Source: Balanoglossus misakiensis
Taxonomy: Eukaryota; Animalia; Hemichordata
Reading direction: 5' to 3'
Assembly (NCBI GenBank): GCA_040954595.2
Contig: CM082596.2
Span: 653,468 to 717,467 of the forward strand
Length of the DNA: 64,000 nucleotides
Shown: piece by piece, positions 1 to 64,000 of the stretch
Position numbering within the stretch: the first letter of the stretch is position 1
Layout: each line of letters opens with the position of its first letter
Program-made: the position numbers and the translations under genes
The notes under the pieces: generated by a model
What the model was told of the DNA's origin: nothing
Databases searched by the model: none
What the model saw: the letters and a program-made list of their open reading frames with translations, nothing else

Positions 1-861
1 CCTCAAGCAAAATGTCCACATGCAAAACTCCACTCACCAAATTACAATTTTGTTGACCAGCCAGGTGTTCTTATTGTTATGTAAATGTCTTACCCTGGCT
101 CTACACTGTGACAATCTGAGAGGTTTCCAGCAATTGGATAAAAACAGTAGTAAGAGAAGTTGCGAGCGTTAGGGGCGCTTTTGGAAAAAGGTGACTACTG
201 GACCAAGTCTTGTCATCTGGGAGCGCTCTTTACACTGATATGTATGTATAATGATTGATTAAAGCAAGTTTATAAAAGCAGCACACTTGTACGGTATTAT
301 ACATTTTCTACAAATTCCAATCTCTGTACATTTCCCATGACAGATGTAGCAAGATTGTGCTTTATTAGCTGATTTATTTCTTTGGTACCATTTATGTTTG
401 GATGCTACGTAAAATAAATAAACATTATGTAGTTATTATTAAATAACTATAGAAAAATAATACATAACTATTTTACTCATAAGCAGATACTATTGACACT
501 GCGAGTTCGGTAAATGTGGCATGATAAACGGTTTAACGCGTACACATGTTGAACACTTGTGAAGTGTTGACACATCGTTACAGATTTTGGCGACAAAACT
601 AACAGTTGCATCTGAGTGCATTATTGTCAGAGGACCGTTGCCTGGTGATTGTATGTTCAACGACCATTGACGTCTCGTAAATTCTTACAGGGTACTATAA
701 ACACAACGTGTACAGTGCCTGTCTGGGTCAACTCAAATTTGCAATGGTAGGCCAAACACACCAATATGTGTATACGTATAGAGGCTACCAACTCATACAA
801 AGACAAATGCTTACATTACACAACATAGAATAATTTCTAAATGAATGAAACTAAGATCAGC

Positions 862-890
862 ACTAGAATCAGTGCCGAGTGCGCACTCGC
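862..890 (-). mobile_element. Helitron-like 3' terminus (palindrome followed by CTAG|T)
   Basis: Perfect 14-bp palindrome CGAGTGCGCACTCG (876-889), followed on the minus strand by 9 nt and CTAG-T. Confidence 0.4.
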
Positions 891-1260
891 AGTCTTGCTC
901 AATGTGTACTGCATTAATATATGAAACTGTAATGATATATATTCATACTGTTATCTCATGACAGTTAAACACAAACATAAACATGGTGGACAACGTCGTT
1001 ATGACAGATATTCGTTTGAGTTCGCCGAACAAATCGGATTCTCGGCTGTGTAGCAGGACAGTCAGGTATTCTCAGACAGGTAGTGCAACAGTTGTTGTAA
1101 TAATTGTCACATGTACATTCGAGCGAGCGATTTATTCCTCGAGATCGTGACCTCATGTCAGGTATTTGTCGACGATTAACGCCAGGACATAATTTCGTTG
1201 TCCAGATCAACAAATTTAACCGAACCAATTCTACTTAGCATCACGCCGTGCCGAGCATCT

Positions 1261-2259
1261 CTAATTCGACTCATCACAACAGCATTGGCACGTTAAAAGC
1301 CTTCTCATGGTCGCTCGAAATTCGGCGAGTCTCAGGGTGAAGATTGTTGGGCCAGAGCTGTAGACGGCAACCAGAAAAGTGACTGCGTAGAGAACAGTAT
1401 ACTCGTCAAGCAAAGACGGATTGAAGTATGCAATGTTAAGAAGGGTTATGAGAGGAAGCCAAACGATTACAAATATGATCATAGACAAATGAAAAAGTAT
1501 GGCAAGTTTTCTCTGAGTGTTTGCCGACTGAGCAGCGGAAACGCTGTCACCATTTCTGTTTATAACTGTCCTTTTCAATAAACGGATTAAAAGAGCCGCT
1601 ATGATATGTCCGAAGATGTGACAGGGGATCACAATAACGAACATAAAAACGCAAAAATGTCCGAGTGTTGGAACACCTAGAGGTGTACAGTGAAAATCAC
1701 TGTCATCTTGGTTGTCCTGGTAACTGTTAAATCCCATAGCTGGGACGAAACTGAAAACAATGACTATTACCCACATTACCATGGCGACGGCGATCGCTCG
1801 TTTTATCAGGTTAATTCTCACACTGTCGAAAGGCCGCCTGAACTGGAAATTGAGCATGATCACGAAGATTAGAGTAGCCGTGGCGATAGCAGAGAGGGAG
1901 AGAACCAGAAAGCAGTATGCTAACACACACTTCCAGTAGTTGTAGAATTCACTAGCGAGTAGAATGGACAGCAGTATAGGCACCGTGACAGCAGCAGACA
2001 AAATACAGGCAGCTTCCACATTCCCTTGAAGGTATCCACCAACATGACGTAGTTGTGGATTGACGACGAAGGCAATCAAAGAAAGAGTGCCGATGACGAG
2101 GTCGTACACGCAGATACATATGATGAGGACAGACAAGCCGATTCGGACTTCATGGGTGACGTCTGGCACTTGTGTCCCATTGGTGAAATTGTCACCATTT
2201 CCCAAGAAACTGGTGAAAATTCCGGCGTTGCCATCAACATCCTCTTTGGTGGCGACCAT
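1261..2259 (-). CDS. Orphan class A (rhodopsin-like) GPCR, intronless coding region, copy 1
   Basis: The 343-aa ORF starts at GTG 2292; the first ATG (MVATKED) is at 2259. It has seven hydrophobic segments, N-terminal N-glycosylation sequons (NFT, NGT), a TM3 Cys (WKCVL), an ECL2 Cys (FHCTPLGVPT), TM6 VWLP and a C-terminal CQCCC. Confidence 0.85.
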   Translation of the reverse strand: MVATKEDVDGNAGIFTSFLGNGDNFTNGTQVPDVTHEVRIGLSVLIICICVYDLVIGTLSLIAFVVNPQLRHVGGYLQGNVEAACILSAAVTVPILLSILLASEFYNYWKCVLAYCFLVLSLSAIATATLIFVIMLNFQFRRPFDSVRINLIKRAIAVAMVMWVIVIVFSFVPAMGFNSYQDNQDDSDFHCTPLGVPTLGHFCVFMFVIVIPCHIFGHIIAALLIRLLKRTVINRNGDSVSAAQSANTQRKLAILFHLSMIIFVIVWLPLITLLNIAYFNPSLLDEYTVLYAVTFLVAVYSSGPTIFTLRLAEFRATMRRLLTCQCCCDESN

Positions 2260-4221
2260 ATTCTTCGTGTGCTTGATATTTTCACGGGTCACACTTTAAA
2301 GACGCCTGACCTCAACGACTGGCGTACTTGCAAGGTGCCATGAAGTTTAATCGACAGTTGTTACAGTCACTTGCTAGGCATTAAATCACGCCAGTAGGTG
2401 AGTGCCCGTATGCTGTCAGGGGGCAACAAGTGTAAGCTTGCCAATCATACGGGACAAATACTGATGATATAACCTCATTATGCAAATTCAGATAGGCCTA
2501 ATGGTGTTCTAGCCAACGAAATAACTCCATCATAAGTCATCTATATCAACAAAAGCATTGCCTTTTCAATATTTAGCCCTGTGTTTTAAAATATCAGCAT
2601 TCACAGAATGCTAGGGACACTACACAACCAGACACCACCGTTGATATCAACCATAGACCCTGGAGTGAAACACCTGCCTGGCATCAACCTTGAATGACAA
2701 ACATGTGTTTATCTTCATGTATAAAATGTGTTAACACGTACTTTCCCCAATAGCTTGCTATGATGATTATACAGCTTACACAGAAAGAAGACTGAAGTGT
2801 ACAAATGCTAAGTTACTGTTTTTCAACAATGCTTTGAATCACAAATATTTGGAAAGGTGGCTCCTTTCTGGTTGCCTGGTAACGTTGCCAAATGATGATT
2901 TTGATTCACGCGAATTAATAACGTTGAACGATCGTAACATCTCCAAAGTGCAGGTGGATGTACCTCCATGAGACTAAATACACAGCGTTCATGGTTACAT
3001 GTACCAAACAATTACAAGTTTGGTCACCTTAGAAACCACCGATTGGTTCAAAATCTGAAGTACCCAGCAAATGAATTACAGCAATAACAGCAAAATGTAT
3101 GTAATAATTTCCAGACAAATATACAAAAGAAAAACTCAAACGATACCACATTCACAAAAAGATATATCCACAATATTTCTTTTCTGAGCATATCTCAGTT
3201 CACTTCATTTTTGATCTTTGACAGGATTAAAATAACTGAACCGAATAAAGACATTAATCAAATAGTTGGAATATTTATTAAACTATTTCTGGATTTCGCT
3301 CACAGCTATCAGGTCATGTGGGTGAACAACTAACTGTAAACGTTCAATAAATATACACCACATTTTTGATCTCTTTTCTAGAGTGAGCAATGCAGTTCTG
3401 TGTTCTTGTTTGTTTCCATTACACGAACAAAAATCCTACGTGCTGCCTGTCATCTTTTATATTCTAACAGCCATTACAAGCTGACAAGCAAAGGAATAAT
3501 TGATTGTGCCACTGCATGTGTACCCAACTCGAATCAAGCGTCTTATATTTCAAATCCGAGAGTTGCCAAGTCACATCTACTGTTTGCCTTTGACTAACAC
3601 AAAAGAAAGTAATTACTATTCACGGGCATCCAATGGCAGCAGAGCATGAGAACAGTGTTGTAAATCTTCAGTCACGAAATTCAATTTCGTTCTTTCCTGT
3701 GGGCATATAAGCTATTCGATATGCTGACTTATACATGCATGCTTTCAGAATAAGAATGCTTCCCTGCTGATTTCGGTCAATATATTTTGATATAATTCAT
3801 GGTTTAGAAATACGTTACCCGCAGAATTACGCTGGATTACATTACCGAGGAAAATAAATATACATTAAAAATGTGGTGTCGAATTCTGACATTTTAAACC
3901 ATATGTTAAAGCAGAATGCCACACAATGACAGTGTCTAACGATAGTGACATTTGTTGCAATGACAATTAATTAAGACAATAAATGGAAAGACTTCTGTAA
4001 ACAAAGAGCACATTTCTCAAATTGTAAATTAATCTCGATAATGATGTAATCTTATTATCCCACCCTTTGTTCTCATCTCCATGGAAACTGTCTCATTGTT
4101 CCAATTTAATGTTGTCTATGATGTACTTTATATATAGTAGTTGTATACCCCAATCATTAAGCATTTAATTGTAAGGTAACTATACCCACAGCGAATAACC
4201 ATGTAGACTGTTAGCCACAGT

Positions 4222-5175
4222 TCACACTCGGTTGTCTTTGCATTTACAGGAGCAGACCATTCGACGTATCACGCGTCTATTCTCTTCTAATCTCAAGCAA
4301 TATGCCAATGATCCGACAGGACACACAATACCAAGGACAAGTGTTAACACTTTGAGAATCAAGTCCAGATCGACGCATTCGCTGCAAAAGTACACAAGAC
4401 TGGCCGTGACAAAGATAGGCACCCATCCAAAGACCAGAATGCAAAGAATGAGAACCAATGTAGCTGTGTTTCTGACAGATTTTCCCTGAATTACAGAGTT
4501 ACATGGTAATGGTGCTTTGTAGGTGGCGTTGATTTGCCTGATGACTTTTCTGATTTCCAGGTGTGCTTTGAAGTAGATGGTGTAACTGACTGTGAGAAGG
4601 GGGACCAAGAGAAAGTACATCAACAACACAAAGTAGACTGTGGTTGGCACCAACAGTGGAAAACAAAGGAAGTCATCCTCATGGCGAATCTGCCAGTAGC
4701 TGTTCCATGGAGTAGCGGGAATGAAGGACAGTACCGCGCTGGATATCCAGGACGCCACTGAAGCTATACAAAACCGCCTTGTGGTCACATCCAGCGACGC
4801 TTTGAAGGGATGCATAACCTGGTAGAAAACACATACTGCTGACAAAAGAATGTTGAATGCAAAACTTGTAAAGGTGAAGATAATGAAAGAGTTGACAACA
4901 ACGCAGGCGGTATAGTTCTGGAAACTTTCAGGTGATCGAAGCATGGCGGTCAACAAAGGTACCGTGACAGTTCCCGTTAGAAGAGTGGATCCCAACACAC
5001 TGACGTGAATGTACTTCGTTGTTGGGTAAAGCCGTCGATTGAAAATAACAGCAGTTGTTGCAACCATGCCACCAATTAAAGTCAAAAGACTTGTCAACAA
5101 CAGGAAAACAGTGGCGGGAATGGAGAGTGGAGAAACCGGAATGACTGTACAATTGGAAGCAAAGATTGCTGCCAT
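4222..5175 (-). CDS. Orphan class A GPCR, intronless coding region, copy 2
   Basis: 7TM ORF with a likely ATG at 5175 (MAAIFASNCT), just after a minus-strand acceptor (tatctttcag). Motifs: SFQNYTACVV, HPF, FLCFPLLVPT, GWVP and C-terminal CSCKCK. Clear paralog of its neighbours. Confidence 0.85.
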   Translation of the reverse strand: MAAIFASNCTVIPVSPLSIPATVFLLLTSLLTLIGGMVATTAVIFNRRLYPTTKYIHVSVLGSTLLTGTVTVPLLTAMLRSPESFQNYTACVVVNSFIIFTFTSFAFNILLSAVCVFYQVMHPFKASLDVTTRRFCIASVASWISSAVLSFIPATPWNSYWQIRHEDDFLCFPLLVPTTVYFVLLMYFLLVPLLTVSYTIYFKAHLEIRKVIRQINATYKAPLPCNSVIQGKSVRNTATLVLILCILVFGWVPIFVTASLVYFCSECVDLDLILKVLTLVLGIVCPVGSLAYCLRLEENRRVIRRMVCSCKCKDNRV

Positions 5176-6998
5176 TACAAACTGAAAGATACAATAACTT
5201 AATTTCACCCAGGTAGCTTGAGGTAATCTAAAATTTATGGATGCAAATGTTGAATAAAAACCATTAAAATGCTATTAGATGGAGCAATACTTAACAATAT
5301 GAAAATTAGACAAACCAATTATTGATCACATGGACATTCAAGATAGCTTCTCTGCAGATTTTTCTCAGCGGTGTTTGTTCAGAGACAGATGAACTACCCT
5401 TATCACTTCTTGACGTGAAATCGATTGATTCAGTGTTAGTTCAGACTGTTGCAAAACATTCAAACACTCCGCCAAATGGTGGCATATATGTGTTAACGCA
5501 ACAAACACAAACATATGAAGTTATCTAGTACAGTTCATGGAGCCAGGTTAATTTGTAGGAGACATTATTTCTTGGTTCACCACACTGAATAAATTACATT
5601 GAGATCATGATCACTTCACACTAAATTTCAAGCATCAGGATGAGCCATTTCTTAGAAGACTTTGACAAAAATAACTACAAGATACAAATTTGAAGACTTT
5701 TCCACAAATTGAACCAAAACACAGTATGACTGACACACCAAAACAGACAGATAAAAGATAACGACAGACAATCTGCCAATGTAATAAGCTCCGAGGGGCT
5801 AATGGCAGCACTTAGGATCGCCATGACATTTGTGAATGTTACAAAGTAAAATGATGGTCACGTGACTGAAAGCTTTGTATAGCCAGGCTGACACACACAG
5901 CCAACGGCGGAATAGGTCAACAAACATAATGGTATGATCTCAGAAATCAATGTTAACATATAATCACTCACTGATTTATTACTTTAATATAATAAGTCAG
6001 TCCTATAAAGCATGAATCTCTCTAATAAGTAATTGCACACTGATGTATTATTCCTGATATAAAAAGCATGTAAAAACCTTAATGGAACAAATAAAAGTTC
6101 AAAGACAAGCGCTTTACTTTGCTATTGTGTTACCTTCTATCATTAGATAGAGCGACGGGGTGCAATGTATTAGTAAAGATCATTTGTATGTATCTTGTCA
6201 TATTAAAGGTGAGTGACGTCGCTTTGAGTCGCGCCAGTCCCTTCGTGTTGAAGCACGCTGCGTTTACAGGATCATCGCTCAATGGTTATCGGCATTTTAT
6301 GCAATGACGTCACGCCACACTTCTCCCTCTCTGCCTCGATTTTACTGAAAGATCAGGATGTTACGTGCTAACAGTCACTTTGTGTCCCGTGTTTGCTAAA
6401 CATCTTCTGTGGACGCTTGTGGTGAGTATGGTTATGAAACAAACAATGAAATCAAAATGATTAATGCAGTAGACACAAAGAAAGATGTTGCTGGGAATTC
6501 TCAAACCAAGCTAGATAATATTTCCATGTTTTACAAAAGACTGACTTAAAGGCGTGTTAATTCTGTACTTTAGTGTGAAGATGACTGTCTGGTTGAGGAT
6601 GTTTATCCAGAATGTATTAGATTTGCTTAATGTGTATCAACCTCCTCCAAAAGAAATCAGCATCTTGTTGATGTTTTGGATTCCACAAGAGAGGACATGC
6701 TAATAATTAATGTGTTTATGCCTGCAATGGCGGTTCTAATCGACTGTTCAACTGTATTTCAATTTTATTACTTTCTTGTTCCCTTGAACCATTATACTAG
6801 ATTAATGGCCATAGAGTAGTCTGAATAACATCAATTATTCGAGGGGGATAAACTGTATCTTCACCATGGCCAACTGTTTTTGACTTGTTTTCCCTGTAGA
6901 TGGTTTTGATGAGATTGTCCTACACAAGTGAATTCTTGGTGTCCACGTAGAGCACGGTTGCTGGAGAGACACTGTTTGTGGTCCTCACCATTTCAATC

Positions 6999-7940
6999 AT
7001 GCCGGTGCCAACTTTACATATCGGAGGAACAGTCATCTATGCTTTTCTTTGCGTAGCAGTAGCGGGATGTAGTCTGCTCATTCTTGTTGCAACAACCGTC
7101 AATAAGAGCAATCGGTCACTGCTGCAGTTTCTCTCCGCTCAAACTTTGTGTTCAAGTGTGGTTATCTCAATATTTACAGTCCCCGTTCTGATATGGATGT
7201 TGAATGTTCCGGCTAGCCATCAGAGTTACCAAGCCTGTGTCACTGCCGCCGGAGTGTCTGTGTTTTCCTTCACAGCCTGGGCATTCCATGTTCTGAACCT
7301 GGTCACTCATGCTCATTTGCATGTATTCTTCCCATTTCGGGCCGAATCAGACTTTGCCGTCAGGAAATTTTATGTGGCGTCTGCCCTAATATGGCTATAT
7401 GCTCTTCTGGCCGGGGCTTTGCCATTTGTGTGGAATAATTACAGTGATCGACAACACATGGATGGATTTCTCTGTTCACCACTGAATGTCCCAACGAAAG
7501 TCTACTTCATCGTGCAATATTATGGACTTATTCTGCCAACTATCTTGATAACATACACACTCGGGGTCAGGGTTATTTGGAAAGCGAGAGCGAGTGCACG
7601 ACAGATACAAGCATTGGAAGAGGCTGGACGTCGCGTCAATCAAACCCCAGAAGGAGATAATTCCAGACCGAAAAAGAATGTAACACATGTTTATGTTATG
7701 TTTTTGTTGGCGTTAGATATGCTCATTGGGGGATGGTTTCCAGTCCTTGCTATCTTGACGATCGTCTATTTTTACCCATCCACCGCTAATTTGGAAGTCT
7801 GTGCTGTTTTATATCCCTTGTCTTTTATTTTTATCGCCATCGGCCCCGTTGCACATTCACTGCGACAACAAGAAGTGTTGAGATCAATTAAAGCCCTTTT
7901 CAAATGTCAGTGTAAAAGCACTAACACTGTCAGTGTTTAA
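6999..7940 (+). CDS. Orphan class A GPCR, intronless coding region, copy 3
   Basis: 7TM ORF. An in-frame TAG at 6948 makes ATG 6999 (MPVPTLHIGG) the likely start. Motifs: SHQSYQACV, FPF, FLCSPLNVPT, GWFP, GPVAH, CQCK. A candidate 5'UTR intron runs 6422-6899. Confidence 0.85.
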   Translation: MPVPTLHIGGTVIYAFLCVAVAGCSLLILVATTVNKSNRSLLQFLSAQTLCSSVVISIFTVPVLIWMLNVPASHQSYQACVTAAGVSVFSFTAWAFHVLNLVTHAHLHVFFPFRAESDFAVRKFYVASALIWLYALLAGALPFVWNNYSDRQHMDGFLCSPLNVPTKVYFIVQYYGLILPTILITYTLGVRVIWKARASARQIQALEEAGRRVNQTPEGDNSRPKKNVTHVYVMFLLALDMLIGGWFPVLAILTIVYFYPSTANLEVCAVLYPLSFIFIAIGPVAHSLRQQEVLRSIKALFKCQCKSTNTVSV

Positions 7941-9164
7941 TCTGATGTGGCCAGAATCGAAATATGCTTTCACAGACTTCCGGTGTTTTAAAAATAATTT
8001 CCTGAGACACTGGTAAATTATTCAATCTAGATTAACTTGAGTAAATTAAAATGTCACAGAAACTGTGGGCTTAAAAACAGCAGGAGAGACAATAAAGTTT
8101 AAAATAGAGACATTTTACTGACACTAGAATCAGACAGACAGGCAAAAATAGCCTACATTCTATACAATGTAAAAGTCCCAACAGGCTTTGTGTGATTACA
8201 TTTCTACTCTACTGGAAATACAACACTTCACAATTCAAGTGTTAATACTAACGAATTCGTCTTCTTTCTGCTCGTTGCTCCACAACGTCTGTTATTTTCA
8301 ATGTTACCTATCAAGATCCATCAGTTAATAGGATCACTAATTAGGTTGTTTGTAATGAACATAACTGAAATGCACATTCTAACAATGTTTGTATATCAGG
8401 TTAAGACCTTGTAAAAGACTGTGACGTTTGACTCGTTTCTTGGAGATAATGAAATGTGAAACATTGAAAATACACTTTGTGATGGTTGCAATGCTGTCAA
8501 TGGCACGTAAAGCTTACAAAACACCTTTGATATGTTTTTCATTGTTTGCTGTTCTTTACAATTGACTTTAACGACCAACAGGGAGGTCACGATGTACATG
8601 CTAATGGACTCGGTCTTCAAATTGATGTTTGAAATTAAATACAACGATTGTCTGACTGTGCCATAAAATTGTGAATGATGGCACAAAGCACAATATGAGT
8701 TCAGTATAGGGTTACATTGCGGACACTATATGTGTCTCTTCAATACAACATAATTAATAACACCGCTGCCATCAAAACACTGTACATAATACGTATTTCA
8801 AGCCATGTTAATAGCAGCAACATTGTTTGCGTTCAACGGTGACAATCAATCAGTGGATGTACATTGACAGTTGAGAATGAATCACTGAGTCTTTTTTCTG
8901 CAATGCCTGTGGATCTATAGAGTGCCATCATTCCCAACACAGCCCCCTGGGGGTCTGGCAGTTGCCATGGGAACCTCTGCATTTGCGGACAACGTCAAAG
9001 GCATCCGTCTACGTGGCTAGGAGAGTTAAGCATGTTTGATCAAAATGATCAGATTTAAGAATACGAATATCTCAGTGAGATATAGATTATCTCATCAAAC
9101 ATTACCGTGAATTTCAGATCTGTGTGCCGTGGAAAGAATGCAGTTTTTCTGTTCGTGATAATTT

Positions 9165-10202
9165 TCATTTAATATGGTCACTCAGAGTCGCCACTCGATT
9201 GTTTCTTCTGTGAATCCTCAAGTGAATTTTCATGATAGTTTTCCGCCAACAATTTGCAGGGCTGAGGTAATATTGTATCGACTGGCGATGTTTCCGAACT
9301 CTCAATGTGTGGATTGGGGGACCAATAGCAGCCAGAGTCAAACAAACAGTAACCAAGGCCTGGCAGTAGAAATAATTCACCAGATCATCTCCAAAATACA
9401 TGAAATTCAGTATGATAATTACTGGTATCCAGGCAACAAGCAGCAGATGTACCATAAGGACAAAGAAAACTTTGTACCTGGACAGAGTTTGACCGTTGAG
9501 GACGCCATTCTCGCGAAATGTCCCACTACTGCGCAAGCTCCGAACTTCTCTTGTTTTCTTGTGCGCCTTCCAAAGTATTATAAAGGCAATGCCATATTGT
9601 ATAGCCAGAACCGGAATCAGAACTATGTCAACAGTGGCGAAAAAATAGGGTAGAGTTGCTATTGTGAGTGGATTGCAAGTGAATTCTTGGTGGTCTTGTT
9701 CCAACCTGTACTGGTTCCATCCAATAGGCACCAGGCTTCCTACCAGAGAAATCAACCAAACAGTTGCCACAGCAATGAAAGTTGCACGCGTCGTCTTGTT
9801 GAGAAACGATTTGACAGGGTGTGTGATCTTGTAATGCGAACAAGACACCGAGACGAGTAAGTTCAGAACATAACTGATGAATGTAAAAATACATAAACAT
9901 CCCACAAGCAAACAGGCGGCGTAACTTCTGAAAGAGTCCGGGTACGTCAGCATAGATGTGAGCATCACACAGCAAAGAGACATTAACAATCCAGAACTTA
10001 ACAGACTGAGATCGTTCACGTAGGACACACTACGCTGGTGTTTTTCTAACAAGACTGATGCGAAACATATTAGTCCAAATATAGTGGATATGATGCAGAT
10101 GATTAAGAGGCAGATGCTGAATGATATCGGTAGAGACGGATCTTCCTCAATATCCCAAGTACTGTTTCCGTCACTGAGAAAGACAACTGAGAAAGATTCC
10201 AT
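9165..10202 (-). CDS. Orphan class A GPCR, intronless coding region, copy 4
   Basis: 345-aa ATG-started 7TM ORF with an NST sequon, SFRSYAACLL, HPV, FTCNPLTIAT, AWIP and GPPIH. Confidence 0.87.
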   Translation of the reverse strand: MESFSVVFLSDGNSTWDIEEDPSLPISFSICLLIICIISTIFGLICFASVLLEKHQRSVSYVNDLSLLSSGLLMSLCCVMLTSMLTYPDSFRSYAACLLVGCLCIFTFISYVLNLLVSVSCSHYKITHPVKSFLNKTTRATFIAVATVWLISLVGSLVPIGWNQYRLEQDHQEFTCNPLTIATLPYFFATVDIVLIPVLAIQYGIAFIILWKAHKKTREVRSLRSSGTFRENGVLNGQTLSRYKVFFVLMVHLLLVAWIPVIIILNFMYFGDDLVNYFYCQALVTVCLTLAAIGPPIHTLRVRKHRQSIQYYLSPANCWRKTIMKIHLRIHRRNNRVATLSDHIK

Positions 10203-10880
10203 TTGATCCCTGGCGAAATACTGCTGTCGATGATTATTTACATGAATTCAATAAGATCAGACGACAAGCGAGCATAATCGTACCTTTTCCCGTGTCTGTA
10301 TCGAAAACCGCTGGTGCAGTTGGCTGCAAACATTCGGATTTCAATCATTCAACGAGACTTAAATCAGCTTAGAATGCAACAGATGATATGTTTCGAGTGC
10401 GAAGCCAGCGTTCTTATGAAATGACCAAACTCCCAGCAATGACTTATGTTTCTTTCACGTGCATTTCATCTCGTGGTACATATTGACACATACTATGTGG
10501 TGATATGCTCCTCTCACAAGAAGAAAAAAAAACGGATATCCCGACGTCAACTATCTTCGAATTTTCCATGGAGAGGTTGGCCAACGCAGAGTACTGTACC
10601 ACGGATTGTTTGACAAGTTCTCAATAATTTGCACATGACTTGAAATATCAACAAAACTAGACCTAGTAAGTTTAAGTACGCGTCATTAAGTAAAAGCGCA
10701 GCGGATATGTCTGTTTAGATCGATGAGTGCGTTGTTGCTATGCGGGATGATTTACTGATTGGTCGGTTCTGATGAAGGGATAAGTATTTCACATTAATTT
10801 TGCGCAAACGATGTTGAAATTAACAGGAAGCAGTAAAGTGTGTGAGTCAAAGCAAATATCACGTGAATGGAACAATTCTG

Positions 10881-10935
10881 CGTGGCAGGGATGTATGTTG
10901 TTACCAGACACACATCCCTGCCACGTCGAGCTAGT
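10881..10935 (+). mobile_element. Strong hairpin followed by CTAG|T, possible Helitron/Helentron 3' end
   Basis: CGTGGCAGGGATGT...ACATCCCTGCCACG forms a 14-bp perfect stem (10881-10925), followed by TCGAG CTAG T. Confidence 0.4.
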
Positions 10936-11427
10936 AATTACAAGATCTTATTTATAGCCCTATTGGAAGTCAGTGACCTGGCTTATATTTAAAGATCTTT
11001 GCAAAAATCTATCTACGGTTTGGCAGGTTCTAATTGCCACAGTGCATTTTCATTGTAAGGTTTCAGGCATAAAATTACATTTTTGCGTATGTGGGGTGAC
11101 ATTTTCATTCAAATTAATCCTTGACCCACAATATTTTTCATAATTTTAATTGCAAAACGATGAACAAAAGCATTAATCACTTAGAAAGAGCATGGTTGAC
11201 TATAATATATGGGATCACGTGAAAGGATTATGCAAAATTTTCAATGTGTTTTTAACAAACAGAGCTGCGACGGTCATATGAGGTCACTGCCTTGGTCTGG
11301 TTTGTACATAATGCAATGAGGTTAATTATACAGTATGTAAATGAATGGGGTGATAGAAAAGGTTCAGTGAGGGCAGGTCATGTCAGGGACGCCATGAGCC
11401 TCAAGGACATATGTTGTGAAAACTAAT

Positions 11428-14815
<3,388 letters not shown>

Positions 14816-17800
14816 CATTATTGAAGGACCCCACACTTTAAATATTTCAAAAGAGACTGTCACACAATTGATCATTTCATGACTTAATGATGCTGTAAAC
14901 ATTCAAGCAGACATGGACACATCCAGACGAGGAAAGACAGACATTTATTGTCGTGATGGTGTGATATTTCACTCACACGAGCGAACATATGAGATAATGC
15001 TGGTACTTCAAAGATATAATAAACACCAGAATCGTAATCAAGCATAGCGTGCCATACCTTATACAGCAAAAACGTAAACACCAGACTGTTATATTAAGAC
15101 CTCAATGATAAAATAAAGTATTTTGGGGTAGATGATGGTTGCAACGCACATGAGTTTTTCAACTTCAAGTGTACACTTACAAAAAGGAAAATAAAAAAAA
15201 TTGTAATTTCTATGGAACCAGTGTGACCAGGCTTTGTAACTGAGCTAGATGGTAATACAGAGTCAAAGCAAGACCCTAAGCAGGCAAAACATACCGGTAT
15301 ATTATGATCAGACACCTCACTCAAATATGCAAAAATGGCACATATCATTACTGTAAGTGACACTTAAAACTGGTGAATGTATGCCTAGCTAATTTTCTTG
15401 AGCAATAAATATTAATTTTTGATGCTTCTTATTCATGTAAATCCAATAAACAGGATAATGAGCTTTAAGATAATTAGCCATCAACAAATGGAATAACAAA
15501 GCCGCTTAGTGGCCTTTACATGCGATAATTATGTTTCCACTGTTGAGCACAATTAGACAAATTGATTGAGGAGAAAACGCCAATTTCCTTGAAACTAAAA
15601 AAAGGTAATCTGATCAGAGCTCGATGTAAGATGCAAATCAGCTAAATTATGACGGAATGACATTAGAATAATTTCAACGACATGTATTACGGTGACATAG
15701 AGACCTCAACAGTCAAGCCTCGTCGAGATTGCAAAGTATGAAGTGTTCTCCGTAGTTATGGATGAGCTCTACTTTATCGAAAGGCAAACTCTTTGAAGAA
15801 TACAGGTAAGTGAAGAAATAGGACAGCCTTCACAGCTAATTCAAACGTTTTGACAGACGGCTAAAAACCTGGGTTTGCTACAGAGAGACTGCAGCAGAAG
15901 ATGAGAACTATGGGACATGTTCGTTGATACGGTGGAGTTCTGTTCATACTGGTTAATATGATCGGTGTTACTGACAGAAAGGTGTATCATTTAAGGTTAC
16001 GCAAAAGTATTGTCAAGGATCGGACAACGAAGCATTTATTGATGGTCTCATTAAACAAAGTCTGTGTAATTTACCGTACTTCCCTTGAAGACTTTTCACC
16101 AAGACACAGCTTACTACAGATTAAAGCTAACGCAAGCAAGCTAGCGAGACTATATTCAAATAATTGTATGGTAGATTTGAAGATGATGTATCCAAAATGA
16201 CACGATCTGTTACTCAAATGTTAAATGACAGCATTTCTGGCTTTGGCTCACAACTGTGATTTTGTGGGTTTATTAGCTTCCATCTTCCCTTGATAGTGGT
16301 ACACATTTCGTTAAATTTGGTTTGTTAGCTGGAATATTTTAAAGGCTAGCGTAATGACAACTTTGTGGATTAATTTCTGAGGATTCAAGTTGAATTCCCT
16401 CCCGTTGCTGATCATAACACCAGCAATTTAATAAACATGTATCTGGCTTTAATCAAGGTGTGTTATTTATTGCCTAAAAACAGCATTTTATGCGAAAACT
16501 GGGAAATAAGACGCAGCTGGAATTACAACTAAACATGCATGGAATTATGGTTTAATTACTAAACTTACTGATTAAGGCTGCACAATATTAAAGTTGAAGC
16601 ATTTTGCATTGTTTCTTCTAAAGTACGTATTAATATTTAAGAAGTATTCATTAAGTCGCAGGTGTCCCTGAAGCATGAAATTAGTAGATGCCAGTTATAT
16701 CATTCATTCTGTCAATTGTTCACAATGACTCAATGGGACAATGACTGAGAAATGTCAATCAATTTTACCATCACTTTCTTGATAATTTAGCTGGCTAAAT
16801 TGATACTCTTATGACAATGAGTTGTCAACCTTTTACCCAGAATGCACTTATTATAAGTAATAAGTCGCTCTTATTAAAGGCCTTACTCAACAGTGGGCCA
16901 AATCTTTTGTTTCCAATAAACAGTAAACACAAAAGCTTTCTTGCGTGCCTCCATTGTACAGCCCTGGGATCAAGAAAACGGCCTTTAAATAATGTTGCGA
17001 AAAAGCATGTTAACACTGCTGGTATACGTGTCTATGATTAGGTAGCAAACAAATAAATTCTGCTGGTTGTTATGACGATACTACACTGGTGCGTGAAGTT
17101 TATTCTCACGACCTTAAATAGGTTTTGCTACCTACTGGTGAGTGATAGAAATATGTAGTCTACAGAATGTCAAGATGGCGAATTATGGTAGTTCAGAACC
17201 TAAATTAATGTTAGGTAAGACTGAATTTTTTGTAGCAGAAACATCTGTAGCAAATTTCAACAAATTTGGTGATTTCAGTTGAAGTATGTCTGTAATAACA
17301 ATTTAAGATTATCCTAATATGCAAATGGAGGAAATTGCATATGACACGCATTGAACCATCATAATGTTTAAAGAATGATATACTGGTATGTTGTAAGTGT
17401 TTACCATACCAACAAACTGGCAGACAGACAGGTAGGCAGACAGACAGACAACAGTACAGCTGTTAGTGCACGGGGCTAAAATGACTTGTGAACAAACTAA
17501 GTTAGTACATGGCACAGCTGGTCTTCACTTGGGAAATTTAAGCCTGATTAATCACAGACATTTGATAGTCATTTTACAACAGCACATTTGGTCATTATTT
17601 ACCCATTTTCTTTGCTATATAGTTGTGATGCAGCAAATAGCAAAGTCACCAAATGGGGTTACAATAAGACTCGGATGAGTATATTTAGACATGTCAATTC
17701 AAATGCTTTTACTGGTGGTTAATAAACAGATGTATAGGTGCGACACATATGTACAAGAGAACACTGGAAATAGAAAGCCATACTCAAGCTTTATACCTGC

Positions 17801-17898
17801 AAAAACTGCAATATTTAAACAGATTACTGTACATTTGGTATTTTGCTTTTGTTAGGACAACAGTTGTGAGTTCGCTCAGAAAGTAATTGATATTTACA

Positions 17899-18184
17899 AT
17901 GGGTGACAAAAACACATGGATATCGATGCATGACTTCAATGGCAAAGTCAACAGGTAAGTCAGTTTCTGTACATTGGATTTGAGATTTTCTAAATGCCAC
18001 AAAGAGACAAGATCAGTTGGAGAATACCTTCTGTACATAAAAATGAAATGAAAATACTCTATGTCATCAATTTTTCGAAAGTGATCAATCCCTTCATCAC
18101 TTCGTCAGTGGGTGGTATCACTTATTTGATCTGTTGCCTTTGGAGTTATGGAATGTCTCACTGACAGATTCATGGGTTCATAGG

Positions 18185-18238
<54 letters not shown>

Positions 18239-21200
18239 CAGTGGCTGATAGTGAAGAATTTTTTCATACATTTTTAGGACAGATAAGACCGAACAGTTTG
18301 CTCAAGACAAAACCTTGCGTGAAAGTGATGAAAATGTAGCGAATAGAGAACGTACAACGTATATTGGTATCATTAAGGGGTTTGGTTTGGAGACCACTGC
18401 CCATGGTATTCCGAGAATCGCTGGTGCGAAGTCAACAATCGGCCGATTAATCTGGTGTGTGTTGTTCCTGGCTGCCGCTGGTGCATTCTTGCGACAGCTC
18501 ATAATTTTAGTGGATCTTTACGTGCAGCGTCCTGTGACAGTACATATTGCAGTCGTGTCAAAGTCCTCTCTGGACTTTCCTGCCATTACTGTATGCAACA
18601 CGAACAGACTTAGAAGTTCTGCTGTTCACAACAGTATCCACAAGGAACTAACCACGGCAGTTGAAGGAACAGAGATATTGCCATACTATGGTGAGTTCAT
18701 CCTATATCTTACTTAGCCCATTATTATACTGTCATAACTTCATAATGTACATAAAAATCCACCCATGCCTATGTAAACACTCATCAGATATTTGAATAAA
18801 AGCAATATGCAGCAAATCACATTTTCCTTTTAAAAGTAAATGCAAACATGTTGACAGCTTGATGGGTATTATTAGCAGAATCCCCTGTGCTTTTATGTCG
18901 TGGGAAATTCGTAGCTTTATAACTGCAATCTCTGTACATGGCACAAGACAGCTTGACAACCAGCTTTGTAATCATTAATTTTCACAGGCAATTTACGCTA
19001 CGAAATTTAATTGTGCTGATTAAAATTTCATGAGGAAGACATCAACAGAAGATCAACTTGGAATTTCCATTAAAACTTAATTACTTTCACATCACAATTA
19101 TTCTCACCCTATCTAATAACTACAAGATATTGCCGGAGATTATTATATTGAAAGGGGGTGACCTCGGTAATTTCTAACAAATGATAAAAATGACTGTTCC
19201 AGTTGAAAGTAATGAAATACGCAGGCTTAATATAATACTATTGTTGCATCTTTAATACAATTTTGTGAACATTTGAACTTTCAGTCTGGTATTACTTGTT
19301 CATTATTATTTGTGAAATTTCATATTGCACTGTTACAAATGTTGTCTGCAGATTAACCATGACATATTCACAAATGATTGATATTATCAATATCCATATG
19401 CATGTGTTTGCCGTTGTTCTAAATAAGTAAACATGAATCGGTAGATAATACTTGTACAGAAAATTTGAAGTCAACTTACTTTCATAGGGTGTTGTGTTCA
19501 ATTTTCTAATCACTTGATAGTCTTTGGGCAACATACACATGACAATAACGTTCTTAAAGACATGAAACCCTAGAGCATGATCACAATATCTTTCATTTCC
19601 TTGTAATCGCAGCGCCATGTCTAGATGGTGATTTCATATGCAGTAACGGTATAACATGTATAAAGTCGTACCTAGTTTGTGATGGAGCTGTTCAATGCCA
19701 AGATGGGAGTGATGAAGAACACTGTCAATATGGTAGGTGAACTGTTTATTAGGGCCATAGTCAGAAGTTATCATTTCAATTTACACCCAAAAGTAAGTTT
19801 AAGCTTATACGTCTTTTCTTTTGCCATTTAATAATCTAGCTGAATGCGCGCATGCACAGTTCAAGTGCCAGAGTGGAAGTCCTTTTGGTTTGTGCCTTGA
19901 GGAGCATAAGATATGCGATGGAACCGATGACTGCTATGACGGAGCTGATGAAAATTCATGTGGTACCTTATCTTGCTACTTTTAGACATTTCAAAATGGC
20001 TTTGTGCAAATATCAATAATTTCATGCTTAATACACACAAGGAAACATTTTTCAAAGAGTGGCATTTACATATTTATATTACTAGAATATTAAGTGTGAC
20101 GTTATCTGATGAATGGGTCACAGTTTTCTGAGGATTTTTATCTTGAGCTTTCTGAAGCATTAAAACGAGTCAAATTTTTTCAAGATGTGGAATCTCACTA
20201 CATTTTTGATGTTGGGTTCACCATCCTCATTTTCACAGTTTGCAGCTCACTTGAATTTGAATGTAAATCTGGCGGGAAATATGGCCATTGTATACCACTG
20301 GAGAATCTGTGTGATGGATACAAACATTGCAACAATGGTGAAGATGAGACAATTGAAAGCTGTGGTGAGTCACCTTGCTTTTTCATTTGTGCGATCCATC
20401 ATCAAATTTGTCAAAAGTGCATGAATGTTTCAATAGGGAAATATAGTGTATTATCAGTACATATTTGACATGCGAAAGTGTAACACTCTTTCCATTCCAA
20501 CAGTCAAGATTTATATCCTCGCTTAATGTAGGTTCTGGAGTCTTTTGAAACCAATTCATTTTATTTTCAGCTAATGACCATGGTTTTGTTTGTGATGGGA
20601 CCAGGCGTATTCCTACAAGTTGGCTCTGTGACAATATTCCTGACTGTTTGGACCTAAATGATGAGATAAAATGCACATCCTATGGTAGGATAAGACAATT
20701 TTTCTTATCTATATCATGTAAAAGACCAATGAGCGTCATAAGTTCTTGCCATGTAAAATTTGGAAAGATCAGACAGGTTTTTGATCACACATCTGCATTT
20801 ATCCTTTACAGAGACCTGCATGTCAGGACTTTTTACCTGCACGAACAAAAACTGTGTTTTGATGAACTCATTGTGCGATTTTGTCAACGATTGTGGAGAT
20901 TGGAGTGACGAGGAAAATTGTACATATGGTAAGTTAATTATTATGACCATCATTGACCCTTCTCTACATATTCATGTTTATCGTTTATACAATAACATGC
21001 TTATACTCTACACCTATATTTGACCTTCTCGATGCAAGTTCCATGTCCAGACACATCAAGCAGATGTCCGAATGGCAAATGTGTAAACAGTTTAGAAGAG
21101 TGTGATATTTACATGGGCTGTGGTGATGATGTTGCCGCAAGCAAATGCAATCAAAGCAGTGAGTATCAGAAAGTGTCCTTAACATTAGGTAGAATGCGCC

Positions 21201-24200
21201 TTGAAAATCAACGTCCTAAACTTTTTCTCATATTTTGTTCAAGGCAACTTTAGATTATTCCCTCTTAAAAATATCGTTATTGAAATTTTAAATTTACTAA
21301 CTTTAACTATTACTAACATTTGAAACTCCTTCAATGTGAAATCAATGTAGCTCCATGTCCTGGTCGACTGGTCCGTTGTGAAGATGGCAGATGTGTCACT
21401 GCGGAGAGCAACAGCTGTGGTGATGATATTGATTATATTGGCAAGTAACACATGTTGTAGCAATATGACAAAGGTTCAACTCCCTAAAGCATCATAAATG
21501 GTTCATTATTTAACTAGTTTATGAACACACGCCATGTGCACAGTCAACATCAATTACTATCATAAATTGAATACATCATGTCTGATGTGCATGTGTGTGT
21601 ATTCAGAGGGGAAACTCAGTACAGACTATTTTACATGCATCTGTTGTTGCAGAAGTGATGGCTTATTGCTTTTTGATTTCAATTGTAGAATCTTTATCAA
21701 TGCCATACCCGGAGAGCGAGTTTCAGAAAATATATGGTCATGTGTTAATGGCGGTGCCAAGAAGAGTATTGATCAACACCATGGAAGAAGAATGTTTGAT
21801 GGCATGTGTGAACGAGACTGATTTCATCTGTCGTGCTGTCAACACATTACCAGAAAATGTTTGTGAGCTTTTGGAAGAAAGCAACTCGTTATTGACTAAT
21901 TCGTTAATGGTGGCAAGTGATTCTGTGTACTATGAATATAGGAAAGGTAAAGAACTTTTCATTTGTGTAACAAAGTCATGAAATACACTGTCTTAAGGTA
22001 AAAGGGTCAATGGGTGTGTGTTAAAGGTAAACTCATTTTTTTCCAGCATCGATTTTCTATTGATTACACAATTTTGCATCTCTCTGTGAAGATCACACAT
22101 GTAATGCAATTGTTTTTAACAGCCAATCATCCATTCAACGCTGTCACTTCACACCATGGTTACGCTCTCCATGGATACACAGAGAAGAAAATCTTAAACA
22201 TCGATGAACAGGAATGCATTCTTGCATGTCTTACATCACCTGGTTTCCTTTGCCGATCTGTCGACTACTTCAAGGATGCTAAAATATGTTACGTGAATGT
22301 GGAGAATGCTTGGAGTGCGGGCGTTAGTCTTTTGAAAGATGGGCTATTCAACCACCATGAAATTCGTGACGGTGAGACCAAGTTCGTTTCATGTCCAAAT
22401 GACATTCTTCTTGATTGAGTCTTTATGTACAACACAAACCTGGTTGCACCAACAGATGTTAAGCTTTAATTTAAAAATACCCTCCATTTTATATTACGAT
22501 AAGTTTAAAATGTGACTCTCCCTCATGGTCAGGTGTGTAAAATTTGTCCACCCTCCTGGATCTCTCCAGCTGACCCTCGCATCTTTTATGTTGCCAATCC
22601 ATTCCATTCTCTCAACAGAAATTTATCCGTTTAACCAGTTCAAGGAATACGCAGGTTTTATGACATCAGTGATTGATGGGAAGAGAATAACCTCTCAAAC
22701 AATCCAGCAGTGTCTTTCCAAATGCATGATTGAACCAACTTTCGACTGTGTGGCTGTTGATTGGTCCACAAGTGGACTCTGTCTACTACTGGACAAATCC
22801 TTGCAATCACCAGATGTGCAGCTTATACCCAATGCTGAATTTGTCCATTATGAGGTCATAGACGGTAAGCTTCAAATTCCTCATAATGACAGTATTTCTC
22901 TGCAGATTTGCATCATCTATTTCACGTGCATCAATTAAGAGATTCTCAAAAAGTGCAGTGGTCTCATTTTCGAATTTCTGTGGTACATTCAGGTGTAAAT
23001 AAATGCAAAGCAAATCCTTTCTTTTTTATAATGCAGCATTTCCTCGAAATTACTTCATCAAGTCTACAGGGCGTGCTCTTACATCATACAATGACCATAT
23101 TATTCGCCGTGTTAGCCTGTCAGAGTGCTTGCGTTTTTGCCTGGAGGGACCAAAATTTGTCTGTCACTCGGCTGATTATTCAAAATATGCCAATTGTTTC
23201 ATGAGTACAGAAACTCCTGAAACTACTGAAACAGGGCTCGGGTTTTACAAGGGTACAAACTATTACCAGAGTAAAAAGGGTGAGTGTAGCTTCGTATTGT
23301 GTACACCCAATATTGTTGTTTGACATTATCAATTGTCTCAGTTCACAAGCCTAATATTCGCTACTTCAGCGATACTGGTTCGTTGACGGACATGAACTTG
23401 TACAGCAATCAATTTGAATTCCATTGTATCATTGAAGTAAGCTCAATAGGAATGCCTTGCTGTTGATTTATCTGTTTGCTTTGATACTTTCTGTATAGCT
23501 GTTTGCATAGAAGGTGACTTTGCCTGTGATCATGGATGGCAGTGTATCAAGGCTTCTCTGCACTGTGATGGAATACGCCATTGTGTAGATGGAAGCGATG
23601 AAAAACAATGTCAAGGTAGTCAGGTTGAATTTATTAGTTTAGTTTTATTTGTAGAAAGTTGTTAACCATGTGTAACATTTCACAAAACTTCATTATGCAT
23701 TTCTTCAAGATACTGAAAATGATGAAATAAATATGGAAGAGTAAGTAAACATGTTTTGCAGAATCGACTCCCAAAATTCACTTCATTCAATTCAATATTG
23801 TGAATTCAACCATATATCACTTTACATGGAAAAAGCCTAAGTTCAATGTTTTAAACCATAATTTCACTATAGGCTATTCTTGTACGGAGGAAGAATTTCT
23901 ATGCAATAAGGGATCATTTCATGAAGAGATTTGTATTTCAAAAGAAAGTGTCTGTGATGGCTACCGTGACTGTCTTGATGGTTCAGATGAAACCAGAGAA
24001 CAATGTCGTGAGTATAATGAGTTTTACTGATGGAAACACAGTTTGTCGATAAGGCGACTAGAAAACCATGTAAATCTTATGTAGGCTCACATACTTGTGT
24101 GTCACCATACACCTGGACAACTGTCCCAAAACAGTTAACACATTACCAGTGATTAAGAATGCTATCTTTCAAAGATAGAAACTATTATTGCCATTCGATA

Positions 24201-27200
24201 ATAAAATTGAGAACATTGTTCTTTTGTGAAATAAGAAGTTAAAAATATTCTGATGTGATCATCTCCAGAAATTTGTCGAGGATTCTTGTGTGATGATACT
24301 CTCTGCATCGAAGACTCCAAGGTTTGTGATCACGTTGTCCACTGCACGGACGGGACCGATGAAAAATCCTGTCTGTATCGTAAGTACCTATCCATTTGTC
24401 TTGGAGACTTCTGATCAAAAGAATGTAGCACTTCAATTCAGTACTCAGCCAATTACTTTGGCATGTATAATATACATTTTGTTTTTATGTATTTTACCCA
24501 GCTGTATGTACCAACAGAGAACACAAATGTCCAAACAAAATGTGTATTCCATTGGAAAAAGTGTGTGACGGTGAAAACGACTGCTATGATTGGACAGAGG
24601 AATGGAATTGCAAATATCGTAAGTTTTTCAATAGGATCACTGCATGGTTCAGTAACCTATTACAATTGACTTAGATTTGTGAAACTTTTGAAACTGTTGC
24701 GTTGATATTTCTAAATATCTCAGCTAACTGCAACAAAGTCTTTTAACGTGACTTTATATTAACACATCAAAATATCTTGTCTTAAAACAACATAGAACAG
24801 GTAAAGGAATGCCTCGTGTTCTGTACACATTGAACTGTGAATTCCACCTGAATGTTTTCTATATCACAGGTGGGGAATGCTACATGTTGGCCAATGCCTA
24901 TGATTATCGTGGAAATGTTAGCAAAACAGTGAGTGGACGAGACTGTCAGAAATGGACTTCTGACTCTCCACACATGCATGACAGAGACCCAGAGGATTAC
25001 CCAGGGGCCGGGATTGGTGATCATAACTTCTGTAGAAATCCCGACAACGAGGCTGGGATTTGGTGTTTCACCACTGACCCGGATGTTCGATGGGAATACT
25101 GTGAAGCGGGAATAAGGCAACAAAAATGTGATGGCGGTTGGTATCCAATCCTGTTCTTAACACATACATTCCTTCATTTGTTTTGTAAAACAGTTGAACA
25201 CTAGCTTATAGAAAGTGGCCAAGCAAATACAATGATATAAACTGTATGAAGCTGTCATTTTCCTAAGTTTTTATATTTTGTTATAATGAATGACTTTTCT
25301 CTAATTCTTGCTGCATATTTAGATATCCGGAAGTGTGACACTGAAAATGAATTTTCCTGTCGAAATCAGCAATGTATTGCTGAACATTTCCTCTGTGATG
25401 GCAGAAATCACTGTGGTGATTGGAGTGATGAATGGGATTGTCAATACAGTAAGTATACCTGCATCTTGGGCAAAAGTAGCATATCTTGGGTTGTACAAAG
25501 TTCATAGCAAGGAGGAAAGATAACAAAAGTGGACAAGATTGCAAAGTTCATGTGTTTAGTACAATTAGCATGCCAGGTCCACTCTAGGTCAACTATGGAG
25601 TGTCTTAGACCATTCCATGTCTCATCAGTAACTCTGTATCTCTTTTCAGGGGGAGAATGCTACATGTTGCAGAGTGGTGCAGATTATCGGGGAAATACAA
25701 GTGTTACAAGAAGTGGCAACGATTGTCAAAAGTGGTCTGAACAAACACCCCATCGACACAACTATTCACCTGAGATGGTCAAAGGTCAAGGTCTAGGTGA
25801 TCACAACTACTGTAGAAATCCTGGCCAAGCCCAAGGTCAATCTTCACCATGGTGCTATACTACAAACCCCAACGTTACCTGGGAACACTGCAGTCTCCCT
25901 GAACCTCTTGATACATGCTCCCAAAGTAAGTCATTATCTCCATGTACAAAGATACAACATCTATCTATCTATCTACCTATCTATCTATCAAAATCTGTCT
26001 GTCTCACTCAACATTCCCTCTTGTATGTACGGTAATTGTGCTCTCATCTTTACGGTTGTACATCATTTCAGACACCATTTGTGCCAAGGATGAATTCACT
26101 TGTCACAGTGGTCAATGCATCATTGCCAAACAACGCTGCGACAGGAACCAGAATTGTGCTGATGGTAGTGATGAAGAGAATTGTGCATTTTACGTCGATG
26201 AAATGGGTAAGCAAAGTTTGGTGGTCCATGAAAGTTGAAGTGACCAACAGATTTGTGCTTTTTACTCAACGCTATGCAGGATTAATTAATAAACAACAGG
26301 GTTGAAACCAGTCATTTAAATTCCATTTTTTCTCTTGTCATCCATACAGGTAGATGTCCTTCCTTTACATTCACTTGTAGGGATGGCACGTGTATCAATC
26401 CCTACTTCAAATGTAATGTACGAGTAGACTGTCCTGATGGCTCAGATGAAATCAACTGTCTACCGCCTGGTAAGAGAGTGATTCCACAGTACACTAATGT
26501 CATCCTTCATACTTATATCAAAGGATAAATAAAACAGAGAGAGGTAAACAAGACAGGAGCTGAGAGATTATTTTATGGGGATTTGAGGTTAGGATTTCAT
26601 ATATTGGTCTGATATAAGATGCACTTGTGTGTACCACTCTTATCATCTTGAAGTGTTAACTTTCTGACAGGTTTTGGTTCAGGATGTTATCGAGGCCGTG
26701 GAGAAGAGTACCGAGGACTTGTCAACGTTACAGAGAGTGGGAAAGCTTGTGTCAAATGGAAAGATTCAAAACACAAATACATTCCTGAAAAATTACCCGA
26801 AGCAGGTAACCAGCATAAAGCAGTAACACAATGAGTTTGTTCAAGTTATGAAGTATAACAAAATACACAGCAAATGTTGTGTGAATATTTGTCTGTGTTT
26901 TTGAAACTGAATTTCAAATACAGAAGCAAGCTCAATTTTCACCAATTACAATGTATACCACTATTATTAGGCTTCATTGTCAGGCCGAAAGAATACCACA
27001 AACTTTACAATTGCTTCTATTGGCACAAAATAAATCTATCTACATGGGACTGCATGTGATCAAATGCATGGAAGTGAAATGTGAGTAGTGGTCTAAATTT
27101 ATCAGTTAACCGAATAACTATATCTGCTGGTATTCAATGTACTAGAACCTTTTTGTGCCAGCATAGATATTTCGGCCTTTCCTGAATCACTGATTAAATT

Positions 27201-30200
27201 CTACTGATACGCCTACTTCCTATCGTTAACAACAAACATTCTCCTTTGAAATCATGTCAATATAAATTTCAGGTTTAGAAGGAAATCAATGTCGGAATCC
27301 AAGTGCAGTTGCTTCAATGACCAAACCGTGGTGTTACCATGCGGACAACTCCACAGATAGAATAGGTCGTGAATTTTGCAACATTTCTCTTTGTGACAGA
27401 GGTGAGTTTATAAATTCTGTTGTAATCTTGTAGATTTCATGGTGTGGACATGCCAGGAAACAGATGTTCCGGAAAGTAATTTCAGAGACTGCAGAAATAA
27501 ATAGCAAAATGAAAGTATTGCTGGCTCTCCGTAAAAGTCAACTGCATGATGACGCTCTGCTGGTAATAAAGTCCAAAAATAGCTAGTAATGACCTCAATC
27601 GAACTAGGCTCTCTTAAACATAATTATATCTGACCTGAATTGTTTTTAGAAATGGAACAACCAATAAATATGTCAATTAGGTGGTACTAGTCACAGTCAT
27701 GTCACTCGGGTGACAAAGTGGAGCAAATGCTGAATGATACCCCTAATTTGTCACACATGCAAGCTAGTATCTGTTTTGACTTTTTAAAAATGCCATGACC
27801 TAGTGACAAGTGTCAGTGGCAACATATATATCAACTTTTTTGCAGTACCTCAAGTAAACGTTGATGAATTCATACCCACGGAAAAGAAACTACCAAGGAA
27901 CTGGTACAAGAAGTATTCAGAGTTCTTGACTGATCATCTCAAGGAGGATTTTGAAGCTTATTATCGAGATCCTGGTTTCCAACGTGTCAAGAGTGAGATA
28001 CCACCTGACTGGTACGGGTTCATGACATTCAGTTCCACTCCAGACTTCAGCGATTTACAGAATATATTGAAATTATCAAGAGACGAGATAAAACAGTTGG
28101 GACATCAAGCTGAAGACTTCATACTACAGTGTACCTTTGACCAGGGAAAGTGCAGTTACAAGTGAGTATACACAAGATTCAAAATTTTGTCAACAATGGC
28201 TGCTTACTCATCAGCATCTAACTCATAGAGCATCTTTGTGTTTTTCTATCCTAGGGATTTCCACCTGTTTGCAAGCAGTCAATACGGCAACTGCTTCACT
28301 TTCAACCATGGTTTGAACGGCAGCAAAGTGAAAGAGTCGACCAGAGCTGGTGCAAACAACGGTAAGGCGCCATCACACGGCCACCATAGCTGTTTTTTTC
28401 ATCTTCACAATCGTCTCACTAAGTTTTCAAAACTACAAATGGATGGCCACAACTCAAATTATCTTGTTATATGTCAACAGGGCTAAAGTTAACATTGTTT
28501 ACAGAGCAAAGTGAATACATTAGTTTATTTGGACAATCATCGGGAGTCAAGGTTTCGATTCATCGTCATGACGCTGAACCTTTCCCAGAAGATGATAGTG
28601 TCACTGTCCAGACTGGAAGTGAGACATCAATAGCTTTGAAAGAGGTATGAACTAAATGCATGTCAACACATTTGTCTGATTGTTGCCACCCCTACCCTGA
28701 GCACCACAGTGACCACCACCACCACCACCGTCATCATCATTATAAGAAGACTACTGCAAAATTCTAACAATAAATCTTACCCTAATTTTTTTATCTTTTC
28801 AGGGACTAATTAAAAGACTGACACCACCCCATGGAGAGTGCTCACAAGGCCCATCTGCCGACTTTAATATGAGTGCAAAAGAAGAATGGGCTTATAGTCA
28901 AATAGTAAGACAGCATGAAATTATGTTCACAGGGTTGCATTTTTTAGAAAGTGAAATAGCCTTTTACAGATGATCTTGTTTAACTGTGCACAAACACTTC
29001 CTTCCTGGACAATAATCAAATTCCCCGAAATGTAATGTCCACAGTCCCTGTGTGTACCGGCCGTCATCCCTGTTCTAACTTCTAAATGCCAGACTGTAAT
29101 AATTTAACATTTTGTTTTGTGGATTCTATCACCAGGCATGCCAACATAGTTGTACAAAACGTCACATGCTGAAGATGTGTGAATGCATTGATACGTATAA
29201 CGATGACGGACCAAGATGTATGATACAAAACACCACACAAGGTAAATCGTTTTGTCATCATGTGTCAATTATCATTGCAATGAGTGAAAAGTCACTCCAC
29301 TCACTCAATTCTAGAGAAACTTTACACTCTGACTCTGCTGTTTCTGTTTCCAGAGATCTGTCGTCAACTTATGTACTTCCTTCATCAAAGAAACGGACTA
29401 CCATGTGACTGCAGGATACCTTGCAAGTGAGTTTAAACTTCTGCAGTCCTTGTCGTTTTTTACAATATATGAACAGCCCACAAGTGTCAAGTGTCTGCAT
29501 ATCAATATTTGAACACTTTGCAACATCTTGTGAATGCCAAAGTACCAGCAGAAAAGCCTCCTTTGTAGGGATAGGCATGCTAGCGCCGCCAATGGCCAAA
29601 ATCACAGCTTGGAGCAGACTTGTACAGTTGGGGAATAAAGGATGATGACGGTTGCACTTTTAAAACAGATTCACATTAAGTAAATAATTCTGGGTTGATT
29701 TTCCACAGTGAAACTTGGTATGGTAAGACTATTTCACAGTCATATTGGCCGTCAACAAAATACTTGGTGAGTGGTAGTGTTGTTGTTGTTGTGTGTAAAT
29801 AGTTAGAGAAACAATGACAGACAGTCAGAGCTAATGACAGAGACAGAAAAAGACAGCATGTTCTATATTCAACAAGCACCAGTAGTAACACATCTTGCAC
29901 ATGAAAACCATGGTCTAGAATTGATAAGCTATGTAAGAATGATATAATGCAAATTTGTGGAAAGCACACATAAGTATTGAGAGTCTGGTAAAATTTAATG
30001 ACAGTAGAGTCTGGGTGAAACATTAAAAGCTGAAAATAGTCTTCGTCTGGAGATGTATAAAATGACAATGCTATTATGTGCGAACTCTACATACATTATC
30101 ACACAAGGTCAGTTGCCACCAAAGTCCTGTGCAAATGACATCTCCATTTCATACAACAGACATTGCCTATTTTAGGGCAGAGAGCCACAAATTTTCTCAA

Positions 30201-31010
30201 TAGTTTTAAAGGTAGATTTGCTTCTCTAAAGAGAAAGAGATATTATCTGAAGGACTTTTTATTTCTTGTTATGAAGGGATCTTTACTCAGAGTGTTGCAT
30301 TCACTCAACGATAAGACCAAAGATATAAGAAACAGCAATGATGCACGGTAAGATATTCAAACTTTTATCACTCATATTTCATTGATAAAGTATTAAAAAG
30401 GCATATCTTCCAGTTTCAGATTGTAGTGTGATTGAAGCGTTACTTCCCAATAACTGTCTGTGAACTTGACTTTTCATGCCAGAAGAACACCAAGTACATG
30501 TATGTGTAAAACAACAGTTTGTGTTGCTACTCAATGAAATGTTGCATATTAATATTAAACCCTTCTTCAGGAGGAATCTGGTTCGGTTAGAAGTGTATTT
30601 TGAAGAATTAAATTATGAAAAGGTGGAAGAGACACCAGCATACCTGGTGAGTAATTGTTATTTACAGGAAGCTTCTGAGAATACAGAAGTCAGACTATAA
30701 TTATAGAGGTGTTGAACCACACTCTTTTTTTCACACATGCACCAGAGTTTCTCGTTTATGTATTGCACACCATCCATCCATAGGCAGACAACACACACAC
30801 AATCTGTTATGTTTTCATGATATTCTACATTTTGTTATTTTTCAGCTTGAAAATCTTATTGGTGATATTGGTGGATCACTCGGACTATATATTGGCCTGT
30901 CTCTCATCACCGTTGCTGAATTCATTGAATTTTTGTGTGATCTTTTCCGACTCTGCTTTGCCCGATTATCTCAGCCGTCTCGGAGACATGTACCTGCATC
31001 CATATTGTGA
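17899..31010 (+). CDS. Giant DEG/ENaC (amiloride-sensitive Na+ channel family) subunit with LDLa/PAN/kringle insert, about 1,700 aa
   Basis: N-terminal channel exon 18278-18690 encodes [11 protein letters not shown]1 and [10 protein letters not shown]. It is followed by 22 module exons (19613-27401). C-terminal channel exons are 27846-28161, 28255-28361 (YGNCFTFN), 28481-28644, 28803-28904, 29136-29241, 29354-29426 (Cys-rich thumb), 29709-29766, 30277-30347, 30571-30646 ([10 protein letters not shown]) and 30846-31010 ([27 protein letters not shown]2, stop). The first coding exon is uncertain (ATG at 15762, 17175 or 17899). Confidence 0.88.
18185..18237 (+). repeat. (TTGA)n microsatellite
   Basis: About 13 perfect TTGA units in an intron, just upstream of the channel TM1 exon. 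Confidence 0.95.
18278..18690 (+). CDS. DEG/ENaC N-terminal exon: HG gating motif, TM1, post-TM1 FPAxTxCN
   Basis: Translation ...[79 protein letters not shown]...; phase-1 donor G|GTGAGT at 18690. Confidence 0.93.
19613..21440 (+). CDS. Channel insert block 1: seven LDL-receptor class A (LDLa) exons, three degenerate
   Basis: Exons 19613-19732, 19840-19962, 20239-20364, 20571-20684, 20812-20928, 21039-21158 and 21351-21440. Example: [36 protein letters not shown]. All are phase 1-1. Confidence 0.88.
21689..23279 (+). CDS. Channel insert block 2: four PAN/apple domain exons
   Basis: Exons 21689-21946, 22123-22371, 22619-22864 and 23037-23279, about 81-86 aa each. They share a C-x3-C...F.C.(A/S)(V/A)(D/N)...C pattern and end in a YE/HE/YQ-type motif, e.g. 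[31 protein letters not shown]. Confidence 0.85.
23499..24618 (+). CDS. Channel insert block 3: four LDLa exons
   Basis: Exons 23499-23615, 23873-24007, 24269-24379 and 24502-24618, each with six Cys and a C-x-D-G-(S/T)-D-E-type acidic motif. Confidence 0.9.
24870..27401 (+). CDS. Channel insert block 4: kringle-LDLa-kringle-LDLa-LDLa-kringle
   Basis: Kringle 1 at 24870-25136 ([33 protein letters not shown]), LDLa 25323-25448, kringle 2 at 25650-25925, LDLa 26072-26206, LDLa 26350-26469, and kringle 3 split over 26671-26805 and 27273-27401. Confidence 0.9.
25960..25989 (+). repeat. (CTAT)n microsatellite
   Basis: ctatctatctatctacctatctatctatc, intronic. Confidence 0.85.
27846..31010 (+). 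CDS. DEG/ENaC C-terminal half: palm, beta-ball, thumb and TM2
   Basis: [46 protein letters not shown], Cys-rich thumb, [28 protein letters not shown] (GxS selectivity filter). Ten exons in frame. Confidence 0.93.
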
Positions 31011-31229
31011 TGCCCTTCAGTGACTGTCAAAAAGCATCACTTCATTGTCAAGATGCTTTGTAGGCTAAGTGTCAGTTATACCAAGTATAAAAGGCTACTG
31101 TAGCACAGGAGTCCAGCAAAGAAGTGTATTCATCAAGATGTACAAGAGGGGTCCTTGTTACAAGGAAAAGAAACAGATTGTTCAGCATGAAGTACTCAAG
31201 TCTTTAAGTCTAAACTTAAGACCTATTTA

Positions 31230-31330
31230 TTGAGAGAGAACACTCATGTGACACTGTGTAAAGAGCCAGTGTCATGGATACCAGGCGCTATATAAATTAA
31301 TTATCCTATCATATCATATCATATCATATC
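31230..31330 (+). mobile_element. Possible SINE/L2-type retroposon 3' tail ending in (ATCAT)n
   Basis: ...tgtaaagagcc...ggcgctatataaattaattatc followed by atcat repeats. This resembles the GCGCTATATAAAT + short tandem-repeat tails of L2-mobilised elements. Confidence 0.35.
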
Positions 31331-31497
31331 GTAAGTAAAAAATTACTGAGAAGTTTTCAATAATTCTTTAACATCCATTAAAGGGACAATGTCATTCACT
31401 TTTCCCAGAATTTTTTGCTATTTAAATTTGTTTTCAATGTTTGCATTGTGGTAGTATTCATTGTCATGACCACATGCATATTTCAACATAGTACATG

Positions 31498-31522
31498 ACA
31501 CACACACACACACACACACACA
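31498..31522 (+). repeat. (CA)n microsatellite
   Basis: About 12 CA units. Confidence 0.9.
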
Positions 31523-33299
31523 AAAGTATCACATACAGATTGCAATTTTAGTATTCAAATATATATGTGTAAGTATCCAACATTTAACATTCCACACCCA
31601 TATTAAAGAATTAAGATAGCCATAAATTCAAATTTTGGTATTAATATGTGTATTTGATATATATGTTATGTAAATTCATTACTTTATATCAATATTTATA
31701 CTTAATATTTTGGATTAAACAAGCTACCCTTCAATTTACACCAGCACACATTTACAAATGAAGTTACATTTAGTTATGGTATTTATATATTTAATAATTA
31801 ATATCCATCTTTTCTCCAGGGGCATTCCCCTAGTTACTATCACTTATGCAAATTTAGTCACAGTTACCATAGAGGGAAGAGATCTAGCCAATGACAGATT
31901 TTCCCTGGGTGGCCACATAGTTTAAACTATGCAAGTGATTATGTCAACTGGAGGAGATTGTAATCATTGAAGCTGCCAATTACTAACAGTGCAGCATGGG
32001 ACAGGGTACTGTGGCAAAGTGCTTGGATCAACAAAGAAAAATCCCTTCACTGCTGATTTGAAAATGTAATTAAACATGCTAAAAATAACTTTATACAGTC
32101 ATGTATACTTTAATATTCACATTAATATTCACTTTGAAACAATATTAAAAGAAAATTGTGGAAATAACTTCTGTTCTTTGTAAGTGGAACTTTTTTGAAA
32201 AATAATTTTCTTTAAAACAATGAGACAGGATTCTACTCTGATCAGTATCTATTGCAAATTCAGAAAATGCAATGTACTGGGCTAAGCTATACTTGGTTCA
32301 ATTGTTTTGACTGTCCAGTAACTGCAGCCTTGCCAAAAAACTGACATGTGCATGTTAAAGTTAATGCCCATATCATAAATTAGACCATATGAATGTTCAG
32401 AAACCAATAGCTGGAACTGTTGGTGTTTTGGTCTGTTGAACTTGCACAATTAAACCTTAGACTGGAAATATTTGGTGATACTTGAAGACTTTGAAGTCCA
32501 TCAATATATATTTTCATATCAGCTTGAAAATGTATGCCAGGCGTAATGAAATGTTGCTGACTATTCTCTGTTTGGGATTTGATTCGGGTCTGACTTTGAA
32601 CAAACTATCAGTTCAACAAGTCATCTATATCTGGGTGAGTGTGTGTGTTTTGTGTGTGCGTTACGTTGATTTAGACATCAGTTTCTAGACTGACAAGTGT
32701 CCAGTGTGGCCATAATCTTGCAGCCAACATGGAATGTGACACTGCAGGTGGTAGGCCTGGTTGTGGATTGGTCACCACATCAGGAGCATGGTGGTAATTC
32801 ATCGTGCCTCTTCATGTGTTGGTTGGTAGAATATTTTTCTCTGGTTGTGCAGCAATACTCAGGCTCTAAGGCCCTGGACAGACAGTTCCAGGGTCCCCCG
32901 AGTACTGCCACTCCCCAGATAAAAGCAGTCACTTCATTTTCACGCCCAGCTGGGGGCCCTCTTCTTAGTTGGGGTCAAACGTTGACCGGGTCGATCACTT
33001 GACTTCTCAGCAATAGTTTTGGTAGCTTCAAGCTTTAAAGTTCAATAGCAAGTCTTCGGTGGACACTGCTCCAATTTTGTGCTATGTAACTCTCGTTGTG
33101 ACGACAATTCTTTCCGCTTTAGACTAAAATTCGTCCTCAGCTTTTCGATGGCCGTCTAATCGTCGTCGGAGATGTTTGAAGCTTGAGTGGCTGTTCACTA
33201 CATCTCCGCTGCGGTGCTGGCTTTCGCTCTCGTCTTTGGTGATGTGACTTAAAACGTGTTACTAAAAAGAATGATGTGGTTAACGAAGGCGAGTTGAGA

Positions 33300-33670
33300 T
33301 GCCATGTGCGGGAATGGCTACGTCGATCTGTACGGGCGGGCGGGCCCAGCATGCGGCAGGACGATTCTTGCTCAGCGTGCACGCACGTGGCCGGCCCCTC
33401 CAAATGTACGTTGTAGCAGGTGGGCGCCCTAGCTTAGCGTAAAAATAGAGGGCTCCCTAATATGGCTCCCTCAAACGTCAAAGGGTCGCTTTCAAAGTGT
33501 CAAATCTATCCAAACAGGGTCCCAGCTCCCCCGTTACATCTCCAGTAAAGTATTTTATTTTATTTGCCAATTGATCTCATTGCTTCCACCATCAAAACGC
33601 CCACACATGTAATCTTGCAGTCAATTAACAACACCCGATTCGTCAAAAAATAAAGATGGCCTCCTTCCTC
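33300..33670. promoter_or_regulatory. GC/CpG-rich promoter-like island with no assigned gene
   Basis: GGGCGGGCGGGCCC (GC box), GCGTGCACGCACGTGG (E-box/HRE-like) and AAGATGGC (YY1-like, about 33653) in an otherwise AT-rich region. Confidence 0.35.
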
Positions 33671-35742
33671 AAAGTGAAGTCTCCTACCGTGCAAGGGGGG
33701 CACTTAAAACTCTGTTGGTCCATTATTTCGCCTTTGAAATTTGTTTCTAACAACTCAACTTCCTGCCTGGTAAACTCGACATACACCTAGGAGGTCGTTA
33801 AGTCAAAATATCTTTTGTGTATGTGGGAGTAGGGCACAGAAATTTTGAAGGTCAAAAATCATGTCTGCATTTGCAATATAAAGATCAATGTGTGTATGTA
33901 GGCCAATGCAGTGTGTGAGGGTGTGTATGTATTTTTGATTTAATCATAAAACAAATATTATTAATCAGTGAGATAGACGCTTTTAAAGGTCAGAGCTTTG
34001 CATTATCCATTCTGAAAAGTTATAATAAAAGGAAGGGCATTTGTGAAACTTCGATCAATTTCCTTGTCTTTCGTGGTACTTTGGCAATTTTAGTCTTCAG
34101 TTCACGCGACTTGTGATCGGGATTTAGCCTCTTCTGCGCATGCATGGTGTCATCATTCGCAGGTTTTCTAATGCAGGGGAGGGGGCGCAGAAGTTAAAGA
34201 CGGTTTTTGTCAGGGCAGACAAACAGATGTAGGTCTAGGCTTAATGTACGATTAATGTCCATTTGGCCTTACAATCAGATACAAACAAGGTAATGAAATA
34301 GTTATTTGCGTCACTGAAAATTAAGAAAATGGTAGGCCTAAGTGGGCAAGTGATTGATAACACACAGACACATTTTCATATATTAGTATATTTGCTTTTG
34401 TTTGAGTTCTTTCCGTTTCTTCGCCCGTTTCTCACATACGTATTTTGTCTACAATCTGCATCTCACGCTCCATGTGACACACAAAATGAAACTGAAGAAT
34501 TCAATAAAATCTTTATTTTTTGTCTTGATCGGGGATTTCTTAAGACAGACAAACTGGGTCCAATTGTAACCAGCTCAATAACGAAAATAATGTATTCTGT
34601 AAAACGGTATCATCTATCTGACCCCTTACAGCAATCCAGTGACCCAACCAAACCCTTGACAAGTCCGGTAAATTCACTGATTCAGCAATATATTCATTCG
34701 ATTTTCTATAGTAATATAGAGCAAATATGTTCGGAGAATGCATTGTGTCTGATATGTTTAAAGTTAACGTTTTATATCGTGGTCTTTCTGTTTTGATTGA
34801 AACAAAAATATTTGTGAACTCATACATACTGAAAGTTTTCTCCATCGATCTGAATGCTGAATGTATTTATTGGAATTACTGGTACTCTTCTGCTGTATAA
34901 TGAAATACATAACGATAAGGAACAATTTCTTTTCTCAATACTATAATGAACATCTGGGTTTGAGGTAATTATGTAAGGCTTAGCATGTGAAAATGATAAA
35001 TTCTCCCTTCGGCCAAAATCCATTCACCAACGATGTTGATCAGTAATTTTTACAAAAGTCAAATATCGAAATTATTAAAAATTAAAATTACTGGAGAACT
35101 GTATCCCATAACTGTAAGTTTAAACCTCATAACATTAATATCCACCTTGAAGCTGAATATGAAGCATGGTGGTGGATTTGTCTGAATTTTTTGTACATGA
35201 TTTGTGTCAGCAGCAGCTGTACACACAAAAGTCAAAGTTCATACAACAGCGACAAGAAATAAGATATCATTGGAGTCATATCAAGCCGTACAGATAGTTT
35301 GGAGAGGCGCAATGAGATCTATCTCCTTCTGCCAAGATTGATCAGCAGAGGCCAGACACTGAGTGTGCGCACTCGTCACAGTCAAATGTATTCTCCATTT
35401 CAGCAGACGTACAAATCGGGAGTGATATCTGTCGATGAAATCGCGAAAACCGAAAGAATAAATACAATCGTCCTCGTTATCATTACCGTTAATACAAGCA
35501 ATCGACGTTGCTATCGTGGAAGCGCGGTCTTTCAACATAGACGAAATACCAAAATGTCAACTGCCATGCGCATTGGTTCAGAAATTTAAATGATTCTGAA
35601 TTTCGTTTGATTTTACCAGCAATATATTTTGTTTGCTCGATACGGTCAGCTTAAATTTACATTAATCGTCCATTCCAATGCACATGGCAGTAACATTTTG
35701 ATTTCGGGGTATCAAAATCAAATGGAGTAAAATAGATTTCAT

Positions 35743-36624
35743 TTATCCGAACATTAAACCCCATCCATAGTCATCACGTCCTCGTTTGTTGTCATTTCCG
35801 TTCCTTGATCTTAACCTTGCACGACCTTTTGACCTTTTGTCGAGAACGGTGCGCTTTATGCTTTCACGAAGCACATCCATTGGATCCTGGTTTTCATCGG
35901 TCATTCCTTGTTCTAAGTCTGTTTCGTAATCATCGAAGTCTCTGTCGGCAATTTCCGCAACAAATGGGTCTTCTTCACCGCTGAGTCGTTTCCCAAACAT
36001 CGGACCCCATCCATACCCTTCTTCGAGTCCACGCTTTTCGTTAGTTTCTGCTATGTTGGAATCGTCGAATGTAACCGTGTGTTGTGGACTCCTCTTGCCG
36101 AACATCATACCCCAACCGTAATCGCGCGAGGGATCTCTCTCAGATATCAAGCCCCCTCTTTTACCAAACATCATTCCCCAACCATAGTCATTGCCTCGTT
36201 TCGCACTTGCTTCTTTCGGCACAACTTTTTCGTCCTTAAACGCTTTGTCAGAATGGAGGGATTTATCGACATTGTTCCAACCATATGAAGATTCATCCAC
36301 CAGACCTCTCTTGCCAAACAGCATTCCCCATCCGTAATCACCCTTCCCTGGGTCTTTTTTGCTCTGGGCCCCTTGACCCTGCCGTTGATTGCCGCCTCTT
36401 TTGCCGAACATCATTCCCCAACCGTAATCGTTTCCCCGCTTGGCCTCCAGTGGCCCCTTCTCTTCATCATCCGCCTGTTGCCCGGCAACCCAATTCACTT
36501 CCGGCGCCAGTATACTCTCTCCAACCTCAGCCTTTTTGCTGAAAGTTGTCGTTGGCAACCATGCCGATAAAGTCACATCTAAGTAAATAGATAGGAAGAA
36601 CAAAATTGCCAAATGTCTCACCAT
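35743..36624 (-). CDS. Gastrin/cholecystokinin/sulfakinin-type neuropeptide precursor with six (D/G)YGWGxxF-amide peptides
   Basis: 293-aa single coding exon with a signal peptide (MVRHLAILFFLSIYLDVTLSA). Peptides flanked by KR/KK/R, each with a C-terminal Gly amide donor: GNDYGWGMMF (x2), DPGKGDYGWGMLF, DPSRDYGWGMMF, GLEEGYGWGPMF, GRDDYGWGLMF. The DY-G-x-G-x-x-F-amide pattern matches the CCK/sulfakinin family. A splice acceptor (ttttcattttttgcag) lies about 20 nt upstream of the ATG. Confidence 0.9.
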   Translation of the reverse strand: MVRHLAILFFLSIYLDVTLSAWLPTTTFSKKAEVGESILAPEVNWVAGQQADDEEKGPLEAKRGNDYGWGMMFGKRGGNQRQGQGAQSKKDPGKGDYGWGMLFGKRGLVDESSYGWNNVDKSLHSDKAFKDEKVVPKEASAKRGNDYGWGMMFGKRGGLISERDPSRDYGWGMMFGKRSPQHTVTFDDSNIAETNEKRGLEEGYGWGPMFGKRLSGEEDPFVAEIADRDFDDYETDLEQGMTDENQDPMDVLRESIKRTVLDKRSKGRARLRSRNGNDNKRGRDDYGWGLMFG

Positions 36625-37837
36625 TTCCCGTTCTCTGTGATAATCTGCAAAAAATGAAAAATGTTAGGCGATTAGACAATGACCAACACATATATGCAGA
36701 ACCTAAAACCAGAGCTAGACATTGAAAGTTTGCAGTGATGAAACGTGCATATTTGGACGTTATGATATCTTGTTTTATAGTTCTTATCACGCAGACTGAA
36801 TCCAGTACACTGAATAGCCTTGTTTTCAAATGCCAAACTTTACATTAATACATGAGACATAAGCGCCCTGAAATCTTTTGTCGGAAAAATCTCCTTTCAA
36901 AGTGTGTGATCAATTAAAGTGTTCACAAGGCGTACTGTTCAACGAGAAGCACGAACTGTCCATGTGATCATTGCATCATATTCGCTCCATACTTTCGCTT
37001 GGATTGGTTCAAACCACGTGACATTAACGAGGCATGACACACGATAGTTTTGCCTTCGCTCTGATGACCTGTTTACTTTGTGCTGTGTTGACTGCCTGTA
37101 AAAACTCTTTTGTCTAGCTGTTAATGAAACTCAATGCTGTTTATTACAAGTAGCGAAAGAATATCTTGGCAATGTCAAGATTTGCAAAAAATAACACCTC
37201 TCATCATTGATATTATGTACTTTTCAAAGACCAGCGAAAAGTTCGTTGAAGGTTGCTTGGCTGTAACAGCTGAGCAGATGCTAGTCATCCTTGGCGATAG
37301 AATTCCAATGTTTGCCCTAATTGGTATTATGCATCGAAGACAGCGTCCAACTTCGTATGGCGCATCGTTCCAATCAATGGAAGATCTTGTTACGAAGAGG
37401 GGTTCGTTAAAAAAATAACGCTGAGAAAAAGTGTTTGACAACACAACAACATCACGAAATATTCACTTCAGATAAATGTCTCTACAACTTGACTTTAACT
37501 TCAACCGAATTAATCCCAAGAGAAACGTTTTTATACAGGCATCACCCAAGATTCGTTAACATCACTACCTTAAAAATTTGCAGAAAGACCACCAGACGTG
37601 CAGTCAACGTGTGATGAGAAAAACGAAAACTTATCTATCGTTAATTGTCATTTAACCGCAAGCCGGTTTCCATTGCAGATTAAACGAATGACAAACTTGT
37701 TTCATAATCTGTTACATCGCTGGGGGAGGTATCTGATATCTTGGCATCAGCCAAAGGAGGCAATTTCTGATGATCGTAAAAGCCTTCTTGCGGCTTAGGT
37801 CAGAAAAGCAGCGCATCGCTCAGGTCATTCGCACGAA

Positions 37838-38050
37838 CCAAGGGAATGGGTGTTTGGTACAGTTTTTTAAGGGAATGGGTGGTTGGCACAGTTTTTTTAA
37901 GGGAATGGGTGAGTAGCACAATTTTTAAGGGAATGGGTGAGTAGCACATTTTTTTAAGGGAATGGGTGAGTAGCACAATTTTTAAGGGAATGGGTGAGTA
38001 GCACAATTTTTAAGGGAATGGGTGAGTAGCACAATTTTTAAGGGAATGGA
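37838..38050 (+). repeat. About 29-bp minisatellite (AAGGGAATGGGTGAGTAGCACAATTTTT), about 7 copies
   Basis: Direct tandem copies; the first two are divergent and the later ones near-identical. Confidence 0.92.
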
Positions 38051-38055
38051 TGGAT

Positions 38056-38742
38056 GGTGAGGAAAATGTAAACGTGTTGGTAGCGCTAGAAACATAGCCG
38101 GACACCCCAGATTGAACATAGAACAATCTCTTCCGCAAAGGACTCTGGGATCAATGGCGGCCATTCCGTGGCTCGATCCATGGACCGTGTTTTTCGGGTT
38201 GTCCGAGAGTTTTTACAACTTTAAAGTTTCATTTTACACTCGCTATTTCGTTAGATGGGGTGGGTTACAATATAAAGTCGATAGTCGTACATTTTTAACA
38301 AATAAACAAAAGTGAGGACAATGTAAACGTGTTGGGGGCGCTAGTAGCATAGCCGGACACCCCCATTTTGAATAGAACAATCTCTTCCGCAAAGGACTCT
38401 GGGATCAATGGCGGCCATTCCGTGGCCCGATCGATGGACCGTGTTTATCGGGTTGTCCGAGAGTTTTCACAACTTTAAAGTTTCATTTTACACTCGCTAT
38501 TTCGTTAGATGGGGTGGGTTACAATATAAAGTCGATAGTCGTACATTTTTAACAAATAAACAAAAGTGAGGAAAATGTAAACGTGTTGGGGGCGCTAGTA
38601 ACATAGCCGGACACCCCCATTTTGAATAGAACAATCTCTTCCGCAAAGGACTCTGGGTTCAATGGCGGCCATTCCGTGGCCCGATCCATGGACCGTGTTT
38701 TTCGGGTTGTCCGAGAGTTTTTACAACTTTAAAGTTTCATTT
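38056..38742 (+). repeat. About 254-bp tandem repeat, about 2.7 copies
   Basis: The unit starting gtgagga(a/c)aatgtaaacgtgttgg recurs at about 38057, 38312 and 38566. The copies are near-identical and the third is truncated after aaagtttcattt. Confidence 0.92.
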
Positions 38743-41700
38743 GGCGTTCAATATTTTAACGATGGTCTACATGAGTGCTTATCCTGTACGTATATGCTAT
38801 CGTTGGGGGGGGGGATGCCCCCCCCCCCTCCCCCAAAGAGGGTAGAGTTATACGTAAGCAGTGCACGGAATACGGACAGTAACATGATGTACACCATGAT
38901 ACATGGCGCCTCGTTCGATTTGACAGGCGCTTTCCACCAAATGCAAACCAATTTCAACCCAGTATTTATATAGTTTGTGATTTATGAGCCAATCCGCCCT
39001 GTAGAGTGTCCAGGATTAGAGCAGTCTACAGACCCAATCCACCTGATAGTGTGGCAGTAAAGTTAATATTTTGCAATGGCAAATAGCACCGTTGGCATTT
39101 CCTAGTCAATTTGCGGTCGGTGTTTGCAAACTGCCGTCAATGAATTTAACGATTAACTTAATCGGGCTAACTCCCCGTCGGCATCTGTCATCATCCGTAG
39201 GGGTATATCCTCTCTATCGTTTCAATAATTACTGCTTCCAGAGAACAGACCATGTTTATCACTCTGGTTCTTTCCTCTGTATAAAGCCTGTTTTAACATT
39301 AATGGTAGCATGTTTATAACGAAAAATTATTTCTAAGGCGTGGATTTAAATATTTACTGTGTTCACACCACACCAACTACAGATTGCACGGGCAACTACA
39401 CTCACCACTAAACTGTTCATATTGCATAATTAATAATACGGCGTTTCTTAATATGACTTTGGTAGCTGGGGGAAATCAATCGCTGTACGGGTTAACTGCC
39501 AGATTATTCAGACAATTCGTTACTGGGCAACGCGACTCTATATGTATTCCACATGAATTGATACAACCCGTTTGTTAAATATGGCAGCGTTATAGATCAC
39601 ATGGGAGGTAACTATACCCCCGGAAAAGGTTAAACTGGTGTAATAGCATATAATATAAGTAACTTATACTTTTCTCTCTGTTGAATACTAATCGTGAACA
39701 CCACGCTAACATTGCGCTTTGTTTTTGCGCTTCTAATCTCCACCCCTTACAGTCACCATTCCTTTTTTTTCTGATTCATTCATATTACGAAGACATGCTG
39801 ATGAATACCAATTCTGCATTCCGTTGCTATAATCGATTTAATACTCCCCACACATAAAATTTCCGTATTTATTTTATTGAAGTTTAACCTCTCAGAAATC
39901 GTGCTGTCAGATTTCATAATGATTAAATGTTCAATGGATCGGGAATGAAAGTTTTCTTCTATCTGAAAAGCCAATATTGAAACATCATTGCTGAAACCAC
40001 CCCCTGCACCCGGAGTGACGTAAATTCCTTCTCCCGTCGATAATTGAGTGGAAAGTTTTACGAGAATGAATTCCAAACAAGATTTGTGGTCAACTGCGAA
40101 CGATCACAGACAGACAGACAGCCAAGCGTGAAATGCTCAATTGGCACGACTTGTCCAAGCGACACCACGGTTTAATCGATTGAAAAGAGCGTTTCAAATT
40201 AATTCCACCCCAATTTGCTTCCTTAAGCCAGACTGTTTAAGAATATCAGGCAGATCCTCAAAATTATTCAGCAGAGACATAAGTTATACCATTTGGTTTG
40301 AAGTACTGAAATGTTATAATGGCGGACGGGTACTGTAACTTCTACTCTTTGAATGTGACACCATTAATTGATACCGTTGCTTTAATACACTTCCTCCATC
40401 CAATTACATCTGCCCAGAACTTCCATTTGCCAGCATCAGCTTCCTCACTTTCCTGACAAATGTCTCCTCACAACAATTATCAGTCTACATGCCGGGGGCA
40501 ATTACATATAACATTCAACACAGTGATTGATGAACGAGTGACCTCAACGATTCCAATGTCAGCGATTGCTAATGTCATATATTGCAACAAGAAACACCTA
40601 ACACTTGAAATAGTCGACTTAGTTAAATTCAATATTACCACACCGAACATGCATATACACATTCGATAAAAGAGAGACAGTATTTTGGTCATGTCGATCT
40701 GATTTCCATTGCTGCAAAATATAATTTTTACTCACGAGTGGGCTTCGAGATAAAAAAAAATCAGCGTTTTGTCTGCACATCTGACCTGACACACCGTCCA
40801 GACTTAATTGATTTAGCACCCGAATAAACTCAGTTCATACAAGTGTGCGTTTTAATGTCTCCTGCGGGAAAACGTATGTGATTAAAGTTAGATATCCTCC
40901 AACCGAACCCAATTTGTTGAAAGAAAGTCATAATAGAGCACGTTGTTCGAGAAAGTGTGAAATTTCTAAGATAAACGTCAAGCTTTCCCATAAATGATGA
41001 TGGAATGAACAATTTCCCAGCTGCCCGAGTGGATATTCCTTGTATTATGCGTGGGCGTTTCTTGCGAAATGCTTTAGCATCGTGGTAAAACAGACGTAAT
41101 CATTATATATACATTAAAATATTTCAAACTTTAGTCTTTTAATACTTATATGTTAATAATATTCAGAGTAGTTTAGGGACATTGTCATTGTGCCAGGTCT
41201 TCTGTATTCTCTATTCAAAACTGCCTAAACTTCCATTTGGTCATTTTAAATATTCATCATCAATGATTATTTATTTTGACAACTATTATTGAACATCTAC
41301 ACCCGTATCTCCTTAAATCTGAGATAGAACCGCATTACCATTCGAAATGTAATCGCGTTGTTCGTTGCCTATAAATGTGAAAATATATGAATGTTATCAC
41401 TTCCACGTATCGACATTAGGGATAAAGTTCGCATTTGCAAAACGGCCTCCGCATTCCGAGATTGGCGTTATAATTTTATTAGTGTTAAGTTATTTATTAT
41501 CACCTATATACCTTACTTAGTTTTGACGTGCATGTAAATGTGTGGTCATAAATCAGGGACGTTCAGAGTCACTTAGAACTACAGAGAGAGTTTATTTTTA
41601 TTCATCAATGGCCGTCTTCCGAGGAGAACACTTTTTGTTAAAGATTAGGGACGTACACGCACTATAAGAACATCTACTTTGTCGATTAACATGATAAACA

Positions 41701-44700
41701 TATACTACTTCCGTGACAATTAAACTAGGGCATTGGCTAGGCGAATGGAGTTAAATTTGCCGGTTAAATAAAAGTATGCATAAAACCTGGTGAAAATACT
41801 TATTTATCCAGTTTGCGTATCCTCAAAATTCTCTTCCATACAGGTCAGTAACAGACTATCATAGTTAATATTCCATGGAATAACACTAGTTTCAGCTTTG
41901 CAGATTGCACATCCTTGATTGATGCCAGCTTTCCTGGTTCGTGGATGGAGACGACAGTATAATAACACGTGTATACTTAACATTTCTTTAACTAAGCTTT
42001 TCTACGGATATTAATTAAATTCTGTCAATTCATTCTTGTAAAATATGTGAAATACATAGTGACGTGAGGACCATTTGTGAAGATTAATAACTTTTGGTTC
42101 TAAATAGTCATTATAACTCAGGAAAGCTGATTCTCAAAGAAAAGACAGGTGCATATGGACTATCATAATCAGACGCATCGAATTGAAATTAACTTTGAAT
42201 CTGTCTGGTGTTCGTAGCTCTTAAAATGAGGAACGATCAATATTATGAAGATCATTAAACGTGGAAGCACATCTTTTGGTATTAAAACTTTGGGGTATTC
42301 ACAGTAGCCATATTTCGATTTTTCACTGATCAGAAAAGCCAGGATAAGCACAGATTGCTGGAGACAAGCACCAACTCTAAATGTTTATGCGCAGGAATCT
42401 TTGCCCATAATGGCTCCAAGCAGACAGACAACATGACACTCCACATTTCTTCTTCAAGACGGGGGGGGGGGGGCAAAGCAAGACGCCAGTAAATTTCGTT
42501 ACACAATGACAAATGCACCTTCGATTTGCATCAAGGTGCAACAGCAAAGTGCCCCAGAAAGACGTTCTTACATTCCGTGAACAGCGTAATCGACCAGAAA
42601 ATATACGAGCGCACTATCATCATGGCAACCAGAGTACACATTCCTGTAATATCAAGAGTCTTCGTCCTATCTATAATGCCATTCAAAAGCCATTTGCTCA
42701 ATTATTCTGTATTAATGAGTATTCACTCTGCCTTCTTCTATTACAAACTTGTTTATCTTTTTGTGAAATCAAAAGTTTAACCATTCCGTATTATGGGTCC
42801 GGGTCATCCATCTTCTGCAACAGAAGATGCAACAATTCAGTGGCTCAGATGTGGATGCTCTTTCCTCACCAATTATGTTCTTATCACTTGCATTCAATCG
42901 ACATCTATAATTAAGAAGGGAGTTCGCATCATGACCTTGACTTCCAGGAGAGTCTTTATCATTTTATTAACGTTGAATGATTGACTTCAATATATTGTCA
43001 TTTAGATTTGACAATTTGACAGGTAAATTAGTGCTTGATTTACATGCAAATATTTCTGTAATCTTCGTGCATCAAACCAGATCTAAGACACGAAAATCTG
43101 GATTTATTCTTCGTTCCCAACATTCTACGTTTCTAGCAAATAACCGCGTTTATAGTGAAATTTGTTTCCTGTCGATTGAGATCATAAATACAAAAGCGTT
43201 TGTAAATATGTCTATCGCCGAAAAAGTGTTCAAATGTTGATTAGAAATGAAGTGTAAAATTTATGTAAATACAGAATTTCTGAGTTCTACTTGAGCTTCC
43301 ATTAAAGCAACACGAACACTTGACCGTAGCCAATCACGTGATATTGACGAACTATGGAATAGTGTACGACGACCTCTGATACTTCGACGTGTCCGTGATT
43401 CCGCCGAAATGGCAGGAAACGGTTACTAATTTCGTGTTCAGTATCCGCGTTCCCATGTTTCGCCAGAAGCTGTGTGCGTTCGGATTTTAATTACGACAAA
43501 TGCCGATGACACACGACTGCCAGGCATGGTCAGATTTCCGGCTGACTCCGTTCTCATCTTTGCTCTACGGCGGTTTTTAGTGCAAATCGTTTGAACAACA
43601 TTCCGCTAGGTCGTTTACATCATGGTCTTTGACATCCATTGGCTCCTTCACACAATTTTGCCGAACGTTGACCCCAGGGCTGAGTTTGTCTAATTTTAAA
43701 CAAGACACCTAACATTACCATCACTGCATATTGAACAATTTGAAAACTACCGCTCATATTCTTGCTCTTCTCATTTTTGTTCAGCAACATGACTCAAACA
43801 GAGCATCCAATTTTAAAGCCTCAAACCAGAAAATTCTCAACATGCACTGAAAGTAGGATAACTAAGAACGTCCGAGTCTGCTTAGCTTCACTCTTTCTGA
43901 ATAATCACAGAATATAAATCACACTATCCATCACCAATGCACTACAAATATTCCACACGGTTCGCTTACTCGCCGACGCGAAGAAATAATTATTTGGAGC
44001 TGCGTTTCCGTGTCACTTGAAGTGGATTTCATAATTGAAGCAAATTAATTCAACAGATTTATCAAGAAAATGTGTAATCCTGCAAGGCTGTGAATGACTG
44101 TTGGTGATTTATCCCAACAGGGTCTCGGTGTTAGACGCCCATAGTATAATATTCAGGTATATGATGACATGTAATAAACCTATTTCTATTTTTATATTCT
44201 TTACAATGATCCACGTTTGTGGCATTAGAACTGAAAAATCGTGAATGTGCATATCACCGTCTGCGTATACAATCGCGCCGGCATACCGAAGTAAAATTCA
44301 AAATATAATTGACATTCGAAAATTGTCATTGGCGACCATAGTGCTGGTCACATGTCTTGGAATACAGGCTACATTCTAAACCATGACCGCTCCCCCAGCC
44401 CCGCCAACTTCTACGTGTACACGCATTTAAATAGGCACCAATTAAGGTGTGCCTGGGCGGCACTTTCCGGAGACAATCTGACAGCGGACACATTGGTGAC
44501 TCGAGTAAGACTTGCAAATGTTATTAAGCTGTTGCACCAGTTTGATCTCCTCACATCCAATCAATTACAGTTGGAACTCCGTGTTAGATCGCATTGAATT
44601 GAATCATATACAAACAATTTGCGTTGTCACCAGAGCATTGATCCGTTCACAGCTGGGAAGAAACATGTTGCAATCAGAAAGATAGGAATCCTCTACCCAG

Positions 44701-45954
44701 GGGAGATCTATGTACGTGTTGGATACATCCTATCTCATGAGGGTCCAACAGAAATCCACACACTAAGAATCTACTTAACCCGAATATTCCCGGTGACTAA
44801 ATCTCATTTGTCTGTGGAAGTCCACGGCACTTCGATTAAATTGGCGAATTTGGAGTTCAGATGAACAGCTTGTAATTTGATCAAAAAGGTAACTGTCTAG
44901 CTACACTAACTGTTAACGCTCTCTTCTAAATTGTTAAATTGTTTGCAGAAATCCCTTAAGACTTTAAACTGCATGAGCGGTTGTGACTTTTCTCCAACAA
45001 AATTATCTGACAAATATCCTTTCTGAACTGACACGAGACTGGAATAAACTTTGATTTCCTTGAGACTCACAAATGCACTATGATCAAACAGTTACGACTT
45101 CAATACAATAAAACACAATTTTAGGATTCCTGCAGCTGTAAATACGTAAGCTCATTAACACCTCTTGAGTGTGTGGAAATATATTACATAAACGCGAGAA
45201 AGAATTTTTATTCTTCTCATGAGATCTTTGGCCCTTTCAAAAAGACAATCTAATGTAAACCTATCCACGACATATTCGGTACCAGAGTTTCAAGTTAGAA
45301 GCGTCGCGTCTACTTGTACTACATAGAATTAAAGGTCGGTGCATTAGTTGAATTTGAAAACGCGATTTCTTTGTGGTGTCCTGACCCGGCTGACGTTCGT
45401 CACTGTGACGGTAAAAGTACTTTAGTCCTCCAAATCGATAAATATCAAACGAATATTTTTCTTTCAGTAGATCGTATTTCAAGATAGGCAAACATCCTGA
45501 TCTATACATCCGATACGTTCAACCATATTGAATTCATCACTGACTGTGGTAATGTATTATCGACTTGTGTACGATAACCACCTGTATACGTTATGCAAAC
45601 ATGAAAGGAGAAGGAAGAAAAGTTCGCGACTAACAAAAACCTCGGTGTGAAAAGAAACCAACGAAGATGCGCTTTCTCTGTTGTGAATGAAGCGCACGAC
45701 ACCGCTTAAAGCCTTTCAGTGTACGACCACAGCCGACTTGATCATCTTAAACCCTAAACCCAGACACAATATTAGACATTTGTTAATAGTACATCCCTAA
45801 CATTAATGTTGGACTCGGCAGACCGATATAAATGCTAATGATAATGTTCCAAAGAGACCAAGTGCGCCTACTAAAATCCAAAAGTACAGTATTCGCAGTT
45901 ACGGTTAAAGCGAAATGTAATACATGTAAAACCATAATTAAGAGCAGGACTTAC

Positions 45955-46080
45955 CAGTGATAACAGATATCTTTCCTTCAGCTTGTCTTGAGAATGCGTC
46001 AAAATATTGCCGCCGAAATCCTCTGCCTGCTGCCCGCTCTGTCTTGTAACAGCCAGCCTCAAATTGCCGACTTTATATAG
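45955..46080 (-). promoter_or_regulatory. Candidate TATA promoter and short non-coding first exon of the neuropeptide gene
   Basis: Minus-strand CTATATAAAG at 46080-46071, then an ATG-free stretch of about 90 nt ending in a consensus donor CTG|GTAAGT at 45955/45954. It is on the same strand as the orphan acceptor just upstream of the neuropeptide ATG. Confidence 0.55.
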
Positions 46081-46700
46081 TGACTATCAATGGCGCAGCA
46101 CGCATAATTAGATAGGTTGCTAAATTGATAGTGGGTGTTGTGTGTAAATGATATCAGAAGAGCAAACACTTGAAATGACTTAATGCTTTGGTTGGTTAAA
46201 GCAGTTTGTTGCAACCGTCAAGTGTTGTGGCTTAACCTTCCCTCAATCAATAATTCTCAATATCTGCTCAAAGTGAGCGACAAGATTCGATTTTGTCACA
46301 CATTCTCCAATTTTATGAGCTTTAACAAATATAAACATCGAGAATGTTAATAAGAAAATCACGTTGGCTGATTGATGGAATCGCGTCCATTCATTTTTCA
46401 GAGCCTCCCGTTTAATGAAATTATGCAAATATGAAAGTGTAACCTTTGAACTTCCCTTCAAATTTCCCTCACGGGTTTCTAAAAAGAATATTTTCTAATT
46501 CAAGAAGAGATTAACTACACACTGACAGTTGGGACAGTTTAAGTTTTAGAAACACAGTTCATTAGTGAAAATCAATACTCAATACTATCGGAACGTGTTA
46601 CAAGTTAATTGATCTTTTGTAGGTGGGTTCACACTCTGACAGCCCACAATGCATTGCTACGAGTAACGAACACCGGTGAATGAGGAAACATCAAGGTGCA

Positions 46701-46708
46701 TGACGTCA
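46701..46708. promoter_or_regulatory. Palindromic CRE (TGACGTCA) upstream of the candidate neuropeptide promoter
   Basis: Exact TGACGTCA about 620 bp upstream of the TATA element; further exact copies at 49554-49561 and 50412-50419. Confidence 0.4.
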
Positions 46709-49700
46709 CGCGTCTGCGCAGTTTGGGTCACACTGGCGTCAAAAGACAACACGGACCGTAAATAATCGTCATTGTCGAGAAGGATGCCACGGCGGACATT
46801 TTTTTCTGAGAAATTCGTTCAAGTGGATGATTTATAACAGCACTTAGCATCAGTTCTCCATTGCGGAAAACAATTTCTACGCGGAAATAGTCCTGTATGC
46901 GGATATGCGTAACCGAGAAGTTGCCCGTCAGTTTCATCTCCTGTAGGGGATATTTGCATATTTGTAAAAGAAGGATTTCCGCATATGCCAATATTTGGTA
47001 CAGTGCGCGTGTCTTTTCTTTAATTGCCTCTGCTTTGATATAGCAAATTTAATAATGTGTAAGATTTAAACGTTATTCTGGTTTAACAGTTATTCTAAAT
47101 TATTCCATTATAGAATTCTAGAGTTCAGAATAGTCTTAAGATAGATTAAGCAATTGGATTCATACATCCTGTTGCTGGTTAAATGATCGATGGATTGAAC
47201 CGAGTTTGTACCTATTTTCTCAACAATACATGATTTATTTCTGTGCAGTTTATTGAGGAAAGAGAACCTCATAAAACTAAGGGTTTACTTCGATTTTTCA
47301 CCTGGACACAAGCACCCCATTCTTAACATGGTCTACTCTCCCCCAGGGGTAGTGGAATGGACGGCCGACCCTGAACAATTCCAGTGAAACGGAAAGCACC
47401 CATATATGCATAGGTGATACGCTATATCCAAAATGGCGAGCAATTAACCCAGGAATTCCTACACTACCCGAGGCATTGTTCTAATGGATGTCGAACTCAA
47501 TTAGGCGGTCCCTGTACAATCCCTAGCGTTTTGTCGTAACTAAAAATTGCAACATCCTCAATTGTTCTTTGAGTGCGTGACATCAAAGTCTTCAATACAC
47601 ATTTTCTACAATAAAACTGTGACTTTAAACTTCTCTGCGTGCGTTTATTGACCGGTCAATCGGGCAATTTGTTTTACGTTTCCACGATATATGACCCTAA
47701 CTGCGTTCAGAATATGGCGGACTTATAGAAACGACACTTATTCACAAATTGCTGCTGCTAGCATGACGTTTAGTCCCGTTGTCGTAAATGCTTCGAGCAA
47801 TTATGAAGTATTATTGCGGGAAACTTGAAAGCAAAGTATTACACATTTAGAAATTGTCATTTTCATTAACGAACTGCAGATATTTAAAGTTTAAATACAT
47901 GAATAAATAAGTTCAATTACTTATACTACTAATCTTGAATTTTGTTTTGTGTTTGGAAACTAAACTCTTTCAAACTGTAAAACGGTGGATGTCATCGATA
48001 ACTTCGAGGGGGAAAAACTTGATCGACGATGTAGAATTTTTTCTTCACTCTCTGTAATGAAAGTTACCAACACAATAGACCAATCTAGCTCTCGGCGTTC
48101 TCGCTATAGCTGACTGAATACAATTTTCACCAAATTTATTGACCCAATTACTCAGTTTGGGTGTATAATGGTGTAATGTTCTTAACGCCAATAAAACTTT
48201 AAATGTAATTTCGTCTAGGCACCATTGTTCGACCTCTTTGTCGTCAACCTGATTGATATTAGAGCAACATAATCTATTTATTGTATTCATTACGCGCTAC
48301 TTCTGAAAATAGTGTCGTCTTGACTTTTTTGATATTAGTACGTACTTTAATACGTCTAACAATTGAAGTAACATTATCCAAAGCCAGATAAGTATAATTT
48401 TCAACCATGTGTTTAAAATGTCAATTTTTCAAGGGGTTGGTCCTTTGTCATGTAAAATTTAGTTAGACACAATTTTCTCTCTCTCGTGTATACGTGACTA
48501 GATGTATAAGAGTGGAAAGGCAAAGATAGGAACAAGACTAAGGAATGCAAAAGAATGCATCAAGTTATCATCTGACGGTATCTTTCAGCTGATTTATAGT
48601 TTCTTTTCTTGTTTATCCCGAGCATGTCAAAATTCGCCGCTGCTTGAATATTATTGAACGTCAAATTGTATGTAGCATTTTACCTTTGCTATCTATCAAC
48701 ATTTATCTCATACGCGGGAATTAATGGGTGTTGAGCACTACCCTGGAATATTGTAACACATATTGATTTGGGATGAGCCAGTTTTAACAGATAAAGGGCA
48801 GGTTAGGCTTAGTTTGTTCGCATAAGACAATCATGGCGTACTGCGCATGTGTAACGTACCATCCTAAGTGCATTTTATTAAAATCTATGTGATGGGGTAC
48901 ATCCGCTTGCTGTGTATGGGCGATTTCCTTTAGGAAGTTTTACGAGCGATGAGTCACTTATAAAATGTGCATATAATGTCTATAGATATATATATTTCGT
49001 ATGATGATAGTTTCCGCCTGCCCCACTGTTTTGTTTGTTTAATTTTTTATTTCTCTGAAGTTTACTATTTTTGTGAATACTAAGCACCATATAATTTATC
49101 AAATCTGTTATCCATTTTAGTATTCGCTTGTGACGTATTGCCGACTGAAACCTATCTCTAAATAGCAAAATCTTTTACTATCAAATAATATCTTTCTCTG
49201 TTGATGTAGAATTGATATGACGATTTGACATTTCAGGAATGATTGAAACTTCCTAATATGGAGAATCACATGCATAAGGAGATGTAATGACAATACAATA
49301 ATTGCATTCTCTTACAGACAGTCGAGACAAACATCTCGTCTGTGTCTGCTGTTCCTTCGAGTCGAAATGGATATACTACAAGGAAACATTTCAGGCGCCA
49401 GTATTTTGTATTCACAATTTGAAATTTTCTGTGAAGTCTAACATATTACAGATACCCTTCGAGGAATCAAATTTTCATAGAACCACCCTCATTGGTCCGT
49501 TGCTATGAAAACCCCGAAAATTCATCAAATGTGGGCAGGTAGCACTCATGGTATGACGTCATCGTGGTACGGAAATGATTTTTGATCTATTGTTTCTCGG
49601 TGAATAATTGTGAGTGATGAATGATGGGATACATGAGGGAAAGGAAACACTGAAACCAGGTTGCCACCCATGTCTGTAAACATCCTCAATTTCAACCCTT

Positions 49701-52700
49701 GAACGAGGAGGCGTCAAATATCCTGAACTTCAACAAGGCGACATTTCTTTGTTTCTAGTCGGAAATATTGGGTCGTTGAACTTCACTGTTTCACATAAAA
49801 CTGAGTTATCCATTAACGTGTGGAGTGGGGGTGTCAAGGTCTGTGTTATGCACCGACTAAACACTTTGTTAAAATTCAAATTTTACAGTTGTACAGTTCA
49901 ACCGGTCTATAGTGGTCAGCCCTATAGCCATCATGCCACAGTGCAGGAGTGAATATTCGCAAGTTTATTAACAGGTGTCTCACAGGAAATTTAACTTTAT
50001 TGGTTACAAATGAGATTAGTGTCTCTTAAATTAGTAGATAGGCAAACACTAGAATTCATTATACCCTGATAATAACATTTAATTAGGAAACATTTGCCGA
50101 AGGGATTAATATCGTCATGTAATTATAACGTTTAATGAATTCATTAGATAACATTGTCCAATTAATTAAGATTATGCAATAATAATTTACATGTCCCCCA
50201 TACTATAGTTATTAATATTAATATTATGGTAATATATATCATAGACTATTCACGGGGATAATTATAATTTTATATATTTTGTGATGCTGTCCATTGCATT
50301 CAGACATGGAATCGTTTGTTTCAAGTGAAAATATTACAGCTTGGTCAGCCAAGTATGGTCAATGCTAAGGATCCTTGAAAATCAGTAATAAAAGATTGGA
50401 CGCATCATGTGTGACGTCAGTTGTTTCATTAAAAGTATGAGATGACGCACTGACAAAAACCTACAAAACTGTTAACCATCTCCACGAGGCATTACTGGTC
50501 TAACACCGATTACAACAAAATTATTTAGGTACCCTTTCTTCATATTTTCATATCCGCTAAAGTTCGCTCCAAGGAAAACGCGCATGGGATTGCTATCTGT
50601 TATCGGAGATTCACGTCTCTAAATGCACATCAGATATATGTTCAGTTTTGAATGTTCCCTAGGGGTGTTTGAAGACATTTACACTCCTACATTTTTGACA
50701 TTTTATTTCATTTATCTTAAATCTATGCAACTGAACGAGGAAGATGATCATTGCATGATATCGACGACATTCCGTAACCACATTTTGTCTGCCGGTGATC
50801 ACGTGACACATACATCATGTGCTCCGTGTATAAGGTCAACGGTATACAGACACCTATGCAAGTTTAACCACTTTTACCAGGAAAATTGAAATATAGCCAA
50901 TCACAGATTTTCATTCGGTGGCTCACGCGAAAAGAGTGAGCCCTCACACGGTTATTCGAAGACTTAGAGTGTTCTTAGAGGAATCATGATTCTGCATGAG
51001 CGCGTTCCTTCTTTTTCCACAAAGTGATTCCCGCAAGGAGATACATAGATTTTGATTGCGATTTCTGGGTTTGTACGTGGGCACTCGAGACTGCGGTGTG
51101 ACATTGATTGAAGCCTATTATCTGAACAACAGTCGATCAAAGTAAACAAATGTTTTGTCCCATTATTTGTTCTTCATAGGGAGTGGAAGCTATCTTTAAA
51201 ACGAGCTGAAATACAGGATGGTGATTTTAAAAATGCTAAAATTGAGAACATGGCGGAATTCTGTCATCTTTTTCATAAGATAAATATTTGAATGCCAACG
51301 CCAGACCCCCCCCCCCCCCATCTTTGAAATTTAATGGCAGTTTAAATGTGTGCCAAGCGAATAGCTACATGTATTCAACGAAGAGCATCGAGTTCGTGGA
51401 GTTTCATAACGCCCACTCTCAAGATATCAGTTTTGCCAAGAAGCAGGCCACAAAGGTCAGAATCATCCTCTTTGATGTTAACGTCAGATTTTGTTCCAAT
51501 AATCGTTTTATGGCACTTTCCAGAAAAGATCAAGATAAGAATAGGGTAATCAATCTGTGTTTGAGAAAATGAGAAAACTCGTGGAATTCGAATAAATGTA
51601 ACGCTAGCGACGGATCCCTTTTACTAAGATGGCGATAGCGATGACGGTCAAATTTACTTAGGCTTATACTTGCGTCTGTTAGTTTAGCTTTACCTAAAAC
51701 CCATTCTCACGTTGAACTATTTTATTAAAACAAACGATGAAGACCGCAAGAGATATTAGTCAAATATTGACACGTGGAAAGGCTATCAATTACACGTCAC
51801 ACGACGAGTAATTTTGAGGGTGTAGTTGATTAAAAAATATAATCCTATACTGAATGACTTGGTAGAATCATTGTTCTATAATCTATTTTCAAATTAGTCG
51901 TTGAAGTTTTCGCCTCAAGGTGTTTAGTGGTATTACATGTGTTCCTACACTCATCAACTGGTCGATAGCAACCACTCAACTTCCTGTTCATGATTGGTCT
52001 TTCGTAGGCTAGGGTGTCTCAATGCACACTCCCACGAGAAAGACGACAGTTGACCGAATTCACCGAATACATTGCCCAAAATGAAAAAGGGTTCCAAAGG
52101 GGAAAATATTTGCAGTAATTTTCTAACATGACATCACAGAAACATTACGTGGACGTCACAAAACACTGACCTTCATGATGTCTCATGCAGCAACGTCGGT
52201 TGTTGGCCAGGTCAGTCCCCTCATCAAACCTCAATGGTCCTGTAGAACATATTCGTTGAAGGCACACGTGGAAGTCAACGCAGTCCTCGCAAATAACTGA
52301 GAGCTATCTCTCTCACTGGTAGAAATATTCCTTCTTCATGTGTAGTGCAAACTAATCCTGAAATCAGTTCCTACAGACCTGCCTTGCAGCTCTGGCTCGG
52401 CTAGCTGTCTGGCTGGTTTTTGCCAGCGTGGCACAGTGTATTGATCCGTTTGCGTAACTACCCAGGTGTACAGGCCTAATATTTTAATATAGCCATGGCT
52501 ATTGTTCTCAGGGGCCCAAACTCTATTGTACAGTTTGTGAATATTCATAAGACTTAGTGGGGTTGATGACTTCTTATACATCACCATTGGTTATGTAATC
52601 CGTCAAAAAACAACTCAAAAGACCCAATATGATTCTGACCTGCTAACCACTTCATATGGGAAGGAGAAAATCCAATGATGAGCGCCTCAATTATGAAAAC

Positions 52701-53603
52701 ATACAAAGGAACTTTGCGTTCCTGTTTGTTGGCATTTTATTCGGGATTGCGCCAGCATGTGTGAAAAGCAACAGCAAATGTGTTAGGGGTAAGCTTGCAA
52801 TAACGCATGAGGGCGCGCTGCTCGGTATTTTTTGTAATATCACATAAGAGCAGATATACCCATGTTTATATGAATAAATAAGGCTCATAAATTATAACAA
52901 TTCAATAGATATGTTTATTCGCACTCATCTGATTAATATTTCACAATATTGTTTCTCATTTACATGAAAGATATATGCCTTTTCCCCTTTAAGTAATAAT
53001 GAACAGTCGTGAGGGTATTTCCCCCACGATTATGATTCACTCGCAGAACTATAGCTTAAATAAATATTTTATTTGGACAGTTTGAATTACAAATTATCAT
53101 TATTCCTTGTCACGCATCGAGACGTTGGGGGTCATGTAATGCTGACTTGTAAATTCAATTTTAATGCAAATAATAGAATAACACATTTTTCATTTTCTTA
53201 AACGAATTTGGCACTTGCTACTGTTATTCGTTTTTTTCTCTGTCCTCTTGTTGGTGTCATATCGCTCAAGTCATTGTACCATGACTGCACTAATAATAAT
53301 TTTCTGGCAAATTTTGGGCAGTGCGGAGTTTCACCACTATATCCTAAAGTAAATTTCATAATGTTATATTTAAATCCATGTCACATCTTGTTTTGTACAT
53401 TGAATTTTCTTCTAAATGAAATCGTTTGAAAATATTACAATTCTAGAACCGGTGTAGGTGTTAATATGCTTTCGAATCACACACAGCTGATTACAAAAAA
53501 GTCTTCTTACAGAAATCACTCGTCGTCCCGTTTGAACATGCTCCATCCGTAGATGTTGTCTTGTTTTCCTCTCTTTCCAAACGCCAAGCGGAATCCATAG
53601 AAC

Positions 53604-56600
53604 TCGACTTTGCGGATTTTCGAAATTTGGTCATTTTTTGAAAAAATCATGGGTTATAGCTCAGGAAAATCGTCAAAAATCGAGGATTTTTCGACTTTGC
53701 GGATTTTCGAAATTTGGTCATTTTTTGAAAAAATCATGGGTTATAGCTCAGGAAAATCGTCAAAAATCGAGGATTTTTCGACGTTGCGGATTTTCGAAAT
53801 TTGGTCATTTTTTGAAAAAATCATGGGTTATAGCTCAGGAAAATCGTCAAAAATCGAGGATTTTTCGACTTTGCGGATTTTCGAAATTTGGTCATTTTTT
53901 GAAAAAATCATGGGTTATAGCTCAGGAAAATCGTCAAAAATCGAGGATTTTTCGACTTTGGGGTTTTTCGAAATTTGGTCATTTTTTGAAAAAATCATGG
54001 GTTATAGCTCAGGAAAATCGTCAAAAATCGAGGATTTTTCGACTTTGGGGATTTTCGAAATTTGGTGATTTTTTGAAAAAATCATGGGTTATAGCTCAGG
54101 AAAATCGTCAAAAATCGAGGATTTTTCGACTTTGGGGATTTTCGAAATTTGGTGATTTTTTGAAAAAATCATGGGTTATAGCTCAGGAAAATCGTCAAAA
54201 ATCGAGGATTTTTCGACTTTGGGGATTTTCGAAATTTGGTGATTTTTTGAAAAAATCATGGGTTATAGCTCAGGAAAATCGTCAAAAATCGAGGATTTTT
54301 CGACTTTGGGGATTTTCGAAATTTGGTGATTTTTTGAAAAAATCATGGGTTATAGCTCAGGAAAATCGTCAAAAATCGAGGATTTTTCGACTTTGGGGAT
54401 TTTCGAAATTTGGTGATTTTTTGAAAAAATCATGGGTTATAGCTCAGGAAAATCGTCAAAAATCGAGGATTTTTCGACTTTGGGGATTTTCGAAATTTGG
54501 TGATTTTTTGAAAAAATCATGGGTTATAGCTCAGGAAAATCGTCAAAAATCGAGGATTTTTCGACTTTGGGGATTTTCGAAATTTGGTGATCTTTTGAAA
54601 AAGTCATGGGTTATAGCTCAGGAAAATCGTCAAAAATCGAGGATTTTTCGACTTTGGGGATTTTCGAAATTTGGTGATCTTTTGAAAAAGTCATGGGTTA
54701 TAGCTCAGGAAAATCGTCAAAAATCGAGGATTTTTCGACTTTGGGGATTTTCGAAATTTGGTGATTTTTTTGAAAAAATCATGGGTTATAGCTCAGGAAA
54801 ATCGTCAAAAATCGAGGATTTTTCGACTTTGGGGATTTTCGAAATTTGGTGATTTTTTTGAAAAAGTCATGGGTTATAGCTCAGGAAAATCGTCAAAAAT
54901 CGATGATTTTTCGACTTTGGGGATTTTCGAAATTTGGTGATTTTTTGAAAAAGTCATGGGTTATAGCTCAGGAAAATCGTCAAAAATCGAGGATTTTTCG
55001 ACTTTGGGGATTTTCGAAATTTGGTGATTTTTGTGAAAAAATCATGGGTTATAGCTCAGGAAAATCGTCAAAAATCGAGGATTTTTCGACTTTGGGGATT
55101 TTCGAAATTTGGTGATTTTTGTGAAAAAATCATGGGTTATAGCTCAGGAAAATCGTCAAAAATCGATGATTTTTCGACTTTGGGGATTTTCGAAATTTGG
55201 TGATTTTTTGAAAAAATCATGGGTTATAGCTCAGGAAAATCGTCAAAAATCGATGATTTTTCGACTTTGGGGATTTTCGAAATTTGGTGATTTTTTGAAA
55301 AAATCATGGGTTATAGCTCAGGAAAATCGTCAAAAATCGATGATTTTTCGACTTTGGGGATTTTCGAAATTTGGTGATTTTTTGAAAAAATCATGGGTTA
55401 TAGCTCAGGAAAATCGTCAAAAATCGATGATTTTTCGACTTTGGGGATTTTCGAAATTTGGTGATTTTTTGGAAAAAATCATGGGTTATAGCTCAGGAAA
55501 ATCGTCAAAAATCGATGATTTTTCGACTTTGGGGATTTTCGAAATTTGGTGATTTTTTGGAAAAAATCATGGGTTATAGCTCAGGAAAATCGTCAAAAAT
55601 CGATGATTTTTCGACTTTGGGGATTTTCGAAATTTGGTGATTTTTTGAAAAAATCATGGGTTATAGCTCAGGAAAATCGTCAAAAATCGATGATTTTTCG
55701 ACTTTGGGGATTTTCGAAATTTGGTGATTTTTTGAAAAAATCATGGGTTATAGCTCAGGAAAATCGTCAAAAATCGATGATTTTTCGACTTTGGGGATTT
55801 TCGAAATTTGGTGATTTTTTGGAAAAAATCATGGGTTATAGCTCAGGAAAATCGTCAAAAATCGATGATTTTTCGACTTTGGGGATTTTCGAAATTTGGT
55901 GATTTTTTGAAAAAATCATGGGTTATAGCTCAGGAAAATCGTCAAAAATCGATGATTTTTCGACTTTGGGGATTTTCGAAATTTGGTGATTTTTTGAAAA
56001 AATCATGGGTTATAGCTCAGGAAAATCGTCAAAAATCGATGATTTTTCGACTTTGGGGATTTTCGAAATTTGGTGATTTTTTGAAAAAATCATGGGTTAT
56101 AGCTCAGGAAAATCGTCAAAAATCGATGATTTTTCGACTTTGGGGATTTTCGAAATTTGGTGATTTTTTGGAAAAAATCATGGGTTATAGCTCAGGAAAA
56201 TCGTCAAAAATCGATGATTTTTCGACTTTGGGGATTTTCGAAATTTGGTGATTTTTTGGAAAAAATCATGGGTTATAGCTCAGGAAAATCGTCAAAAATC
56301 GATGATTTTTCGACTTTGGGGATTTTCGAAATTTGGTGATTTTTTGAAAAAATCATGGGTTATAGCTCAGGAAAATCGTCAAAAATCGATGATTTTTCGA
56401 CTTTGGGGATTTTCGAAATTTGGTGATTTTTTTGAAAAAATCATGGGTTATAGCTCAGGAAAATCGTCAAAAATCGATGATTTTTCGACTTTGGGGATTT
56501 TCGAAATTTGGTGATTTTTTTGAAAAAATCATGGGTTATAGCTCAGGAAAATCGTCAAAAATCGATGATTTTTCGACTTTGGGGATTTTCGAAATTTGGT

Positions 56601-59600
56601 GATTTTTTTGAAAAAATCATGGGTTATAGCTCAGGAAAATCGTCAAAAATCGATGATTTTTCGACTTTGGGGATTTTCGAAATTTGGTGATTTTTTTGAA
56701 AAAATCATGGGTTATAGCTCAGGAAAATCGTCAAAAATCGATGATTTTTCGACTTTGGGGATTTTCGAAATTTGGTGATTTTTTTGAAAAAATCATGGGT
56801 TATAGCTCAGGAAAATCGTCAAAAATCGATGATTTTTCGACTTTGGGGATTTTCGAAATTTGGTGATTTTTTTGAAAAAATCATGGGTTATAGCTCAGGA
56901 AAATCGTCAAAAATCGATGATTTTTCGACTTTGGGGATTTTCGAAATTTGGTGATTTTTTTGAAAAAATCATGGGTTATAGCTCAGGAAAATCGTCAAAA
57001 ATCGATGATTTTTCGACTTTGGGGATTTTCGAAATTTGGTGATTTTTTTGAAAAAATCATGGGTTATAGCTCAGGAAAATCGTCAAAAATCGATGATTTT
57101 TCGACTTTGGGGATTTTCGAAATTTGGTGATTTTTTTGAAAAAGTCATGGGTTATAGCTCAGGAAAATCGTCAAAAATCGATGATTTTTCGACTTTGGGG
57201 ATTTTCGAAATTTGGTGATTTTTTGAAAAAGTCATGGGTTATAGCTCAGGAAAATCGTCAAAAATCGATGATTTTTCGACTTTGGGGATTTTCGAAATTT
57301 GGTGATTTTTTGAAAAAGTCATGGGTTATAGCTCAGGAAAATCGTCAAAAATCGATGATTTTTCGACTTTGGGGATTTTCGAAATTTGGTGATTTTTTGA
57401 AAAAGTCATGGGTTATAGCTCAGGAAAATCGTCAAAAATCGATGATTTTTCGACTTTGGGGATTTTCGAAATTTGGTGATTTTTTGGAAAAAATCATGGG
57501 TTATAGCTCAGGAAAATCGTCAAAAATCGATGATTTTTCGACTTTTGGGGATTTTCGAAATTTGGTGATTTTTTGGAAAAAATCATGGGTTATAGCTCAG
57601 GAAAATCGTCAAAAATCGATGATTTTTCGACTTTGGGGATTTTCGAAATTTGGTGATTTTTTGAAAAAATCATGGGTTATAGCTCAGGAAAATCGTCAAA
57701 AATCGATGATTTTTCGACTTTGGGGATTTTCGAAATTTGGTGATTTTTTTGAAAAAATCATGGGTTATAGCTCAGGAAAATCGTCAAAAATCGATGATTT
57801 TTCGACTTTGGGGATTTTCGAAATTTGGTGATTTTTTTGAAAAAATCATGGGTTATAGCTCAGGAAAATCGTCAAAATCGATGATTTTTCGACTTTGGGG
57901 ATTTTCGAAATTTGGTGATTTTTTTGAAAAAATCATGGGTTATAGCTCAGGAAAATCGTCAAAAATCGATGATTTTTCGACTTTGGGGATTTTCGAAATT
58001 TGGTGATTTTTTTGAAAAAATCATGGGTTATAGCTCAGGAAAATCGTCAAAAATCGATGATTTTTCGACTTTGGGGATTTTCGAAATTTGGTGATTTTTT
58101 TGAAAAAATCATGGGTTATAGCTCAGGAAAATCGTCAAAAATCGAGGATTTTTCGACTTTGGGGATTTTCGAAATTTGGTGATTTTTTTGAAAAAATCAT
58201 GGGTTACAGCTCAGGAAAATCGTCAAAAATCGAGGATTTTTCGACTTTGGGGATTTCGAAATTTGGTGATTTTTTTGAAAAAATCATGGGTTACAGCTCA
58301 GGAAAATCGTCAAAAATCGAGGATTTTTCGACTTTGGGGATTTTCGAAATTTGGTGATTTTTTTGAAAAAATCATGGGTTACAGCTCAGGAAAATCGTCA
58401 AAAATCGAGGATTTTTCGACTTTGGGGATTTTCGAAATTTGGTGATTTTTTTGAAAAATCATGGGTTACAGCTCAGGAAAATCGTCAAAAATCGAGGGAT
58501 TTTTCGACTTTGGGGATTTTCGAAATTTGGTGATTTTTTTGAAAAAATCATGGGTTACAGCTCAGGAAAATCGTCAAAAATCGAGGATTTTTCGACTTTG
58601 GGGATTTTCGAAATTTGGTGATTTTTTTGAAAAATCATGGGTTACAGCTCCAGGAAAATCGTCAAAAATCGAGGATTTTTCGACTTTGGGGATTTTCGAA
58701 ATTTGGTGATTTTTTTGAAAAAATCATGGGTTACAGCTCAGGAAAATCGTCAAAAATCGAGGATTTTTCGACTTTGGGGATTTTCGAAATTTGGTGATTT
58801 TTTTGAAAAAATCATGGGTTACAGCTCAGGAAAATCGTCAAAAATCGAGGATTTTTCGACTTTGGGGATTTTCGAAATTTGGTGATTTTTTTGAAAAAAT
58901 CATGGGTTACAGCTCAGGAAAATCGTCAAAAATCGAGGATTTTTCGACTTTGGGGATTTTCGAAATTTGGTGATTTTTTGAAAAAATCATGGGTTACAGC
59001 TCAGGAAAATCGTCAAAAATCGAGGATTTTTCGACTTTGGGGATTTTCGAAATTTGGTGATTTTTTGAAAAAAATCATGGGTTACAGCTCAGGAAAATCG
59101 TCAAAAATCGAGGATTTTTCGACTTTGGGGATTTTCGAAATTTGGTGATTTTTTTGAAAAAATCATGGGTTACAGCTCAGGAAAATCGTCAAAAATCGAG
59201 GATTTTTCGACTTTGGGGATTTTCGAAATTTGGTGATTTTTTTGAAAAATCATGGGTTACAGCTCAGGAAAATCGTCAAAAATCGAGGATTTTTCGACTT
59301 TGGGGATTTTCGAAATTTGGTGATTTTTTGAAAAAATCATGGGTTACAGCTCAGGAAAATCGTCAAAAATCGAGGATTTTTCGACTTTGGGGATTTTCGG
59401 AAATTTGGTGATTTTTTTGAAAAAATCATGGGTTACAGCTCAGGAAAATCGTCAAAAATCGAGGATTTTCGACTTTGGGGATTTTCGAAATTTGGTGATT
59501 TTTTTGAAAAAATCATGGGTTACAGCTCAGGAAAATCGTCAAAAATCGAGGATTTTTCGACTTTGGGGATTTTCGAAATTTGGTGATTTTTTGAAAAAAT

Positions 59601-62600
59601 CATGGGTTACAGCTCAGGAAATCGTCAAAAATCGAGGATTTTTCGACTTTGGGGATTTTCGAAATTTGGTGATTTTTTTGAAAAAATCATGGGTTACAGC
59701 TCAGGAAAATCGTCAAAAATCGATGATTTTTCGACTTTGGGGATTTTCGAAATTTGGTGATTTTTTTGAAAAAATCATGGGTTACAGCTCAGGAAAATCG
59801 TCAAAAATCGAGGATTTTTCGACTTTGGGGATTTTCGAAATTTGGTGATTTTTTTGAAAAAATCATGGGTTACAGCTCAGGAAAATCGTCAAAAATCGAT
59901 GATTTTTCGACTTTGGGGATTTTCGAAATTTGGTGATTTTTTTGAAAAAATCATGGGTTACAGCTCAGGAAAATCGTCAAAATCGATGATTTTTCGACTT
60001 TGGGGATTTTCGAAATTTGGTGATTTTTTTGAAAAAATCATGGGTTACAGCTCAGGAAAATCGTCAAAAATCGATGATTTTTCGACTTTGGGGATTTTCG
60101 AAATTTGGTGATTTTTTTGAAAAAATCATGGGTTACAGCTCAGGAAAATCGTCAAAAATCGATGATTTTTCGACTTTGGGGATTTTCGAAATTTGGTGAT
60201 TTTTTTGAAAAAATCATGGGTTACAGCTCAGGAAAATCGTCAAAAATCGATGATTTTTCGACTTTGGGGATTTTCGAAATTTGGTGATTTTTTTGAAAAA
60301 ATCATGGGTTACAGCTCAGGAAAATCGTCAAAAAATCGATGATTTTTCGACTTTGGGGATTTTCGAAATTTGGTGATTTTTTTGAAAAAATCATGGGTTA
60401 CAGCTCAGGAAAATCGTCAAAAATCGATGATTTTTCGACTTTGGGGATTTTCGAAATTTGGTGATTTTTTTGAAAAAATCATGGGTTACAGCTCAGGAAA
60501 ATCGTCAAAAATCGATGATTTTTCGACTTTGGGGATTTTCGAAATTTGGTGATTTTTTTGAAAAAATCATGGGTTACAGCTCAGGAAAATCGTCAAAAAT
60601 CGATGATTTTTCGACTTTGGGGATTTTCGAAATTTGGTGATTTTTTTGAAAAAATCATGGGTTACAGCTCAGGAAAATCGTCAAAATCGATGATTTTCGA
60701 CTTTGGGGATTTTCGAAATTTGGTGATTTTTTGAAAAAATCATGGGTTACAGCTCAGGAAAATCGTCAAAAATCGATGATTTTTCGACTTTGGGGATTTT
60801 CGAAATTTGGTGATTTTTTTGAAAAAATCATGGGTTACAGCTCAGGAAAATCGTCAAAAATCGATGATTTTTCGACTTTGGGGATTTTCGAAATTTGGTG
60901 ATTTTTTTGAAAAATCATGGGTTACAGCTCAGGAAAATCGTCAAAAATCGATGATTTTTCGACTTTGGGGATTTTCGAAATTTGGTGATTTTTTTGAAAA
61001 AATCATGGGTTACAGCTCAGGAAAATCGTCAAAAATCGATGATTTTTCGACTTTGGGGATTTTCGAAATTTGGTGATTTTTTTGAAAAAATCATGGGTTA
61101 TAGCTCAGGAAAATCGTCAAAAATCGATGATTTTTCGACTTTGGGGATTTTCGAAATTTGGTGATTTTTTTGAAAAAATCATGGGTTATAGCTCAGGAAA
61201 ATCGTCAAAAATCGATGATTTTTCGACTTTGGGGATTTTCGAAATTTGGTGATTTTTTTGAAAAAATCATGGGTTATAGCTCAGGAAAATCGTCAAAAAA
61301 TCGATGATTTTTCGACTTTGGGGATTTTCGAAATTTGGTGATTTTTTTGTAAAAAATCATGGGTTATAGCTCAGGAAAATCGTCAAAAATCGATGATTTT
61401 TCGACTTTGGGGATTTTCGAAATTTGGTGATTTTTTTGAAAAAATCATGGGTTATAGCTCAGGAAAATCGTCAAAAATCGATGATTTTTCGACTTTGGGG
61501 ATTTTCGAAATTTGGTGATTTTTTTGAAAAAATCATGGGTTATAGCTCAGGAAAATCGTCAAAAATCGATGATTTTTCGACTTTGGGGATTTTCGAAATT
61601 TGGTGATTTTTTTGAAAAAATCATGGGTTATAGCTCAGGAAAATCGTCAAAAATCGATGATTTTTCGACTTTGGGGATTTTCGAAATTTGGTGATTTTTT
61701 TGTAAAAATCATGGGTTATAGCTCAGGAAAATCGTCAAAAATCGATGATTTTTCGACTTTGGGATTTTCGAAATTTGGTGATTTTTTTGAAAAAATCATG
61801 GGTTATAGCTCAGGAAAATCGTCAAAAATCGATGATTTTTCGACTTTGGGGATTTTCGAAATTTGGTGATTTTTTTGTAAAAATCATGGGTTATAGCTCA
61901 GGAAAATCGTCAAAAATCGATGATTTTTCGACTTTGGGGATTTTCGAAATTTGGTGATTTTTTTGAAAAATCATGGGTTATAGCTCAGGAAAATCGTCAA
62001 AAATCGATGATTTTTCGACTTTGGGGATTTTCGAAATTTGGTGATTTTTTTGAAAAAATCATGGGTTATAGCTCAGGAAAAATCGTCAAAAATCGATGAT
62101 TTTTCGACTTTGGGGATTTTCGAAATTTGGTGATTTTTTTGAAAAAATCATGGGTTATAGCTCAGGAAAATCGTCAAAAATCGATGATTTTTCGACTTTG
62201 GGGATTTTCGAAATTTGGTGATTTTTTTGAAAAAAATCATGGGTTATAGCTCAGGAAAATCGTCAAAAATCGATGATTTTTCGACTTTGGGGATTTTCGA
62301 AATTTGGTGATTTTTTTGAAAAATCATGGGTTATAGCTCAGGAAAATCGTCAAAAATCGATGATTTTTCGACTTTGGGGATTTTCGAAATTTGGTGATTT
62401 TTTTGAAAAATCATGGGTTATAGCTCAGGAAAATCGTCAAAAATCGATGATTTTTCGACTTTGGGGATTTTCGAAATTTGGTGATTTTTTTGAAAAAATC
62501 ATGGGTTATAGCTCAGGAAAATCGTCAAAAATCGATGATTTTTCGACTTTGGGGATTTTCGAAATTTGGTGATTTTTTTGAAAAATCATGGGTTATAGCT

Positions 62601-64000
62601 CAGGAAAATCGTCAAAAATCGATGATTTTTCGACTTTGGGATTTTCGAAATTTGGTGATTTTTTTGAAAAAATCATGGGTTATAGCTCAGGAAAATCGTC
62701 AAAAAGTCGATGATTTTTCGACTTTGGGGATTTTCGAAATTTGGTGATTTTTTTGAAAAAATCATGGGTTATAGCTCAGGAAAATCGTCAAAAATCGATG
62801 ATTTTTCGACTTTGGGGATTTTCGAAATTTGGTGATTTTTTGAAAAAATCATGGGTTATAGCTCAGGAAAATCGTCAAAAATCGATGATTTTTCGACTTT
62901 GGGGATTTTCGAAATTTGGTGATTTTTTTGAAAAAATCATGGGTTATAGCTCAGGAAAATCGTCAAAAATCGATGATTTTTCGACTTTGGGGATTTTCGA
63001 AATTTGGTGATTTTTTGAAAAAATCATGGGTTATAGCTCAGGAAAATCGTCAAAAATCGATGATTTTTCGACTTTGGGGATTTTCGAAATTTGGTGATTT
63101 TTTTGAAAAAATCATGGGTTATAGCTCAGGAAAATCGTCAAAAATCGATGATTTTTCGACTTTGGGGATTTTCGAAATTTGGTGATTTTTTTGAAAAAAT
63201 CATGGGTTATAGCTCAGGAAAATCGTCAAAAATCGATGATTTTTCGACTTTGGGGATTTTCGAAATTTGGTGATTTTTTTGAAAAAATCATGGGTTATAG
63301 CTCAGGAAAATCGTCAAAAATCGATGATTTTTCGACTTTGGGGATTTTCGAAATTTGGTGATTTTTTTGAAAAATCATGGGTTATAGCTCAGGAAAATCG
63401 TCAAAAATCGATGATTTTTCGACTTTGGGGATTTTCGAAATTTGGTGATTTTTTTGGCAAAAATCGATGATTTTTCGACTTTGGGGATTTTCGAAATTTG
63501 GTGATTTTTTTGAAAAAATCATGGGTTATAGCTCAGGAAAATCGTCAAAAATCGATGATTTTTCGACTTTGGGGATTTTCGAAATTTGGTGATTTTTGTG
63601 AAAAAATCATGGGTTATAGCTCAGGAAAATCGTCAAAAATCGATGATTTTTCGACTTTGGGGATTTTCGAAATTTGGTGATTTTTGTGAAAAAATCATGG
63701 GTTATAGCTCAGGAAAATCGTCAAAAATCGATGATTTTTCGACTTTGGGGATTTTCGAAATTTGGTGATTTTTTGAAAAAGTCATGGGTTATAGCTCAGG
63801 AAAATCGTCAAAAATCGATGATTTTTCGACTTTGGGGATTTTCGAAATTTGGTGATTTTTGTGAAAAAGTCATGGGTTATAGCTCAGGAAAATCGTCAAA
63901 AATCGATGATTTTTCGACTTTGGGGATTTTCGAAATTTGGTGAATTTTTTTGAAAAAGTCATGGGTTATAGCTCAGGAAAATCGTCAAAAATCGATGATT
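53604..64000 (+). repeat. 87/88-bp satellite DNA array, about 118 copies, running off the window end
   Basis: Unit TCGACTTTGGGGATTTTCGAAATTTGGTGATTTTTT(T)GAAAAAATCATGGGTTA(T/C)AGCTCAGGAAAATCGTCAAAAATCGA(T/G)GATTTT, highly homogeneous. Confidence 0.98.

What the first reader, a model, noticed from the sequence alone, without database searches (positions are those of the whole stretch)
18278..31010. Chimeric DEG/ENaC channel with an LDLa14-PAN4-kringle3 ectodomain of about 1,150 aa inserted in its finger domain
Seen in sequence: one TM1 half (HG motif, FPAITVCN) and one TM2 half (GNCFTFN, Cys-rich thumb, GDIGG, GLS filter) of a DEG/ENaC subunit lie 9 kb apart. Between them are 22 same-strand exons that splice in frame with no stop: LDLa x7, PAN x4, LDLa x4, kringle, LDLa, kringle, LDLa x2, kringle. 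The insert has no signal peptide, TM segment, protease domain or stop of its own, so it is unlikely to be a separate nested gene. Established: typical DEG/ENaC subunits are about 500-800 aa and trimeric. The region after FPAxTxCN is the hypervariable finger, which holds the protease-released GRIP/inhibitory tract of ENaC and extra Cys-rich regions in nematode degenerins. PAN and kringle modules typify plasminogen/HGF; LDLa modules typify lipoprotein receptors and matriptase-type proteases. Inference: this is a receptor-channel hybrid, gated by a protein ligand, by extracellular-matrix tethering (mechanosensation) or by protease recruitment. I know of no functionally characterised channel with this architecture.
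Basis: partly seen in the sequence, partly recalled or inferred. Interest (0 to 1): 0.95.

Follow-up and report, generated by a model that had tools for sequence, protein, structure and literature searches.

The report
Sodium channel carrying a receptor ectodomain
This gene encodes an ENaC-type sodium channel subunit with a 1,158-residue chain of receptor modules spliced into its outer gating region, a design shared by many unstudied channels of acorn worms, starfish, lancelets and an acoel worm, which likely lets large extracellular proteins or matrix control the channel.

Summary
Confirmed. It is a DEG/ENaC subunit whose finger carries 22 phase-1 exons: LDLa x7, PAN x4, LDLa x4, kringle, LDLa, kringle, LDLa x2, kringle. 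RefSeq models with the same order exist in Ptychodera (two genes), Saccoglossus and Glandiceps (57-72% identity), misnamed 'LRP2-like' or 'uncharacterized'. The gene belongs to a wider ambulacrarian clade in which the insert site is fixed and the first and last LDLa are conserved, while the middle swaps among CUB, TSP1, SRCR, F5/8, PAN, kringle and HYR modules. Separate lancelet and acoel clades use the same site. A folded relative rebuilds a full ENaC fold around its insert. Module-less relatives carry furin-type sites in this loop; this gene has none. Best reading: a receptor-gated channel, where a bound protein or matrix partner moves the finger (about 50%; untested). No transcript or current was seen. 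Ten literature searches found no description; the nearest precedent is C. elegans EGAS (EGF+ASC). The scan's own notes held no earlier match to this family.

The parts
17899..17954 (+).
   Evidence: phase-2 GT donor in frame with exon 2; aligns with orthologue N-termini
18278..18690 (+). Exon 2: HG motif, TM1, beta1-beta2, FPAITVCN, finger alpha1
   Evidence: Pfam ASC 4.9e-19; matches FaNaC1, BASIC, ENaC, ASIC
19613..19732 (+). LDLa 1, the conserved first module
19840..21440 (+). LDLa 2-7, six exons (19840-19962, 20239-20364, 20571-20684, 20812-20928, 21039-21158, 21351-21440); L6 and L7 degenerate; GC donor after L7
21689..23279 (+). PAN/apple x4, four exons (21689-21946, 22123-22371, 22619-22864, 23037-23279)
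   Evidence: Pfam PAN_1; orthologous stretch folded
23499..24618 (+). LDLa 8-11, four exons (23499-23615, 23873-24007, 24269-24379, 24502-24618)
24870..25136 (+). Kringle 1; a Ptychodera RefSeq isoform lacks exactly this module
25323..25448 (+). LDLa 12
25650..25925 (+). Kringle 2
26072..26469 (+). LDLa 13 (26072-26206) and LDLa 14 (26350-26469), the latter the family's conserved last LDLa
26671..27401 (+). Kringle 3, split over two exons (26671-26805, 27273-27401)
27846..28161 (+). Exon 25: family-specific aromatic segment, then finger alpha3 and the return to the channel core
28255..29766 (+). Palm, beta-ball and Cys-rich thumb exons (28255-28361, 28481-28644, 28803-28904, 29136-29241, 29354-29426, 29709-29766)
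30277..30347 (+). Small knuckle exon needed to keep frame
   Evidence: aligns with P0001, P0002
30571..31010 (+). Last two exons (30571-30646, 30846-31010): GDIGG, GLS filter, TM2, short tail, TGA

Best explanation
The locus encodes one DEG/ENaC channel subunit with a 14-LDLa, 4-PAN, 3-kringle array inserted in its finger, and it likely works as a receptor-gated sodium channel in which a large extracellular protein or matrix partner binds the array and moves the finger. Shown here: the reading frame, the modules, the insert site, conservation in three acorn-worm species, and a family-wide pattern of a fixed site with conserved first and last LDLa and an exchangeable middle. Predicted: the two halves close into a normal ENaC fold around the insert (folded for a crinoid relative). 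Inferred: trimers; the conserved first and last LDLa and the aromatic segment after the insert form the coupling base; the middle modules set specificity; movement passes finger to thumb to wrist to pore as in ENaC and FaNaC. The ligand is unknown.
For: Same architecture in P0001, P0002, P0041, P0042 at 72, 67, 57 and 63% identity. Of 219 fetched proteins, 120 have both channel halves and 63 of these carry LDLa, PAN or kringle modules between the halves; only one fused double model has a module elsewhere. The N half aligns to ENaC up to alpha147, beta115, gamma112 and the C half resumes at alpha276, beta229, gamma245, so the insert replaces the stretch that holds GRIP between alpha1 and alpha2 (PMC6197857, passages); the same corner binds the peptide in FaNaC (PMC11026163, passages). 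Model of relative P0055: pLDDT 84.4, pTM 0.73; ENaC beta Z 31.5, rmsd 3.5, 345 aligned; ASIC1 Z 28.5, rmsd 4.0, 411 aligned over 17..822. L1 and L14 are the most conserved LDLa (68% and 62% invariant, others 28-59%). In more distant relatives the first LDLa best matches L1 in 20 of 23 and the last best matches L14 in 20 of 39, against 13 and 10 of 129 middle modules. Middle modules vary: CUB, TSP1, SRCR, F5/8, PAN, kringle, ShK-like, HYR, Xlink. Pore motifs are intact.
Against: No transcript, protein or current was observed; every relative is a gene prediction, and many models lack the N half and start mid-module. No ligand is known. Conservation of L1 and L14 could reflect folding support, not signal transfer. 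In six CUB/TSP1 relatives the last LDLa lies about 380-430 residues before the C half, so the bookend pattern is not universal. The four EGAS channels of C. elegans gave no current in oocytes (PMC10424705, passage), so such subunits may need partners or may not conduct. The window protein itself was too long to fold.
Confidence: 0.5

Rival explanations
1. Mechanosensor with a built-in tether: the array binds extracellular matrix permanently and force on it, not ligand arrival, gates the channel.
For: Tether model for MEC-4, UNC-105 and ENaC shear sensing (PMC10148893, passages). The array is long and matrix-type modules (TSP1, F5/8, Xlink) occur in paralogues. EGAS genes mark putative mechanoreceptor neurons (PMC9478639, passage).
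Against: The wide variety of middle modules among paralogues of one genome fits diversified recognition better than one tether; a long multi-hinged chain is a slack link unless stretched (inference).
Confidence: 0.2
2. The array only anchors, clusters or traffics the channel (or captures cargo); gating is by ions, pH or is constitutive, as in a leak channel.
For: The core folds without help from most of the insert; middle modules have lower confidence in the relative's model (pLDDT 51-77 over residues 221-350); one kringle is absent from a RefSeq isoform; insert length runs from two LDLa to over 1,100 aa.
Against: The insert sits at the one site where gating inputs act in ENaC and FaNaC, in three separate clades; the tails have no PY motif and, by inspection, no NPxY.
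Confidence: 0.15
3. Protease-released channel: the array holds the channel shut or recruits a serine protease, and cleavage opens it, as with ENaC GRIP.
For: Same site as GRIP. Module-less relatives carry R-X-K/R-R sites in this loop in 40 of 57 cases, 0.74 per 100 aa. Kringle 1 keeps RNPD-x-E in all four orthologues, a lysine-binding-type motif (recalled).
Against: The window insert and P0001, P0002, P0041 have no R-X-K/R-R site; modular members have 0.08 per 100 aa (25 of 63 with any site). The insert is disulfide-rich (115 Cys in the finger region).
Confidence: 0.1
4. Mis-joined model: a normal 567-aa channel with a separate LRP-like gene nested in one intron.
For: The skip junction 18690-27846 is in frame. 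Intron 24 has three AATAAA/ATTAAA hexamers and intron 2 has three weak ATG-to-donor candidates.
Against: No signal peptide or TM in the insert. The junction sequence after finger alpha1 is conserved in hemichordates, starfish and crinoids. No member of the 44-row clade has both halves without modules. A nested gene would have to recur at one site in dozens of paralogues with different contents.
Confidence: 0.04

Closest known systems
Vertebrate ENaC alpha/beta/gamma (DEG/ENaC clade B; PDB 6WTH, 9BLR)
   Same: Two-TM core, HG motif, thumb cysteines, G-x-S filter; best profile scores among channels (E 7e-70 to 5e-68, ASIC 3e-66) and best structural match of the relative's model; regulatory insert in the finger after alpha1.
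   Different: GRIP is a small protease-cut domain; here the site holds 21 folded modules (1,158 aa), with no furin-type site and no PY motif.
FaNaC (Malacoceros FaNaC1 8ON7, Aplysia 7YVB)
   Same: Clade B channel gated by a ligand at the finger; best match of the N half.
   Different: Ligand is a short peptide held between finger helices; no added modules.
C. elegans EGAS-1 to -4 (EGF plus ASC)
   Same: DEG/ENaC proteins with an added extracellular module type (PMC9478639, PMC10424705; passages).
   Different: EGF, not LDLa/PAN/kringle; position of the EGF part not tested here; no current in oocytes; not retrieved by any search with this family.
LRP2/megalin and LDL receptor family (the RefSeq name of P0001, P0002)
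   Same: Clusters of LDLa repeats.
   Different: No signal peptide, no YWTD propeller or EGF hit, two TMs, channel core; the name is a mis-annotation.
Plasminogen/HGF and factor XI/prekallikrein
   Same: PAN and kringle modules; four tandem apple domains.
   Different: No protease domain; the four-PAN model does not superpose on the apple disc (TM 0.2, rmsd about 23 A).
'Uncharacterized ambulacrarian and cephalochordate' clade B channels in Elkhatib et al. 2023 (PMC10507113)
   Same: Family members from Ptychodera, Saccoglossus and Acanthaster are in that paper's sequence and alignment files.
   Different: The main text has no occurrence of LDL, lipoprotein or kringle; the inserts are trimmed from the alignment rows shown.

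Membership tests
DEG/ENaC superfamily | Two TM helices around a large ectodomain, short cytosolic ends | tested here: met
   hydrophobic segments 72-90 and 1684-1702 only
DEG/ENaC superfamily | HG motif, FPAxTxCN, GNCxTFN, Cys-rich thumb, G-x-S filter; Pfam ASC | tested here: met
DEG/ENaC superfamily | Palm/thumb/finger/knuckle fold | tested here: met
   on relative P0055 only: Z 31.5, rmsd 3.5, 345 aligned to 6wth_B
DEG/ENaC superfamily | Trimeric assembly | not tested
   inferred from family
DEG/ENaC superfamily | Amiloride-sensitive cation current | not testable with these tools
   needs electrophysiology
Vertebrate ENaC subunits | GRIP domain with polybasic cleavage sites | tested here: not met
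   no R-X-K/R-R between the halves; site filled by other modules
Vertebrate ENaC subunits | C-terminal PY motif | tested here: not met
Vertebrate ENaC subunits | Nests within the ENaC clade | not tested
   no ENaC sequence was in the trees; profile scores only slightly favour ENaC over ASIC
ASIC | Proton-sensing residues of palm/wrist and acidic pocket | not tested
   residue-level mapping not done
LRP/LDLR family | LDLa clusters | tested here: met
   12 of 14 above Pfam cut-off
LRP/LDLR family | Signal peptide, YWTD propellers with EGF, single TM | tested here: not met
Plasminogen/HGF family | PAN + kringles + trypsin-like domain | tested here: not met
   no trypsin hit in 32 window frames or in P0041, P0042
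EGAS (EGF + ASC) | EGF domains with ASC | tested here: not met
   no EGF hit above cut-off in the window gene

The most novel reading that the evidence does not exclude
An undescribed class of programmable receptor-channels: DEG/ENaC subunits whose gating loop became an exon-shuffling socket, filled with different recognition modules in ambulacrarians, lancelets and acoels, so that lipoproteins, matrix proteins, glycans or microbial ligands open a sodium pore directly; the vertebrate GRIP domain would be one more occupant of that socket.
Probability: 0.45. Interest if true: 0.92.

Novelty: new variant of a known kind. Interest (0 to 1): 0.82.

Why it matters
Known DEG/ENaC channels answer to protons, small peptides, proteases or force. 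A family with swappable LDLa, CUB, SRCR, PAN, kringle and F5/8 arrays at the gating site would add gating by large proteins, give natural constructs to test the long-standing tether model, and inform where the ENaC GRIP domain came from. The genes are hidden in databases under LRP2-like or 'uncharacterized' names.

Tried and rejected
No whole genome is held for this window. No RNA holder was listed for 21600-31100; this is no evidence either way. The wide structural search for the PAN block was not run. The four-PAN model does not form the factor XI apple disc (alignment of only 8 rows). Exon 25 alone finds nothing significant in the PDB (best E 0.67), so whether its conserved DW-x-GF helix equals ENaC alpha2 is unresolved. 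N-half-less database models were checked as possible secreted or single-pass isoforms: none of 23 checked starts with a signal peptide, so they were read as truncated models. No second DEG/ENaC gene lies in the window. Literature searches without a description of the family; no LDL or kringle in main text of PMC9822975, PMC10507113, PMC9234716, PMC9949801; no LDL in PMC8791634 or PMC10148893; no ENaC term in the two supplements of PMC4729200; no family motif in 6 of 7 supplements of PMC9822975. Scan notes: no match by words or sequence.
Full report
Observation. Reading 17000-32500 and fixing splice sites gives one reading frame of 34 exons, 5,181 nt and 1,726 aa, from an ATG at 17899 to TGA at 31010. 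The 22 insert exons (19613-27401) total 1,158 aa. All 23 introns in and flanking the insert are phase 1, while the other ten are mixed; this is the pattern expected of exon-shuffled extracellular modules (established knowledge, recalled). Pfam on 32 window frames finds ASC in both halves, 12 of 14 LDLa above cut-off (L6 weak, L7 no hit), four PAN_1 and three kringles. The model has only two hydrophobic segments and intact [22 protein letters not shown] and GLS motifs.

One gene or two. Skipping the insert is also in frame (567 aa), so phase alone does not decide. A search with exon 2 among longer proteins returned 4 hits from 651 candidates, all with ASC, LDLa and kringle: two from Ptychodera flava, one each from Saccoglossus and Glandiceps. 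They align over the whole length with the same module order, at 72, 67, 57 and 63% identity (using the fuller isoforms P0041 and P0042). The window is therefore most likely an acorn-worm genome (inference). These are RefSeq predictions; I did not see their RNA support. One Ptychodera isoform lacks exactly kringle 1. The insert has no signal peptide or TM segment.

The family. Searches with the C half and with exon 25 (147 hits) gave 219 proteins in all, with redundancy from isoforms and alleles. With my own profiles, 120 have both halves; 63 of these carry LDLa, PAN or kringle between the halves and 57 carry none of the three; the other 99 lack a half and were not counted. Pfam shows the middle changing among CUB, TSP1, SRCR, F5/8, PAN, kringle, ShK-like, HYR and Xlink. 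An IQ-TREE tree of the C half (67 of 93 rows; 12 partial or isoform rows and 14 near-duplicates left out; LG+G4) puts all LDLa-bearing ambulacrarian channels, plus one PAN-only member, in a 44-row clade at 99/99, with the window gene beside P0001. A second tree of 58 rows gave this clade 92/97 with unsettled bootstraps, and placed lancelet F5/8-kringle channels and acoel LDLa-CUB channels (Symsagittifera) as separate clades in an unresolved base. So the site was filled once and remodelled, or up to three times; the data do not decide. No ENaC, FaNaC or degenerin was in these trees.

Where the insert sits. The N half aligns to ENaC up to alpha147, beta115 and gamma112; the C half resumes at alpha276, beta229 and gamma245. 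GRIP lies between finger alpha1 and alpha2 and wedges finger and thumb (PMC6197857, passages; PMC8791634, passages). The same corner binds FMRFamide in FaNaC and drives finger, thumb and wrist motion (PMC11026163, passages). The window protein exceeds the folding limit, so I folded the crinoid relative P0055 (839 aa, six LDLa, 59-row alignment): pLDDT 84.4, pTM 0.73, first two LDLa at 92-94 and middle ones lower. Its halves rebuild a complete channel fold: ENaC beta Z 31.5 (rmsd 3.5, 345 aligned), ASIC1 Z 28.5 (rmsd 4.0, 411 aligned).

Fixed and variable parts. Among the orthologues L1 and L14 are the most conserved LDLa (68% and 62% invariant; non-Cys identity 0.76 each, like core exons), while PAN1-3 and L6-7 drift. 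In more distant relatives (16 close or duplicate rows left out) the first LDLa best matches L1 in 20 of 23 and the last best matches L14 in 20 of 39, against 13 and 10 of 129 middle modules; six CUB/TSP1 members do not end on an LDLa. A family-specific aromatic segment follows the insert. Module-less relatives have a low-complexity loop at this site with R-X-K/R-R in 40 of 57 (0.74 per 100 aa); modular ones have 0.08 per 100 aa and the window gene none. The four PAN domains of P0001 fold as apple domains (pLDDT 81.7, pTM 0.63) but not as the factor XI disc.

Mechanism. Shown: anatomy, site and conservation. Predicted: intact channel fold. Inferred: the array binds a large partner, the conserved end modules pass the movement to the finger, and the pore opens as in ENaC and FaNaC (0.5). 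Rivals: permanent matrix tether and force gating (0.2; PMC10148893, passages), anchoring only (0.15), protease release (0.1), mis-joined genes (0.04). Nothing here measures gating, and docking of L1 on the core could not be tested.

What is known. Ten searches found no account of this architecture. Family members are present in the supplementary sequence files of PMC10507113 (11 of 15 files searched), whose text calls such clade B channels uncharacterized and never mentions LDL or kringle (passages). The closest precedent for added modules is C. elegans EGAS (PMC9478639 and PMC10424705, passages), which gave no oocyte current. Subscription papers and unsearched supplements (file 7 of PMC9822975; files 6, 13-15 of PMC10507113) could hold a mention, and the domain lists are visible in public databases. 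An earlier scan note (e1-8148048) reports a large insert at the knuckle of another DEG/ENaC group; it is a different site and was not tested here.

Verdict. A real gene, a DEG/ENaC member by every feature testable here, not an ENaC subunit, LRP or plasminogen relative. New variant of a known kind, standing for a large undescribed family; interest 0.82.

Noticed in passing
window 35746-36663 (minus strand): Neuropeptide precursor with a signal peptide and six amidation-type copies of a D/G-Y-G-W-G-x-x-F-G motif between dibasic sites, 4.7 kb downstream of the channel and convergent to it; no Pfam hit. Looks cholecystokinin/sulfakinin-like (recalled). No evidence of a link to the channel.
   Followed up: partly
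P0013, P0031 (Ptychodera), P0018 (Glandiceps), P0094, P0097/P0209 (Saccoglossus): Subfamily with an extra N-terminal part before the channel: signal peptide (in 4 of 6 models), FN3, EGF-like repeats (by inspection) and an extra TM helix, giving a predicted three-pass subunit with two ectodomains, in three species.
   Followed up: partly
P0196/P0219 (Symsagittifera roscoffensis) and unnamed P0145, P0190, P0194: Acoel-type DEG/ENaC with LDLa + CUB in the same finger site, several with furin-type sites as well.
   Followed up: partly
P0032-P0038, P0181 (Branchiostoma): Lancelet channels with F5/8, link-like and kringle modules in the same site, a separate clade.
   Followed up: partly
window 11398-14604 (+): Carboxylesterase-family gene upstream of the channel.
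   Followed up: no
window 1264-2295 (-), 4225-5271 (-), 6951-7937 (+), 9168-10247 (-): Four long single-frame 7TM-like ORFs; three hit 7tm_1, 6951-7937 has no Pfam hit.
   Followed up: no
window 53604-64000: 88-bp satellite array, about 119 copies at 98% match.
   Followed up: no
window 21441: GC-AG intron after the degenerate LDLa 7 exon; the in-frame join is supported by the orthologue alignment.
   Followed up: yes
P0008: Older Saccoglossus model that fuses two tandem family genes (N-LDLa-C-N-LDLa-C); a newer model P0014 covers the first alone.
   Followed up: partly

What the first reader, a model, noticed from the sequence alone, without database searches (positions are those of the whole stretch)
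19613..27401. All inserted modules sit on symmetric phase 1-1 exons: exon shuffling and potential combinatorial isoforms
Seen: all 22 insert exons begin and end in phase 1 and have lengths divisible by 3 (for example 120, 123, 126, 258, 249, 267, 276 nt). The flanking channel exons (donor 18690, acceptor 27846) are also phase 1, while the channel's own C-terminal introns have mixed phases. Established: LDLa, kringle and PAN are class 1-1 shuffled modules. Inference: one ancestral phase-1 intron in the finger region received the modules. Any subset, or the whole insert, could be skipped in frame, giving either a conventional channel of about 560 aa or many ectodomain variants.
Basis: partly seen in the sequence, partly recalled or inferred. 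Interest (0 to 1): 0.75.

Follow-up and report, generated by a model that had tools for sequence, protein, structure and literature searches.

The report
Sodium channel with modular receptor antenna
This likely acorn-worm sodium-channel gene carries 22 in-frame exons for 21 binding-type modules in its outer 'finger'; their order is kept in three acorn-worm genera, so the insert is likely a fixed antenna, probably binding a ligand or matrix, rather than a menu of freely spliced variants.

Summary
All 22 insert exons (19613-27401) are phase 1-1, as are the flanking donor 18690 and acceptor 27846, within a stop-free 1726-aa DEG/ENaC model. One exon probably uses a GC donor, and the last two exons are halves of one kringle. 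The symmetry itself is ordinary for class 1-1 modules.

The 'ancestral phase-1 intron' is supported. In six module-less DEG/ENaC genes from metagenome contigs the best donor at the same point is phase 1, and one junction matches an intron-free relative in register.

Combinatorial splicing is weakly supported. The module order is the same in Ptychodera, Glandiceps and Saccoglossus. Annotated isoforms show only single-module skips (2 of 8 multi-isoform genes) and no insert-less form. No RNA of this species could be tested.

The larger result is a channel family I did not find described. LDLa-bearing channels of acorn worms, sea stars and crinoids form one branch, with different module sets at one site, inferred to be ENaC's protease-gating (GRIP) segment. 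Best reading: a mostly constitutive antenna that couples an extracellular ligand or matrix to gating (untested).

The parts
17899..17954 (+). N0, probable first coding exon (ATG), phase 0-2
   Evidence: weakest part of the model (27-44% identity to orthologs)
18278..18690 (+). N1: HG motif, TM1, palm, finger helix; ends in phase 1
   Evidence: (ASC E 3.9e-19)
19613..19732 (+). i1 LDLa, the family-wide first module, 120 nt, 1-1
19840..19962 (+). i2 LDLa, 123 nt, weak donor
20239..20364 (+). i3 LDLa, 126 nt
20571..20684 (+). i4 LDLa with 4 Cys, 114 nt
20812..20928 (+). i5 LDLa, 117 nt
21039..21158 (+). i6 degenerate LDLa, 120 nt
   Evidence: E 0.032, below cut-off; conserved in orthologs
21351..21440 (+). 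i7 truncated LDLa-like, 4 Cys, 90 nt, probable GC donor
   Evidence: no Pfam hit
21689..21946 (+). i8 PAN, 258 nt
22123..22371 (+). i9 PAN, 249 nt
22619..22864 (+). i10 PAN, 246 nt
23037..23279 (+). i11 PAN, 243 nt
23499..23615 (+). i12 LDLa, likely internal duplicate of i1, 117 nt
23873..24007 (+). i13 LDLa, 135 nt
24269..24379 (+). i14 LDLa, 111 nt
24502..24618 (+). i15 LDLa, 117 nt
24870..25136 (+). i16 kringle 1, 267 nt, weak donor; the matching 89 aa are missing in a P. flava paralog isoform
25323..25448 (+). i17 LDLa, 126 nt
25650..25925 (+). i18 kringle 2, 276 nt
26072..26206 (+). i19 LDLa, 135 nt
26350..26469 (+). i20 LDLa, 120 nt
26671..26805 (+). i21 first half of kringle 3, 135 nt
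   Evidence: profile positions 1-31
27273..27401 (+). i22 second half of kringle 3, 129 nt
   Evidence: profile positions 46-79
27846..28161 (+). C1 rest of the finger, phase 1-2
28255..28361 (+). C2, phase 2-1
28481..28644 (+). C3, 164 nt, phase 1-0; matches human alpha-ENaC 329-380
28803..28904 (+). C4, phase 0-0
29136..29241 (+). C5 thumb, phase 0-1
29354..29426 (+). C6 thumb, phase 1-2
29709..29766 (+). C7, phase 2-0
30277..30347 (+). C8 knuckle region, phase 0-2
30571..30646 (+). C9, phase 2-0
30846..31010 (+). C10 TM2 with G-x-S filter, stop

Best explanation
This is a DEG/ENaC channel gene whose finger holds a 1158-aa array of 14 LDLa-like, 4 PAN and 3 kringle modules on phase 1-1 exons, likely built by exon shuffling and internal duplication in an old phase-1 intron, and likely made mainly as one full-length protein in which the array would act as a binding antenna coupled to gating. 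Shown: the exon structure, the domains, the same order in three genera, and family-wide use of the site. Inferred: the site is the alpha1-alpha2 segment that in ENaC holds the inhibitory GRIP domain; inclusion is mostly constitutive, with occasional loss of one module (i2 and i16 are the best candidates). Untested: binding of a secreted protein or matrix component to the array moves the finger and opens or primes the pore.
For: Same module order in P. flava (2 genes), G. talaboti and S. kowalevskii (2 genes); these lineages split more than 370 Ma (PMC4729200, passages). Insert exons are 50-87% identical to the closest P. flava protein against 67-91% for the C-terminal channel exons, and LDLa1 is 75-85% identical in four orthologs. 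All 49 LDLa-bearing rows form one side of a branch (SH-aLRT 94) with none of the 25 module-less rows inside. 35 of 35 complete members have an LDLa first, and the window's LDLa1 best matches the first module in 31 of 34 other genes. Among 8 genes with several annotated isoforms, 2 lack one whole module, 1 lacks 31 aa, and none lacks the insert. A phase-1 finger donor scores best in 6 module-less genes. The HG motif and G-x-S filter are intact. A relative with 8 LDLa folds with high confidence in both channel halves and matches FaNaC/ASIC structures.
Against: Isoform evidence comes from automated RefSeq models of other species, which under-report rare splice forms. Single-module skips do exist (P0029, P0048). 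Insert donors score slightly lower than channel donors (6.7 vs 7.5, p 0.047, crude consensus count). P0088 lacks the LDLa1-type module, so it is not strictly required. Human SCNN1A shows no phase-1 intron there, and one module-less gene (L059/L079) has no finger intron. No ligand, current or expression datum exists. C. elegans EGAS channels gave no currents in oocytes (PMC10424705, passage), so module-bearing subunits may need partners.
Confidence: 0.62

Rival explanations
1. Combinatorial isoforms: the symmetric exons are skipped in many combinations and give a repertoire of ectodomains by tissue or stage.
For: Every subset is in frame. One kringle skip in P. flava, one LDLa skip in Patiria and a 31-aa skip in Acanthaster are annotated. 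The window's two weakest donors, i2 and i16, correspond to the two skipped modules.
Against: Each recorded event removes one unit. Order and number are the same across three genera. Introns within the insert are short, median 201 nt, like the channel's own at 199 nt. The split kringle i21/i22 cannot be skipped singly without unpaired cysteines.
Confidence: 0.13
2. Two-state gene: the whole insert is skipped to give a conventional 568-aa channel beside the long form.
For: The join is in frame, stop-free and aligns along module-less sea-urchin channels.
Against: No such protein among the members of 24 family clusters. The search of 30-943-aa proteins gave nothing above 57% identity to the P. flava channel half. 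No module-less row lies inside the LDLa branch. The most conserved motif runs across the N1/i1 junction.
Confidence: 0.07
3. The array does not gate the pore. It is a cleavable inhibitory pro-segment or a localisation or adhesion tether, as ENaC's GRIP domain is removed by proteases.
For: The site is inferred to be the GRIP segment (PMC6197857, passages). Many module-less relatives and the sea-star members carry R-x-K/R-R sites in this segment.
Against: The window protein and both P. flava orthologs have no R-x-K/R-R site in the insert. A merely removable segment would not need 21 ordered, conserved modules.
Confidence: 0.18

Closest known systems
Vertebrate ENaC alpha/beta/gamma (SCNN1A/B/G) with the GRIP domain
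   Same: Two-TM ASC fold. Exon C3 matches ENaC chains best. Introns at SCNN1A c.875, c.1360 and c.1439 (PMC10665068, table passage) have the phases of the window's C1/C2, C5/C6 and C6/C7 introns. Extra sequence between alpha1 and alpha2.
   Different: GRIP is a short protease-released beta segment; here the site holds 1158 aa of shuffled modules and no R-x-K/R-R site. SCNN1A shows no phase-1 intron there.
[quoted passage not shown]
   Same: DEG/ENaC combined with shuffled extracellular modules; function unresolved (PMC10424705, passages).
   Different: EGF rather than LDLa/PAN/kringle. From recall, not tested here, the EGF repeats lie N-terminal to the channel, not inside the finger.
Class 1-1 mosaic proteins (LRP2/megalin, plasminogen, HGF)
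   Same: Same module types, and these are the best PDB sequence matches of the insert. Class 1-1 predominance is established (PMC8001218, passages).
   Different: They are receptors or secreted proteins. Here the modules are anchored at both ends inside a channel ectodomain. RefSeq's 'LRP2-like' name for the ortholog reflects only the LDLa repeats.
FaNaC and ASIC
   Same: Best structural matches of the modelled relative. In FaNaC the finger region binds the ligand (recalled).
   Different: No modular insert; small ligands (peptide, proton).

Membership tests
DEG/ENaC (Pfam ASC) | ASC domain with two TM helices | tested here: met
   Pfam ASC on exons N1, C3 and C10 above cut-off; ortholog E 2.6e-84
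DEG/ENaC (Pfam ASC) | pre-M1 HG motif and TM2 G-x-S filter | tested here: met
DEG/ENaC (Pfam ASC) | palm/thumb/finger fold kept despite the insert | tested here: met
   on relative P0038, not the window protein: pLDDT 76.5, pTM 0.63; Foldseek FaNaC1 E 1.7e-24, TMt 0.59, rmsd 12.6
DEG/ENaC (Pfam ASC) | trimeric, amiloride-sensitive Na+ current | not testable with these tools
   needs expression
Vertebrate ENaC subfamily | GRIP domain with furin sites | tested here: not met
   modules instead; no R-x-K/R-R in the insert
Vertebrate ENaC subfamily | orthology by phylogeny | not tested
   no vertebrate ENaC row in my trees
Class 1-1 exon-shuffled mosaic gene | modules bounded by phase-1 introns on both sides | tested here: met
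   22 of 22 exons, 21 of 21 domains
Class 1-1 exon-shuffled mosaic gene | recipient phase-1 intron older than the modules | tested here: met
   best donor is phase 1 in 6 of 7 module-less genes with this exon layout; splice sites inferred from DNA, one backed by an intron-free relative; the site is hypervariable, so exact position homology is not shown
Dscam-like combinatorial splicing locus | arrays of near-duplicate alternative exons with many isoforms | tested here: not met
   modules are divergent and all present together in annotated orthologs; only single skips recorded
Dscam-like combinatorial splicing locus | isoform diversity in RNA of this species | not testable with these tools
   no reads could be laid on the gene

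The most novel reading that the evidence does not exclude
Invertebrate deuterostomes have an undescribed class of receptor-channels. The gating segment of a DEG/ENaC has become a shuffling hotspot that took up LDLa, PAN, kringle, CUB, TSP1, SRCR, ShK, F5/8 and Link modules, more than once, so that each paralog is opened by a different secreted protein or matrix tether, with single-exon skipping tuning the antenna.
Probability: 0.35. Interest if true: 0.82.

Novelty: new variant of a known kind. Interest (0 to 1): 0.55.

Why it matters
The phase symmetry is textbook and alone would score low. What matters is the family it points to. DEG/ENaC channels are gated by protons, peptides, proteases or force. 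A clade with dozens of paralogs carrying different protein-binding arrays at the gating segment would be a candidate set of protein- or matrix-gated channels. It also shows an old phase-1 intron serving as a repeated landing site for exon shuffling inside an ion channel. The insert can be removed or swapped cleanly, so the idea is testable in oocytes.

Tried and rejected
No whole genome is held, so paralogs of this species outside the window could not be examined; tblastn found no second copy inside it. Sequencing runs: no RNA holder was listed, which is no evidence either way, and no reads could be laid.

A metagenome scan with exon C1 found nothing. The scan with alignment A1 gave 80 loci, none with LDLa, kringle or PAN, so intron phases in other module-bearing genes remain unseen. 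The VIA-align second look was never run. The ESM Atlas gave only generic ASC clusters at 0.78. Earlier scan findings: nothing bearing on this gene. A search for extra exons in the introns found only unstructured Cys-containing frames.

Short ASC-only hemichordate models (P0087, P0097) and P0007 were rejected as insert-less forms because they lack the N-terminal channel half. The older Saccoglossus model P0004 lacks LDLa4 against the newer P0030; I counted this as an annotation difference, not an isoform.

Literature: searches found no description of the family. Term searches in four DEG/ENaC phylogeny papers found no 'LDL' or 'kringle' (main-text passages only). Their supplements and subscription journals were not seen. 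Two papers were not held.
Full report
Gene model. Reading the sequence and building the model in scripts gave 34 coding exons from 17899 to 31010 on the + strand, 1726 aa, with no internal stop. Exon N1 ends at 18690 in phase 1. Twenty-two exons follow, each phase 1-1 and a multiple of three, and C1 begins at 27846 in phase 1. The nine later introns have phases 2,1,0,0,1,2,0,2,0. Pfam on each exon gives 12 LDLa above cut-off, two degenerate LDLa-like exons (i6, i7), four PAN, two whole kringles and one kringle split over i21 and i22. The insert is 1158 aa with 114 cysteines; the insert-less join is 568 aa. Exon i7 most likely uses a GC donor; the alternative GT donor at 21419 is also phase 1.

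Are the splice sites right? Annotated relatives say yes. Exon C1 retrieved full-length proteins from Ptychodera flava, Glandiceps talaboti and Saccoglossus kowalevskii. The closest, XP_070570703.1, is identical at 1244 of 1710 aligned residues, so the window probably comes from a related acorn worm. Of the 23 insert junctions, 22 align with zero offset to it. The symmetry is far beyond naive chance but expected: shuffled extracellular modules are class 1-1 (PMC8001218, passages; that LDLa, kringle and PAN in particular belong to the class is recalled). Several exons look like internal copies: i1 and i12 are each other's best match, as are i15 and i17, and kringles i16 and i18 share 45 of 78 residues.

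Where the insert sits. N1 residues 26-120 match human alpha-ENaC 53-147, and ortholog residue 1397 matches alpha 276. In an AlphaFold model of relative P0038 (8 LDLa; pLDDT 76.5, pTM 0.63) the modules lie between finger helices and both channel halves are confident. Foldseek matches it to FaNaC and ASIC. Noreng et al. place the GRIP domain between alpha1 and alpha2 (PMC6197857, passages). I infer that the insert occupies that segment. Many module-less relatives have a low-complexity spacer with R-x-K/R-R sites there; the window protein has none.

The ancestral intron. The metagenome scan returned 80 loci; 39 motif exons were scored for donors. Seven module-less genes have the window's exon layout (L068/L071 and L059/L079 each counted once). 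In six, the best donor 29-44 codons after the FPAVT-CN motif is phase 1: L005, L065, L066, L068, L076 and L078. The window has its donor at 38. In L065, L068 and L078 a phase-0 donor also exists, scoring lower in the first two and equal in L078, where no phase-0 acceptor was found. In L005, whose best match is a Porites protein, the phase-1 join reproduces intron-free contig L001 in register. L059/L079 has no intron there. A second group (L040, L041, L054, L064, L075) has a phase-2 intron ten codons after the motif instead. Human SCNN1A introns at c.875, c.1360 and c.1439 share phase with the window's C1/C2, C5/C6 and C6/C7, while c.505-c.598 lie within exon 3 and c.684 is phase 0 (PMC10665068, table passage); intron 2 at c.416 is recalled. 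So the landing intron looks older than the modules but is not universal. Because the segment is hypervariable, exact position homology is inferred.

Is the insert spliced combinatorially? I listed 30 clusters, 24 of them in the LDLa family. Eight genes have several annotated protein isoforms, all compared. P. flava XP_070570507.1 lacks exactly kringle 1 (89 aa, exon i16). Patiria XP_038045203.1 lacks the second LDLa. Acanthaster XP_022079733.1 lacks 31 aa. The rest differ by 3-10 aa or at the ends, and none lacks the insert. Mixed clusters of different loci or annotation versions (P0084/P0127, P0092/P0130, P0035/P0068/P0069, P0013/P0033) were not compared pairwise. The search of shorter proteins found nothing above 57% identity to the ortholog's channel half. 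These are automated models of other species and can miss rare forms. The window's weakest donors are i2 and i16, and insert donors average 6.7 against 7.5 (p 0.047, crude), which fits occasional single skips. RNA of this species could not be tested.

The family. Searches and Pfam, mapped with local profiles, show many architectures between the two channel halves: LDLa-PAN-kringle, LDLa only, LDLa-CUB-TSP1, LDLa-ShK and LDLa-F5/8 in acorn worms; LDLa-kringle-SRCR in sea stars; LDLa in crinoids; F5/8-Link-kringle in amphioxus. I built trees on the C-terminal channel part from 85 of 127 rows, dropping 42 redundant isoforms, fused or fragmentary models. The 49 LDLa-bearing rows form one side of a branch (SH-aLRT 94, quick method, no bootstrap), with none of 25 module-less rows inside. 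One further LDLa-bearing row, the unnamed long-branch fragment P0124, was grouped apart and falls outside. The nine amphioxus rows form their own branch, and a PAN-only Saccoglossus protein lies apart; deeper support is weak, so repeated recruitment is possible but not shown. Of 50 family rows, 35 have both halves and all 35 start the insert with an LDLa; P0088 and P0081 lack the usual first type.

Mechanism. Shown: structure, conservation and family breadth. Inferred: a mostly constitutive antenna at the gating segment. Untested: ligand or matrix binding that gates the pore. LDLa, kringle and PAN are protein- or glycan-binding modules (established knowledge, recalled), and the pore motifs are intact. 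The rivals are combinatorial splicing, a two-state gene, and a cleavable or purely tethering segment.

Novelty. Seven literature searches (listings only) and term searches in four DEG/ENaC phylogeny papers (passages) found no account of these channels; supplements and subscription journals were not seen. The nearest described case is C. elegans EGAS (PMC10424705, passages). The proteins are in RefSeq under names such as 'LRP2-like'. Verdict: observation confirmed, interpretation partly supported, new variant of a known kind, interest 0.55.

Noticed in passing
window 35743-36663 (-): ORF with a signal-peptide-like start and six GWG-x-x-FG(KR) repeats: a neuropeptide precursor; resemblance to CCK/sulfakinin-type peptides is recalled, not tested.
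   Followed up: no
window 1261-10247: Four single-exon ORFs of 329-360 aa with a seven-TM, GPCR-like hydrophobic pattern, three on - and one on +.
   Followed up: no
window about 11400-14880 (+): Multi-exon carboxylesterase/cholinesterase-like gene just upstream of the channel, judged from the translations.
   Followed up: no
window 53604-64000: 88-bp satellite, about 112 copies in one array plus more to the window end, 98% matched, with strong GC skew.
   Followed up: no
window 37840-38742: 28-bp (7.4 copies) and 254-bp (2.7 copies) tandem repeats.
   Followed up: no
proteins P0008, P0009, P0014, P0015, P0031: A hemichordate subgroup with EGF-like repeats (my own profile), FN3 in four of the five, and in P0031 an extra hydrophobic helix N-terminal to the channel, besides the finger insert; seen in three genera, so possibly a three-TM form.
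   Followed up: partly
proteins P0036, P0073, P0075: Models with two complete channels in one chain, probably fused tandem paralogs.
   Followed up: no
L068 3684-4030: A Thr-rich, mucin-like open frame in the finger intron region of a module-less channel gene, possibly another exon added at the same phase-1 site.
   Followed up: no
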